A stretch of 64,000 nucleotides of DNA from Ranitomeya imitator (Eukaryota), in the NCBI RefSeq assembly GCF_032444005.1, contig NC_091290.1:7502001-7566000 (forward strand), written 5' to 3'. Both the position numbers and the translations under genes were made by a program. Of the stretch, positions 1-64,000 are shown in pieces. The notes under the pieces are model-generated. The model saw only the letters and a list, made by a program, of their open reading frames with translations. It was not told the DNA's origin and did not search any database. Position 1 is the first letter of the stretch. Every line of letters starts with the position of its first letter.

Positions 1-1365
1 GGGTCTCCAGGCACAGCGGCGCGGCCGGCAGGTCACAGTCGCACCTAGTGACACGAGCGAGGTGCAGAGCAGCAGCGAGGTCTCCAGGCACAGCGGCATG
101 GCCGGCAGGGCACAGTCGCACCTAGTGACACAAGCGATGTGCAGCGCAGCAGCGGGGTCTCCAGGCACAGCGGCACGGCCGGCAGGTCACAGTCGCACCT
201 AGTGACACAAGCGATGCGCAGCAGCGAGGTCTCCAGGCACAGCGGCGCGGCCGGCAGGTCACAGTCGCACCTAGTGACACGAGCGAGGTGCAGAGCAGCA
301 GCGGGGTCTCCAGTCACAGTCGCACCTAGTGACACGAGCGATGTGCAGCGCAGCAGCGAGGTCTCCAGGCACAGCGGCACGGCCGGCAGGGCACAGTCGC
401 ACCTAGTGACACAAGCGATGTGCAGCGCAGCAGCGGGGTCTCCAGGCACAGCGGCACGGCCGGCAGGTCACAGTCGCACCTAGTGACACAAGCGATGCGC
501 AGCAGCGAGGTCTCCAGGCACAGCGGCGCGGCCGGCAGGTCACAGTCGCACCTAGTGACACAAGCGATGCGCAGCAGCGAGGTCTCCAGGCACAGCGGCG
601 CGGCCGGCAGGTCACAGTCGCACCTAGTGACACGAGCGAGGTGCAGAGCAGCAGCGGGGTCTCCAGTCACAGTCGCACCTAGTGACACGAGCGATGTGCA
701 GCGCAGCAGCGAGGTCTCCAGGCACAGCAGCACGGCCGGCAGGTCACAGTCACACCTAGTGACACAAGCGATGTGCAGCGCAGCAGCGGGGTCTCCAGGC
801 ACGGCCGGCAGGTCACAGTCGCACCTAGTGACACGAGCGATGTGCAGCGCAGCAGCGAGGTCTCCAGGCACAGCGGCACGGCCGGCAGGTCACAGTCGCA
901 CCTAGTGACACGAGCGATGTGCAGCGCAGCAGCGGGGTCTCCAGGCACAGCGGCACGGCCGGCAGGTCACAGTCGCACCTAGTGACACAAGCGATGTGCA
1001 GCGCAGCAGCGGGGTCTCCAGGCACGGCCGGCAGGTCACAGTCGCACCTAGTGACACGAGCGATGTGCAGCGCAGCAGCGAGGTCTCCAGGCACAGCGGC
1101 ACGGCCGGCAGGTCACAGTCGCACCTAGTGACACGAGCGATGTGTAGTGCAGCAGCGAGGTCTCCAGGCACAGCAGCACGGCCGGCAGGGCACAGTCGCA
1201 CCTAGTGACACAAGCGATGTGCAGCGCAGCAGCGGGGTCTCCAGGCACGGCCGGCAGGTCACAGTCGCACCTAGTGATACAAGCGAGGTGCAGAGCAGCA
1301 GCGAGGTCATCAGGCACAGTGACACGGCCGGCAGGTCACAGTCGCACTTACTGATACGAGCGATG
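1..1365. repeat. GC-rich minisatellite, ~77-bp unit with shorter variants (FNBP4 intron 1)
   Basis: Unit GGGTCTCCAGGCACAGCGGCACGGCCGGCAGGTCACAGTCGCACCTAGTGACACAAGCGATGTGCAGCGCAGCAGCG repeated about 18 times; runs off the window start. Confidence 0.95.
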
Positions 1366-1940
1366 TGAATGAGTTTTTGATATCAACCATCTATTGTAAA
1401 TAAAATCAGAAATGTGAAGCTAATCGGTCCATCCTGCAGATTTCACCCTTTAGGATCAACCTCACTGTTGGGGTCCAACACTCGGGAGTCCCACTGATCT
1501 GTGTGCACAGAGCCAGGACTGTACAGCTCCACACACAGTGTACTGGCCGCTCTCAGTACTGCAGCTCACGTCACATTCATTTCAATAGGAACGCAGCTGC
1601 AGTACAGAAAATGGCCTCTACAGAGTGTACGGCGCCACGCTGTTCTGGTTGTGTACATCCAGTTATCACCAGGACTGCTAACAGCGGATCTTGGGCGTGT
1701 CATATGTCGGACCACCGACTATTCTGAAGTTAGCGGACAACCATCTTAGCAATTATTGATCAGTAGTGAGCTTGTGCTGGGAGGCATGGCTTCATTACTG
1801 CATTCTAGTTGTGTGTAGAAATCTGCCGGCCGTCAGTCACTGTTAGGATCAGGTGGATGATGAATGTTTCCCTGCTTTGGTCCTTGTGGGATCAGGCGGA
1901 CATTGTGCTCCCAGGCTCTGATCTTGTGTCCTCTCCCCAG

Positions 1941-4900
1941 CAGAAGACGCCGTCTCTCAGAAAGGACTCGTTCCTCCTGCTGCAGTGATGGTGACAGAAG
2001 CGCAGGCCGCAGTAGTGAAGCCGACAGGTAAGATCTGGGGCTTCATCCCCCCCCGTCCCTCTCAGCACACGGTGTCTGTGAACGATCAGCTGATGTTTTC
2101 CTTCCACAGGTGGATTGTGCCTGCTCGGAGCGTACACAGACAGTGACGATGAGGATGGAGACACTACAGACAAACCCGTATCTGTGCCCAGCACTAAAGG
2201 AAACAGCTCTGCTGATATTGACAGCACCTTGGCCAATTTCATGGCGGTGAGGACGTAAACTTAAGGTTCTTGATCCCCCTCTAATCATGTGCAGGAAGGG
2301 CTGTGCATTGTTTATTAATGGGGAGAAGGGAGGAAAGTCCTGCTAGACCCCTACAAGTACCAAGACTGGGTATCTTGAGATCCGACATGCCCAGTCCTGT
2401 TCTACATCTTCTGATAATGGTGTGAAGGGGCCTCCCGTTGACCCAACACACATTGTTGGCTGACTGACTTCAGATTTATGGCATTTCCTTTGCATAGACT
2501 ATAACTGTCTGCGCTTTAGTTCAGTTTTTCAGAAACGGTGACAATAACAGTAGCAGATTTGCCGCAATGTGTCAGTGCAGGGAACTTTAAGCCTGGAGCC
2601 ACAAATAAAGGAGACCCCATTGGTACATGTGGAAAACTCTGTTGTGTCGGCCTCTGTTCAGAGCAGCTGTTGGGAGTTTTTGCAGAAGAGGGAATGAACA
2701 TTTCTGCAAGTAGCTTTATTGTTTGTCTTCAAACTGACGGAGCCTGACCGACTTCTATATTTGGGGTCTGTATTTGGTGCAGTATTTGGGGCCCCAGTAA
2801 TGTCCGACATACCATGGATCAGACGGCTTTCAGCGGCTCCTGAATTTACGCAATAATAACGTTTCCGTTTATGAGCAGCCGAGATCTCGGAAAATGAGTA
2901 ATTAACACTTCCCTTCCTGGTGCAGGCGATTAAAGCGAAGGGCGAAGCATTGATTGTTTTCTTCCTCAGGAAATTGATGCGATCACTGCTCCTGATGGAA
3001 GCTCTGTGTCCACATCTGCCGTCCCCCCACCGACTCCTCCGAAACCGGATCCAAAGGATTCCCATGGTTCCACCTCCGCTGCTCACAATGGTTCAGGTCC
3101 CAGTGCGTCCGGGGATTTGTGGCATTACGACACGCAGTGCTCTCTGGCGGGAGGTGAGTGAGCGAGCGCTCGCAGATCATAAGGGAATCAACGCTTGTTC
3201 AGTCGGCAGCGATCCCTCCCGATACCGCTGCACCCCAGTGATGTATATGAACCTTACCTGGACGGGAGTGAGGATTGGGTGAATGCCGGATCTGCCATTT
3301 TTTTGGCACACTGCCTTTAAGGGCTATTCCCTTTTTCTTACATTTTATGGGATACGTACAGGATTTGCTATTAATATATAGTACATGCAGAACCCACCAA
3401 TGGGAACTGTGTGATCTGCACGTACTGTACACTATGATTAGGGTTATCCTGTGGATGTGCCATAAATGGAGGGGATGGCAGTACCCCTTTAATCGTGCAC
3501 GCTCGTCCTGGGCCCCTAAGTGCGATGCATTAATGAGTCGTCCATACTTGTCTTTCAGTTGGAGTTGACATGGGAGATTGGCAGGAAGTGTGGGATGAAA
3601 ATACTGGATGTTATTACTACTGGAACACGGAGAGCAATGAAGTCACCTGGGAGCTGCCTCCGAGCCTGGCGTCACAGGTGCAGGGCGTGCAAGGACATGG
3701 CAGCAGGTAAGGCACGCCTAATCTTCATCCTTCCATGGCTGGACTGCGGGGTAGTAACAGATGACCGTGATTTACAGCATCGAGGCTCCTGCGATATCGG
3801 CTGCAGTCACCACAGATTCCCTACCGGACGTTAAGGACGAGGCTGCATCCGTGCCGGCGGTGTCCGGTGCTGTCAGCGCTCCAGTGCTTCTGAAGAGGGA
3901 GGCTAAGAAGGTAAGAAAATCTCTGCTCCAGCTGAAGACTCTAATTAGATGAGAAATTAGTGGGGTCTGACTGAGGAGAGTGGGGGGCTGCACATCTGTC
4001 TTCTCAGTGGTAGAGCCAAGAACATCTGCGAGAAGTCTCTGCTCAGATTCAGGACTACGCTTGGTCACATTGATCTTTGTGGGGGGGTTTTGGCACATGT
4101 TCTGCTGCTAAGTGTGAATGTGGGGGTCCGGAGGTCCTACCTCTACCTGACCTGCTTATAATATGGGCGATGACTGGGTAATAAAAGAAATACAAATATA
4201 ATTTCTTGGTTGCTTCATTGGGGGACTGTCCCCCCAACTAAGGCTGCATGAAATATTTTATGTACTAAAAATCCTCTCCCATGATTCGCAGCCTGAAGTC
4301 GGGGTCCCCTTTAGAAAATGGGGTTCTTTTGTGTTTTAGGAAGTGAACGAAGCTGTTCAGGCCCTTTCCAATAAGGAGGAGGAGAAGCTCGGGGTGGCTG
4401 CGTCGCTCCTGGCACCACTTCTGCCAGATGACGTGAAGGAGGAAGAGGAACGCTGGCGGAAGAAGGTCATCTGTAAGGAATACTTGGTGGAAGCCGCGTC
4501 CGAGGACGAGGAGGACATGGCCACCGCCTGTACTGATGGAGAACCTGCTGCCGACAACCAGGCCCAGGATGACATCTGCAGCACCGTCCAGTCTGGAGAG
4601 AGTGAAGAAGAGACTGAGGAGCAGGACACACTGGAGCTGGAGCGGGTGCTGGAGAGAAAAAGGGTTCGGGATTTGTCACTTGTCCTGAATGTTGTCCCCG
4701 CGGTGCTTAAATATCAGCTATAAATGGCTCCCGCAGAGGTTTCCTCATAAATAGAAGCTTTTAGTTAATGTGAGACCTGAGATTCGTGCTTATGTTGGAG
4801 CATTATATCCGCAGGTCTCCAGGATACGAGACCTGCAGATACTAATACGTGGTAATATAAGAGCCTTATAATGAGGAGAGACTGTGTGGAATTTGTCATG

Positions 4901-7900
4901 AAGCACGCTGCCCCTTTAAATAAGCATTTGTGTCTTGTCCTGCAGATTCAGTAGTAACTAGAGATTCAGCATGCTGTATCATGGACTATATGGGCCGCAT
5001 ACGACTTATGTGACTGTTGCTAGTGTCCGTCATATTGGATGATGTGCCTTTAAATAATTTTGGCGACTCTTTATTTCTCTTGCCAGGCTGAGCTGAGAGC
5101 CCTGGAGGAGGGGGACGTCAGCGTGTCCGGATCCAGTCCACGCTCAGACTTCAGTCAGACCGACGAAGCCCAAAAGGCCAAACCTCCCATCAGCAAGTGG
5201 AAAGTGTTTGTGCCCGTGGCCAGCCCCAGCTCAAGCCGCAGCTCCAGCAAAACCGGGCGAGACACTCCTGAGACGGGTGAGCGGCTGTAACCATCATCCA
5301 CTTCTGCCTGTACGGGCGCTGCGGGACTTTGGGGGTAACTCGGCCTTTTTATATTCCCAGAAATGGGGGCCGAAGCCGCAGAATGTCCGCCCCCTGCGAA
5401 GGAGCCCGAGGGTGAAAGTGTGAAGACCAAGCCAAAGCTTGAGGAAGAAGAGGAGGACCTGAAGGTAATGTCGTCTGGTGGAAAACCTCGCTGCCATTAT
5501 AGGGGTTGTCCAGGGATAGAAAACATGGCGGCGTTATTGGAATAACAGCACCACCTGTATCCAGCCTGTGTGGGATCGTAGCTCAGGCTGCAGCTGTGCT
5601 GCTCTTTTTAGAAGAAAGCCGCCATGTTTTTGTCCACTATGGATCGATTCCCCATCCCCCTCCTCCATTAGAGTATATGGCATGAATGAGGGAAGGGTCG
5701 GGGCACAAAGCGGCTGAAATAAATAATACGGTGTTTCCGCTAAACGAAAAATGACGTCTTCAATCTCTGCGTATTGCGTAAAAGAAGCCGCCAGGTCTGG
5801 GAACGCTGCGTCCGCGTGATCCTCGGGGCCACACAGGGGCCCTCCGCCTAGTACACGAATGTGCCGGACTGTACCGTTTGCTGCTCTTCACTCTTATACA
5901 GGGGTCCTGAGCGAGGGTCTTCCCTCCGATATCCATGCGCGGTAGCGGAGCGCTGCCTCCCTTGCTCTGCGGAGCTCGTTCTTCCTCCTTTTTATATTTT
6001 CTTCCCTCTCTTCAGTTCCAGATTGGAGAACTCGCAAACAACCTGATCAGCAAGTTGGAATTTTTGGGCATCAACAGACAGAATGTGTCCAATTTCCACG
6101 TCCTGCTCTTTCAGACTGAGGTGAGTGGTTTTTTGCAGGATTTTTTTGCAGCCCCCCCCCCCCCCCCCGTCGCCATCCCCCGGTCTTCTTCTGATAGATA
6201 TCTTTGGCGTGTTCGTTGCTTTTTCAGACCCGAATCTCAGACTGGCGGGAGGGCGCCCTCAGCGGAAGCTACTTGAAACGCAAACTTCAAGACGCATCAG
6301 AACAAATAAAACTGTATGAAATTAACGCCACTCCTAAAGGCTGGTCCTGCCACTGGGACAGGTACGAATCTTCCCCAATTTTCACCTTTCACATCTCAAA
6401 CATGACTTTGTGACATCACCACCTGACCTCGTGACCTCATCTGTCTGGAGACTGAACGCGGCGGCGGAAATGTAGTTGCTGGGGCAAAGTGAGCGCTTGG
6501 GCCTGCAGATCGGAGAAACTTATGTGATAGCGGTGTATGCGTAGTGTTCATGTGATAAGGAGGTCCCTATCGGACGGAGGTGCCGAGTGCACGGCTCTGG
6601 GAGGGCAATGGGGGGAAGCGCATGCGACAGCTCTGTGACCCTTACAGGATTTGGAAGCCTTTGTTTGCGTAACATCGGTGAAGTTTCCACAAGCTTCATG
6701 ATGCCAAGTATCTCCGAAGATCAGGATTCTGTCTCTCGTCATGCAGGTCAGACAAATTATTTTTTTACATTTGTCTTTTTTATTTTGCTTTTATTTTACT
6801 TTTTTTGTATTTTCTGCTTATTGAAGATCTTTACTCTTTATCTTTCAGCTATAAGAAAATTAAATTCAATTACATAGTTTGTCTGAGCGGCGCCGTTAGA
6901 GGAGGTCACCTACATGAGCGTGACGTTCCCCGAGCGCTGCTCGCCTCTAATCTCCCCTCCCCATTGTACTCCGGAAATGATTATCAACTAAGACTTGCCC
7001 TTTTTGTATTGCTAACATGTCCCTGCCGTCCTCGTGGTAGGATGGAGATTTTTTTTCCCCCCTTTTCTATATGTTGGGTTCCCAACCCCTGTCCGCTGGA
7101 TGCAGCCACAGGGGGAAGGGACCTAATGAAAGATTCGACTGCGCAGGAGGCGGAAACTTAAAATCTTTCTCTGTTTTTGTGATTCAGGGATCATAGACGT
7201 TATTTCTATGTTAATGAAATCTCAGGAGAGTCGCAGTGGGAGTTTCCCGATGTGGAAGAGGAGGAGTCGGCACCCAAAAATAAATCAGAAGCAGCTGCTA
7301 AAGTGGCTGAAAGGGACAAGATCCCTGGTGCCCCCGCTCTTCCTCCGGAGCCGCCAGCATCCGTGCCAGGTAACGTATTGGGGAATGTGTCGTCCCTATG
7401 GACATGGCGGCTGCCCGGAGACTCATTCGTTCTTTTTCCTATTGCTTTCCAGTTGCAGCTAATGTTCCAGTTTCTCATTACTGGGAGTTTGCGCAGCCGC
7501 CACCTCTCCCCCTGGAAGCCCCTCCGCCGCCGCCACCTCCTCCTGACTCGCCCCCTCCTCCGCCTCCTCCACCACCGCCCCCTTCTTCACCGCCCCCTAC
7601 TCCCCCAATGGAGGACGGCGAGATAGAAGAGGTTGAAATGGAAGATGAAGACTGCGAGGAGCCTCCCGTCCCAGGAACAGAAGCTATGCTTGTGAAATGT
7701 GTGAATTCTGAGGTCCCGGCAGCTAAGGTGTGGGGGGCAACGGGGCTTAAAGGGGTGGTGCAAAATTAGAACAGGTCTTGTCAGACCAGTCTATGGGCTA
7801 TGTTGGATATTGCAGGTAAGCCGCACGTTCAAGCGCCAGTATTATCTGTATTTTAGACGAAAGCAGAACCGTCTGCAAAAGGCACCAAGCGGAAAGCCGG

Positions 7901-9622
7901 CTCTGATGTGTTCGGAGAGCAGTCTGTGACTATCGGAAGCTGTCCGGTCCTCTACACGCAGCAGTCCGTCTCAGCAGGTCTGATGTTGGGAGTTTTACAC
8001 TACGACTGTTTACTAATGTGCAATTTTCAATTTTAACTTTATTTTTTCAATTTACTGTCATTCCAGCTCCTGTTATGGCTGCCATGAGCATCCCCTCCAG
8101 TTACATGGGACTTCCACTACAAGTCCCATCTCCGGTTATGATGAGCAGCATAGACTATGCAATTCCAAGCGCCAATATGGTGCCCTCCATCCAGCATGCA
8201 TTGCCACATACGACCATGTCCACGTCTACAGCTCCTGAGCAGCAGGTTGCAATACCGCACATCCAAGCCCCTGCAAGCAAACCCCCGCCCCTAGAGAAGC
8301 CAAAAAAGAGCAAAAAACTAAAGGTAACGCTCGATAATAAATAGAAGTCAGACGGGGGGGGGGGGGGGGAAGGGGGGCGCGGGTCCGTCGCTGTCATCAG
8401 GGAAAATGCATGACAAAGCGTAGCCATGGGTCTGACCTGGCTCATATGTAGGGGTCCTGCCTGGCCTGTTTCTATGTAGCACATGTTCAGAAGCCGCAGC
8501 ATGGGGAACATTATACAGCAGTCTAGCTGTGAATCCAGCCCTGGAGTTTGAGTTACCACAAAGCAGTAACATGGAGGACATTTATAAAGAAGTGTAGCTG
8601 TGAATCTTCTCATGGGGTGAGATGACACAATTATTAGAAAGCATGGCGGACATTATACAGCAGTATTGAGAAGTGGAGCTGTGAGTCCAGCACTTGCGCG
8701 AGCAACAATACAAAGCTGCAGGACATTATACAGCGGCATTGAGCAGTGCAGCAGTGAGTCTTCAACTGTAGTGAGATAAAAGCAGCAACATGGAGGAAAT
8801 TATACAGCAGCACTGGGCAGTGTAGATGTGTATCCAGATCAAAGGTAAGATCAGATACTGGAAACTGTAGCACAATCTGTGTCATGGCCTCTTTTTGTTC
8901 CTTTTAACTTTAATAGGCAGCTGTAATCTGATACCTCATCTTTATACAAATTTTAGCAGTTTAAGAGTGAGGAGTTTAGGTGTCAGTGGATGATAGAAGT
9001 GGCTCATAAGTGAAGAAAGAAGCTAGTTTTCATGATGAGATATTGCATAAAAATCTGTTGAGATGACAGTGACCATGTAACGCTCTCGCCCGAGAATCTG
9101 AGCTTTCGCTCTCCACAGGTGAAGAAGAGTAAGGTGAAGATGCCGTCTCTGGTGCAGAAGTGGCAGAACATTCAGAAGGAGCTGGATGAGGAAGAGAACT
9201 CCAGCTCCAGCGATGAAGATCGCAGCGTCCTGAACCAGAAACGTATTGACGAGTGGAAGCTACATCAGCTATCCAGGTATGTGAGCGCTGCGCCTGTGAT
9301 CGGACCACGTCTTGGCACCGCTGGGGTCCGTGCACACAATCTTACAGCAGCAGATTACGGTTATTAGATGACGCAGCTACAGGCAATCATCTGATGGCGC
9401 CACAAACCCTGCGGCCGCCCGGCCATTTCTATAGAGTGACACTCCTGTAATAAGTCTCTGGTCCTGTATTATCAGCGTGATCTCTACATCCAGCTGCAAT
9501 TTTACTATTTACTGTCTCGTTTCAGTGGTATGGCGGAGAAGAACGCCAACTTTGAAGTCCTCCCTGAAGATTGGCGGCAGAGATTAAAGAGGAGGAAAAT
9601 GGCTTCCAGCACGACAACCTGA
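1941..9622 (+). CDS. FNBP4: Formin-binding protein 4 (two WW domains, Pro-rich); exons 2-17, exon 1 lies upstream of the window
   Basis: Phase-consistent exons: 1941-2027, 2110-2246 (GGLCLLGAYTDSDD..DIDSTLANFMA), 2970-3153, 3559-3706 (WW1 GDWQEVWDENTGCYYYWN), 3778-3910, 4340-4663, 5087-5276, 5361-5464, 6016-6120, 6228-6361, 7188-7369 (WW2 split over these last two), 7453-7727 (donor uncertain), 7857-7977, 8067-8323, 9119-9276, 9526-9622 (..PEDWRQRLKRRKMASSTTT*). Matches remembered human FNBP4. Confidence 0.96.
5501..5655. mobile_element. Degenerate MITE-like hairpin (T2/Kolobok-like start AGGGGTTGTCC)
   Basis: 13-bp inverted repeat AAAACATGGCGGC 5520-5532 / GCCGCCATGTTTT 5618-5630; same 5' start as the element at 11521. 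Confidence 0.4.
6648..6746 (+). other. Candidate PTC-containing (poison) cassette exon in FNBP4 intron 11
   Basis: CCTTACAG|...|GTCAGA, 99 nt; in the incoming phase it reads RIWKPLFA* (TAA 6670-6672); long U-rich tract downstream. Confidence 0.4.
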
Positions 9623-10383
9623 CCACAACGTGGGATACTGCACAATGAAATCCACTTTTCTTTCCCTTCACTTCTAGGAATGTTGCTCGTTTCCTCAGAT
9701 CATGCGTCCGATGCAATTTTTCACGAGCTCGGCTGCATTTTATCTTTGTCCAAGGCCAGGACTTGCCTCTTTTTTTTTTTTTTTTCCCCCCCACCACCCC
9801 CCCCCCCCCCTTCCCCGTGGTGCACATTCCTTCCTAACGCTGTACCCTGAGGAGACCTGCAGCAGGAGCGTCTTCTTTTCTAACCTTACCATCCTGTGGC
9901 TCTAGAATTAGCAAAACTACAAATCCCAGCATGCCTTATGGCAGTCAGGACCTTTTGGGTTCTATAGTTCTCCTAGAGCCGCGCAGGCTGTATATCGCAC
10001 TCGGTCTGTTCATGTACAGTAGAGATCAGACTCCTCCACAGGGAAAGCAGCAGCCGGACTGTGAGGCGGAGGGATAATCATGGCGGTGCGCCCCAATCAT
10101 TGAGGTTACGCAGCCCGTCTTCTACATGCAGAAGCGGCATCCGAGGAGCGCTGCTCCAGATGTAACGCTGCCCTCCGGTCGCCCTGTGATCTTGCTGCTT
10201 TCTGTGTGAAGGCGTCTGGTCTGTGGATTCCCATGGGGAGGTATTTATATGAAAGGTGTTCAGTTTCCGTTCTGTCTCCTGCACCAGCTGTAAATACGTG
10301 TACATTAGTCTGGATGGACGACCTGGGTTTTAACGTCTTCAGATTATTTTTCCCCACTGTTCTCTGTAAATGCTGTAAATATT

Positions 10384-10389
10384 AATAAA
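10384..10389 (+). terminator. FNBP4 polyadenylation signal
   Basis: AATAAA about 760 nt after the stop, followed by U/GU-rich sequence; a second AATAAA at 10795-10800. Confidence 0.7.
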
Positions 10390-11197
10390 ACGCATTTTTA
10401 CTTGAAAAACTAAAATCTGTCTTGTGTTTTAACCTTCGAAGTGGAGCTTAAGATGGGACCTGTGATTAATCCGAACGCCGCCAGGTATGAGCAGGCTTGG
10501 CGACTACAGCTGGCCGGTGACCTGAAGGGTCCGGCGTGGCACTAGGCCGACTTCACACCCCGCCTGGGGCCGGTCACTGAGCGGTGGGGATGACCTCATG
10601 AGACAAGCGCATGATAGTGCAGTAACGCCCCTGTTCACTTGTGTGGGGTCATAACATTCTCAGCACCGCTCTACTCCAATGCCGGGGTGAGTGGCACCAT
10701 ATAAGCCCTTAAACTCCGGGGGTCCATAGCCATGTTGCACGCTTGCTCAGGGTCACTATGATTTGCAGTTTAATAGCCATGTGATTTTACATTGAATAAA
10801 ACGATGCCACGTGAGATGACAGCCTGTGGCTCACAACTGGAACAGATGAACAGAAACTAACCAAGACGCCAACTGCCTGTGCCACGTCCATTCTGAGACA
10901 GAAGTCAGCGAGGAGACGAGAAGCATTCGGTCCGGTCCCCGGGACACGCTGGAGAAACGTCTGCGATCTCACCCTGTAGTTCCTGCAATTGTTCTCCTAA
11001 CAGAAGCCATGACTGCAGCAAACCACGCGTACACATCATTGCTGCGCCATCACTTCCCTGTGTGATCACCGCTCGGTGCGCACAGCTTCTCGGGATCCTT
11101 ATTCTGGCGTCTCGGTGACATAAATCCAGTATATTTGCACATAATGAAGGAAACACGTCACGACGCACAGTCAGCCTCATTCTGTGACGTGATGGAG

Positions 11198-11203
11198 TTT
11201 ATT
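11198..11203 (-). terminator. Probable AGBL2 polyadenylation signal
   Basis: TTTATT on + strand, about 140 nt beyond the proposed terminal stop (11345-11347). Confidence 0.45.
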
Positions 11204-11344
11204 GGCGGAGCACAAACAGGATGACCTATATCCGCAGCAGGATGACGCGCCGGTTGCTGCTCCTGTGGTTAATTCTGCACAGGATCAGTCCGTTCTTGCT
11301 GACGCCAAGATCTGTTTCTACATCAGGAGTGTGTGATACAGGCG

Positions 11345-14300
11345 TCATCCCGATGGCTGCGGAAACAAAAATAACCCTGATAAAAGGCTCCGATGTTGGA
11401 GCAGGAACTTCACGTCTAAGCGTTTATCTGCTCCGCGGAGAAACAATCCCTATTCTGTCACAATATGGCATCTACACTGCAGCAATGGTTCTGCAAATCC
11501 ACCCACTTCTCTTCACTTAAAGGGGTTGTCCAGACCTAGAGAAACATGGCTTCTCTTTCAGACATAGGCCCACTGACTATTGCAGCTCAGCTCTAGTCAC
11601 TTCAATGGGGCTGTAATGGTCAGGGGCGACGCTGGTTCTGAAATAGAGCTGACATGTTTTTCTAATCTTAGAGAATGTCTTTAAGCTTGTTTTCTGTGGG
11701 ATGAGTTGTACTTTTGAATGACATCATGGCTTTTACCTTATAGTGTACTGGGAAAATAGGAAAAAAATTCCAAGTGTTGGTGAAATTGCAAATAAAAGTG
11801 CAAGTCCACCATTTTTTTTATTTACCATGTTCATTATATGGTAAAACTGGCCTTCCATTATGATTCTCTGGGTCCGCACGAGGACGCAGACACCAAATAT
11901 GTCTAGTTTATTTTTCATTTAAGTGGTAAAAAGAAAATTCATAAATTTGTAAAGAAAAAGTTTGCTTTTGTCACTTCACCATTTTCTGAGACTTGTAAGG
12001 TTCTGATTCTTTTGTCGTCTGGGGATAATTGAGGGCTTTTTTTTTCTTTTTTCTCGAGCTCCTCATTCAAGTGAATGAGGTCCGGGTCCTATTCTGGTAC
12101 CCGAACTTTAACTGTTCGGCCAGACCAGAACAATCAGGGGTCTGCCCATCTCTAGTAATGGCTGCTCCACCGCAGTTTTGTACTACATGGCTCCTTTTAC
12201 CTTGGATACCGCGGAGTCCTCTGAGGCCGTCGTGGTGAAGGAGGTGAAGGACTCCGACTTCCTTACTTTTGGCAATGACCTGACGGAGTCTGACATTTCC
12301 TTCTTTGGCTTTGACAGAAAGTTATTCAAATAGTCTGCAAATATGGAGAAAGGTGACGTTAGGTTCCATGGGGTGACTGGGATCCATCTCAGCACACATG
12401 ATCTGGGGACTGGCCCACATTCTTCCACCATGTGCCTCAAGGATTTTTCTCGCAGACCCTTGCAAGACACAAAAATAGTGACATTCCTACAGCTGTGGCC
12501 TGCCATGCGCCATGTCTGTAGGAATGGTCTCTTAAGCTCTGTTCACACTGGCAGACCTGCAGGGTCAGGTGCCTGATGGACGACTGTCCTCACATGTGGT
12601 GGGATAATGTGCCATCTTCAGTCACCTGTGGCTTCAGTAGTCAGATGGGACCAACGGAGAAGCCGCAAGGAAGCGATGGGGGTTCGGACTTCTAATTGAT
12701 AAAACGATCCCGACCCTCTGTCCAGATTTGGAAAGGGAAATAAACAGCTCCGTGTGTACAGAGCGGACATTTACCTGAAGTCACCAGTGCGATCAGCGAC
12801 TCCTGACACACGCGTCTGTTCCTCCGCACCGTGGGGCTGAGACTCAGCTGCAGATCCACTGTGGAGGCTTCTACATGTTTCTGTCTCTCCAGATTAGATG
12901 CAAAGCTAAGAATATAAGAAGACGACACAATCGGTGAGCGGACGTAAGCGTCTGACAATCTGCCAATGCCGGCCAGGTCACCGGGGCCTCACTGATCCCA
13001 TCTGTGTTCTCATTCTTCCCTCTTGGAGGCGTCTTACCTGTAGGGTTTTGTTCCCACAGCCGGTACCAAAGGTCGAGATGTGAAGGACTTTTCTAAACGA
13101 GAGAAGATGGAAGGAAATTAGAGCGCCGACTGCTTTATAAAATGCTTGTTGGTTTAGGCCTAGGCGACTTGTAATCACTGTGCACCTCAATGTGAATCAA
13201 GGCTGTGCTCAACCGCCGTAGAGAAGAGAGCGGGACCTGCATCTGACCGCCACAGAGAGCGGGACCTGCATCTGACCGCCACAGAGAGCGGGACCTGCAT
13301 CTGACCGCCACAAAGAGCGGGACCTGCATCTGACCGCCTCAGACAGCGGGACCAGCATCTGACCGCCGCAGAGAGCGGGACCAGCATCTGACCGCTGCAG
13401 AGAGCGAAAGCCGCATCTGACCGCTGCAGAGAGCGAAAGCCGCATCTGACCGCTGCAGAGAGCGAAAGCCGCATCTGACCGCCGCAGAGAGCGGGACCTG
13501 CATCTGACCGCCACAGAGAGCGGGACCTGCATCTGACTGCCACAGAGAGCGGGACTAGCATCTGACCGCCGCAGAGAAGAGAGCGGGACCTGCATCTGAC
13601 CGCCGCAGAGAGCGAAAGCCGCATCTGACCGCCGCAGAGAGCGGGACCTGCATCTGACCGCCGCAGAGAGCGAAATCCGCATCTGACCGCTGCAGAGAGT
13701 GGGACCTGCATCTGACCGCCGCAGAGAGCGGGACCTGCATCTGACTGCCACAGAGAGCGGGACCAGCATCTGACCGCCGCAGAGAAGAGAGCGGGACCTG
13801 CATCTGACCGCCGCAGAGAGCGAAAGCCGCATCTGACCGCTGCAGGGAGCGAAAGCTGCATCTGACCGCCGCAGAGAGCGGGACCTGCATCTGACCGCCG
13901 CAGAGAGTGAAAGCTGCATCTGACCGCTGCAGAGAGCGGGACCTGCATCTGACCGCCACAGAGAGCGGGACCTGCATCTGACTGCCACAGAGAGCGGGAC
14001 CAGCATCTGACCGCCGCAGAGAAGAGAGCGGGACCTGCATCTGACCGCCGCAGAGAGCGAAAGCCGCATCTGACCGCTGCAGGGAGCGAAAGCCGCATCT
14101 GACCGCCGCAGAGAGCGGGACCTGCATCTGACCGCCGCAGAGAGCGAAAGCTGCATCTGACCGCTGCAGGGAGCGAAAGCCGCATCTGACCGCCGCAGAG
14201 AGCGGGACCAGCATCTGACCGCCGCAGAGAAGAGAGCGGGACCTGCATCTGACCGCCGCAGAGAGCGAAATCCGCATCTGACCGCTGCAGAGAGTGGGAC

Positions 14301-17300
14301 CTGCATCTGACCGCCGCAGAGAGCGAAAGCTGCATCTGACCGCCGCAGAGAGCGGGACCTGCATCTGACCGCCACAGAGAGCGGGAGCAGCATCTGACCG
14401 CCGCAGAGAGCGGGAGCAGCATCTGACCGCCGCAGAGAGCGGGACCTGCATCTGACCGCCACAGAGAGCGGGAGCAGCATCTGACCGCCGCAGAGAGCGG
14501 GACCTGCATCTGACCGCCGCAAAGAGCGAAATCCGCATCTGACCGCCGCAGAGAGCGGAACTCGCATCTGACCACCGCAGAGAGCGGGACCAGCATGTGA
14601 CCGCCGCAGAGAGCGGGACCAGCATCTGACCGCCGCAGAAGGCAGGTGAGTTCTTATGTGCAGTGGACGGATGTCTGTCAGCGATCCTGCCTCGGAAAAG
14701 TGAGTCTGGATGAAGGTAATTCCAGCATTTCACTACATCGAGGTGACCAGAGGGAGTCTCAAGTCTATCACTTCACTATCACCTTAGATCTAATGACAGA
14801 GTCATTGTGAGTCGAGACTGAGACAGAATCAGAAGTCCCTGTAACCACATGGGGAGGGGGGGGTCGTAAAAACTTTGGAAATTTTGTTTTTCCCCTAAAT
14901 AAAATCATTGACATCAGTATGCAATCCAGTGTTTTACCAGAAGAAAACTTCCTTCCCCTCTTTTGTCTGGCTTCTTATTCCAACAGCCAAAGCCAGCCCC
15001 CTTCACAGGTACGGCTGATATACAGATGAAGGGTGGGGGAAGAGCTGAAAAATGAGCCTTAGCTTGGCTCCCCTCAAACTTGCTGAAAAATGGGGGTGGG
15101 TGGCTTTCTCTATTTATTCATAATTGCAGCAGCTCTGGGATCGGCACTGACCAGGTGGAATTGACCATGTGACGCTGGCCACGCCGCGCTGACGTAGCTT
15201 TCATATCGAATGTTTATCACAAAGTTGCATGAATTTTCACCTGGTTGCTGTGAAATTACGATCTCGACGATTCATACATAACGCAGTCACTAGGTTTGCA
15301 GATACCGGTGGGCTGTACCTCTGCCATCCATCGGTGGTCATGGGGGCAGTATGGAGCAACCTATATGTCTCCGCCCAGTGCGCCAGAATGAGGATGCGTG
15401 TCCTGGTCACGTAGATATACGAAGGCGGCATATACTTACCTCCTGACATGTCGTGCCTACCTCGTTTCAGGACGTGATCAGAGACGTGGCTTCGCACATT
15501 ATAATCGAGCATGGAATGGAAAGGTGGGGGGTGCTGTCTGATGGTGCAGGGGTCTCTGGAGCTGGCCCTCTGGATGACAGTGATAATGAGCGGAAGACGA
15601 TTTCCACCAGCGGGTTCTCGGGTCTTGATGGTGGCATGCCGGGAACAGACATGGTCAATGGAGGAGAAGTCACCTGAAAGACAAGAATTTGGGCATTTCT
15701 GCACATTATGCCCGCCTTTAGGTCGCAGTAGGAGACCTGGCAAACACACGGGCCAATGACTCACCCACAAAGGATGTTGGGAGCCTGTTGATGACCTGGG
15801 TCTTCACAGAGACAGACTCTGGTTTGCGGGCGTAGGACACGACGGGTCTTTCTGGAGATAGAAATATAAGGGTCTGATGGTTGAAGAGGGTTTCAGAAGG
15901 AGGCGATGCGGTCATCCATTACCTGCCGCCTGCGCTGGAGATGTCGGCACCACGTCCAGATGTGATGAGGGACTTTCATGGGACTTTATCTCAGAAGAAG
16001 AAATTATAAACTATTACACCATAAAAATGCAAACACAGGACGGCCTGTAGGTGGCGCTAGTGAGATCCTATCCACTGCCTATGGAGCATTGCAAATCAGG
16101 CTCCATACATATGACAGTGCCCCCAAAGCAGAATCAACGGGGTCTCAGTCAACCAAACCCTACAGTAGTAATGCCCCCGAACACTGACATATGGGGCACT
16201 CACCGTCACCAGCCTCCTGCCTCCATCACCAGAATTTCTTCTGGTTCCTGGGACCTTCCTACATCAGTATGATGCAGCGCCTGATGCCGCAGGGCTGGAT
16301 GTCAGGGGATCTATGGACGCTGGCAAGTAGGAGGTTTGCTGAGCGTTGGCCCGATGGCCACAGAGAACAATACAGCAGCAGGACCAGTCCGGAGAATGGT
16401 TTTACTTAACCCCAATTATACGCAGTAATTTAATTATAGTGAATCTTTTTCAAGGATTGTCCGTGCAAACCCCAGAAAGTTGCACATTTTAATGCTATAA
16501 AAATGGCCAAACCACCAACGTCATGATTGCAGAACAGTCCCCAAACCAGTCTCCCCAGAGTTGCATCAAAATCTTCAAACCAGCCCCCCAAAGCGGCATC
16601 AAGATCCCCAAACCAGTCCCCCAGAGCTGCATTCAAATCTCCAAACCAGTGCCCCCCAAAGCTGCATCAGGATCTCCAAAGTGCCCCACAAAGCTGCATC
16701 AAGATCTCCAAAGTGCCCCACAAAGCTGCATCAGGATCTCCAAACCAGTGCCCCCCAAAGCTGCATCAGGATCTCCAAACCAGTGCCCCCCAAAGCTGCA
16801 TCAGGATCTCCAAACCAGTGCCCCCCAAAGCTGCATCAGGATCTCCAAACAAGTGCCCCACAAAGCTGCATCAAGATCCCCAAACCAGTCCCCCCCAAAG
16901 CTGCATCAAGATCTCCAAACCAGTCCCCAGAAAGTTCGCTAACAGCCGAGCCCTGAGGCCAGTGAGTTCGGCATGTGGCCACTTATCGGCTGCAGTCGTG
17001 CGCTGGCTGCTGGTAAAGTCTTTTGCTTTCATGACGGTTTGGTCCTAAATAGCCAACTTGTTGCAGTTCACGGATGAAGGTCAATCAAGCACTGAACCCG
17101 ACTGAGCCTTATCTCATTGGTGGAGCTACATGAGGGTATAAGGGATTGTGTATGGATAGTGCCACCCGTGCCCACGGGCTGTGTCTGGTATTACTCCTCC
17201 GCTCCATTAATACAATTATTACACCATTGTAATACAGACACATCCAGTGCACAGGAGTCATGTGTCTGGGGAATGACGTAAACCCATTATTCTACATCTG

Positions 17301-20300
17301 GACAAGTATTTTAATGAGCCAAGCATGAGATTTTTCAGAAAATGGGATCATTTTACCATAGGAGATGAAAAATGTGGTCGATCCTATAACTCACAGAGAC
17401 TATGTGGTGGGAGCACAGAAGCCGCGGGGTCCGGAGCAGCCCGATCACTTACCTTCCGAGCCCTTTTCTCTACATCTGTTTTTCCAGAACTTTTGGACGG
17501 GGAGGATTTGGCCGCCTGGTTAGATGGCTCAGCAACGTCCTGCAAAAATGGAACGAGACATCGCGATGAACAGGTCACATGACACTGCGACCTGGCAATA
17601 TGGCGTCTGATAAACTGCAGCTCCTGAAAGCGGATTGTAGGGACTGGAGCTGCAGGGAAGATGGTGCACACATCTAGGCAGACAACGTACGATCTGCCAT
17701 TGGGAGGGTAAAGGGACTTATAATGGATGCCCTAACCTTAAAGGGACAGAGAACCCCTTCAAGAAAGGCCGTCAATAATCGGGGTCTGATACCCAGGCAC
17801 CTGCTGATCTGCAGAACAAAGAGGCAATAGATCCATAGTCACGCATCACTGTCTCCATTATCACCACCGGCTCCTATTGCCCCCGGCCCATGCAGCAGAT
17901 GCTTCACCGACTCCCTCGTATTATCACCACCGGCTCCTATTGCCCCCGGCCCATGCAGCAGATACTTCACCGACTCCCTCGTATTATCACCACCGGCTCC
18001 TATTGCCCCCGGCCCATGCAGCAGATGCTTCACCGGATCCCTCGTATTATCACCACCGGCTCCTATTGCCCCCGGCCCATGCAGCAGATTCTTCAGCGGC
18101 TCCCTCGTACTATCACCACCGGCTCCTATTGCCCCCGGCCCATGCAGCAGATACTTCACCGACTCCCTCATATTATCACCACCGGCTCCTATTGCCCCCG
18201 GCCCATGCAGCAGATGCTTCACCGACTCCCTCGTATTATCACCACCAGCTGCTATTGCCCCCGGCCCATGCAGCAGATGCTTCACCGGCTCCCTCCTATT
18301 ATCACCACCGGCTCCTATTGCCCCCGGCCCATGCAGCAGATGCTTCACCGGCTCCCTCCTATTATCACCACCGGCTCCTATTGCCCCCGGCCCATGCAGC
18401 AGATGCTTCACCGGCTCCCTCCTATTATCACCACCGGCTCCTATTACCCCCGGCCCATGCAGCAGATGCTTCACCGACTCCCTCGTATTATCACCACCGG
18501 CTCCTATTGCCCCCGGCCCATGCAGCAGATGCTTCACCGGATCCCTCGTATTATCACCACCGGCTGCTATTGCCCCCGGCCCATGCAGCAGATGCTTCAC
18601 CGGATCCCTCGTATTATCACCACCGGCTCCTATTGCCCCCGGCCCATGCAGCAGATTCTTCAGCGGCTCCCTCGTACTATCACCACCGGCTCCTATTGCC
18701 CCCGGCCCATGCAGCAGATACTTCACCGACTCCCTCATATTATCACCACCGGCTCCTATTGCCCCCGGCCCATGCAGCAGATTCTTCAGCGGCTCCCTCG
18801 TACTATCACCACCGGCTCCTATTGCCCCCGGCCCATGCAGCAGATACTTCACCGACTCCCTCATATTATCACCACCGGCTCCTATTGCCCCCGGCCCATG
18901 CAGCAGATGCTTCACCGGCTCCCTCCTATTATCACCACCGGCTCCTATTGCCCCCGGCCCATGCAGCAGATGCTTCACCGACTCCCTCGTATTATCACCA
19001 CCGGCTCCTATTACCCCCGGCCCATGCAGCAGATGCTTCACCGACTCCCTCGTATTATCACCACCGGCTCCTATTGCCCCCGGCCCATGCAGCAGATGCT
19101 TCACCGGATCCCTCGTATTATCACCACCGGCTGCTATTGCCCCTGGCCCATGCAGCAGATGCTTCACCGGATCCCTCGTATTATCACCACCAGATGCTAT
19201 TGCCCCCGGCCCATGCAGCAGATGCTTCACCGGATCCCTCGTATTATCACCACCGGCTCCTATTGCCCCCGGCCCATGCATCAGATACTTCAGCGGCTCC
19301 CTCGTATTATCACCACCGGCTCCTATTGCCCCCGGCCCATGCAGCAGATGCTTCACCGACTCCCTCGTATTATCACCACCGGCTCCTATTGCCCCCGGCC
19401 CATGCAGCAGATGCTTCACCGACTCCCTCGTATTATCACCACCGGCTGCTATTGCCCCCGGCCCATGCATCAGATACTTCAGCGGCTCCCTCGTATTATC
19501 ACCACCGGCTGCTATTGCCCCCGGCCCATGCAGCAGATGCTTCACCGCCTCCCTCGTATTATCACCACCGGCTGCTATTGCCCCCGGCCCATGCAGCAGA
19601 TGCTTCACCGGATCCCTCGTATTATCACCACCAGATGCTATTGCCCCCGGCCCATGCAGCAGATGCTTCACCGGATCCCTTGTATTATCACCACAGGATG
19701 CTATTACCCCCGGCCCATGCAGCAGATGCTTCACCGACTCCCTCGTATTATCACCACCAGATGCTATTGCCCCCGGCCCATGCAGCAGATGCTTCACCGG
19801 ATCCCTTGTATTATCACCACCAGATACTATTGCCCCCGGCCCATGCAGCAGATGCTTCACCGACTCCCTCGTATTATCACCACCAGATGCTATTGCCCCC
19901 AGCCCATGCAGCAGATGCTTCACCGCCTCCCTCGTATTATCACCACCAGATGCTATTGCCCCCGGCCCATGCAGCAGATGCTTCACCGGATCCCTCGTAT
20001 TATCACCACCGGCTCCTATTGCCCCCGGCCCATGCAGCAGATGCTTCACCGACTCCCTCGTATTATCACCACCGGCTCCTATTGCCCCCGGCCCATGCAG
20101 CAGATGCTTCACCGACTCCCTCGTATTATCACCACCGGCTCCTATTACCCCCGGTCCATGCAGCAGATGCTTCACCGGCTCCCTCCTATTATCACCACCG
20201 GCTCCTATTGCCCCCGGCCCATGCAGCAGATGCTTCACCGACTCCCTCGTATTATCACCAACGGATGCTATTGCCCCCGGCCCATGCAGCAGATGCTTCA

Positions 20301-23300
20301 CCGGCTCCCTCCTATTATCACCACCGGCTCCTATTGCCCTCGGCCCATGCAGCAGATGCTTCACCGACTCCCTCCTATTATCACCACCGGCTCCTATTGC
20401 CCCCGGCCCATGCAGCAGATGCTTCACCGGCTCCCTCGTATTATCACCAACGGATGCTATTGCCCCCGGCCCATGCAGCAGATGCTTCACCGGCTCCCTC
20501 CTATTATCACCACCGGCTCCTATTGCCCCCGGCCCATGCAGCAGATGCTTCACCGACTCCCTCCTATTATCACCACCGGCTCCTATTGCCCCCGGCCCAT
20601 GCAGCAGATGCTTCACCGGCTCCCTCGTATTATCACCACCGGATGCTATTGCCCCCGGCCCATGCAGCAGATGCTTCACCGGCTCCCTCGTATTATCACC
20701 ACCGGATGCTATTGCCCCCGGCCCATGCAGCAGATGCTTCACCGACTCCCTCGTATTATCACCACCGGCTCCTATTACCCCCGGTCCATGCAGCAGATGC
20801 TTCACCGGCTCCCTCCTATTATCACCACCGGCTCCTATTGCCCCCGGCCCATGCAGCAGATGCTTCACCGACTCCCTCCTATTATCACCACCGGCTCCTA
20901 TTGCCCCCGGCCCATGCAGCAGATGCTTCACCGGCTCCCTCGTATTATCACCACCGGATGCTATTGCCCCCGGCCCATGCAGCAGATGCTTCACCGGCTC
21001 CCTCGTATTATCACCAACGGATGCTATTGCCCCCGGCCCATGCAGCAGATGCTTCACCGGCTCCCTCCTATTATCACCACCGGCTCCTATTGCCCCCGGC
21101 CCATGCAGCAGATGCTTCACCGACTCCCTCCTATTATCACCACCGGCTCCTATTGCCCCCGGCCCATGCAGCAGATGCTTCACCGGCTCCCTCGTATTAT
21201 CACCAACGGATGCTATTGCCCCCGGCCCATGCAGCAGATGCTTCACCGGCTCCCTCCTATTATCACCACCGGCTCCTATTGCCCCCGGCCCATGCAGCAG
21301 ATGCTTCACCGACTCCCTCCTATTATCACCACCGGCTCCTATTGCCCCCGGCCCATGCAGCAGATGCTTCACCGGCTCCCTCGTATTATCACCACCGGCT
21401 GCTATTGCCCCCGGCCCATGTAGCAGATGCTTCACCGGCTCCCTCGTATTATCACCACCGGCTCCTATTGCCCCCGGCCCATGCAGCAGATGCTTCACCG
21501 GCTCCCTCGTATTATCACCACCGGATGCTATTGCCCCCGGCCCATGTAGCAGATGCTTCACCGACTCCCTCCTATTATCACCACCGGCTGCTATTGCCCC
21601 CGACCCATGCAGCAGATGCTTCACCGGCTCCCTCGTATTATCACCACCGGCTCCTATTGCCCCCGGCCCATGCAGCAGATGCTTCACCGGCTCCCTCGTA
21701 TTATCACCACCGGCTCCTATTGCCCCCGGCCCATGTAGCAGATGCTTCACCGACTCCCTCGTATTATCACCACCGGCTCCTATTACCCCCGGTCCATGCA
21801 GCAGATGCTTCACCGACTCCCTCGTATTATCACCACCGGCTCCTATTGCCCCCGGCCCATGCAGCAGATGCTTCACCGACTCCCTCCTATTATCACCACC
21901 GGCTCCTATTGCCCCCGGCCCATGCAGCAGATGCTTCACCGGCTCCCTCGTATTATCACCACCGGCTGCTATTGCCCCCGGCCCATGCAGCAGATGCTTC
22001 ACCGGCTCCCTCGTATTATCACCACCGGCTCCTATTGCCCCCGGCCCATGTAGCAGATGCTTCACCGACTCCCTCGTATTATCACCACCGGCTCCTATTG
22101 CCCCCGGTCCATGCAGCAGATGCTTCACCGGCTCCCTCGTATTATCACCACCGGCTCCTATTACCCCCGGTCCATGCAGCAGATGCTTCACCGGCTCCCT
22201 CGTATTATCACCACCGGCTCCTATTACCCCCGGTCCATGCAGCAGATGCTTCACCGGCTCCCTCGTATTATCACCACCGGATGCTATTGCCCCCGGCCCA
22301 TGCAGCAGATGCTTCACCGACTCCCTCCTATTATCACCACCGGCTCCTATTGCCCCCGGCCCATGCAGCAGATGCTTCACCGGCTCCCTCGTATTATCAC
22401 CAACGGATGCTATTGCCCCCGGCCCATGCAGCAGATGCTTCACCGGATCCCTTGTATTTACACGTAGAGGTGAGAATGACAGTAGATCCCTAACATAAAT
22501 CACACAGCACTGAAGCACCCGGCAGATCCCATAGGAGCGGCTCCATTCCTGCATCGCGGGGTCTCTGGCCTTGTACCGTATGATCACGTGACTTTGGTTT
22601 GTGCTTGGAGCTGCGTTTCTGATACATGTAGTTCCTCTCCTTCCGCGACCGCAAGCGTTTTTTCTTCTGATAAAACTGAAAAGAGGGAAATTGAGACTGT
22701 CACTCTGAAAGTAAGTAAGACGTGTGTAAGTCAAGATCTGAGCACCACAGAGAGCAGCAAGCCCCCGGTGGCAATAATTCATGTAGCCGAATACAGATGC
22801 CATTCCTGACAACCTGTATTCCATCAGTTCAGGCTGTGCAGAGTCAGACTGCCGTACACTGATGGGGCTTGTGCACAGCGCTGCCCCAATACCGGCTGCA
22901 TTAAGTGGCCCTATACTGACCAGGGCATCTGGGACGCATGTGGCCCCTGCTTAGCTCAGCTCCAGTAGGGGAGTCTGCTGGAGTCTGAGACACGCCTTCT
23001 GCATCTCCATTGGCTGAGACCGCTGCCTCTAGTCCCTCCCCTGCAGTTCTGCTTCTTGTGACTGGCTGCTGTGTATAAACCTATCGCCCAATGAAAGTGT
23101 TTGGAGGCTGGGGCTTCATCTAATGAGGCCAAGAACAAGAATGCCCGCTGGGAATAAGTATCCAAACTATCTGACCCTGTACAGAGCCGTGAAACACGAG
23201 GCAGCGACACCCATCTGATGACAGCGTGATTGAGGGTTTTGCTCCTAATCGATACTGAGCATCATCATGTTTCATGGCTCAATGGAGGCACCGATGACAA

Positions 23301-26300
23301 ATGAAAACTGCAGATGGTGCTGCTAGTCTGAACGATACCCTGGTCATGCCAAGGCTTTTTATAAAGTCCGGCACGTACTTCCAGCTACACACCTCTAGGT
23401 GGCACTGGAGAGGCAGTGCTCCTCCTTCTGGAGGGGAGCTAATTTGCATCCTAATGAGATTTGATCAGGTTACACCATAAAATACAGCAGTGTTCAGACC
23501 AGCGATCCCCATCACATCCGATAGTTATCTGCTGTGATGCATCTTACAGAATCACATATTAACTTGGAACTCAATAAAAGCGACGACGAGGCCAAAGCAC
23601 GTGAATAGCCACATTGTCCACCAAAATCTAGTTCTCACCTTACTGGCCATGTGCAGCAGATGTGCAGGGAGTCCGTCAGATTCTGAACTATTGGATCCAC
23701 TGGTGCTGGACGTGATATAAAGAGATTAATGTCGCCAGCGCCCGAGACTCAACTCTGTACAATACAATAATGCCTGACTCACACATCGCTATGTACAGGT
23801 GAAACCAGACGTTCCCGTCCACTATATATAAAGACACAGCTGCAGGCTTCTCTCAATATCGGACATGTAATCAGAATAAACCTTTCCCGGTTTAGGTCAA
23901 TTAGGATTACCAGAATGATTGATATTCACCAAATGCAAGAATAATGAGAGAATGATTTAACGCATTTTTATTTCTTACTGCAAAGTCAAAAGTTAACATT
24001 CACTAAGATTACTATGCCTTTACAGAATTCTGGAGATGGAAATGTCCTGTCCACACTGCCGACAGTACCAATACCTGGTGTAAAAACATCAGTATCACTG
24101 GGCTCGATTGGCAGCAAACTTGCCTGACCTTAACCCCATAGAGAATCTATGGAGTATTGTCAAGAGGAAGATGAGACACCAGACCCAACAATGCAGACGA
24201 GCTGAAGGCTGCTATCAAAGCAACCTGGGCTTCCATAACCCCTCAGCAGCGCCACAGGCTGATCCCTCCATGCCACGCCGCATTGATGCAAAAGGAGCCG
24301 CGACCAAGTATTGAGTGCATTTACTGATCATACATTTCAGTAGGGAACATTCCGGATTTTACAATGATTTTTCAGGCTGGTGTTATAAAGTATTCTGATT
24401 TACTAAGATAATGACTTTTGGGTTTTCATTGGCTGTAAGCCATAATCATCAACATTAACAGAAAGAAACATGTGAAATAGATCACTCTGTGTGTAATGGC
24501 TCTATAGAATATAGGAGATTCACTTTTTGTATTGAAGAACTGAAATAAATTCACTTCTAATCTTGTGAGAAGCCCCTGTATGTGCATATACTGTATATTT
24601 TATATAAATACAAACATATGCATCAATGTAGAAAGTTATGTTCTCACCTTGACTCAATGTCTGATAATGAGATGTCACTCAAATTCACATCTGAATCGAC
24701 TTCTCGTCCGAGACGTTTCAACTTCTCTTTGATCTCCTCTTGTATAGAAGCACGGAGCTCCGACAAGCAAACCTGGAACTGGAGGAGAGCAAAAATTAAA
24801 AGGCTGAACACCAGGTGGACGCGCAGAGTAACCACGGGCACTACACTGGCATATCATGGATGTCCCACTAGGACAGAGGGCTGCCTTTACCTTCGTGTGG
24901 TCAGGATCGCAGTAGTCCAGCAGGGTGTCACAGAAGTGGTGACCCATCAACTGGAGGTCCCCTGATGTAAACTGAGTGCCCTTCCTGTCCCCTGTAGGGT
25001 TAATAGTCAGACATAATAAGCTAAGTAAAATAAAAGCAGAAATCGTGTAAAAGGTGAACGCCCGTCCAAAGCAATGAGGTACCGATCATCGGTGCTTGTG
25101 AGGTGTCGACGCTCCCTTCGGCCATAGTGTTAGGACTTTACCACTAAAGATTGATGCTGTGCAAGGTTTATGGTCTTCTAAGGAGCAAATGACACAAATG
25201 ATGTCTGGCAGGTTCACGTCTGGCAGAACTGAAGGTTTTCATGATTTTTAGAACCCCCCAAAACATATAGATTTGTTCCTTAAAGGATGTAATGAATGGT
25301 GACTTTTGCAGAAGAATGGATTCAGTTGATTTATGTAAACTCAGTCTTCCAGACACAAAGTGACCTGGACACGATGAGGCTACACGGTGATACCTGCTGG
25401 TGACAGCAATTCTCAGACAAGATGCACAATTACAGACATGCAACATCCAAATTGCATCCGAGTTGCAGTTGCATGTGACTTGCATTGAAGCCTATAAAGC
25501 AAAGTCACGTCACTTGTCACAGGTTTGGATTTTTGAGACTTTTGCATTGCAGTCACAGCGGGTGGCGGGGCACAATAAGAACCCACTGAATATCATTGGA
25601 TGCAATGTCACATGCAACACCATATTATTCATGCACTGCAGCACGTCGCTGTGTAGTCCCAGCCTGAGTGTCTATGGGGTCAGATTGCAACCACGATGCG
25701 AAGGCAGAATAGTTTCCAATCTGGATGGATTTTTGTTGCAGGCTGCATCAGCATCATAGATGCCGGTATAGTTGAATGCGGCTGCGCTGGCTGGGGGGGG
25801 GGGGGTTGGAGACTGAGTCATTTGTATCCCAGATGGCATGAGTGGGCCCCCCGTCTCGCCAGGGCCCCAGCACTTGCCCGGGTGCACTGGGTGCTGACAC
25901 CGGCCCTGGTTGCAGGTCACAACTAACATACGACTTTGGCTTCATATGCTTCAGTGTGACCTATGGCTGCACAACAGTAAGTCGCAGACACGTCGCCAAA
26001 GTGTTTCTGGGCGCCCGACTTGTCTGAGAATCACAATCACATGGCAAGAGTCACTGTGCAGCCCCGGACTAAGGTACCATGTACTGACCGAGTGTGGAGC
26101 CGCAGAATGTGGACTCCATGGTGTAGCTGTTTCGGATGCCGTGCCTCCACATCACTATGCGACCCGTTCCTTCTTTGCTTTTCTGCACTTTGAACTTACA
26201 GCCCTTAAAAAAAAACTGCACAGAAAGAAGAGAGAGGGCATCTCCTGAATAAGTGCTGGATTTCAGATGATAAGAGCATATAGCGGAGATTGTTCCCAGC

Positions 26301-29300
26301 ACTGCATTATAACCAGGGCTGGCAGCAATGTCCAGAGGGAAGATGTACGCATGGTCCCTTCTCTGGCCTCACCTTGTCGGGGGCATTCTTGCTCAGCATC
26401 AGAGGGAAGACTCTCTCGTGAAGCTTGGACTCCGGGAAACCCTTGTTGTTACAGCCGTACATGAAGACGTTGCTCTTACGACTGTGGCCATGAAAGTCGC
26501 AGTAAAGAAGAACCTCTCTCTCCGCTAGAAGCCTGAGGGGAAGAGAGCATTAAACGGTAAATTAATTAGCCACGGTGTCCCGAGAAAAGGTCCCTGACCG
26601 CCCATCTTTCCACTTTGTGCACAATGGATGTGGTGATCTCCGTGTCCATGCAGTGATGATGGCACAGGCCTCCTGTTCTGCACAGGCAAGGAACACTTCC
26701 AGCGCTTGTGCAGATGCAGGCAGCAGATTTTCCAGCATCTATGCAATCCTATGAAAGGGGCATCTGTTATACTATGTCTGGTATACGCTTTCTACCAGCA
26801 AAGCAGCAAACGACCATTTGGTCCCATCACAGGCGCACCCTTGGTCACTTTTTCACCTACTTTTTTTCCAGCTATCACCATCCTCCTCTTGCTCCTGTGA
26901 AACCAGAGACATCAATCAAGGAACAAGAGGGTGGAGATAAAAGGAAAACAACTAGGTGGGGAGATGCACTCACGCCTGCGGCTACACCAAGGGTGCACTG
27001 AGACTCTGTCAACGATCATTTTGTGCTAACAGACTGCCTTTAATTTACTCACTGCCGATACTAAATCCACAGGATAAGTCATAGCCATAGCCATTTCATA
27101 GCCAGCCGTAGGACCTGAATCATTAGGACATTTATTCCATATCCTTGTGGATATGATAGAACTGTCTGAGATGGGACAATCCCTCTAAGAATTTGACAGA
27201 TGTCTAAATGACCGTGTATTTATAATATACATGGGATGTCACAGGCACGGTACAGGGCTCATCACTGGATAACATACATGTCCCATAGGTGATCGTCATT
27301 TACTCACCTTTTAACCATAGCCCGAGTGTGCCATATACACGGGAAGGAATCTTTCAGCATAGTCCTGTAATTCCTATTGAGGTCCCTCCCCGAGAGGGAG
27401 CAGCGGTAATTCCCAACGATCACCCCATCAGGGTTCAGCATGGGAATGACCTTAAAGATAAATGTGTCCCTGAGCAGCTGAGCGTCGGGGGAGTCGCTGA
27501 GGATGAAGTCCAGGAAGCCTCTCATCATCCAGGAGCCGTTGGTCTCCCCGGGGTGCACCCTTGCCGTCACTACCACGGCTTTCTTACTGACTGCCAGTGC
27601 AGGTTTTATAGAGGAGGAAGTGACGGTCAATATGTAGACGGTGTTACCGGCCAGACTCCTACACAAGGCCCGGAGCTTACAATACTGGGATCGCTCAGGA
27701 TCACTCGTCCACCTCTGAAGATCCCTACTCAGATCAGAGTACGTGTACGGATAGCAATGTGCAAAGTAACACGTGTCATCGTCATGGGGGAACATGAATG
27801 TCCAGGTCAAGCAGTAGAGAGCGGCCCCCTCCTGAGTTCGAGAACTTCTGTAGTACTTTATATCTGCCCCTTCTCGTCTCCATCCTTCCCCCCGCAGCGC
27901 AGCATTGTGCTCGGAGTACATCAGGGGCTTCATTCCTGCATTGTAAAGACTATTCCTCTTCATCAGGTTGGTGATGGTGAATCGATAAGGAATGCCCCTC
28001 CGCGTCTTCTTCACCTGGAAGTAGAACCACTGTGTGTGCTTGCTGGTGTAGAGGTCAGTACGTAGCGTAAGTTCATACTCATATGTCCCCCTGCGGGCAA
28101 AACAAATGTGGGTAATGTACGGGTGAGCTACGCCATCCCCCAAAGTCACCACCTTTTTATAAATGTGCATTACTAAAGTGGCCATAAAGGAACCTTTACA
28201 CGCCTCATAAAACTGCCAACAGAGAACAGGAACCTGCAGCACTAGAGCTAACATCAGACTGCCCCCAGATCACGTCAGACTGCCCCCAGATCACGTCAGA
28301 ATGCCCCCAGATCACGTCAGACTGCCCCCAGCTCACGTCAGAATGCCCCCAGATCACGTCAGACTGCCCCCAGCTCACATCAGACTGCCCCCAGATCACG
28401 TCAGACTGCCCCCAGATCACGTCAGACTGCCCCCAGATCACGTCAGACTGCCCCCAGCTCACATCAGACTGCCCCCAGATCACGTCAGACTGCCCCCAGA
28501 TCACGTCAGACTGCCCCCAGCTCACGTCAGAATGCCCCCAGATCACGTCAGACTGCCCCCAGCTCACGTCAGAATGCCCCCAGATCACGTCAGACTGCCC
28601 CCAGCTCACATCAGACTGCCCCCAGATCACGTCAGACTGCCCCCAGATCACGTCAGACTGCCCCCAGATCACGTCAGACTGCCCCCAGCTCACATCAGAC
28701 TGCCCCCAGATCACGTCAGACTGCCCGCAGATCACGTCAGACTGCCCCCAGATCACGTCAGACTGCCCCCAGATCACGTCAGAATGCCCCCAGATCACGT
28801 CAGACTGCCCCCAGATCACGTCAGACTGCCCCCAGATCACGTCAGACTGCCCCCAGATCACGTCAGACTGCCCCCATCTCACGTCAGACTGCCCCCAGAT
28901 CACGTCAGACTGCCCCCAGATCACGTCAGACTGCCCCAGATCACGTCAGACTGCCCCCAGATCACGTCAGACTGCCCCCAGATCACGTCAGACTGCCCCC
29001 AGATCACGTCAGACTGCCCCCAGATCACGTCAGACTGCCCCCAGATCACGTCAGAATGCCCCCAGATCACGTCAGACTGCCCCCAGATCACGTCAGACTG
29101 CCCCCAGATCACGTCAGACTGCCCCCAGATCACGTCAGACTGCCCCCAGATCACGTCAGACTGCCCCCAGATCACGTCAGACTGCCCCCAGATCACGTCA
29201 GAATGCCCCCAGATCACGTCAGAATGCCCCCAGATCACGTCAGACTGCCCCCAGATCACGTCAGAATGCCCCCAGATCACGTCAGACTGCCCCCAGATCA

Positions 29301-32300
29301 CGTCAGACTGCCCCCAGATCACGTCAGACTGCCCCCAGCTCACGTCAGACTGCCCCCAGCTCACGTCAGACTGCCCCCAGATCACGTCAGACTGCCCCCA
29401 GATCACGTCAGACTGCCCCCAGATCACGTCAGAATGCCCCCAGATCACGTCAGACTGCACCCAGATCACGTCAGACTGCACCCAGATCACGTCAGACTGC
29501 ACCCAGATCACGTCAGACTGCCCCCAGATCACGTCAGAATGCCCCCAGATCACGTAAGACTGCCCCCAGATCACGTCAGACTGTCCCCATCTCACGTCAG
29601 ACTGCCCCCATCTCACGTCAGACTGCCCCCATCTCACGTCAGACTGCTCCCAGATCACGTCAGACTGCCCCCAGATCACGTCAGACTGCTCCCAGATCAC
29701 GGCAGACTGCCCCCAGATCACGTCAGACTGCTCCCAGCTCACGTCAGACTGCCCCCAGATCACGTCAGACTGCTCCCAGATCACGTCAGACTGCCCCCAT
29801 CTCACGTCAGACTGCCCCCAGATCACGTCAGACTGCCCCCAGATCACGTCAGACTGCTCCCAGATCACGTCAGAATGCCCCCAGATCACGTCAGACTGCC
29901 CCCACATCACGTCAGACTGCCCCCAGATCACGTCAGACTGCCCCCAGATCACATCAGACTGCCCCCAGATCACGTCAGACTGCCCACAGATCACGTCAGA
30001 CTGCCCCCAGATCACATCAGACTGCCCCTGGATCACGTCAGACTGCCCCCGGCTTGCTGGTAGTTTGCTTGCTGGGAGTTGTAGCGCCAAATCTTAGGCA
30101 CTGCAGGTTACTGACTCCTGATTTAGCAGATATCACTGTGCTCATTAAATGGCCTTAAAAATTGTCTTAATGTGTAAAATAGAGGATCTCATTAATAACT
30201 CCAAAGCCTCAGATACTATTTTATTGTTTTAAAAACTTACGGACCACCCATTGTCTTGGTGGTCTGAATATAACTCTGCAGTTGCAGAAGCAGGAAGGAG
30301 GGGAAGATGTCACAGACAGACAGATTTTCCCCAGAGAAGAGACGTTTTTCTGCTGAGCCTTCCTTCCTGATCCGTGCATACACTGCCCTCAATAATGCCA
30401 GTGCAGCAGTCCTGTGCAGTCGCTCTGCTGTGGACTGGGACACTACAGAATCTGCTGGGTGTTAGCAATGTGTAGAAGTAAAAAAATCAAATGCAAAAAA
30501 AACAAAAACAAAGAGCACCTATGGGAAAAGACTACAGATATAGCCCCGCCCCCGAGGACCCAACACAAAACATCCCTCATATAAAAATATTTACATCTCA
30601 CCAGACATTTATAGCAAGTCTTGTCGGTAGGCCATAAATGTCCGGAATGGGAACACCCCTACAATAAACATTGCTTTCTGTTTTATTCTAGGGCATTTCA
30701 GGCCATCAGGTTACTCACACTTTCATAGCTTTCTGGAGATTGCCGCTTTCAAATCGGGACTCAAACTGTAAATCGTGGCTGTTCTTCCCATTCATATTTG
30801 CTGGCACATTAGTGGAACAACGGCGCCCGCCAGCACGAGAGCCGGTGAAATAGGAGCCCTTGTAAGCTGGAAGTAGAATACTACCAATCAGATGTATTCT
30901 CAGACAGTATGTCAGTATATAGAGGGTATGTATAATATACAGTATATATATACACCATTGTAAACCACTGGTGGGTAAGTTATGTGGTTGAAGCATTACA
31001 CGGGGTCTTTCAGCTGAATACATGGACATACTTGGTCTCCAGATGGAGACTTGTTCTTCTTTGGGCATTCTTGACTATAGATAAGGGATACAAATAAGAG
31101 GTTCTTATCTTTAAAAGACTTTGATATGATTTTGATATTAGGAGCTTTTTGGACAATTCCCTCAGGGAGTAGTTGGGTGTTTGGCGCTGCTCACCATTAA
31201 GTAAGACCACCCTAACAAGCAGACTTGACCGTGTTATTACACCACACGGTGTCACCATTACCTTGGCTGATTTCATAGACCACTTTGCCTTCCCCCTCGG
31301 AGGTGTACGGCATGGCTTCCTTTCCCGTATGTCTGTAGAACGGCTCCGGATTTGGGGGCTCGCACTCTGCAGGCACAATACATGATGTAGGTTTACTAGG
31401 CACATAACATTCATTGCTGCGGCTGAGGACAGGGTCCCACAAGGGGAAATAAGAGGATTTCTGTACTGGAAATGTTTACAAATCTCCTATCTGCTGTGTA
31501 AAGTTCCCTGCGCTGAAGATCTGACGTGTGCGACGTGCCAGTCTATGCTGCCGATACTCACCAATATGACTGATCTCCTCAGAAATAACGGCACACTCAG
31601 TGGGCCAGCGCGGAGGCTTTAGGAGGCCATTCTTCTTGGAGGTAGAAAACAAATCTCTGGGTTCGCTGAGGCGCGGGATGCCCTGTCCTTCCTGACTATC
31701 GAACACAATCTGGCGGCTCTTGAACACGGCACTCTCCAGCAGCAATGAATCTGCAGGGGAAGAAAGAAAAAGATTAGCTAAACAAAACTGGTCTCACGGG
31801 CCGAGACCCCCAGACATCGGCTGTAATCTATGGGGGTGATTCATTCCTCTGCAGAGCAGTACAGGGTGTACTCATTAAACTCTACAGGCTGTCCAATGTG
31901 GCCACAGCAATACGCGCAGACCCGCCATGGAGCTACGCCATAACGCCACGACACCCCACCGCGATACGCAGCGGCACTAGAGCGCACACATACAAATCAG
32001 CTTCTTCTGGTCATCCGGGGTAGACTGTCTGTCGGAATCACTGTCTGTCACTTCTTTTCTTTGGTTCCTCACTGCCGGTCGCAGTAAGATCTCTTTTACT
32101 TTTTCTTCATTCTCTGGTAAAAAATATGTATAAAGTATGAGTGCCCCAGGGCGAAAACTGGAAACCAATCTCCCCCGCTCTCATGTGATTTGTGGTACTG
32201 ATCTCTTCATATGAACATGTAGTCCCGTCTCCAGGTCCCCCCATAATTATATTTCTATCACCCAGGACCCTCTAACTAATGGCTGCTGGGGCACAGGCTC

Positions 32301-34196
32301 TACTGTTGTGTCCTTACCTTTATAATAGCCGTAATATCTCAGGTGACGTCGCATGAAGCTCTCGTAGGGGTCGGTAAGGAGCTGGAAAAGCCGTGAGATC
32401 AAATTAGATCCCTCACATAATAGTAATGACAATGTCTCCTCCATAGAAACAATAATAGGTTGGGGTCTCCAGTACAAGTGACACAGAGGCTGCATATGTG
32501 AGCGGCCCCCGACTCATTCACTGCCCACTAAATGCCTGACCAGGGAAAATGGGGTCCAGGGATCCTGATCGCTAATGATTGTGGGGGGATAAACCTCTGC
32601 CAGAGGAGTCGGGAGCTGGAGGGGGAATAGACAGGGGGGTCCCTCTCCCCAGTAACACGTGGCCAATACCTGGTGCACATATGTATGGGGGAGTTGGGAA
32701 AGAATAGTTGGCACATGTGTATGTGTCAGTGCACCAGAGCTGGAATCTCAGTGCATGGATAGATACTGCTGGGCTTCAATATGCCCGATCCTATAAGCCT
32801 CCCTTATATCTGAGATGACGCTTTTACATTAGACTGTCAGCTCCTCTACGCTGCGGTGAAAGCTTCCTGCACCTTTATCCATGGGCACAATAACGATGAT
32901 CAGTAGATGCCAACTCGGGACAAAGCTTCGGGCCCGGCCCCGTAATGTTCTGGCAGCGCAATGTTTGGCCTCCATGGCGTCCCCGCGTACATGGCGATCT
33001 GTGGTTAGGAGTCTCGGGAGGAGACTTGTGTACATGGTTCAGGCTCCTCACTACGAGGTGAACTAGTGTAATGGAGGGGCCGGGGTGGTCCCAACACAGG
33101 AGGAGGAAAGAACTGGGGCAGTACGATTGTAGGACAATGTGAGGGGTGAAATAATTAGGAGCGACGGGAAAGAAGGATAAGAAAGGAGAGCGTGAAGACT
33201 CTAGAGAGACCAGAACACTGAGACCCCGCCCGGCTGGGGGTGTAGGGGGATTACAGGGGATTCGGGGAAGTGTTTGATGCAGGGAATTTGTATGCCAAGA
33301 TTTGGGGCATCGTGTTCAAAAGTAGGGGCATGTGCAAGACTGCGGCATTGGAGAGAGGGCGGAGGGAACCCGGGGAGAGGAAGGAGGGACCCCCGGGGAG
33401 AGGGCGGAAGGACCCCCGGGGAGAGGGCGGAAGGACCCCCGGGGAGAGGACGGAGAGACCCCGGGGAGAGGACGGAGAGACCCCGGGGAGAGGACGGAGA
33501 GACCCCGGGGAGAGGACGGAGAGACCCCGGGGAGAGGGCGGAGGGAACCCGTGGAGAGGATGGAGGGACCCCCGGGGAGAGGACGGAGAGACCCCGGGGA
33601 GAGGACGGAGAGACCCTGGGGAGAGGACGGAGAGATCCAGGGGAGAGGACGGAGAGACCCCGGGGAGAGGACGGAGAGACCCCGGGGAGAGGACGGAGAG
33701 ACCCCGGGGAGAGGACGGAGAGACCCCGGGGAGAGGACGGAGAGACCCCGGGGAGAGGACGGAGGGACCCCCGGGGAGAGGACGGAGAGACCCCGGGGAG
33801 AGGACGGAGAGACCCCGGGGAGAGGGCGGAGGGACCCCCGGGGAGAGGACGGAGGGACCCCCGTGGAGAGGACGGAGGGACCCCCGTGGAGAGGACGGAG
33901 GGACCCCCGGGGAGAGGGCGGAGGGACCCCCGGGGAGAGGACGGAGGGACCCCCGGGGAGAGGACGGAGAGACCCCGGGGAGAGGACGGAGAGATCCCGG
34001 GGAGAGGACGGAGGGACCCCGCGGAGAGGGCGGCCTCTTATTTGGTGTCACCTACAGCCGGGGGCTTCACTATTACAATGACCGCAGCACCGGAAGTATA
34101 CACGTAGCGATCACTGTCCGCTGTCACCCGCAGAACTACAGACGGGGGCACCGGGGACGGGCGGGAAAGGAACCAGAGAATCACCTCAGGAGTCAT
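11345..34196 (-). CDS. AGBL2: Cytosolic carboxypeptidase 2 (tubulin deglutamylase, M14 family)
   Basis: Confident exons: 32318-32381 ([18 protein letters not shown]), 31994-32113, 31562-31750, 31262-31366, 30719-30866 ([13 protein letters not shown]), 27308-28090, 26373-26532 ([10 protein letters not shown]), 26089-26215 (SYTMESTF), 24891-24991, 24648-24778, 23639-23705, 22577-22675, 17453-17539. Probable: ATG exon 34185-34227 (MTPE, ATG 34194-34196), 15923-16010, 15765-15851, 15440-15673, 13038-13092, 12775-12905, 12201-12334, terminal 11345-11356. Exons near 16204-16258 and 16944/16983-17044 are unresolved. Position between FNBP4 and MTCH2 favours AGBL2 over AGBL3. Confidence 0.9.
11517..11684. 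mobile_element. TTAA-flanked MITE (T2/Kolobok-like), degenerate
   Basis: TTAA|AGGGGTTGTCC at left, TTAA at 11681-11684; internal inverted repeats AAACATG/CATGTTT and TTTCAG/CTGAAA. Confidence 0.45.
13212..14638. repeat. 29-bp minisatellite with 7-8-mer higher-order structure (AGBL2 intron)
   Basis: Unit GAGAGCGGGACCTGCATCTGACCGCCGCA, about 49 copies; a +5-nt variant recurs at 13574, 13782, 14019, 14227. Confidence 0.95.
16560..16925. repeat. ~30-34-bp minisatellite
   Basis: CCCCCAAAGCTGCATCAGGATCTCCAAACCAGTG-like units, about 11 copies. Confidence 0.9.
17857..22458. repeat. 63-bp minisatellite, ~73 copies, in an AGBL2 intron
   Basis: Constant 63-bp period (21-residue repeats in the ORF track); lies between AGBL2 exons 22577-22675 and 17453-17539. 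Confidence 0.97.
23796..24578 (+). mobile_element. Internally deleted Tc1/mariner element
   Basis: TA|CAGGTG start and CCCCTG|TA end; transposase C-terminal motif [18 protein letters not shown] at about 24122-24175. Confidence 0.75.
25378..26065. mobile_element. Non-autonomous DNA transposon / MITE with imperfect terminal inverted repeats (Harbinger-like, inferred)
   Basis: ATTCTCAGACAAG 25409-25421 vs CTTGTCTGAGAAT 26019-26031; GGCTACACGGTGA vs TCACTGTGCAGCC at the ends. Confidence 0.45.
27308..28090 (-). CDS. AGBL2: AGBL2 783-nt catalytic-domain exon
   Basis: [24 protein letters not shown]...[12 protein letters not shown] (HxxE zinc motif)...[21 protein letters not shown]; flanked by CAG| and |GTGAGT. 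Confidence 0.97.
28251..30050. repeat. 21-bp minisatellite, ~86 copies
   Basis: Unit AGACTGCCCCCAGATCACGTC; one 20-bp unit near 28935 shifts the frame. Confidence 0.97.
33352..34030. repeat. 22-bp purine-rich minisatellite
   Basis: Unit CCCCGGGGAGAGGACGGAGAGA, about 30 copies. Confidence 0.95.
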
Positions 34197-34317
34197 GGCG
34201 GTCGGAGGGAAGGACACAGAAAACCACCTGAGGAGAAAGAAGACGGATATTATCACCAGAGGAGAAACAACGGAAATGTCACAGATTATAATCACCAGAA
34301 GCCTCCTCCGCCCCCGC

Positions 34318-36375
34318 ACACACCGGCTCCGGTCTCCTCCAGTCACACCGGCTCCGGTCCCCGTTCTTCTCCCCGGTCTCCTCCTTCTCTCACACCGGCT
34401 CCGGTCTCCTCCTTCTCCCCGGTCTCCTTCTCTCACACCGGCTCCGGTCTCCTCCTCCTGTCGCACCGGCTCCGGTCTCCTCCTTCTCTCACACCGGCTC
34501 CGGTCTCCTCCTTCTCTCACACCGGCTCCGGTCTCCTCCTTCTCTCACACCGGCTCCGGTCTCCTCCTTCTCTCACACCGGCTCCGGTCTCCTCCTTCTC
34601 TCACACCGGCTCCGGTCTCCTCCTTCTCTCACACCGGCTCCGGTCTCCTCCTTCTCTCACACCGGCTCCGGTCTCCTCCTTCTCTCACACCGGCTCCGGT
34701 CTCCTCCTTCTCTCACACCGGCTCCGGTCTCCTCCTTCTCTCACACCGGCTCCGGTCTCCTCCTTCTCTCACACCGGCTCCGGTCTCCTCCTTCTCTCAC
34801 ACCGGCTCCGGTCTCCTCCTTCTCTCACACCGGCCCTGGTCTCCTCCTTCTCTCACACCGGCCCTGGTCTCCTCCTTCTCTCACACCGGCTCCGGTCTCC
34901 TCCTTCTCTCACACCGGCCCTGGTCTCCTCCTTCTCTCACACCGGCTCCGGTCTCCTCCTTCTCTCACAGCGGCCCTGGTCTCCTCCTTCTCTCACACCG
35001 GCCCTGGTCTCCTCCTTCTCTCACACCGGCTCCGGTCTCCTCCTTCTCTCACACCGGCCCCGGTCTCCTCCTTCTCTCACACCGGCTCCGGTCTCCTCCT
35101 TCTCTCACACCGGCCCCGGTCTCCTCCTTCTCTCACACCGGCTCCGGTCTCCTCCTTCTCTCACACCGGCCCCGGTCTCCTCCTTCTCTCACACCGGCTC
35201 CGGTCTCCTCCTTCTCCCCGGTCTCCTTCTCTCACTCCGGCCCCGGTCTCCTCCTTCTCTCACACCGGCCCCGGTCTCCTCCTTCTCTCACACCGGCTCC
35301 GGTCTCCTCCTTCTCTCACACCGGCTCCGGTCTCCTTCTCTCACACCGGCCCCGGTCTCCTCCTTCTCTCACACCGGCTCCGGTCTCCTTCTCTCACACC
35401 GGCCCCGGTCTCCTCCTTCTCTCACACCGGCCCCGGTCTCCTCCTTCTCTCACACCGGCTCCGGTCTCCTCCTTCTCTCACACCGGCCCCGGTCTCCTCC
35501 TTCTCTCACACCGGCTCCGGTCTCCTCCTTCTCTCACACCGGCCCCGGTCTCCTCCTTCTCTCACACCGGCTCCGGTCTCCTCCTTCTCTCACACCGGCT
35601 CCGGTCTCCTCCTTCTCTCACACCGGCCCCGGTCTCCTCCTTCTCTCACACCGGCTCCGGTCTCCTCCTTCTCTCACACCGGCCCCGGTCTCCTCCTTCT
35701 CTCACACCGGCTCCGGTCTCCTCCTTCTCCCCGGTCTCCTTCTCTCACTCCGGCCCCGGTCTCCTCCTTCTCTCACACCGGCCCCGGTCTCCTCCTTCTC
35801 TCACACCGGCTCCGGTCTCCTCCTTCTCTCACACCGGCTCCGGTCTCCTTCTCTCACACCGGCCCCGGTCTCCTCCTTCTCTCACACCGGCCCCGGTCTC
35901 CTCCTTCTCTCACACCGGCTCCGGTCTCCTCCTTCTCTCACTCCGGCCCCGGTCTCCTCCTTCTCTTACACCGGCCCCGGTCTCCTCCTTCTCTCACACC
36001 GGCTCCGGTCTCCTCCTTCTCCCGGTCTCCTTCTCTCACTCCGGCCCCGGTCTCCTCCTTCTCTCACACCGGCTCCGGTCTCCTCCTTCTCTCACACCGG
36101 CCCCGGTCTCCTCCTTCTCTCACACCGGCTCCGGTTTCCTCCTTCTCCCCGGTCTCCTCCTGTCACACCGGCTCCGGTCTCCTCCTTCTCCCCGGTCTCC
36201 TCCTGTCACACCGGCTCCGGTCTCCTCCTTCTCCCCGGTCTCCTCCTGTCACACCGGCCCGGGTCTCCTCCTTCTCTTCGGTCTCCTCCTTCTCTCACAC
36301 CGGCCCCGGTCTCCTCCTTCTCCCCGGTCTCCTCCTTCTCCCCGGTCTCCTCCTGTCACACCGGCTCCGGTCTCC
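34318..36375. repeat. 28-bp pyrimidine-rich minisatellite (AGBL2 intron 1)
   Basis: Unit CACCGGCTCCGGTCTCCTCCTTCTCTCA, about 73 copies. Confidence 0.97.
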
Positions 36376-36416
36376 GTTCTTCTCCAGCTCCAGGCCCCTC
36401 CTCTCTACACTCTCAC

Positions 36417-36523
36417 CGTTGCCTGGAGACGCGGGTCACGTGCTCCCCCTGCACTTCCGGCCTGTAGAGAAGGTTTCTCCTTGACGTTACGACCCGGCTT
36501 CCGTGACGTATCCAAGATGGCGG
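36417..36523. promoter_or_regulatory. Bidirectional CpG promoter shared by AGBL2 (-) and MTCH2 (+)
   Basis: AGBL2 non-coding exon 1 donor AACG|GTGAGA at 36416; X-box-like GTTGCCTGGAGAC 36418-36430; E-box CACGTG 36437-36442; ETS ACTTCCGG 36453-36460 and CTTCCG 36498-36503; CRE-like TGACGT 36482 and 36504; YY1 CAAGATGGCGG 36513-36523 over the MTCH2 ATG. Confidence 0.75.
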
Positions 36524-39500
36524 ACGTGGGCAGTCAGCTGCTGCTGGGCTCCGGCCTCACCGTCCTGTCCCACCCGCTGATGTACGTGAAGATGCTGGTG
36601 CAGGTGAGTGCGGAGCCCGGGGAGCCGAGGCCGGAGCGTCACCTGTGGGGGCGGGGAGGTCAGAAATGGTGGAGAAGGGGATGTCACATGGTGGCCGGTA
36701 CTGGAGGCAGCTGTCACCTCCTCCCTGTGCCCGGTGTACTGGAGCCCTGTGCCCGGTGTACTGGAGCCCTGTGCCCGGTGTACTGGAGCCCTGTGCCCGG
36801 TGTACTGGAGCCCCGTGCCCGGTGTACTGGAGCCCTGTGCCTGGGAGCCGTCGCCCCGTGCCCGGTGTATTGCAGCACTGTGCCTGGGAGCCATGGCCAC
36901 ATTTTGTCTTTTCTTTTATTCCTTGTTTCTGATATTTGTATTTTTATTATATTTTATTTACATTCGGTTTAAAGTAGGAAGAAAAAGGAAAATGAAAGAG
37001 GAAGCGCCAGATATAAAGGGAGGAGGAGGAGGAGGTGTGCGGACTGCGGTCACTCACATTTCTGGGGGCTTTGGGTATTTCTGCCGCATGTCATCTTGTT
37101 CGTCGCTGTGTATATTTCTGCGTTCTGATACAGGTGTATATATGGTCTGGCTCAGTCTCTCTATGAATGACATTGTGACACGCTCTCGCCGTGCTGGTTC
37201 CCCCTGTCGTGTTACCCCCTGACGTTTGCTACTTGCGATCCTCACCCCTCTTTGGAGTGTACGACCATTTCCGTCTCTACGTTTCCGCGCCTGCGCTGTA
37301 GACCGTGTTTCTCCAGATCTCCCACACATATGGTGACGCTTCCAATGTTGATGTTTCTTCGATATTTCTTCCATACCTGACAACTGATGGTCGACCCCTG
37401 AGGAAGGTGCGGTGGCGACACGTGCGGGGGCCACTTCCATCAGACGTTTCTGCCCCTTCTCTGCTCCTGTGTCTCTGGCATATCACTTGCAGGTTATGTT
37501 TTGTATTTCCGTCCTATACAACAAGCGTTTGGATATTTCACTTTTCGTTTCTTGATTTATTCTTTGCCTATCTTCAGTGGATTGGCGTAAGGAAGCAGCG
37601 TCACGGCATCACTCACATTTACGTGGGATTTGGGTATTTCTGCTCTCGTGGTGTTTGCTGCATATAATAATATTGTGCATTCTGGTACCTGTGTATGTTT
37701 ATATATTATGTTTCAAGCTAAAAAAAATATATATTTTCTATATATTTAATTCATATTTTTTTCGTTCACGCATACTTGTCACGCTTGCACTTTATATTTT
37801 TTTATTTTATTACTTTTAGACTTATTTGTGAGGTTGTTATATTTTTTTTCGACGTCCGGTTATCAGTCGTTGTCTGGTTCAGTCTCTGTGGTCCATGCGG
37901 CACCAATCTTTTTCTTGTGGTTTTTTTGTTACATAACTTTACTGTCAACTTTCTATTTTCATACGACTATTGTGAAGCGCAGGTGCGGTGGATGCTTCCG
38001 GCAAACTTTCCATCTGCATTGTTTGCACAAACCTCTGCATTAATTAGAGAAGGGCCTGGTTACCTTTCTTGATAGAATATTCCCGGTTATGGTCACTGAT
38101 TATGTGATGGATCCAGGAATCTCGTCTGATCGCCATCTGTGGAGTCGGGGAGGAATGTTTCCCTCATTGTGGGGCTATTGGGGGGTTTTGCCTTCCTGTG
38201 GATTAACATGTTACGCTTTATGTTGTACTCAATGGGCTTATATCTTCATTCAACTTTAAAATGATGAAAGTTATTTGCATATATCAAGGACTTTACCTGC
38301 CTCCACTGCACTCCTGATGAAGCCTCCTTTCTCGTGGCGAAACGTGTGAGGCTTTCTCCCACCCGTCTCGTCCTCGGCTTACTGCTCCTTCCTATACCTA
38401 TTGTCCTGTAGTCACTTCACATCTCTTGTGCTTATTGCCCCATTACGGGGTTTATTATTACGATTGTGTTTTGTGGCTTATGAGCTCTGATATGTTATTA
38501 TACTTCCTATATTATTTGTTATATTGAGGTTTTCTTCCTACAGGACCAGATTCTTGTTTATTGCTCGATGCTTGGTTTGGATCTTGCACTTACAGGTCCT
38601 ATGGGTCAATACTTTATTTAGTTTTAAGGGTTACTCTGCTAGCCAGACGGCTGTGTAAATCGGACCACAGTGCACGGACTGGCCGCGGGTCCCGACCCGA
38701 GCGTGTCTGTCTCCATGGTGACGTGTAGTTCTGCACTGGAGCTCTATACTCGAAACGGTGCATTTTAAATCAATGTTTTTGCCAACTCTGGCTGCAGAAT
38801 ATGTAGTAAGGTCACAAAACCCAGTGACGGTCCTGTTGTAGGGTTTAGCCCGCACCTCTCACTTCCACATCGGGGGACTAGGGGGCGCCGCTGAGGTCGC
38901 TGACTGCTACTACTGTAGGGCCTCTGCTGCATACAGAGCGGTGTGTATAGGGCTCAGGGCCGTGTGTATAGGAGCTGGGTGTGGGCCGTGCACAGATCTG
39001 CGCTCCTGGGGTGCGGTGCTGGGGTCGGTGCCAGTGAACGCATGAAGCTGGCACGTCCGGCTCCTCCGCCGGAGATTGCTGCAGATCAGGTCTTCGTGGC
39101 GTCACGCAGCCAACAAGCTAATGATTATCTCCTGTGTGATAGTCCATAGTGCGGTCAGGGGTGAAGTCCCCGTCTGCCGTTTACCTGCCTCCCATCTCAC
39201 CTTTACCATAGACTTCTGTGGTGATTGTAAAGGTGCATAGCACGCGGCAGCTCCATGTGCCCCACCCGAGTACGGAAGACCAGAGGAGCCACGTTCAGGG
39301 GAAGTAATGGTGGTGATGGCATGTCTGCAGGAGTCACCATAAATGCCTGATGCAGGACCCTGTCTCTAGAACGGGGGTCTGCCATTCTTATTCCACTAAA
39401 TATGACACAAGAATGAATGGGGAGGTGGGCAAACATGCATGGTGGTCTCCTTTAGCCGTGAAAGAGTGTTGCAGACAGGTTTACATCCATCCCTCTGGAG

Positions 39501-42500
39501 CAGCTCCTGGGCCGTGCATGTAATCTCATCCTGTGCATCATGGGCCGTGCATCTAATCTCATCCTGTGTCATGGGTCGCTGGGCCGTGCATCTAATCCCA
39601 TCATGTGTGTCATGGACCGCTGGGCCGTGCATCTAATCCCATCATGTGTGTCATGGACCGCTGGGCCGTGCATCTAATCTCATCCTGTGCATCATGGGCC
39701 GTGCATCTAATCTCATCCTGTCATGGGTCGCTGGGCCGTGCATCTAATCCCATCATGTGTGTCATGGACCGCTGGGCCGTGCATCTAATCCCATCATGTA
39801 GCGGTGCTCCAGGTGCGCAGAACGTCTGTGGAGAAAATCTAATCTACCCGAAGACTTCATCCATTATAAGTTCATGCTAAAGACATACAATTCTGCCCTT
39901 CACCTCTCCAAATAAACCTATTTCAACACCCTCATCACCTCCCTGTCCAATAACCCTAAACGTCTCTTTGACACGTTCCAGTCCCTACTCAACCCAAGAG
40001 AGCAGGCCCCAACCACGGATCTCCGTGCTGACGATCTGGCCAATTACTTCAAAGAAAAAATTGACCACATTCGACAGGAAATCATCTCCCAATCTCTTCA
40101 TACCATGCACTGTCCTCCCTCCCCCACTGCATCTAGTTCACTCTCTGACTTTGAAGCAGTTACAGAAGAAGAAGTAAGCAGGCTCCTTGCATCTTCTCGC
40201 CCGACCACTTGCACCAGTGACCCCATTCCGTCACATCTCCTCCAGTCCCTTTCCCCGGCTATCACCTCTCACCTAACAAAAATATTCAACCTTTCCCTCA
40301 CTTCCGGTATTTTTCCCTCCTCATTTAAGCATGCCATCATACATCCATTACTTAAAAAACCATCCCTCGATCAAAACTGTGCCGCTAATTATAGACCTGT
40401 CTCTAATCTTCCCTTCATCTCTAAACTCCTCGAACGCCTGGTCCACTCCCGTCTTACCCGCTATCTCTCAGATAACTCTCTTCTCGACCCTCTTCAATCT
40501 GGCTTCCGCTCTTTACACTCTACTGAAACTGCCCTCATTAAAGTCTCTAATGACCTACTAACAGCTAAATCTAATGGTCACTACTCCATGCTAATTCTCT
40601 TGGATCTCTCTGCAGCATTCGACACTGTGGATCATCAGCTCCTCCTCACTATGCTCCGCTCCATCGGCCTCAAGGACACCGTTCTCTCCTGGTTCTCCTC
40701 CTATCTCTCTGACCGATCCTTCACTGTATGTTTTGCTGGTTCCTCCTCCTCTCACCTTCCCCTTACTGTTGGGGTTCCTCAAGGATCAGTCCTAGGCCTC
40801 CTCCTCTTCTCTTTGTATACTGCCCCTATTGGACAAACAATCAGTAGATTTGGTTTCCAGTACCATCTCTATGCTGACGACACCCAATTATACACTTCTT
40901 CTCCTGATATCACACCGACCTTTTTAGAAAACACCAGTGATTGTCTTACCGCTGTCTCTAACATCATGTCCTCCCTCTATCTGAAACTAAACCTGTCAAA
41001 AACTGAACTCCTCGTGTTCTCTCCCTCTACTAACCTACCTTTGCCTGACATTGCCATCTCCGTGTGCGGTTCCACCATTACTCCAAAGCAACATGCCCGC
41101 TGCCTTGGGGTCATCCTTGATTCTGACCTTTCATTCACCCCCCACATTCGATCACTGGCTCGCTCTTCTTACCTGCATCTCAAAAACATTTCTAGAATTC
41201 GCCCTTTTCTTAATTTCGACTCTGCAAAAACTCTGACTGTTTCACTTATTCATTCTCGTCTGGACTATTGTAACTCTCTACTAATCGGCCTCCCTCTTGC
41301 AAAACTCTCCCCGCTCCAATGTCCTGAATGCTGCAGCCAGGATCATATTCCTCACCAACCGTTACACCGATGCCTCTACCTTGTGCCAGTCATTACACTG
41401 GTTACCCATCCACTCAAGAATCCAGTACAAAACTACTACCCTCATCCACAAAGCACTCCATGGCTCAGCACCACCCTACATCTCCTCCCTGGTATCAGTC
41501 TACCACCCTACCCGTGCCCTCCGCTCCACTAATGACCTCAGGTTAGCATCCTCAATAATCAGAACCTCCCACTCCCGTCTCCAAGACTTTACACGTGCTG
41601 CGCTGATTCTTTGGAATGCACTACCTAGGTTAATACGATTAATCCCCAATCCCCACAGTTTTAAGCGTACCCTAAAAACTCATTTGTTCAGACTGGCCTA
41701 CCGCCTCAATGCATTAACCTAACGATCCCTGTGTGGCCTATTTATAATAAAAAAAAAAAAAAAGGTTCCTCGCATCATGTTCTCATTCACTTTATGCAGT
41801 TATTAGCCCTCTGTGTCTGTACTGCTACATACTTAGGCAGGTAACTGGTTCATGCAGCTTTACATGAACACCCGAGCCTTACACTATGGCCGGTCCGAAT
41901 AACTAAAGCAATTGTTACCATCCACCTCTCGTGTCTCCCCTTTTCCCCATAGTTTGTAGCTTGCGAGCAGCAGGGCCCTCATTCCTCCTGGTATCTGTTT
42001 TGAACTGTATTTCTGTTATGCTGTAATGTCTATTGTCTGTACAAGTCCCCTCTATAATTTGTAAAGCGCTGCAGAATATGTTGGCGCTATATAAATAAAA
42101 TTATTATTATTATTATTATCATGTGTCATGGGTCGCTGGGCCGTGCATCTAATCCCATCATGTGCGTCATGGTCTGTGAGCCGTACATCTAATCCCATCC
42201 TGTGTGTCATGGTCTGTGAGCCGTGCATCTAATCCCATCATGTGCGTCATGGTCTGTGGGCTGTGCATCTAATCCCATCATGTGCGTCATGGTCTGTGGG
42301 CCGTGCACCTAATCCCATCATGTGCGTCATGGTCTGTGAGCCGTGCATCTAATCCCATCATGTGCGTCATGGTCTGTGGGCCGTGCATCTAATCCCATCA
42401 TGTGCGTCATGGTCTGTGGGCCGTACATCTAATCCCATCATGTGCGTCATGGTCTGTGGGCCGTGCATCTAATCCCATCATGTGCGTCATGGTCTGTGGG

Positions 42501-45500
42501 CCGTACATCTAATCCCATCATGTGCGTCATGGTCTGTGGGCCGTACATCTAATCCCATCATGTGCGTCATGGGTTGCTGGGCCATGCATCTAATCCCATC
42601 ATGTGCGTCATGGTCTGTGGGCCGTGCATCTAATCCCATCCTGTGCGTCATGGGTCGCTGGGCCGTGCATCTAATCCCATCCTGTGTGTCATGGTCTGTG
42701 GGCCGTGCATCTAATCCCATCATGTGCGTCATGGTCTGTGGGCCGTACATCTAATCCCATCATATGCGTCATGGTCTGGGGGCTGTGCATCTAATCCCAT
42801 CATGTGCGTCATGGTCTGTGGGCCGTGCATCTAATCCCATCATGTGCGTCATGGTCTGTGGGCCGTGCATCTAATCCCATCCTGTGCGTCATGGGTCGCT
42901 GGGCCGTGCATCTAATCCCATCATGTGTGTCATGGTCTGTGGGCCATGCATCTAATCCCATCATGTGCGTCATGGTCTGTGGGCCGTGCATCTAATCCCA
43001 TCATGTGCGTCATGGTCTGTGGGCCGTGCATCTAATCCCATCCTGTGCGTCATGGGTCGCTGGGCCGTGCATCTAATCCCATCATGTGTGTCGTGGTCTG
43101 TGGGCCGTGCATCTAATCCCATCCTGTGTGTCGTGGTCCGCTGGGCCGTGCATCTAATCCCATCATGTGTCATACACTGTGTATCTAATCCCCCAGCGTG
43201 TGGTACGGCGAGCAGCACCAAGTAACAGAATGGGCCGCTGGCGTCCTGAGTCCACATCTCTGTATTTCCCGATGGAAATTTCAGCAGCTGCTCCCCCTAG
43301 TGTTTATATGTGGAAAATATCAAAACTTGTTATTTTTTGTATTTTATACTATTAAGATTATATATATTTTAAAAGATAAAACATTAGTACATTTATTTAA
43401 TTGTTGAGAATTTTTTTTTTTTCTGTCCCCTTCCCTTTTTCGTAAAATGATGGTGTTCCCGCAGGCGGCCGGATCTCATATCCACAGTGCCGAGCGCCCC
43501 ACATCGTTCCTCGTTTCGCCCTTGGCCCCCTTCTTCCGCCATCTCTTGTTCCTGCTCTTGGCCGGGCCGAGCTCCGGGGGGTTCTGGATCCTCTGTGATA
43601 TGGCCGTCAGGTTGGGGTGAAGCTCGGGGCAGACGTCGTGGGGGCCGACGCACATGTCCTTCTTGTTATAGAAGAAGTGTCTCCTCTTCGGCTTCGCTGT
43701 GGTCAGACATTCTGCAAACTGCTTGTCGCACTCGCACGCCATCCGGCCGCACAGCGTGGAGGAACGGCATTGTGTGCGCGCCGGGCCGCACGAGAACTGG
43801 TAGAGCTGCCACTTCACCTTCCCGTGGCAGCGCAGGTCAAGCCTGGAATAGCGGTAACAGCAGTCGTGGCGGAGGCAGCACCGGTCCACGTCATCCACCG
43901 CGGCCCCTGCCCCTCCTGTGCCGCAGTAACAGCCGTACAGGTTAATGCCCAGCAGGGGCACCTTCAGCCGCTCTCTGTAGCACCACAGGGTCACCACTAG
44001 ATCCAGCACGCCGCGTCTCTGACGAGCCGGAGCGCCGCTGCAGGACGTCCAGTGCTGGAGGTAACACACGCAGACCAAGAGGAGCAGCAGCAGCTTGGAC
44101 ATGTCGGGTCAGGCCGGAGGCTTCTGCGGAGACACAGCCGTTATTCTACTTAGTCTCATTCTCTTGTTGTGTTTTTATTTCTGTATTTTGTAACAAAAAA
44201 ATAAAATTGCGAAACATGAAACGTCCACGAGATAGAATTACAGATCAGTGTATAATAACTGGGACCCCGGAGGGAAACTACGGGGGAGAACTATAGGTGC
44301 TGGAACTTCCTTTCTCTCTTCACCTAGCATGCAGTGCTCCAACCATGCTATGCCGGATCCAAAGGTCCACTTATACCTATATTCTGTGTGACAGACTGGA
44401 GAGGAAAAGATGGGGGACAGAGACCCGTCCCCCCCTTCCCCCGCACACACAGTCTGCAGAGGGGGACAGAGACCCGTCCCCCCCCCTTCCCCCGCACACA
44501 CAGTCTGCAGAGGGGGACAGAGACCCGTCCCCCCCCCTTCCCCCGCACACACAGTCTGCAGAGGGGGACAGAGACCCGTCCCCCCCCCTTCCCCCGCACA
44601 CACAGTCTGCAGAGGGGGACAGAGACCCGTCCCCCCCTTCCCCCGCACACACAGTCTGCAGAGGGGGACAGAGACCCGTCCCCCCCCTTCCCCCGCACAC
44701 ACAGTCTGCAGAGGGGGACAGAGACCCGTCCCCCCCTTCCCCCGCACACAGTCTGCAGAGGGGGACAGAGACCCGTCCCCCCCTTCCCCCGCACACACAG
44801 TCTGCAGAGGGGGACAGAGACCCGTCCCCCCCCCTTCCCCCGCACACACAGTCTGCAGAGGGGGACAGAGACCCGTCCCCCCCTTCCCCCGCACACACAG
44901 TCTGCAGAGGGGGACAGAGACCCGTCCCCCCCCTTCCCCCGCACACACAGTCTGCAGAGGGGGACAGAGACCCGTCCCCCCCCTTCCCCCGCACACACAG
45001 CCTGCAGAGGGGGACAGAGACTCGTCCCCCCCCTTCCCCCGCACACACAGTCTGCAGAGGGGGACAGAGACCCGTCCCCCCCCTTCCCCCGCACACACAG
45101 TCTGCAGAGGGGGACAGAGACCCGTCCCCCCCCTTCCCCCGCACACACAGCCTGCAGAGGGGGACAGAGACCCGTCCCCCCCTTCCCCCGCACACACAGT
45201 CTGCAGAGGGGGACAGAGACCCGTCCCCCCCTTCCCCCGCACACACAGTCTGCAGAGGGGGACAGAGACCCGTCCCCCCCTTCCCCCGCACACACAGTCT
45301 GCAGAGGGGGACAGAGACCCGTCCCCCCCTTCCCCCGCACACACAGTCTGCAGAGGGGGACAGAGACCCGTCCCCCCCTTCCCCCGCGCACACAGTCTGC
45401 AGAGGGGGACAGAGACCCGTCCCCCCCCCCTTCCCCCGCACACACAGTCTGCAGAGGGGGACAGAGACCCGTCCCCCCCTTCCCCCGCACACACAGTCTG

Positions 45501-48500
45501 TAGAGGGGGACAGAGACCCGCCGCACACTACCTGTAATCCATCTGTCTAGAAGGGGGGCCGGCACCTTGACTTTAGAGGAGTCCGTCAGCCCATGGAATA
45601 CAAGCGTACGACCCGTGCACACAGTAACGTGTATTTCTGCTGTCCCGTCCCTCGCTGCTCGTCTGTCCATACACCCTCCTTATAACACCGTATAATAGCT
45701 CCGCACCTGTGTGTCACTGCTCGTCTGTCCATACACCCTCCATATAACACCGTATAATAGCTCCGCACCTGTGTCGCTGCTCGTCTGTCCATACACCCTC
45801 CTTATAACACCGTATAATAGCTCCGCACCTGTGTCGCTGCTCGTCTGTCCATACACCCTCCTTATAACACCGTATAATAGCTCCGCACCTGTGTCACTGT
45901 TCGTCTGTCCATACACCCTCCTTATAACACCGTATAATAGCTCCACACCTGCGTGTCACTGCTCGTCTGTCCATACACCCTCCTTATAACACCGTATAAT
46001 AGCTCCGCAACTGTGTGTCACTGCTCGTCTGTCCATACACCCTCCTTATAACACCGTATAATAGCTCCACACCTGCGTGTCACTGCTCGTCTGTCCATAC
46101 ACCCTCCTTATAACACCGTATAATAGCTCCGCACCTGTGTGTCACTGCTCGTCTGTCCATACACCCTCCATATAACACCGTATAATAGCTCCGCACCTGC
46201 GTGTCACTGTTCGTCTGTCCATACACCCTCCTTATAACACCGTATAATAGCTCCGCACCTGTGTGTCACTGCTCGTCTGTCCATACACCCTCCTTATAAC
46301 ACCGTATAATAGCTCCGCACCTGCGTGTCACTGTTCGTCTGTCCATACACCCTCCTTATAACACCGTATAATAGCTCCGCACCTGTGTCGCTGCTTGTCT
46401 GTCCATACACCCTCCTTATAACACCGTATAATAGCTCCGCACCTGCGTGTCACTGCTCGTCTGTCCATACACCCTCCTTATAACACCGTATAATAGCTCC
46501 GCACCTGTGTCGCTGTTCGTCTGTCCATACACCCTCCTTATAACACCGTATAATAGCTCCGCACCTGTGTCGCTGCTCGTCTGTCCATACACCCTCCTTA
46601 TAACACCGTATAATAGCTCCGCACCTGCGTGTCACTGCTCGTCTGTCCATACACCCTCCTTATAACACCGTATAATAGCTCCGCACCTGCGTGTCACTGT
46701 TCGTCTGTCCATACACCCTCCTTATAACACCGTATAATAGCTCCGCACCTGTGTCGCTGCTCGTCTGTCCATACATCCTCCTTATAACACCGTATAATAA
46801 ATAGCTCCGCACCTGCGTGTTGCTCTCGGGCGACGCTCTCGCTCGGCTCTGCTGCTGTCACCCTCTGCCCCTTTATATATCCCATGTGCTGGGGTCGGGC
46901 GCAGCGTCCTTAACCCTTGCATCACCGTACCCGTTGTGCGGGGGGCACAGCCGTGGTGTCCGGCCACCATTCTGTCTGCGGTGACCCCTCACTCGTTCCC
47001 CGTCTGCAGGGTTTCGGGGGCTGCTTCTTGTGGAACACTGCGGCCCCTTCCATGAACGGGTTACTCTGGAGCTCGCGGTCTCGTAGCGCTCAGGACTAAA
47101 TATATCACATCTGGGTTTTTTCCACCCATCAATTATCTTCCTTTGGCCGTGGTTCATGGACAGTTGGGTTTGGAGACCTCAGAAGTGAATCCTCGGAGTC
47201 TTGGAGTCTCACTTTGTGCTCCGTTCGCTCCTGGGTCACAGATGTGTAAGGAGCAGCGTGCACGGCCTCACCTTTGCTCCTCCATGGCACACGCACGCAT
47301 GTGTCTGCGCTGTGATCGCCATTGTGTTGGGATTTCCATCGTTTGTGGTTTTCTTCAGATTCAGACTTTTCTGCTTTTGCTTTGTAGGTGGGACACGAGC
47401 CAATGCCACCAACGTTGGGCCGAAACCTCTTTGGGCGTCAGGTGTACCAACTGCCAGGATTCTTCGCCTACGGTGAGCGCACACTGTGTTCCCGGCGGCG
47501 CTCACCCCATGTACAGCGTCATCTAACGATCGGCCGGTGTCATATTGGGGGTTTATTACGACGGCGTTCTGCCCGCCGTCTGTGCATAGACCCTCAAGCA
47601 TTGCCGGATGGAAGCTGAGCTCAGGGGATAGATATCAGGCTGCGGTTTGTACCAGCAGAACTGTGAATGCCGCTCTGGAGGACGTTACCTACTTTCTGCC
47701 TGTGGAGTCTGTTCTGCTTTTCACCCGCAGATGCTCAGTAATCTGTTCTTTTATGTATTTGCAGCAAAACACATCATTAAAATTGATGGAAAGCGAGGAC
47801 TCTTCAAGGGCCTGACCCCCCGACTGTGCGCCGGAGCGGTGGGCACGGTGGTGCACAGCAGAGTATTGCAGGTAACTGGTTTTATCATTGGCAATGGGTC
47901 AGACTGGTGACGTCAACGCTTCTGGACACTGGATAGCGTAGATGCACTGATGAGGAATATGGTGTCACTCTATAATCGATGCTGCATTGCGCCAATCAAA
48001 ACGGACAGATGGGCGCCAGGCAAAGAAGTGCAACCATGCCCAACAATGGGGCACTGCGGGCGCGACTGAGGGGAGCAGGAGGTCACCCCTCTCTTGCTAA
48101 AGCCACCGATGTCTACTGGATGGCCTCTGTTTGAATGCCGCCTCCCCCGCCCTTTTAAGAGGGGTCCCCTGGATGTGGCCTCGCCTTTTTTTTTGGGAGA
48201 GGGTCCCCTGGATGTGGCCTCACTTTTTTTGGGAGGGGGTCCCCTGGATGTGGTCTCACCTTTTTTTGGGAGGGGGTCCCCTGGATGTGGCCTCACCTTT
48301 TTTTGGGAGGGGGTCCCCTGGATGTGGCTTCACCTTTTTTTTGGGGAGAGGGTCCCCTGGTTGTGGCTTCACCTTTTTTGGGAGGGGGTCCCCTGGATGT
48401 GGCTTTACCTTTTTTTTGGGGAGAGGGTCCCCTGGTTGTGGCTTCACCTTTTTTGGGAGAGGGTCCCGTGGTTGTGGCTTCACCTTTTTTGGGAGGGGGT

Positions 48501-51500
48501 CCCCTGGATGTGGCCTCACCTTTTTTGGTGGGAGGGAGTCCCCTGGATGTGGCCTCACCTTTTTTTGGGGAGGAGGTCCCCTGGATGTGGCGTCACCTTT
48601 TTTTGAGGAGGAGGTCCCCTGGATGTGGCCTCACTACCCTCCACCCCTTTTGGAAGGAGCCCCCTGGAAGACCCTCTCCCCACCCTTATGGGAGGGGTCC
48701 CCTTGTTCGCCCTCCCCCTTTTGGCAGGGGTCCCCTTGATGTGGCCTCACCTTTTTTGGGAGGGGCCCCTGGACATGGCCAACCTTCCCCCACCCCCTTT
48801 TGGGAGGAGCCCCCTCCCCACCCTTATGGGAGGGCTCCCCTTGTTACGGGACTTCCCCCTTATAGGAGAGGTCCCTTAAAGTGCCCCCACCCTTGGAATC
48901 AGGTTCTCTTTATTAAAGGGGTCCTCTTTATAGGAGGGGTTCGCCAGCGCTTTGAAAACTTCCTAAATCTTTCCTCTGAGTGACAGCTGTTGTACCAGGA
49001 GGTCTGTGAAGCCGTGTCCTGGGCCGGGGGAGATGTCAGAGGGTCTTCAATACTCCGAGCCTGGGACCCTTGTGATCGTGGCTCATGGTGGATCATAACT
49101 TGTCCTCCGTGGTAATGTTATGACCGTGAGCAATAACTTGAGTCTTTTAGGGTTTTCCAGCCGCATAGACGCGAGTGTCTCATTAATAACAGGGGCCGGA
49201 GCAAACCCAAAATATATCTGGCTCCAAAAAAAAAAAGTTTTGCCTTTTTTTTTTTTTCTCTGGTTTTGTTTCCTCGACCAATTAATGGATTTTCTTTTTC
49301 CCTCCCTCAGTGCTATCAGCATCAGAATCAGATGGAGGTAAGATTTATACTTTCCCCAAGGCGTTTGTATGTGGGGTTTAATTAAAGGGATTGACCTCGC
49401 CATTCAGGGCCCTCGTCTGCCAACGCAGAGGGCAGGCCGCCTCTCTGGAGGGCTCGTCCGTACATTGGGCGTCCATGTATTTCGGCACAGAACACGCACT
49501 TAGCACCAAGTCTCTTCCCCGGATATCGGGGTCCAGTCAGCGGGACCCTCTGACAGCAGCTTGTCATCAGGGGACACTCTTTATTTGAAGCCATTATTAA
49601 TGTTCCAGCATTTTTGGGCTGATGAATATTTATAAAGACATTTTACATCTTTATTCGTCATCTAGGATGAAGCGAGTAAAGAAAAAGAAAACCCGTCCCT
49701 GGATTACGTTATTAAAGAGGTAAGCGCCCCGTTCTCCTCCTAGCTGCCGCATTGCCAGGAGAGCGTGCGATGTCACATGATTTCTGTGTTGTAGACCACC
49801 CAGGAGATGGTGGCCCGCTCTGCTGCTACGGTCATCACTCACCCCTTCCACGGTAAGTCGCACTTATGGATCGTACCCACTAACCCCGTCACCGGGTCTT
49901 CAGTGTGGATCTTCGCATTTCCCCCATGCAATATGGGAGATCATATTCATTACCTGCTGCCTCCGACTGACCGTCGCCTATTTCTGATTCTCTTTATTTG
50001 CAGTGATAACGCTACGGTGTATGGTGCAGTTCATTGGAAGAGAGACCAAATATGAGTACGTGTCGTCCATAGTGCCACAAATCACATCCATCCTCCATGT
50101 CCGCCGGCAGAGTTACCCTGTGTAATATATAGACATGCGATGACTTTGGCGCATCTCCACACATTTGTGTAGTTTACACCACCTATTAGTGAGCGCTTAA
50201 TGTTGGCGCGCAGCATTACATATATAGGCCAGAAGTGTGTGAAATGCGCAGCATAAAGTCGTCTTGTGTGCTCGGATTAGTAAACCTTTCCGGTGGCTGT
50301 ATCTGTGTAAACCTCGCCTGTCACTGTATCTGTGTAAACTTCACCTGTGACTATCTGTGTAAACCTCGCCTGTCACTGTATCTGTGTAAACTTCACCTGT
50401 GACTATCTGTGTAAACCTCGCCTGTGACTATATCTGTGTAAACCTCGCCTGTGACTGTATCTGTGTAAACTTCACCTGTGACTATCTGTGTAAACCTCGC
50501 CTGTGACTGTATCTGTGTAAACTTCACCTGTGACTATCTGTGTAAACCTCGCCTGTGACTGTATCTGTGTAAACTTCACCTGTGACTATCTGTGTAAACC
50601 TCGCCTGTGTCTGTGTAAACTTCACCTGTGGTTGTATCTGTGTAAACCTAGCCTGTGACTGTATCTGTGTAAACTTCACCTGTGACTATATCTGTGTAAA
50701 CCTCGCCTGTGACTGTATCTGTGTAAACCTCGCCTGTGACTATCTGTGTAAACCTCGCCTGTGACTGTATCTGTGTAAACTTCACCTGTGACTGTATCTG
50801 TGTAAACTTCACCTGTGACTATCTGTGTAAACCTCGCCTGTGACTGTATCTGTGTAAACTTCACCTGTGACTATCTGTGTAAACCTCGCCTGTGTCTGTG
50901 TAAACTTCACCTGTGGTTGTATCTGTGTAAACCTAGCCTGTGACTGTATCTGTGTAAACTTCACCTGTGACTATCTGTGTAAACCTCGCCTGTGTCTGTG
51001 TAAACTTCACCTGTGACTATATCTGTGTAAACCTCGCCTGTGACTGTATCTGTGTAAACCTCGCCTGTGACTATCTGTGTAAACCTCGCCTGTGACTGTA
51101 TCTGTGTAAACTTCACCTGTGACTATCTGTGTAAACCTCACCTGTGACTGTATCTGTGTAAACTTCACCTGTTACTATATCTGTGTAAACCTCGCCTGTG
51201 ACTATATCTGTGTAAACCTCGCCTGTGACTATATCTGTGTAAACCTCACCTGTGACTGTATCTGTGTAAACTTCACCTGTGACTATCTGTGTAAACCTCA
51301 CCTGTGTCTGTGTAAACTTCAGCTGTGGTTGTATCTGTGTAAACCTCGCCTGTGAATGTATCTGTGTAAACCTCGCCTGTGACTGTATCTGTGTAAACCT
51401 CGCCTGTGACTGTATCTGTGTAAACTTCACCTGTGACTATCTGTGTAACCTCGCCTGTGTCTGTGTAAACTTCACCTGTGGTTGTATCTGTGTAAACCTT

Positions 51501-53381
51501 GTCTGTGACTGTATCTGTGTAAACCTCGCCTGTGACTATATCTGTGTAAACCTCGCCTGTGACTATATCTGTGTAAACCTCGCCTGTGACTATATCTGTG
51601 TAAACCTCGCCTGTGACTATATCTGTGTAAACCTCACCTGTGACTGTATCTGTGTAAACCTCGCCTGTGTCTGTGTAAACTTCAGCTGTGGTTGTATCTG
51701 TGTAAACCTCGCCTGTGAATGTATCTGTGTAAACCTCGCCTGTGACTGTATCTGTGTAAACCTTGCCTGTGTCTGTGTAAACTTCACCTGTGGTTGTATC
51801 TGTGTAAACCTCGTCTGTGACTGTATCTGTGTAAACCTCGCCTGTGACTGTATCTGTGTAAACCTCGCCTGTGACTGTATCTGTGTAAACCTCGCCTGCG
51901 ACTTTCTGTGTAATCCTGGATTGTCTGACACGGGCTTCTGCTCTTTTTCAGCGGGGTGTTTGGCTCCATTGTGACGATATACAGAGAAGAAGGAGTTTTG
52001 GGATTTTTTGCGTAAGTTCTTCTCTCATCGTGTCCGTGTATGTTGTCCACCACCACCGGCCGGGATTGTGTGTACCAACAAGTAGAATGCAAAATTCAGG
52101 ATACTTAAGCTCTGCCGTCGGTACATTCATGATAAGAAAATAATGGTGGCCTCATTAACAGAAAAGGGAAGTTTATCGGCACAACCAGCCAGGGTGCAGT
52201 AAAATTAATTCTTTATTGGAAAAAAAATGATTAAAAATATAAAAATGAAAATCTCCCGACCTGACGCATGTGAGCGGGAGCTTCGATCTACCCGCGCACT
52301 ATAGTACCAGAAACGCGGCAGGTCCTGAGGATTTTATTTTTATGTTGTTACTCAGTTTTTTCTAATAATTTGGCTCCATCCTGGACGGTTGTGCCGTGAA
52401 CTTCCCTTTTCTGCTCTCGCGCCTGTGATCACCAGTGGGTGCGGCGCCCTCTCCTGGCTGATATTCATCCCTCTCCCTCCTCTTCCTCCTAATGGCGGCG
52501 GGCACACCGGCCGGGTACGTCTAGCTGCTCAGTGGTAGAGGAGATGTCTGTACTTTCAGGGACGCTGCTTCTGGTTGTGGTCTTGTGAAAGCCCACCCTG
52601 TCTAGGGTCCGACTCCAGGACTGCTGATACTTAAGGTGTCGTAGATGGAAGCCCGGACTGGCGAGGGCGGCGCAGTGATTTGCCCGGGCTTTGCAGCAGG
52701 GAATTATTATCCACAGACTTCCGCAGCCCCGTGGAAATCTTTTTGCCATTTTCACCCAAAGTTTTCAAACCCTGATATTGTTGGCTATTTTCCCCGCCGT
52801 TGTACTCATGTCAGGCGCAGACTTCCTGCCACTGGGAGATTTGGGAATTGCACTATAAGCAGTTTCCTTGGAACATCAGATCCCTGCTGCCGAGGGGTGG
52901 AGGGAGAACGTCAGAAGAAGTAGTGCTGATGGAGGCAGTCAGCATGCCTGTGCGATGGTTGGTGAGGGGCCGCGCTCAGACAGCACCGATACTAAACGTC
53001 TTCTCTTCCTTCCAGGGGTCTGATGCCCCGGCTACTCGGGGATGTGCTGTCCCTATGGATCTGCAACATGGTGGCCTTCCTGATCAACAAGTACACCCTG
53101 GAGAATCAGGTAATGTAATATCCCCTCCACAAGGCCCAGCGGGCGCTAAGATTTCTGCAGCCGTGTAGTATTTTATATTGCATTGCCTGTATGAGCCGGG
53201 CTGCACACGGACGGTGCATGTAGGGAGCTCACGCCATGCACGGTGGGCGCCGGCGGTATCCATGCAGCCTAGATGGGGCCGTTTTATCGAGTTTGGTATA
53301 ATTGTGTGATGACTAATGTTCATTTGTTCTTTTTTCTAGGCGGTGGGTGAGATGAAAAGCTACTCTCAGGCTGTGACCGGG
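36517..53381 (+). CDS. MTCH2: Mitochondrial carrier homolog 2, exons 1-10 (remaining exons beyond the window)
   Basis: Exons 36517-36603 ([29 protein letters not shown]), 47388-47472, 47765-47871, 49311-49337, 49666-49719, 49795-49852, 50004-50055, 51952-52011, 53016-53109, 53340-53381 ([11 protein letters not shown]); all GT-AG and phase-consistent, matching remembered human MTCH2. Confidence 0.97.
36724..36890. repeat. 22-bp minisatellite
   Basis: CTGTGCCCGGTGTACTGGAGCC about 7 times. Confidence 0.9.
37040..38400 (+). mobile_element. Decayed Penelope-like element relic (pseudo-LTR-like repeats with hammerhead-like motifs)
   Basis: Direct repeat TCACTCACATTT..GGGTATTTCTGC at 37050 and 37609; hammerhead-like cores at 37395-37430 and 38311-38350; no RT ORF recognised. 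Confidence 0.4.
38311..38350 (+). ncRNA. Degenerate minimal type I hammerhead ribozyme motif
   Basis: CTC-[CTGATGA]-A-GCC..GGC-[GAAA]-CGTGT-GAG: core, stem I (CTC/GAG) and stem II (GCC/GGC) present; the cleavage-site nucleotide appears to be missing. Confidence 0.5.
39500..39799. repeat. ~40-bp minisatellite, left part (split by the L2 insertion)
   Basis: TGGGCCGTGCATCTAATCCCATCATGTGTGTCATGG-like units. Confidence 0.9.
39800..42117 (+). mobile_element. 5'-truncated L2/CR1-clade LINE
   Basis: RT ORF 40105-41532 ([43 protein letters not shown]); stop near 39913 and frameshift near 41320; 3' end GTAAAGCGCTG..AAATAAAA(TTA)n; probable TSD ATCATGT 39793-39799 / 42118-42124. Confidence 0.92.
42118..43170. 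repeat. 40-bp minisatellite, right part
   Basis: TGGGCCGTGCATCTAATCCCATCATGTGCGTCATGGTCTG about 26 times. Confidence 0.95.
43392..43397 (-). terminator. Polyadenylation signal of the nested sPLA2 gene
   Basis: TTTATT on + strand, about 80 nt beyond the TGA at 43476-43478. Confidence 0.7.
43476..44102 (-). CDS. Secreted phospholipase A2, group X-like (I/II/V/X family), single-exon CDS, nested antisense in MTCH2 intron 1
   Basis: 208 aa: signal peptide [13 protein letters not shown], propeptide ending RQRR, mature N-terminus [11 protein letters not shown], Ca loop YGCYCGTGG, active site [16 protein letters not shown], 16 Cys in the mature core; acceptor TGTCTCCGCAG| at 44124 upstream of the ATG; polyA signal downstream. 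Confidence 0.93.
44412..45527. repeat. ~49-51-bp minisatellite with variable poly-C
   Basis: GGGGGACAGAGACCCGTC(C)nTTCCCCCGCACACACAGTCTGCAGA about 22 times. Confidence 0.95.
45655..46816. repeat. 60-62-bp minisatellite
   Basis: CTGCTCGTCTGTCCATACACCCTCCTTATAACACCGTATAATAGCTCCGCACCTGTGTGTCA about 19 times. Confidence 0.95.
46813..46879 (-). promoter_or_regulatory. Candidate TATA promoter and non-coding exon 1 of the nested sPLA2
   Basis: Minus-strand TATATAAA 46879-46872, CA initiator about 30 nt downstream (46850), ATG-free 38 nt, donor CGCAG|GTGCGG at 46812; CpG-rich surroundings. Confidence 0.45.
48163..48760. repeat. ~38-40-bp minisatellite
   Basis: GGTCCCCTGGATGTGGCCTCACC(T)nGGGAGGG units, degenerating 3'. 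Confidence 0.9.
50298..51905. repeat. 25-27-bp minisatellite (MTCH2 intron 7)
   Basis: TGTATCTGTGTAAACCTCGCCTGTGAC variants about 60 times. Confidence 0.95.
52159..52413. repeat. Imperfect long inverted repeat (~100-bp arms, ~55-bp spacer)
   Basis: CAGAAAAGGGAAGTTTATCGGCACAACC...GACCTG versus CAGGTC...GGTTGTGCCGTGAACTTCCCTTTTCTG. Confidence 0.75.
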
Positions 53382-53504
53382 GTGAGTGTAGTGCTGGTGT
53401 GCACCACGAGGCGGAGCTCTTCGTCTTGAGATCTCGCTATCGCGGAGCTTTATAGTGACGGCGTATTACCGATCTTCACCGCTACGGTTCCATATATATA
53501 TGAT

Positions 53505-53613
53505 AAGGCGCCGTGTGGAGCGCTTTATATCCTGAGCTTATACATCGCTAAGGCCGTGTGGAGCGCTATATATCCTGAGCTTATACATCGCTAAGGCCGT
53601 GTGGAGCGATATA
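53505..53613. repeat. 43-bp tandem repeat (2.5 copies), cut by the Tc1 insertion
   Basis: CCGTGTGGAGCG at 53511, 53554, 53597; the third unit ends at the TA preceding CAGTG. Confidence 0.8.
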
Positions 53614-54446
53614 CAGTGGGTACGGAAAGTATTCAGACCCCTTTAAATTTTTCACTCTTTGTTTCATTGCAGCCATTTGGTAAATTCAAAAAAGTTCATT
53701 ATTTTCTCATTAATGTGCACTCTGCACCCCATCTTGACTGAAAAAAAAAACAAATGTAGAATTTGTTTTTGCAAATTTAATAAAAAAGAAAAACTGACAT
53801 CACATGGTCATACATCTTCAGCCCCTTTGCTCAGACTCTCATATGTAAGTCACATGCTGTCCATTTCTTTGTGATCCTCCTTGAGATGGTTCTTCTCCTT
53901 CATTGGAGTCAGCTGTGTGTAATTACACTGATAGGACTTGATTTGGAGCGGCGCTCACCTGTCTATATAAGACCTCACAGCTCACAGTGCATGTCAGACC
54001 AAATGAGAATCATGAGGCCAAAGGAACTGGCCAAGGAGCTCAGAGACAGAATTGTGGCACAGATCTGGCCAAGGGTACAACAGAATTTCTGCAGGACTCA
54101 AGGTTCCTAAGAGCACAGTGGCCTCCATAATCCTTACATGGAAAAAGATTGGGAGCAGCAGAAGTCTTCCTAGACCTGGCCGTCCAGCCAAACGGAGCAA
54201 TCGTGGGAGAAGAGCCTTGGTGAGAGGTAAAGAAGAACCTCAAGATCACTGTGGCTGAGCTCCAGAGGTGCAGTAGGGAGAAAGTTCCACAAAGTCACCT
54301 ATCACTGCAGCCTCCACCAGTCAGACCTTTATGGCAGAGCGGCCCGACGGAAGCCTCTCCTCAGTGCAAGACATATGGAAGCCGCATAGAGTTTACTAAA
54401 AACACATGAAGGACTCCCAGACTATGAGAAATAAGATTCTCTGGTC
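53614..54446 (+). mobile_element. Tc1-family transposon, 5' half, frameshifted, interrupted by L1
   Basis: TA|CAGTGGGTACGGAAAGTATTCAGACCCC end; transposase from ATG 54012 (MRPKELAKELRDRIV / HRSGQGYNRISAGLKVPKSTVASII) to ..TMRNKILWS just before the first catalytic Asp. Confidence 0.9.
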
Positions 54447-57400
54447 TTTTCTTTTCAATGTTCTTTTTATTGATTTAAACAGGTTTAAACGTACAATAAC
54501 AGTGTAACAAGATATAACAGGGCAAAGGCCTTGAGTCATACTATACAGACAGGTGGTTAATCTTAAATCGTGTATATATAGACTTGAGAGTGGTTAATAA
54601 TAACGATGGGGAATTACATTCCAGACAGCAACCTCTCAGTGATCAATGTTATCGTAATTCAAAAATTTTGTTAGAAAACATATGGTCTGTCGTTAAGACA
54701 TTGGTTATAACTTGTCCTAGATGCAGACAAGGAGTATTCCTAAAAGAATACCTAACAATAGAAAAGTAGAGATGACCGGAAAAGGGGGGGTTAGCGGGTG
54801 AAAAGAGAAGAAGGTGGTATAGATTAGGAAGGAAAGGGGGGGGACACTCCACATCAATCTCGGATGGTCCTCAATTTGAGTCTTCAGATTCTATATATCG
54901 GTGAGCTCTATATAGGGTCCATGGACGCCACTGTTCTGTAAATTTTGCCCGTGAGTGGTGAACTGAAGCAACTAGTTCGGCCATGCGATATAGTTGATCT
55001 ATTTTCGCTAATAACTGGGAATGTGAGGGTACGTTCGGTGAGTTCCAGTATAACAGAATCAGTAGTTTAGCAGCAGCTATGATATTGCTGATGAGAGTGG
55101 ATAAGCAGGTATACTCGGACCCTGTAGGGAGATTTAATAGAGCAGTTTCGGGTGTCAGCTTCAGTGTTTTCGTCGTAACTTCCTGAATGGTCTTCTCCAC
55201 TGATGACCAAAAGATTTTTATCATTGGACATGACCACCATAGATGCATGTAGTCTCCGGTCCCTCTCCCACATCTACAGCACGTGGTTGGGGTATCTGCC
55301 CTCCAGGTCCTAATTTGTGTCTGCGATATATACCATCTTGAGATTATTTTGTAGGAGTTTTCCTGAGTTTTCACACGTCTTGTAGGACCATGTGAATGTT
55401 TATAAATGTGTTGCACTTGAGCCGTGGAAAGCAGATAGCCCAGATCCTTTTCCCATTTTGTTATGTAAGCTCTTTTTAAACATAGGTTTTCGGTTAAGAG
55501 TGAGTGGTATATTGTGGAGAGTATTTTTGAAGGTCTAGATGTTCTAATGCATAAGGTTTCAAAAGGAGTAAGATTTTGCGTGGAGTCTGGGTTATAACGC
55601 AGTTGTCTCAGTGAATTTTTGAGAGAGGAGTATTGTATAAAGTTGAGATTTGCTAGGCCTGGAAGCTTTCTGATTTCCGTTAGTGGGAGGAGTACACCGT
55701 CCAACATTAATCTATCTATAGGTATATCAAATCCCTGTTGTCCGAGAACATCTCTTTTGGTTGTTATGAGTGTGTGTGGTAAGACGTCTGCAAGTGAAAG
55801 TAGTGGGGATGAAGGAGGAAGAAGAATGTTGTAAGTTTTTGGCCCAGATTCTAATAAGTGATTGGGTAAGCGGGTTACAGGACTTAGGTGGCGGCTGCGC
55901 CTTAGTATAAGACAGTAGAAGTGGTCTAAGGGGTAGAGGAGAGAGTCTCCCCTCCACCACCAGCCACTGTTTGTTCCGAGTGTCTCGGATTAAGTCAACT
56001 GCTCGCGATAATACTGCGGCATAATAATATTTTCTTATGTCTGGAGCACCCATGCCACCATCGGGTCTGGATAGCGTTAATGTGCGGTAACTAATTCGCG
56101 GTTTAATATTTTTCCACATATATTGGAGAAATAAAGAGTTTATTTTAGCTAGATAGGAGTCTGGGATGTGTATAGGGAGCATTTGAAATAAATAAATAAA
56201 TTTAGGTAGTATTATACTTTTAAGGAGATTTTTCCTCCCTGTCCATGAGAAGTATTGGTCTCTCCAGGATTTAATAGTAGATTTCACCCTATCGAGTAAA
56301 GGGTAGAAGTTAAGCGCAACTAATTTTTTATGGTTCCTGCATATTTTAATTCCGAGGTACGTAATGAATTGTTTAGGCCATGAGTAGGGATACAGCTCCT
56401 TTAGTTTAGCCAGAGTATGTGAGGGGACATTGAGGTCTAGCGCTTCCGATTTTGATAAGTTTACTTTGAAATTAGTAAGGGAGCTATATTCCTCCAAGAC
56501 CCTCGTCAGGGCAGGGAGACTTCTGAGCGGTCTCGTCATCAGTATAAGAAGGTCATCGGCAAAGGCAGCCGTTTTGTATTGAGTGTTACCTATTTTGATA
56601 CCTTCAATTTCTGTGTTCTGCTGTATGGCTCTCAGTAAGGGTTCCATCGAGAGCACAAAAAGAATCGGCGACAGGGGGCAGCCTTGACGGGTGCCATTTT
56701 TAATTGTGAATGCATCAGTCAATGAACCATTAATTCTAATTCGGGCCCTGGGGTTTCTATACATTTCCATTATTGATGCAATTAGTTGTTGTGGAAAACC
56801 AAAACCAACCAGGGTCTCTTCTAGGTAGATCCAGTCCACCCTATCAAAGGCTTTCTCTGCATCGGTCCCAAGTAAAACTAGGGGTATTTTTCTTTTCTTA
56901 GCATAGTGCATCAGGTTCAGTATCTTATAAGCGTTGTCCTTTCCCTCTCTGCCCGCAACAAAGCCTGTCTGATTTGTTGTGATCAATTCTGGCAAGAACC
57001 TAGCCACCCTTCGTGCTATCATACTAGCGAATAATTTCAGGTCTACATTTAACAACGAGATTGGCCTGTAGCTGCTGCGCTGTTCTTGATCTTTGCCCCC
57101 TTTGTGTATTGGTGAAATTTTAGCTTCTAACGTTTGTGTAGGGAAGTGATCGCCCTTTAATATTGAATTGCACATGTTTAAGAGGCGCGGGAGGAGCACG
57201 AGAGGGAAGGACTTGTAATATATTGTTGATAGTCCATCAGGACCAGGGGCTTTCCCTGTGGGGGACCCCGACAGGGTGGACTGGAGTTCCTCCATCTGAA
57301 ATGGTTTAACCCTGCTGTTCTGTTCGGTCTGGGGAGACCTATTTTGAACTTTGGTATTTTTTGGGGTGTTCAAGATGCGGTTCTGAAACTTGTGGTTGAT

Positions 57401-58655
57401 TGACTTAAATGAGGATGGGTCGGTCGGCCACGGGTTTCAGAGCCGCATCTTGAATATTTTAAAGAATATTGAAGTTCAAGGTCGGTCATTTTTGACCAAC
57501 AGAACGGCAGGGTTAATCAAAAGGTGTTTTTGAGGGGCTGTCAGCTGGGGTAAATTCAGACGCGTTAGGAAAGTCTTAATATTGTATTTCCGTTCGGATT
57601 TGTCGGGATTGGACTCTTTTGGGCGTAGATTGTAGAGATGTTTATAATAATTTAGGAATTCTGACTCTATTTGCTTATAATTTTGAGTACTATGGCCACT
57701 TGGGGTTTTGATAGAATGTATATAGGTAAACGCTTGCCGTTGTCTGAGCTTTGATAGCGTGAATTTTGTTGCTTTGTCACCATGCACGAACATTTTGGTT
57801 CGCCACGAAGTGTACCATTTCATTGATTTTAAATTTAAAATTTCCTTCAGGCGCTGTCTTTTTTTTTGTTAATTCCTTCAATAGTTGTTGTTCTGTCTGT
57901 TTTTTGTGTCGGGTTTCTAGATCATAAATCTCTTCATATAAGGTGTTTAACTCCTGTTGCCTCTGTTTATTGAGATGCGAGGAGATTGAGATTAGTTCTC
58001 CTCTAATTACAGATTTATGGGCTTCCCATAGCATCGAGGCGGAAATCTCTCCAGTATCGTTTTGTTCAAAGTATTGAATAAGTTTTTTTTCAATGCGAGT
58101 TTTGATATCCGAAGAATTCAGAATGGATTCATTAAGTTGCCATGATCTGTTAATAGAGTAAGGTTTGGTTAGTGTTGTTTGAAACAGCACTATGGAGTGA
58201 TCTGAGTGAACATTAGGGACTATGTTGGCTTTTAATGCGTTTGGTAGTAGCTGTCTAGGCGTAAAAATGTAATCAAGTTGATGGTATGATTTGTGGGGAT
58301 GAGAGTAGTAAGTGTAATCAAGATCCGACGGGTGCAGATACCTCCAGACATCAATTATCTGCATTGACCCAAGTTTTGCTTTTATCCTAATTAAATCTTT
58401 TGTGGAAAGCGTGCTCTTTTTTGTCGTTGTATCTATTAAAGGTTCTAATGCTATATTCAGGTCTCCGCCTATGATAAGAGATCCTTCTCGAAAATCCTCA
58501 ATCTTCTTTAGCAGTGACATTAACCATTTCAGGTTTTTTTTGTTGGGAGCGTATAGGCTACCAATAGTGACTAGATTCCCGGCCAGAAGGCCCTTGACCA
58601 GTACATATCTGCCATTGGGATCTGTTATTAAATTACGAGGTTGAAAAGGCATTCC
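54447..58655 (-). mobile_element. L1-clade LINE ORF2 and 3' UTR (continues at 63979 beyond the DIRS insertion)
   Basis: APE motifs (DPNGRY, GSLIIGGDLN, SDHS), RT motifs (YRPISLLNVD, DAEKAFDRV, GTRQGCPLSP, FADD), C-terminal CCRC..HLWWSC; AATAAA at 54466-54471 with A-rich tail; frameshifts near 57860 and 55830. Confidence 0.93.
57310..57512. mobile_element. 203-bp palindromic piggyBac-like MITE inserted in L1 ORF2
   Basis: TTAA|CCCTG...CAGGG|TTAA (TSD 57306-57309 / 57513-57516); removal restores L1 KHLLIKPFQMEELQ; whole-length hairpin. Confidence 0.9.
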
Positions 58656-59186
58656 TTTCTCGGTCTCCCATGACAGCACTACGGAGAGAGGGGATCCGCC
58701 CTTCAGGGACAGGAAACCTACAGATAAAAGGGCGGTACCTCTCCCTCGCATCAGTTGGTTTCCTGTCCCTGAACAGGGAACCTCTTTCCGGTGGTACCTG
58801 TATGAAGACCGATGGACCGGGCGGTCGAGTACCGGCAGCGAGGAGGCTCCTGCCGCGGCTTGTCCGGCTCCCGAAGCCGCCACCGCTGGAACCGAGGGGT
58901 TCTTCAGGGTGAGCGGAGGGAGAACGCCGCCGATTCTGAGAGAGGAAGGGGCGCTGGATCACCCGGAGCTTCTGTGCCGACAAGCGCACGCTCCGGGTGT
59001 ACTAAGATGGCCGCCGCTCCGGAAATGCGGCAGGACTTCCGGGTCATCGCCGCGCGCATGCGCGGTAGCTTCTCTTCTCCCTGGACGTGACGCAGGACCG
59101 GAAGTGCGGGGGAACGCCGGAGGTGGCGCCAAATACAAATAGGGAGATGGTGCACACACAGTTGTCGCACCATCTCCCTGTAAATC

Positions 59187-60674
59187 ATGGAGGACAGCGA
59201 TCCACAGGAGCTGCAGCCTAGGCAGCAGCACCACAAGAAGACAGACCCTAAGAGCGCTAGGAGTGGGTCTAGCAGCCGTTCTACACAGCGCAGCAGGTCT
59301 GCTGCGAAGACTAGTTCACCTCCTCGGGAACCTTCCATTCCAGACCCAGGGCCCCCTCCAGAACCGGTACCTGCCTGCACGTCCGAATGGTGAGTTGATC
59401 TTCGTGAATGTATTATAATAGGGCTCCCTCTTCTCCCTTAATAGGGAAAGAAGAAGCTGGAGAAAAGGAAAAACAAATCCTGCCCCATCTGTGACAAAGC
59501 TTTACCAGTAGCCTGGGACAAAAAGCTTTGTAAATCCTGCATCCAGCGTGTGCTATGTGAGGAGACTCCCGACTTTGCATCAGAGCTAAAAAATATCATT
59601 AGATCTGAGGTTCAGAATGCTGTATCTTCCTCCAAAAAAGGGAAAGATAAAGTAAAGGAAACAGTACAATCCCACTCTGTCCGATCCTCATCTGATGACG
59701 CAGATTCGGACGACTCTGACTCCTCCCTATCCTCCTCCGAGGAAGATTCAGGCCGACATTGTTTTCCTCTCGAGGAAGTGGATGCCTTAGTGAGAGCTGT
59801 TAGGGCTACTATGGGGGTGGAGGAGCCTAAACCTGACAAAACAGCCCAAGACGTTATGTTTGGTGGCTTGGGACAAAAAAAACGGAAAACCTTCCCTTTA
59901 AATCCCAATGTCCAATCCCTAATTAAAAAAGAATGGGAAAAACCTGATAGGAGAAACTCTTCAGTGCCCTCGCTTAAAAGAAAGTATCCCTTCGATGATG
60001 ACGCATCCACTTCCTGGGATAAGGCACCAAAGTTGGATGTAGCGGTGGCAAAAGCCTCGAAAAAATTTGCGCTCCCGTTCGAGGACATGGGTACCCTCAA
60101 AGACCCTTTAGATAAAAAAGCAGACACATTTCTTAAAGGGGCATGGGAATCGGCTGGGGGTAGCTTGAGGCCTACTGTTGCGGCTACCTGCACCTCCAGA
60201 TCTCTGATGGTGTGGGTTGATCAATTAGAAAGTCAAATTAGAGACGGGCTACCCAGGAATAAATTACTGGATTCTATCCCTGCAATCAGAGCAGCAGCAG
60301 CATTCCTGGCGGACTCCTCGGCAGACTCCGTACGGTTAACATCTAAGGCCGCTGCTCTCTCCAACGCAGCCAGAAGAACCTTATGGCTCAAAAGCTGGCC
60401 TGGGGATCTCCAGACAAAGCTAAAGCTATGTTCTATTCCGTGTGAAGGAAATTTTCTGTTTGGAGAGACCCTGGATGACATTCTCCAAAAAGCAGGAGAC
60501 AAAAAGAAAGGGTTTCCAAATTTGGGCCCAGCCCCATTCAGGCAGTCCTTTCGGAATCGGAGATTTTTCCGCCGCAGACCCCCCAGGGAGCAGAATAAAT
60601 GGGAAGAAGGCAGGAGAAGGGATAGAGGTTACCTCTTTGGCAACACCTCTCGTGACAAAAAACCCGCCAAATGA
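59187..60674 (+). CDS. DIRS ORF1 gag-like protein (LAP2alpha-like domain, N-terminal CxxC..CxxC), apparently split
   Basis: ORF1a from ATG 59187; ORF1b open 59445-60674 (CPICDK..LCKSC; KRKYPF..PKLDVAVA..LKDPLDKK); same frame, separated by stops. Confidence 0.8.
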
Positions 60675-62571
60675 CATTGTGCCTACGGTAGGGGGAAGAC
60701 TCACATCTTTCCTTCCCGCCTGGAAGAAAATATCCAACAACACCTGGATTCTAAACATCATACAGTACGGTCTAAAAATAGATTTTATTTCTTTTCCTCC
60801 CCGGAAGTACATAGAAACAAAAATAAGATCTTCAGTGGCAGAACAAGCAGCTTTAGAGAAAGAAATCATTTCCCTACTGCAAAAATCTGTGATTCAAGAA
60901 ATCCCTCCTCAGGAAGTAGGAGAAGGGTTTTTCTCCCCTCTTTTTTTAGTACCAAAACCCGACGGGTCCTTTCGGACCATTATAAATCTAAAAAACCTGA
61001 ACAAATACGTAAAAAATTACAAATTCAAAATGGAAACAATAAAGTCCACCATAAAAATCCTGTTTCCAAATTGCTACATGGTCGTGATAGACCTAACCGA
61101 TGCATATTATCATGTGCCCATCCACAATCAATCTCAAAAATTCCTGAGATTGGCACTTCCCATAAAAGGACAATTAAGATTTTTTCAGTACAGAGCTCTT
61201 CCGTTCGGAATCTCTATAGCCCCTCGAATATTCACGAAGGTAATAGCGGAAATGATGGCCCACATAAGGGAACAAAATATATTAATAGTCCTTTACCTAG
61301 ACGACTTTCTCATCGTAAGCAACTCGGCCCAAAGTTGCAAAGAACAGAGGGACCGGGTAATGACTATCTTGACGGACTTGGGGTGGCTCATAAACTTAAA
61401 AAAATCAAAGTTGGAACCCTGTCAAGTACAGGAGTTCCTAGGTCTGACATTAGACTCCCGAGTACAAGAATGCCGACTTCCAAACCCCAAAAAAGACAAC
61501 ATATTAGCCATGATATCGCAAACTTTTCACCATCCTTCCATGACTCTAAGGAGAGCAATGACACTACTAGGCTCTCTGTCCTCATGCCTACCAGCGATAC
61601 CCTTTGCACAGTTCCACACAAGAGAACTTCAGTGGCACGTACTCGAATGGCAGTCAATACTAAAGGACAACTTGGAAGGTCAAATCACCCTGAATTCTTC
61701 AGTTATTCATTCCCTTCGTTGGTGGGCAGAGAGCCAAAACTTATCAAAGGGAGTTCCTTGGGTGACACAAATATCCCGGGTGATAACAACCGATGCGAGT
61801 CCCACAGGGTGGGGGGCTCATATGGGGGACAGAGTGGCCCAGGGAACCTGGTCAGTTCAGGAAATATCAGCATCCTCAAACCAAAAAGAACTTTGGGCAG
61901 TGCTTCAGGCTCTTCTTTCTTTTCTGGCCTATATTCAGGGACATCATGTCCGAATTTTTTCAGACAACAAAGTGACTGTAGCGTATATAAACCACCAGGG
62001 AGGAACAAGGTCTCAGGCACTCATGAGTTCTTCAGCCAAAATTTTCAACCTTGCAGAAGAAAATCTACTATCCCTCTCTGCGCTACACATTCAGGGTTCA
62101 AACAACGAGAGAGCAGATTACCTGAGTCGATCGCTGTTAAAACAAGGAGAGTGGTCCCTAAACCATTCCATCTACGATCAGATCACAAAAATGTGGGGAG
62201 CACCGACAATAGATCTATTCGCCAATTACAAAAACAAAAAGGTGAAAAAATTCTGCTCGTTGAACCCGATAGGGAATCCACAGGCTCTAGATGCCTTTAT
62301 GATTCCGTGGACCCAAAAATTAACTTATGCCTTTCCTCCAACTATTCTGATCCCGGCAGTCATTCGGAAAGTCAGAGAGGACAAAACGAAAATGATCCTC
62401 ATAGCCCCGTTCTGGCCAAAAAGGACGTGGTTCTCCTGGCTGAGGATGCTTTCGGTCTCGGACCCATGGGTCCTGCCGAATATACCAGACCTTCTACATC
62501 AAGGGCCGATCTTCCACCCACAGGAATCGAACTTACATTTGACAGCCTGGTTTTTGAACGGGGACTATTAA
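60442..62571 (+). CDS. DIRS pol: RT, RNase H and Dam-like methyltransferase domain
   Basis: FFSPLFLVPKPDGSFRTIINLK, DLTDAYYHVPI, ALPFG, YLDD; ITTDAS..GWGAH, SDNKVTVAYINHQGGTRS; IDLFA..YAFPP; uninterrupted 709 codons. Confidence 0.95.
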   Translation: MKEIFCLERPWMTFSKKQETKRKGFQIWAQPHSGSPFGIGDFSAADPPGSRINGKKAGEGIEVTSLATPLVTKNPPNDIVPTVGGRLTSFLPAWKKISNNTWILNIIQYGLKIDFISFPPRKYIETKIRSSVAEQAALEKEIISLLQKSVIQEIPPQEVGEGFFSPLFLVPKPDGSFRTIINLKNLNKYVKNYKFKMETIKSTIKILFPNCYMVVIDLTDAYYHVPIHNQSQKFLRLALPIKGQLRFFQYRALPFGISIAPRIFTKVIAEMMAHIREQNILIVLYLDDFLIVSNSAQSCKEQRDRVMTILTDLGWLINLKKSKLEPCQVQEFLGLTLDSRVQECRLPNPKKDNILAMISQTFHHPSMTLRRAMTLLGSLSSCLPAIPFAQFHTRELQWHVLEWQSILKDNLEGQITLNSSVIHSLRWWAESQNLSKGVPWVTQISRVITTDASPTGWGAHMGDRVAQGTWSVQEISASSNQKELWAVLQALLSFLAYIQGHHVRIFSDNKVTVAYINHQGGTRSQALMSSSAKIFNLAEENLLSLSALHIQGSNNERADYLSRSLLKQGEWSLNHSIYDQITKMWGAPTIDLFANYKNKKVKKFCSLNPIGNPQALDAFMIPWTQKLTYAFPPTILIPAVIRKVREDKTKMILIAPFWPKRTWFSWLRMLSVSDPWVLPNIPDLLHQGPIFHPQESNLHLTAWFLNGDY

Positions 62572-63581
62572 AAGAAAGAGGTTTCTCGGATAATTTAATT
62601 ACCACGTTGTTAAAAAGTAGAAAACCCATCACTACTAAAATATATGGGAAAACTTGGAAAAAATTTCTGTCCGTCTCCAAAGTAAAAGTCCAAGATGGGC
62701 CCTCAATTCCTAAAATACTGGAGTTCCTACAAAAAGGTCTGGAACAGGGGTTGTCGGTTAGTACTCTTAAAGTACAAATAGCAGCTCTAGGAGCACTCTA
62801 TAACCATAATATTGCAGCCAACCCATGGATAATTAGATTCGTTAAGGCGGTGACAAGATCAAAGCCATTAGTCGCTCAGAAAGTGCCCTCATGGGACTTA
62901 AATTTAGTCCTCTCAGCATTAACGAGTCCTCCATTCGAACCCATAGAGACGATTTCCATTAAAACTCTATCACTTAAAACCATTCTCTTGGTAGCGTTAA
63001 CATCCGCACGCAGAATAAGTGACATTCAAGCCTTATCCTCTAATCCACCCTTCACTAAAATATTAGATGATAGAGTCACTCTTAGACCTGACCCGGCCTA
63101 TTTGTCAAAAGTGGCATCAAAATTCCATAGGTCACAAGAAGTCTCCCTGCCATCCTTTTGTTCAAACCCAAAAAATGAGAAAGAGCAAAACTTCCATAAT
63201 CTAGACGTCAGAAGGTGCCTAATCCAATACTTAGATTCCACCAGAGAGTATAGGAAGGAAGGCTCTCTATTTGTCTGTTTCCAGGGTCCCAGAAAAGTAT
63301 TTCGGGCATCCAAGGGTACTTTGGCGAGGTGGATAAAGGAGGCGATAGTCTTGGCATATTCATCCTCGGGGAATGAGATCCCAGATGGTATAAGAGCGCA
63401 TTCCACAAGAGCAGTAGCTACCTCATGGGCTGAGAGGTCAGAGGTATCGATAGAGCAAATCTGTAAAGCGGCCACCTGGTCATCACCATCGACCTTTTTT
63501 AGACACTATAGATTAAATCTAGCCTCTGTGTCTGACTTAACCTTCGGACGAAGGGTTCTCGAGGCGGTGGTCCCTCCCTAA
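61071..63581 (+). CDS. DIRS tyrosine recombinase ORF (5' part overlaps pol)
   Basis: LTSARRISDI (R), HSTRAVATSWA (HxxR), KAATWSSPSTFFRHY (W..Y); uninterrupted. Confidence 0.93.
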   Translation: MLHGRDRPNRCILSCAHPQSISKIPEIGTSHKRTIKIFSVQSSSVRNLYSPSNIHEGNSGNDGPHKGTKYINSPLPRRLSHRKQLGPKLQRTEGPGNDYLDGLGVAHKLKKIKVGTLSSTGVPRSDIRLPSTRMPTSKPQKRQHISHDIANFSPSFHDSKESNDTTRLSVLMPTSDTLCTVPHKRTSVARTRMAVNTKGQLGRSNHPEFFSYSFPSLVGREPKLIKGSSLGDTNIPGDNNRCESHRVGGSYGGQSGPGNLVSSGNISILKPKRTLGSASGSSFFSGLYSGTSCPNFFRQQSDCSVYKPPGRNKVSGTHEFFSQNFQPCRRKSTIPLCATHSGFKQRESRLPESIAVKTRRVVPKPFHLRSDHKNVGSTDNRSIRQLQKQKGEKILLVEPDRESTGSRCLYDSVDPKINLCLSSNYSDPGSHSESQRGQNENDPHSPVLAKKDVVLLAEDAFGLGPMGPAEYTRPSTSRADLPPTGIELTFDSLVFERGLLKERGFSDNLITTLLKSRKPITTKIYGKTWKKFLSVSKVKVQDGPSIPKILEFLQKGLEQGLSVSTLKVQIAALGALYNHNIAANPWIIRFVKAVTRSKPLVAQKVPSWDLNLVLSALTSPPFEPIETISIKTLSLKTILLVALTSARRISDIQALSSNPPFTKILDDRVTLRPDPAYLSKVASKFHRSQEVSLPSFCSNPKNEKEQNFHNLDVRRCLIQYLDSTREYRKEGSLFVCFQGPRKVFRASKGTLARWIKEAIVLAYSSSGNEIPDGIRAHSTRAVATSWAERSEVSIEQICKAATWSSPSTFFRHYRLNLASVSDLTFGRRVLEAVVPP

Positions 63582-63597
63582 GCTTAGTCTCTGCAAT

Positions 63598-63681
63598 TCT
63601 CTCCGTAGTGCTGTCATGGGAGACCGAGAAAGTCGTAGTTACTCACCGATAACGGTGTTTCTCGGAGCCCATGACAGCACT
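63598..63681. repeat. DIRS internal complementary region (ICR)
   Basis: 63598-63631 is the exact reverse complement of 58656-58689 and 63629-63681 of 63926-63978, sharing AAA 63629-63631. Confidence 0.97.
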
Positions 63682-63978
63682 CGCTTATTCCCTCCCATCA
63701 CGTGTGCGGTGAGCACCTTTAATTACATATAATTTATATACTGTATATAGTTTGAGTATAGGCACGGGGTTCCTCTTTTAAGAAATGTTGTAATATGATT
63801 TTTTCTCTGTTGTAAACTAACCTGGAGGTCCTCCGATGCTCTGTAAACCAACTGATGCGAGGGAGAGGTACCGCCCTTTTATCTGTAGGTTTCCTGTCCC
63901 TGAAGGGCGGATCCCCTCTCTCCGTAGTGCTGTCATGGGCTCCGAGAAACACCGTTATCGGTGAGTAACTACGACTTT

Positions 63979-64000
63979 CGCTATCGCTATCGAGGTACCC
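63979..64000 (-). mobile_element. Continuation of L1 ORF2 endonuclease
   Basis: Minus strand GTSIAIA joins across TTT/AAA to KGMPFQPRNLITDPNGRY in frame. Confidence 0.8.

What the first reader, a model, noticed from the sequence alone, without database searches (positions are those of the whole stretch)
43476..44102. Intact, single-exon, cationic group X-like secreted PLA2 nested antisense in MTCH2 intron 1
Seen: an uninterrupted 208-aa ORF with signal peptide, RQRR propeptide, Ca loop (YGCYCGTGG), His48/Asp49/Tyr52/Asp99 equivalents and 16 mature-core Cys. It also has its own splice acceptor (44124) and AATAAA (43392). Established: having both the group I-type (11-77) and group II-type (50-C-terminal) disulfides plus a basic-site propeptide is the group X signature, and mammalian PLA2G10 has a multi-exon CDS and, to my knowledge, is not at the MTCH2 locus. 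By hand count the core is about +8 net (20 K/R vs 12 D/E) and about +15 with the tail; strong cationic charge is the property linked to bactericidal group IIA enzymes. Inference: a retroposed, functionally retained sPLA2 paralogue, possibly for host defence or skin/gland secretion, hidden in a housekeeping mitochondrial gene.
Basis: partly seen in the sequence, partly recalled or inferred. Interest (0 to 1): 0.9.

Follow-up and report, generated by a model that had tools for sequence, protein, structure and literature searches.

The report
Ancient intronless secreted phospholipase inside MTCH2
This is a real, transcribed and conserved frog gene for a secreted phospholipase A2. It belongs to an old, unnamed vertebrate branch of that enzyme family, sits backwards inside the first intron of MTCH2, and is already predicted in public databases under misleading names.

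Summary
Window 43476-44102 (-) is an intact 208-aa secreted PLA2 precursor. It has a signal peptide, an RQRR pro-site, a calcium loop, the His/Asp/Tyr/Asp catalytic set and 16 core cysteines. The core carries +8 net charge and the 50-aa tail +7.

It lies antisense in MTCH2 intron 1 (about 36604-47387). RNA-like assemblies cover the exon 16-30 times deeper than its flanks. One contig splices a 5' exon from a 62-bp minisatellite onto the acceptor at 44124/44125.

- It is not a recent or frog-specific retrocopy. Orthologues with a single coding exon occur in anurans, caecilians, a salamander, turtles, squamates, coelacanth, sharks and sturgeons, always beside or inside MTCH2.
- No bird, mammal or teleost protein scores as a member.
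- The core is under strong constraint (dN/dS 0.07).
- It forms its own clade, not PLA2G10. The "group X" cysteine pattern also occurs in OC90 domains and a shark/ray paralogue, so it does not diagnose group X.
- A host-defence role is untested.

The protein is already in NCBI/UniRef for this genome, under ad hoc "-like" names. The gene call is therefore not new, but recognising the orthology group may be.

The parts
43476..44102 (-). Complete coding sequence (208 codons plus TGA) of the sPLA2 precursor, all in one exon
   Evidence: ORF list. Pfam PF00068 at E 2e-23. Identical to public protein P0302.
44034..44102 (-). Predicted signal peptide, residues 1-23 ([23 protein letters not shown])
   Evidence: By inspection: a hydrophobic core and small residues at -3/-1. 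AF2 models it as a helix at residues 2-21 detached from the core. No dedicated predictor was run.
44013..44033 (-). Propeptide APARQRR, ending in a furin-type R-x-R/K-R site before the mature N-terminus G31
   Evidence: R27 and R30 are invariant in 21 family members. The same R-x-x-R|[GS] site is seen across the family.
43629..44012 (-). Mature catalytic core, residues 31-158. It contains the Ca loop (43911-43937), H79/D80 (43863-43868), D126 (43725-43727) and 16 Cys.
   Evidence: Alignments. AF2 pLDDT above 90 over the core. Foldseek TM 0.87-0.91 to solved sPLA2s. dN/dS 0.07.
43479..43628 (-). C-terminal extension of 50 aa. It has a short helix with an N-glycosylation sequon (NLT), then a disordered basic stretch ([10 protein letters not shown]) ending in ALWI.
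   Evidence: Net charge +7, and an NxS/T sequon in the tail of most members examined. pLDDT is 77-81 for residues 161-180 and below 60 after that. dN/dS 0.28.
44123..44125 (-). Splice acceptor (AG at 44125-44124); the coding exon starts at 44123
   Evidence: An X10 contig joins the exon to a 62-bp repeat unit at this point. The acceptor TCTCCGCAG is conserved in E. coqui.
45655..46799 (-). 62-bp minisatellite (about 19 copies) that supplies the non-coding 5' exon. Copies carry ATGGACAGACGAGCAG...ACACAG|GTGCGG, with the donor of the nearest fitting copy at 45706-45705. The exact copy used is ambiguous.
   Evidence: Tandem repeat finder. The loose end of the X10 contig matches 5 copies with 1 mismatch. 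The predicted 228-aa isoform of R. variabilis starts with the same MDRRAA.
43392..43475 (-). 3' UTR with an A12 run (43411-43422) and AATAAA (43392-43397)
   Evidence: Sequence. The X1 contig ends at 43411, so the true 3' end is undetermined.
36517..36603 (+). MTCH2 exon 1 ([29 protein letters not shown]), followed by a GTGAGC donor
   Evidence: 90-97% identity to frog 'mitochondrial carrier homolog 2'. tblastn and translation.
47388..47472 (+). MTCH2 exon 2. Intron 1 is therefore about 36604-47387 and contains the whole PLA2 gene on the opposite strand.
   Evidence: tblastn with D. tinctorius MTCH2, P0308. Frame reading.

Best explanation
This is a genuine, expressed, selectively constrained gene for a conventional (His/Asp, Ca2+-dependent) secreted phospholipase A2 proenzyme.

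It belongs to a distinct, ancient gnathostome orthology group. The whole coding sequence of that group is one exon, and it is physically tied to the 5' end of MTCH2. In tetrapods it is nested antisense in MTCH2 intron 1.

Inferred mode of action:
1. The signal peptide is removed.
2. A furin-type convertase cuts after RQRR and frees the G31 N-terminus that sPLA2s need for interfacial activation.
3. The 128-residue core, held by eight disulfides, binds Ca2+ through the YGCYCGTGG loop and D80.
4. It hydrolyses the sn-2 ester of glycerophospholipids with H79/D126.
5. The moderately basic core (+8) and the basic, glycosylated 50-aa tail probably favour anionic membranes or glycosaminoglycans.
6. 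The tail may be trimmed at a second convertase-like site (RNKR|W).

Shown here: gene integrity, family membership, fold, conservation, synteny, and transcription with splicing. Inferred only: processing, catalysis, charge-driven targeting and physiological role.
For: Family membership and fold:
- Pfam PF00068 at E 2e-23; PDB sPLA2 chains at E 7e-20.
- AF2 pLDDT 83; Foldseek TM 0.87-0.91 and rmsd about 2 A to pancreatic, IIE, IIA and group X structures.
- Catalytic and Ca-loop residues and all 16 Cys are invariant across 18-21 members.

Selection: dN/dS against E. coqui is 0.15 overall, 0.07 in the core and 0.28 in the tail.

Distribution:
- Members occur in anurans, caecilians, a salamander, turtles, squamates, coelacanth, sharks/skates and sturgeon/paddlefish.
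- An exhaustive HMM scan found only 12 representatives at E<=1e-30, and 10 of them belong to this family.

Gene structure and position:
- A single coding exon sits next to or inside MTCH2 in every locus inspected. It is nested in intron 1 in frogs, a caecilian, a turtle and a snake.
- In sturgeon it lies head-to-head, 1.4 kb from MTCH2 exon 1. In a shark it is adjacent to MTCH2.

Phylogeny: the family is monophyletic (96/86) and separate from G10+G2 (96/85) and from G1B.

Transcription:
- Exon contigs have depth 61 and 73 against 2-5 for adjacent intron in two studies. A DNA-like run shows equal depth in both.
- One contig carries a GT-AG junction on the minus strand.
- A related species' assembly holds the CDS with two in-frame 6-nt insertions.
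Against: - No enzymatic, proteomic or tissue evidence was obtained.
- The runs are only guessed to be RNA, and they are contigs. Expression level, strand and transcript ends are therefore not measured. Strand rests on the one splice junction.
- Signal peptide and convertase cleavage are read from sequence only.
- The deep relationship to PLA2G10 is unresolved. An AU test does not reject a family+G10 clade (p 0.31).
- Absence from birds, mammals and teleosts rests on annotated proteomes, not on genome searches.
Confidence: 0.85

Rival explanations
1. It is simply the frog orthologue of PLA2G10 (group X), or a recent retrocopy of it.
For: - It has the same 16-Cys layout and a furin-type propeptide.
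- PLA2G10 proteins are the next-best named hits.
- Some sturgeon entries are labelled 'Group 10' or 'PA2GX'.
- The AU test does not reject a family+G10 clade (p 0.31).
Against: - True PLA2G10 genes coexist with family members in turtle and squamate lineages (in Thamnophis elegans itself), and a G10-like protein exists in the frog Nanorana.
- The family is monophyletic at 96/86, and G10 groups with G2 at 96/85.
- There is a score gap: members score 177 bits or more, G10 about 95-110 bits.
- G10 in Thamnophis spans 2.8 kb for 156 aa at another locus, so it is multi-exon.
- The intronless gene is at MTCH2 from shark to frog, so it is not recent.
Confidence: 0.04
2. It is a cationic host-defence or skin/gland-secretion enzyme, a functional analogue of bactericidal group IIA.
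For: - A basic core (+5 to +13) is conserved across the family, and frogs have a very basic tail.
- It is a secreted proenzyme.
- A toad parotoid-secretion study assigned a de novo peptide to the X. tropicalis family member.
Against: - That peptide (CDQEFAECLK, BLAST E about 3) does not match the tryptic peptides expected from the Bufo family protein (…[12 protein letters not shown]).
- The charge is moderate compared with human IIA (from general knowledge).
- The gene is ancient and present in sharks, turtles and snakes, so it is not a poison-frog or skin-gland speciality.
- The tissue of the expressing runs is unknown.
Confidence: 0.15
3. It is a structural, non-enzymatic PLA2-like matrix protein, akin to the otoconins. 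Its distribution would then track taxa with non-calcitic otoconia.
For: - OC90 PLA2-like domains attach next to this family in the tree, though weakly (90/40), and share the 16 Cys.
- One Hyla entry is auto-named 'otoconin-90-like'.
- The absence from birds and mammals is suggestive, but only from general knowledge.
Against: - Every family member keeps His48, Asp49, Tyr52, Asp99 and the Gly-rich Ca loop. The OC90 domains have lost Asp49, Tyr52 and a loop glycine.
- Core dN/dS of 0.07, with catalytic residues invariant, argues that catalysis is retained.
- The OC90 attachment joins two long branches.
Confidence: 0.06
4. It is a decaying processed pseudogene, or a chance ORF transcribed only as part of MTCH2 intron 1.
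For: - The coding sequence is intronless and lies inside an intron.
- There is an A12 run about 55 nt after the stop.
Against: - dN/dS is 0.07-0.15, and intact orthologues span more than 400 My of divergence.
- Exon depth is 16-30 times that of the flanking intron, and the gene has its own minus-strand GT-AG splice.
Confidence: 0.01

Closest known systems
Group X secreted phospholipase A2 (PLA2G10)
   Same: - PF00068 fold.
- His/Asp catalysis and the Ca loop.
- All 16 cysteine positions, including both Cys11/Cys77 and Cys50/C-terminal Cys.
- An N-terminal propeptide ending in a dibasic convertase site.
- Structural match to 1le6 with TM 0.89 and rmsd 1.8 A.
   Different: - Only 33-38% identity.
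- A separate, well-supported clade that coexists with true PLA2G10 in turtle, squamate and anuran lineages.
- Coding sequence in one exon at the MTCH2 locus, against a multi-exon gene elsewhere.
- A basic core and a 14-60-aa C-terminal extension that the PLA2G10 sequences used here lack (156-168 aa overall).
Pancreatic group IB sPLA2 (PLA2G1B)
   Same: - The best sequence and fold hits in the PDB are porcine, bovine and human IB enzymes. The very best is 1y6o, a porcine enzyme engineered with the group X disulfide.
- Both have Cys11-Cys77 and a propeptide.
   Different: - IB lacks Cys50 and the C-terminal Cys (0/10).
- IB forms a distinct clade (100/98).
- IB has no C-terminal extension.
Group IIA/IIE/V sPLA2s, including viperid venom PLA2s (whose names the databases borrow for this gene)
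   Same: - The fold and catalytic machinery.
- The Cys50-C-terminal disulfide positions.
- A basic surface in some members.
   Different: - Group II/V lack Cys11/Cys77 (0/11 and 1/11) and form a separate clade with G10.
- Database names such as 'crotoxin basic subunit CBb-like' and 'taipoxin alpha chain-like' are artefacts of best-hit naming, not evidence of toxin kinship.
Otoconin-90 PLA2-like domains, and an intronless paralogue confined to sharks and rays (Amblyraja, Narcine, Pristiophorus)
   Same: - Both share the 16-Cys layout.
- The shark/ray paralogue is the sister clade (97/94) and is also encoded by one exon.
- OC90 domains attach nearby, but weakly (90/40).
   Different: - OC90 domains have lost Asp49, Tyr52 and a loop Gly.
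- The shark/ray paralogue lies at another locus, next to a RasGEF gene.

Membership tests
Conventional secreted PLA2 (Pfam PF00068; group I/II/V/X collection) | Ca2+-binding loop Y-G-C-x-C-G-x-G-G plus Asp49 | tested here: met
   Y56GCYCGTGG64 and D80 are present, and the loop Y/G/C positions checked (Y56, C58, C60, G61, G63) and D80 are invariant in 18 family rows.
Conventional secreted PLA2 (Pfam PF00068; group I/II/V/X collection) | Catalytic His48/Asp99 dyad with Tyr52 | tested here: met
   H79, D126 and Y83 are invariant. The profile match is E 2e-23.
Conventional secreted PLA2 (Pfam PF00068; group I/II/V/X collection) | Three-helix plus beta-wing sPLA2 fold | tested here: met
   AF2 model at pLDDT 83, with the core above 90. 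Foldseek TM 0.87-0.91 to many solved sPLA2s.
Conventional secreted PLA2 (Pfam PF00068; group I/II/V/X collection) | N-terminal secretion signal | tested here: inconclusive
   A hydrophobic N-terminus with a plausible CSG|A cleavage site was seen by inspection. No signal-peptide predictor was available.
Conventional secreted PLA2 (Pfam PF00068; group I/II/V/X collection) | Ca2+-dependent sn-2 hydrolysis of phospholipids | not testable with these tools
   This needs the recombinant enzyme.
Group X sPLA2 (PLA2G10) | Eight disulfides, including both Cys11-77 and Cys50-C-terminus | tested here: met
   All 16 Cys columns are shared with 12-13 of 13 G10 rows. They are also shared by OC90 domains and the shark/ray paralogue, so the feature is not diagnostic. 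The disulfide pairing itself was not examined.
Group X sPLA2 (PLA2G10) | Propeptide removed at a dibasic convertase site | tested here: met
   RQRR|G, with R27 and R30 invariant. Cleavage itself is not shown.
Group X sPLA2 (PLA2G10) | Orthology: falls inside the PLA2G10 clade | tested here: not met
   It is a separate clade at 96/86, and G10 groups with G2 at 96/85. G10 genes coexist with the family in turtle, squamate and anuran lineages, and in the snake Thamnophis elegans both proteins are present. A sister relationship is not excluded (AU p 0.31).
Group X sPLA2 (PLA2G10) | Multi-exon coding sequence at the PLA2G10 locus | tested here: not met
   The family has one coding exon at MTCH2. Thamnophis G10 spans 2843 bp for 156 aa at another locus.
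Bactericidal group IIA-type sPLA2 | Group II disulfide pattern (no Cys11-77) and very high net positive charge | tested here: not met
   Cys11 and Cys77 are present. The core charge is +8. The comparison with human IIA charge rests on general knowledge.
Processed retrogene | Intronless coding sequence where paralogues have introns | tested here: met
   A single coding exon in 9 species, against the multi-exon G10.
Processed retrogene | Identifiable parent gene, poly(A) remnant and target-site duplications | not testable with these tools
   The event, if it happened, predates the gnathostome radiation. The A12 run after the stop is not evidence. The nearest relative, the shark/ray paralogue, is also intronless.

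The most novel reading that the evidence does not exclude
This could be an unrecognised additional group of conventional vertebrate sPLA2s: the MTCH2-linked, intronless, 8-disulfide enzymes with a C-terminal extension. The group would date to the gnathostome ancestor and would have been lost independently in mammals, birds and teleosts. Its antisense nesting in MTCH2 intron 1 has been kept for at least about 350 My in tetrapods, which hints at coupled regulation with a mitochondrial outer-membrane insertase gene. In dendrobatid frogs, a minisatellite has become its 5' exon or promoter.
Probability: 0.5. Interest if true: 0.55.

Novelty: new member of a known kind. Interest (0 to 1): 0.42.

Why it matters
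sPLA2 biology and nomenclature (IB, IIA-F, III, V, X, XII) are built on mammals. This work delimits a further catalytically intact branch that most non-avian, non-mammalian tetrapod groups examined, and several basal fish lineages, still carry. Databases label it with misleading venom-toxin or otoconin names.

Three consequences follow:
- It would correct those annotations.
- It shows that the "group X" cysteine pattern is shared more widely and is probably ancestral rather than diagnostic.
- It offers a clean case of a nested antisense gene pair conserved over hundreds of millions of years.

It does not change what is understood about how sPLA2s work.

Tried and rejected
- **Earlier findings:** look-ups by place and by words returned nothing.
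- **Literature:** nine full-text searches found no paper placing an sPLA2 at the MTCH2 locus or describing an intronless vertebrate sPLA2. The Pla2g2 evolution preprint (10.1101/583344) discusses an "otoconin-22-like" gene as the nearest outgroup of g2. It does not mention MTCH2 or intronless genes, and I could not equate the two.
- **Parotoid secretion lead:** a toad parotoid-secretion proteome (PMC6707386) assigns the de novo peptide CDQEFAECLK to the X. tropicalis family member, at BLAST E about 3. It is rejected as evidence.
- **Naming MTCH2:** an Atlas search on one MTCH2 exon gave only "mitochondrial carrier". One attempt failed on stop codons. The name was settled by a region-restricted homology search.
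- **Structure:** the first AF2 model, from the 21-sequence alignment, was poor (pLDDT 60). It was replaced by an 80-sequence alignment (pLDDT 83).
- **Missing DNA:** DNA for Ranitomeya, Bufo, Rhinatrema and Chiloscyllium could not be fetched. dN/dS therefore rests on E. coqui; comparisons with more distant species are saturated.
- **Upstream conservation:** an alignment of the upstream 200 nt across five species showed conservation only of the acceptor between the two frogs.
- **Tree resolution:** the AU test could not decide whether the family is sister to G10.
- **Otoconin-22:** it could not be included in the tree, because no tool-supplied sequence was available.
Full report
**1. What is in the window**

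The minus strand of 43476-44102 holds an uninterrupted 208-codon ORF (sequence).
- It matches Pfam Phospholip_A2_1 (PF00068) at E 2.2e-23 over residues 49-139.
- It matches solved pancreatic, crotoxin, IIA, IIE and group X enzymes at E down to 7e-20.

- a hydrophobic N-terminus;
- RQRR just before G31;
- the calcium loop YGCYCGTGG (residues 56-64);
- H79/D80/Y83/D126, the equivalents of His48/Asp49/Tyr52/Asp99;
- 16 cysteines in a 128-residue core;
- 20 K/R against 12 D/E in the core (+8), and +7 more in the 50-residue tail.

An in-frame TGA lies just upstream of the ATG, so 44102 is the start codon in this species.

**2. Host gene**

Translated comparison with the turtle locus L001 shows a series of conserved plus-strand exons around the ORF.
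- The first, at 36517-36603, reads [29 protein letters not shown].
- It is 90-97% identical to frog proteins named "mitochondrial carrier homolog 2".
- Mapping the Dendrobates tinctorius MTCH2 protein places exon 2 at 47388 and later exons up to 53381.

Intron 1 is therefore about 36604-47387. It contains the whole PLA2 gene on the opposite strand.

**3. Transcription**

Contigs of four public runs from four studies were laid on 43170-44411.
- In X1, a 741-nt contig covers 43411-44151 exactly at depth 61, while neighbouring intron contigs have depth 2-3.
- In X10, a contig covers 43514-44126 at depth 73, against 4.6 next door. It continues for 89 nt into sequence that is a unit of the 62-bp minisatellite at 45655-46799. 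The junction is ...ACACAG|AAGCC, which means a GT-AG intron on the minus strand with its acceptor at 44125-44124.
- X5 shows equal low depth on exon and flank, so it behaves as DNA and serves as an internal control.
- X6, from a related organism, carries the coding sequence with 18 listed base differences and two in-frame 6-nt insertions.

The gene is therefore transcribed from its own strand. It has at least one non-coding 5' exon.

The X1 contig reads through the acceptor to 44151, about 25 nt downstream of an AAATAAAA motif. This hints at a second, proximal start, but contigs cannot show transcript ends.

In this species the ATG in the repeat-derived exon opens a short upstream ORF or an out-of-frame ORF. 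In Ranitomeya variabilis it is in frame, which explains the predicted 228-aa isoform.

The acceptor is conserved in E. coqui. AATAAA at 43397-43392 exists, but its use is unproven.

**4. Relatives and their genomic position**

A first search found 20 close relatives: anurans at 53-90% identity, then a caecilian, a newt, a turtle and coelacanth. A profile search added squamates including snakes, both Xenopus species, sharks, skates, sturgeons and paddlefish.
- Members score 177 bits or more, while PLA2G10 proteins start at about 110 bits.
- No bird, mammal, crocodilian or teleost protein lies above the gap.
- An exhaustive HMM scan of 1.84 billion representatives found only 12 at E<=1e-30. Ten of them belong to this family, and the other two are merged models of tandem PLA2 genes.

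The coding sequence is one exon in every locus examined. Its position relative to MTCH2:

| Species | Position |
|---|---|
| Ranitomeya, Bufo, E. coqui | Nested antisense in intron 1 |
| Rhinatrema (caecilian) | Nested antisense in intron 1 |
| Mauremys (turtle) | Nested antisense in intron 1 |
| Pantherophis (snake) | Nested antisense in intron 1 |
| Sturgeon | Head-to-head, 1.4 kb upstream of MTCH2 exon 1 |
| Chiloscyllium (shark) | About 4 kb from a truncated MTCH2 model |

An AGBL2-like M14 peptidase gene lies next door in frogs, snake and sturgeon.

The linkage therefore dates to the gnathostome ancestor, and the nesting at least to the tetrapod ancestor.

**5. Constraint**

Nei-Gojobori dN/dS between the window and E. 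coqui is 0.15, with dS 1.04. By region it is 0.07 for the core, 0.28 for the tail and 0.41 for the signal and propeptide.

In a 21-sequence alignment, the catalytic residues, most Ca-loop residues, both arginines of the pro-site and 14 of the 16 core cysteines are invariant; C151 and C158 are nearly so.

**6. Place in the sPLA2 family**

I built a 74-sequence maximum-likelihood tree (LG+C20+F+G4).
- The family is monophyletic (96/86).
- Its sister is a shark/ray-only paralogue (97/94). That paralogue is also intronless but lies next to a RasGEF gene.
- OC90 domains attach weakly nearby (90/40).
- PLA2G10 groups with group II/V (96/85).
- Group IB is separate (100/98).

Clade labels were checked against solved structures and source names.

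PLA2G10 proper is multi-exon and lies elsewhere. It coexists with this family in turtle and squamate lineages (both proteins are present in Thamnophis elegans), and a G10-like protein is present in the frog Nanorana. An AU test does not reject a family+G10 grouping (p 0.31), so a sister relationship stays open, but orthology does not.

The column-by-column cysteine table shows who shares the 16-Cys layout:
- shared by this family, the shark/ray paralogue, OC90 domains and G10;
- IB lacks Cys50 and the C-terminal Cys;
- group II lacks Cys11 and Cys77.

The "group X signature" therefore looks ancestral rather than diagnostic.

**7. Structure**

With an 80-sequence alignment, AF2 gives pLDDT 83 and above 90 over residues 31-160. 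The model superposes on pancreatic, IIE, IIA, elapid and group X structures at TM 0.87-0.91 and rmsd 1.7-2.4 A.

The first 20 residues of the tail form a modest-confidence helix that carries the NLT sequon. The rest of the tail is disordered.

**8. Mechanism and function**

The steps below are inferred from the intact machinery together with established sPLA2 biochemistry:
1. secretion;
2. convertase activation at RQRR|G;
3. Ca2+-dependent sn-2 hydrolysis by the His/Asp dyad;
4. a basic surface that favours anionic interfaces.

Neobatrachian frogs have a polybasic block in the tail (KSRKKRWRRRK; [10 protein letters not shown] here). This block is also a convertase-type site, so the tail may be clipped.

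The physiological role is unknown. The host-defence idea has no support beyond charge. The only proteomic lead found does not fit this protein.

**9. Novelty**

The identical 208-aa protein is already in NCBI, UniRef and nr (P0302). Orthologues carry names such as "crotoxin basic subunit CBb-like", "taipoxin alpha chain-like", "minor isoenzyme-like", "otoconin-90-like" and "Group 10".

Nine literature searches found no description of an MTCH2-linked or intronless vertebrate sPLA2. What may be new is recognising the group as a coherent, ancient orthology group that is missing from birds, mammals and teleosts.

I rate it a new member of a known kind, of moderate interest.

Noticed in passing
window 42118-43169, 44412-45520, 45655-46799: Three large minisatellites bracket the PLA2 exon inside MTCH2 intron 1: 40 bp x 26, 49 bp x 22 and 62 bp x 19. 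The 62-bp array supplies the spliced 5' exon, and each unit carries an ATG and a GT donor.
   Followed up: partly
window 34108-36400 (+ frame) and the GC-skewed blocks 18000-22000, 28000-30000, 34000-36000: A long tandem array lies directly upstream of MTCH2 exon 1; it translates as repeated SHRLRSPPSLTPAPVSSF units. Several other blocks show strongly negative GC skew. They are probably further satellites in the MTCH2-AGBL2 interval.
   Followed up: no
window 40126-41319 (+): A reverse-transcriptase fragment (Pfam RVT_1, E 1e-20) lies in MTCH2 intron 1. It is up to 81% identical at protein level to a non-syntenic copy in the E. coqui locus (L002 19274-20635). It looks like a retroelement family shared by the two frogs.
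   Followed up: partly
window 43275-43325: A stretch of about 40-50 nt is covered at high depth by many short contigs in all four runs, each with different flanks. This suggests a short dispersed repeat just 3' of the gene.
   Followed up: no
P0041/P0042/P0261 (Rana temporaria, Lithobates pipiens): Ranid frogs have a fast-evolving 'acidic' member of the family that groups with the bullfrog orthologue. In L. pipiens it is on the same contig as MTCH2. Whether it is a divergent orthologue or a tandem duplicate is unresolved.
   Followed up: no
L006 10001-10558 (Amblyraja radiata); P0051, P0124: Sharks and rays carry a second intronless sPLA2 that is sister to this family. It lies at another locus, beside a RasGEF gene.
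   Followed up: partly
L004 (Acipenser oxyrinchus) 8493-10552: In sturgeon the PLA2 is not nested. It sits head-to-head 1.4 kb upstream of MTCH2 exon 1. The order of PLA2 and exon 1 therefore differs between sturgeon and tetrapods.
   Followed up: partly
P0045, P0122, P0046, P0123: Several public 'proteins' of 211-455 aa are merged gene models of tandem group II or IB PLA2 genes. They inflate profile scores and carry a spurious PF08398 label.
   Followed up: no
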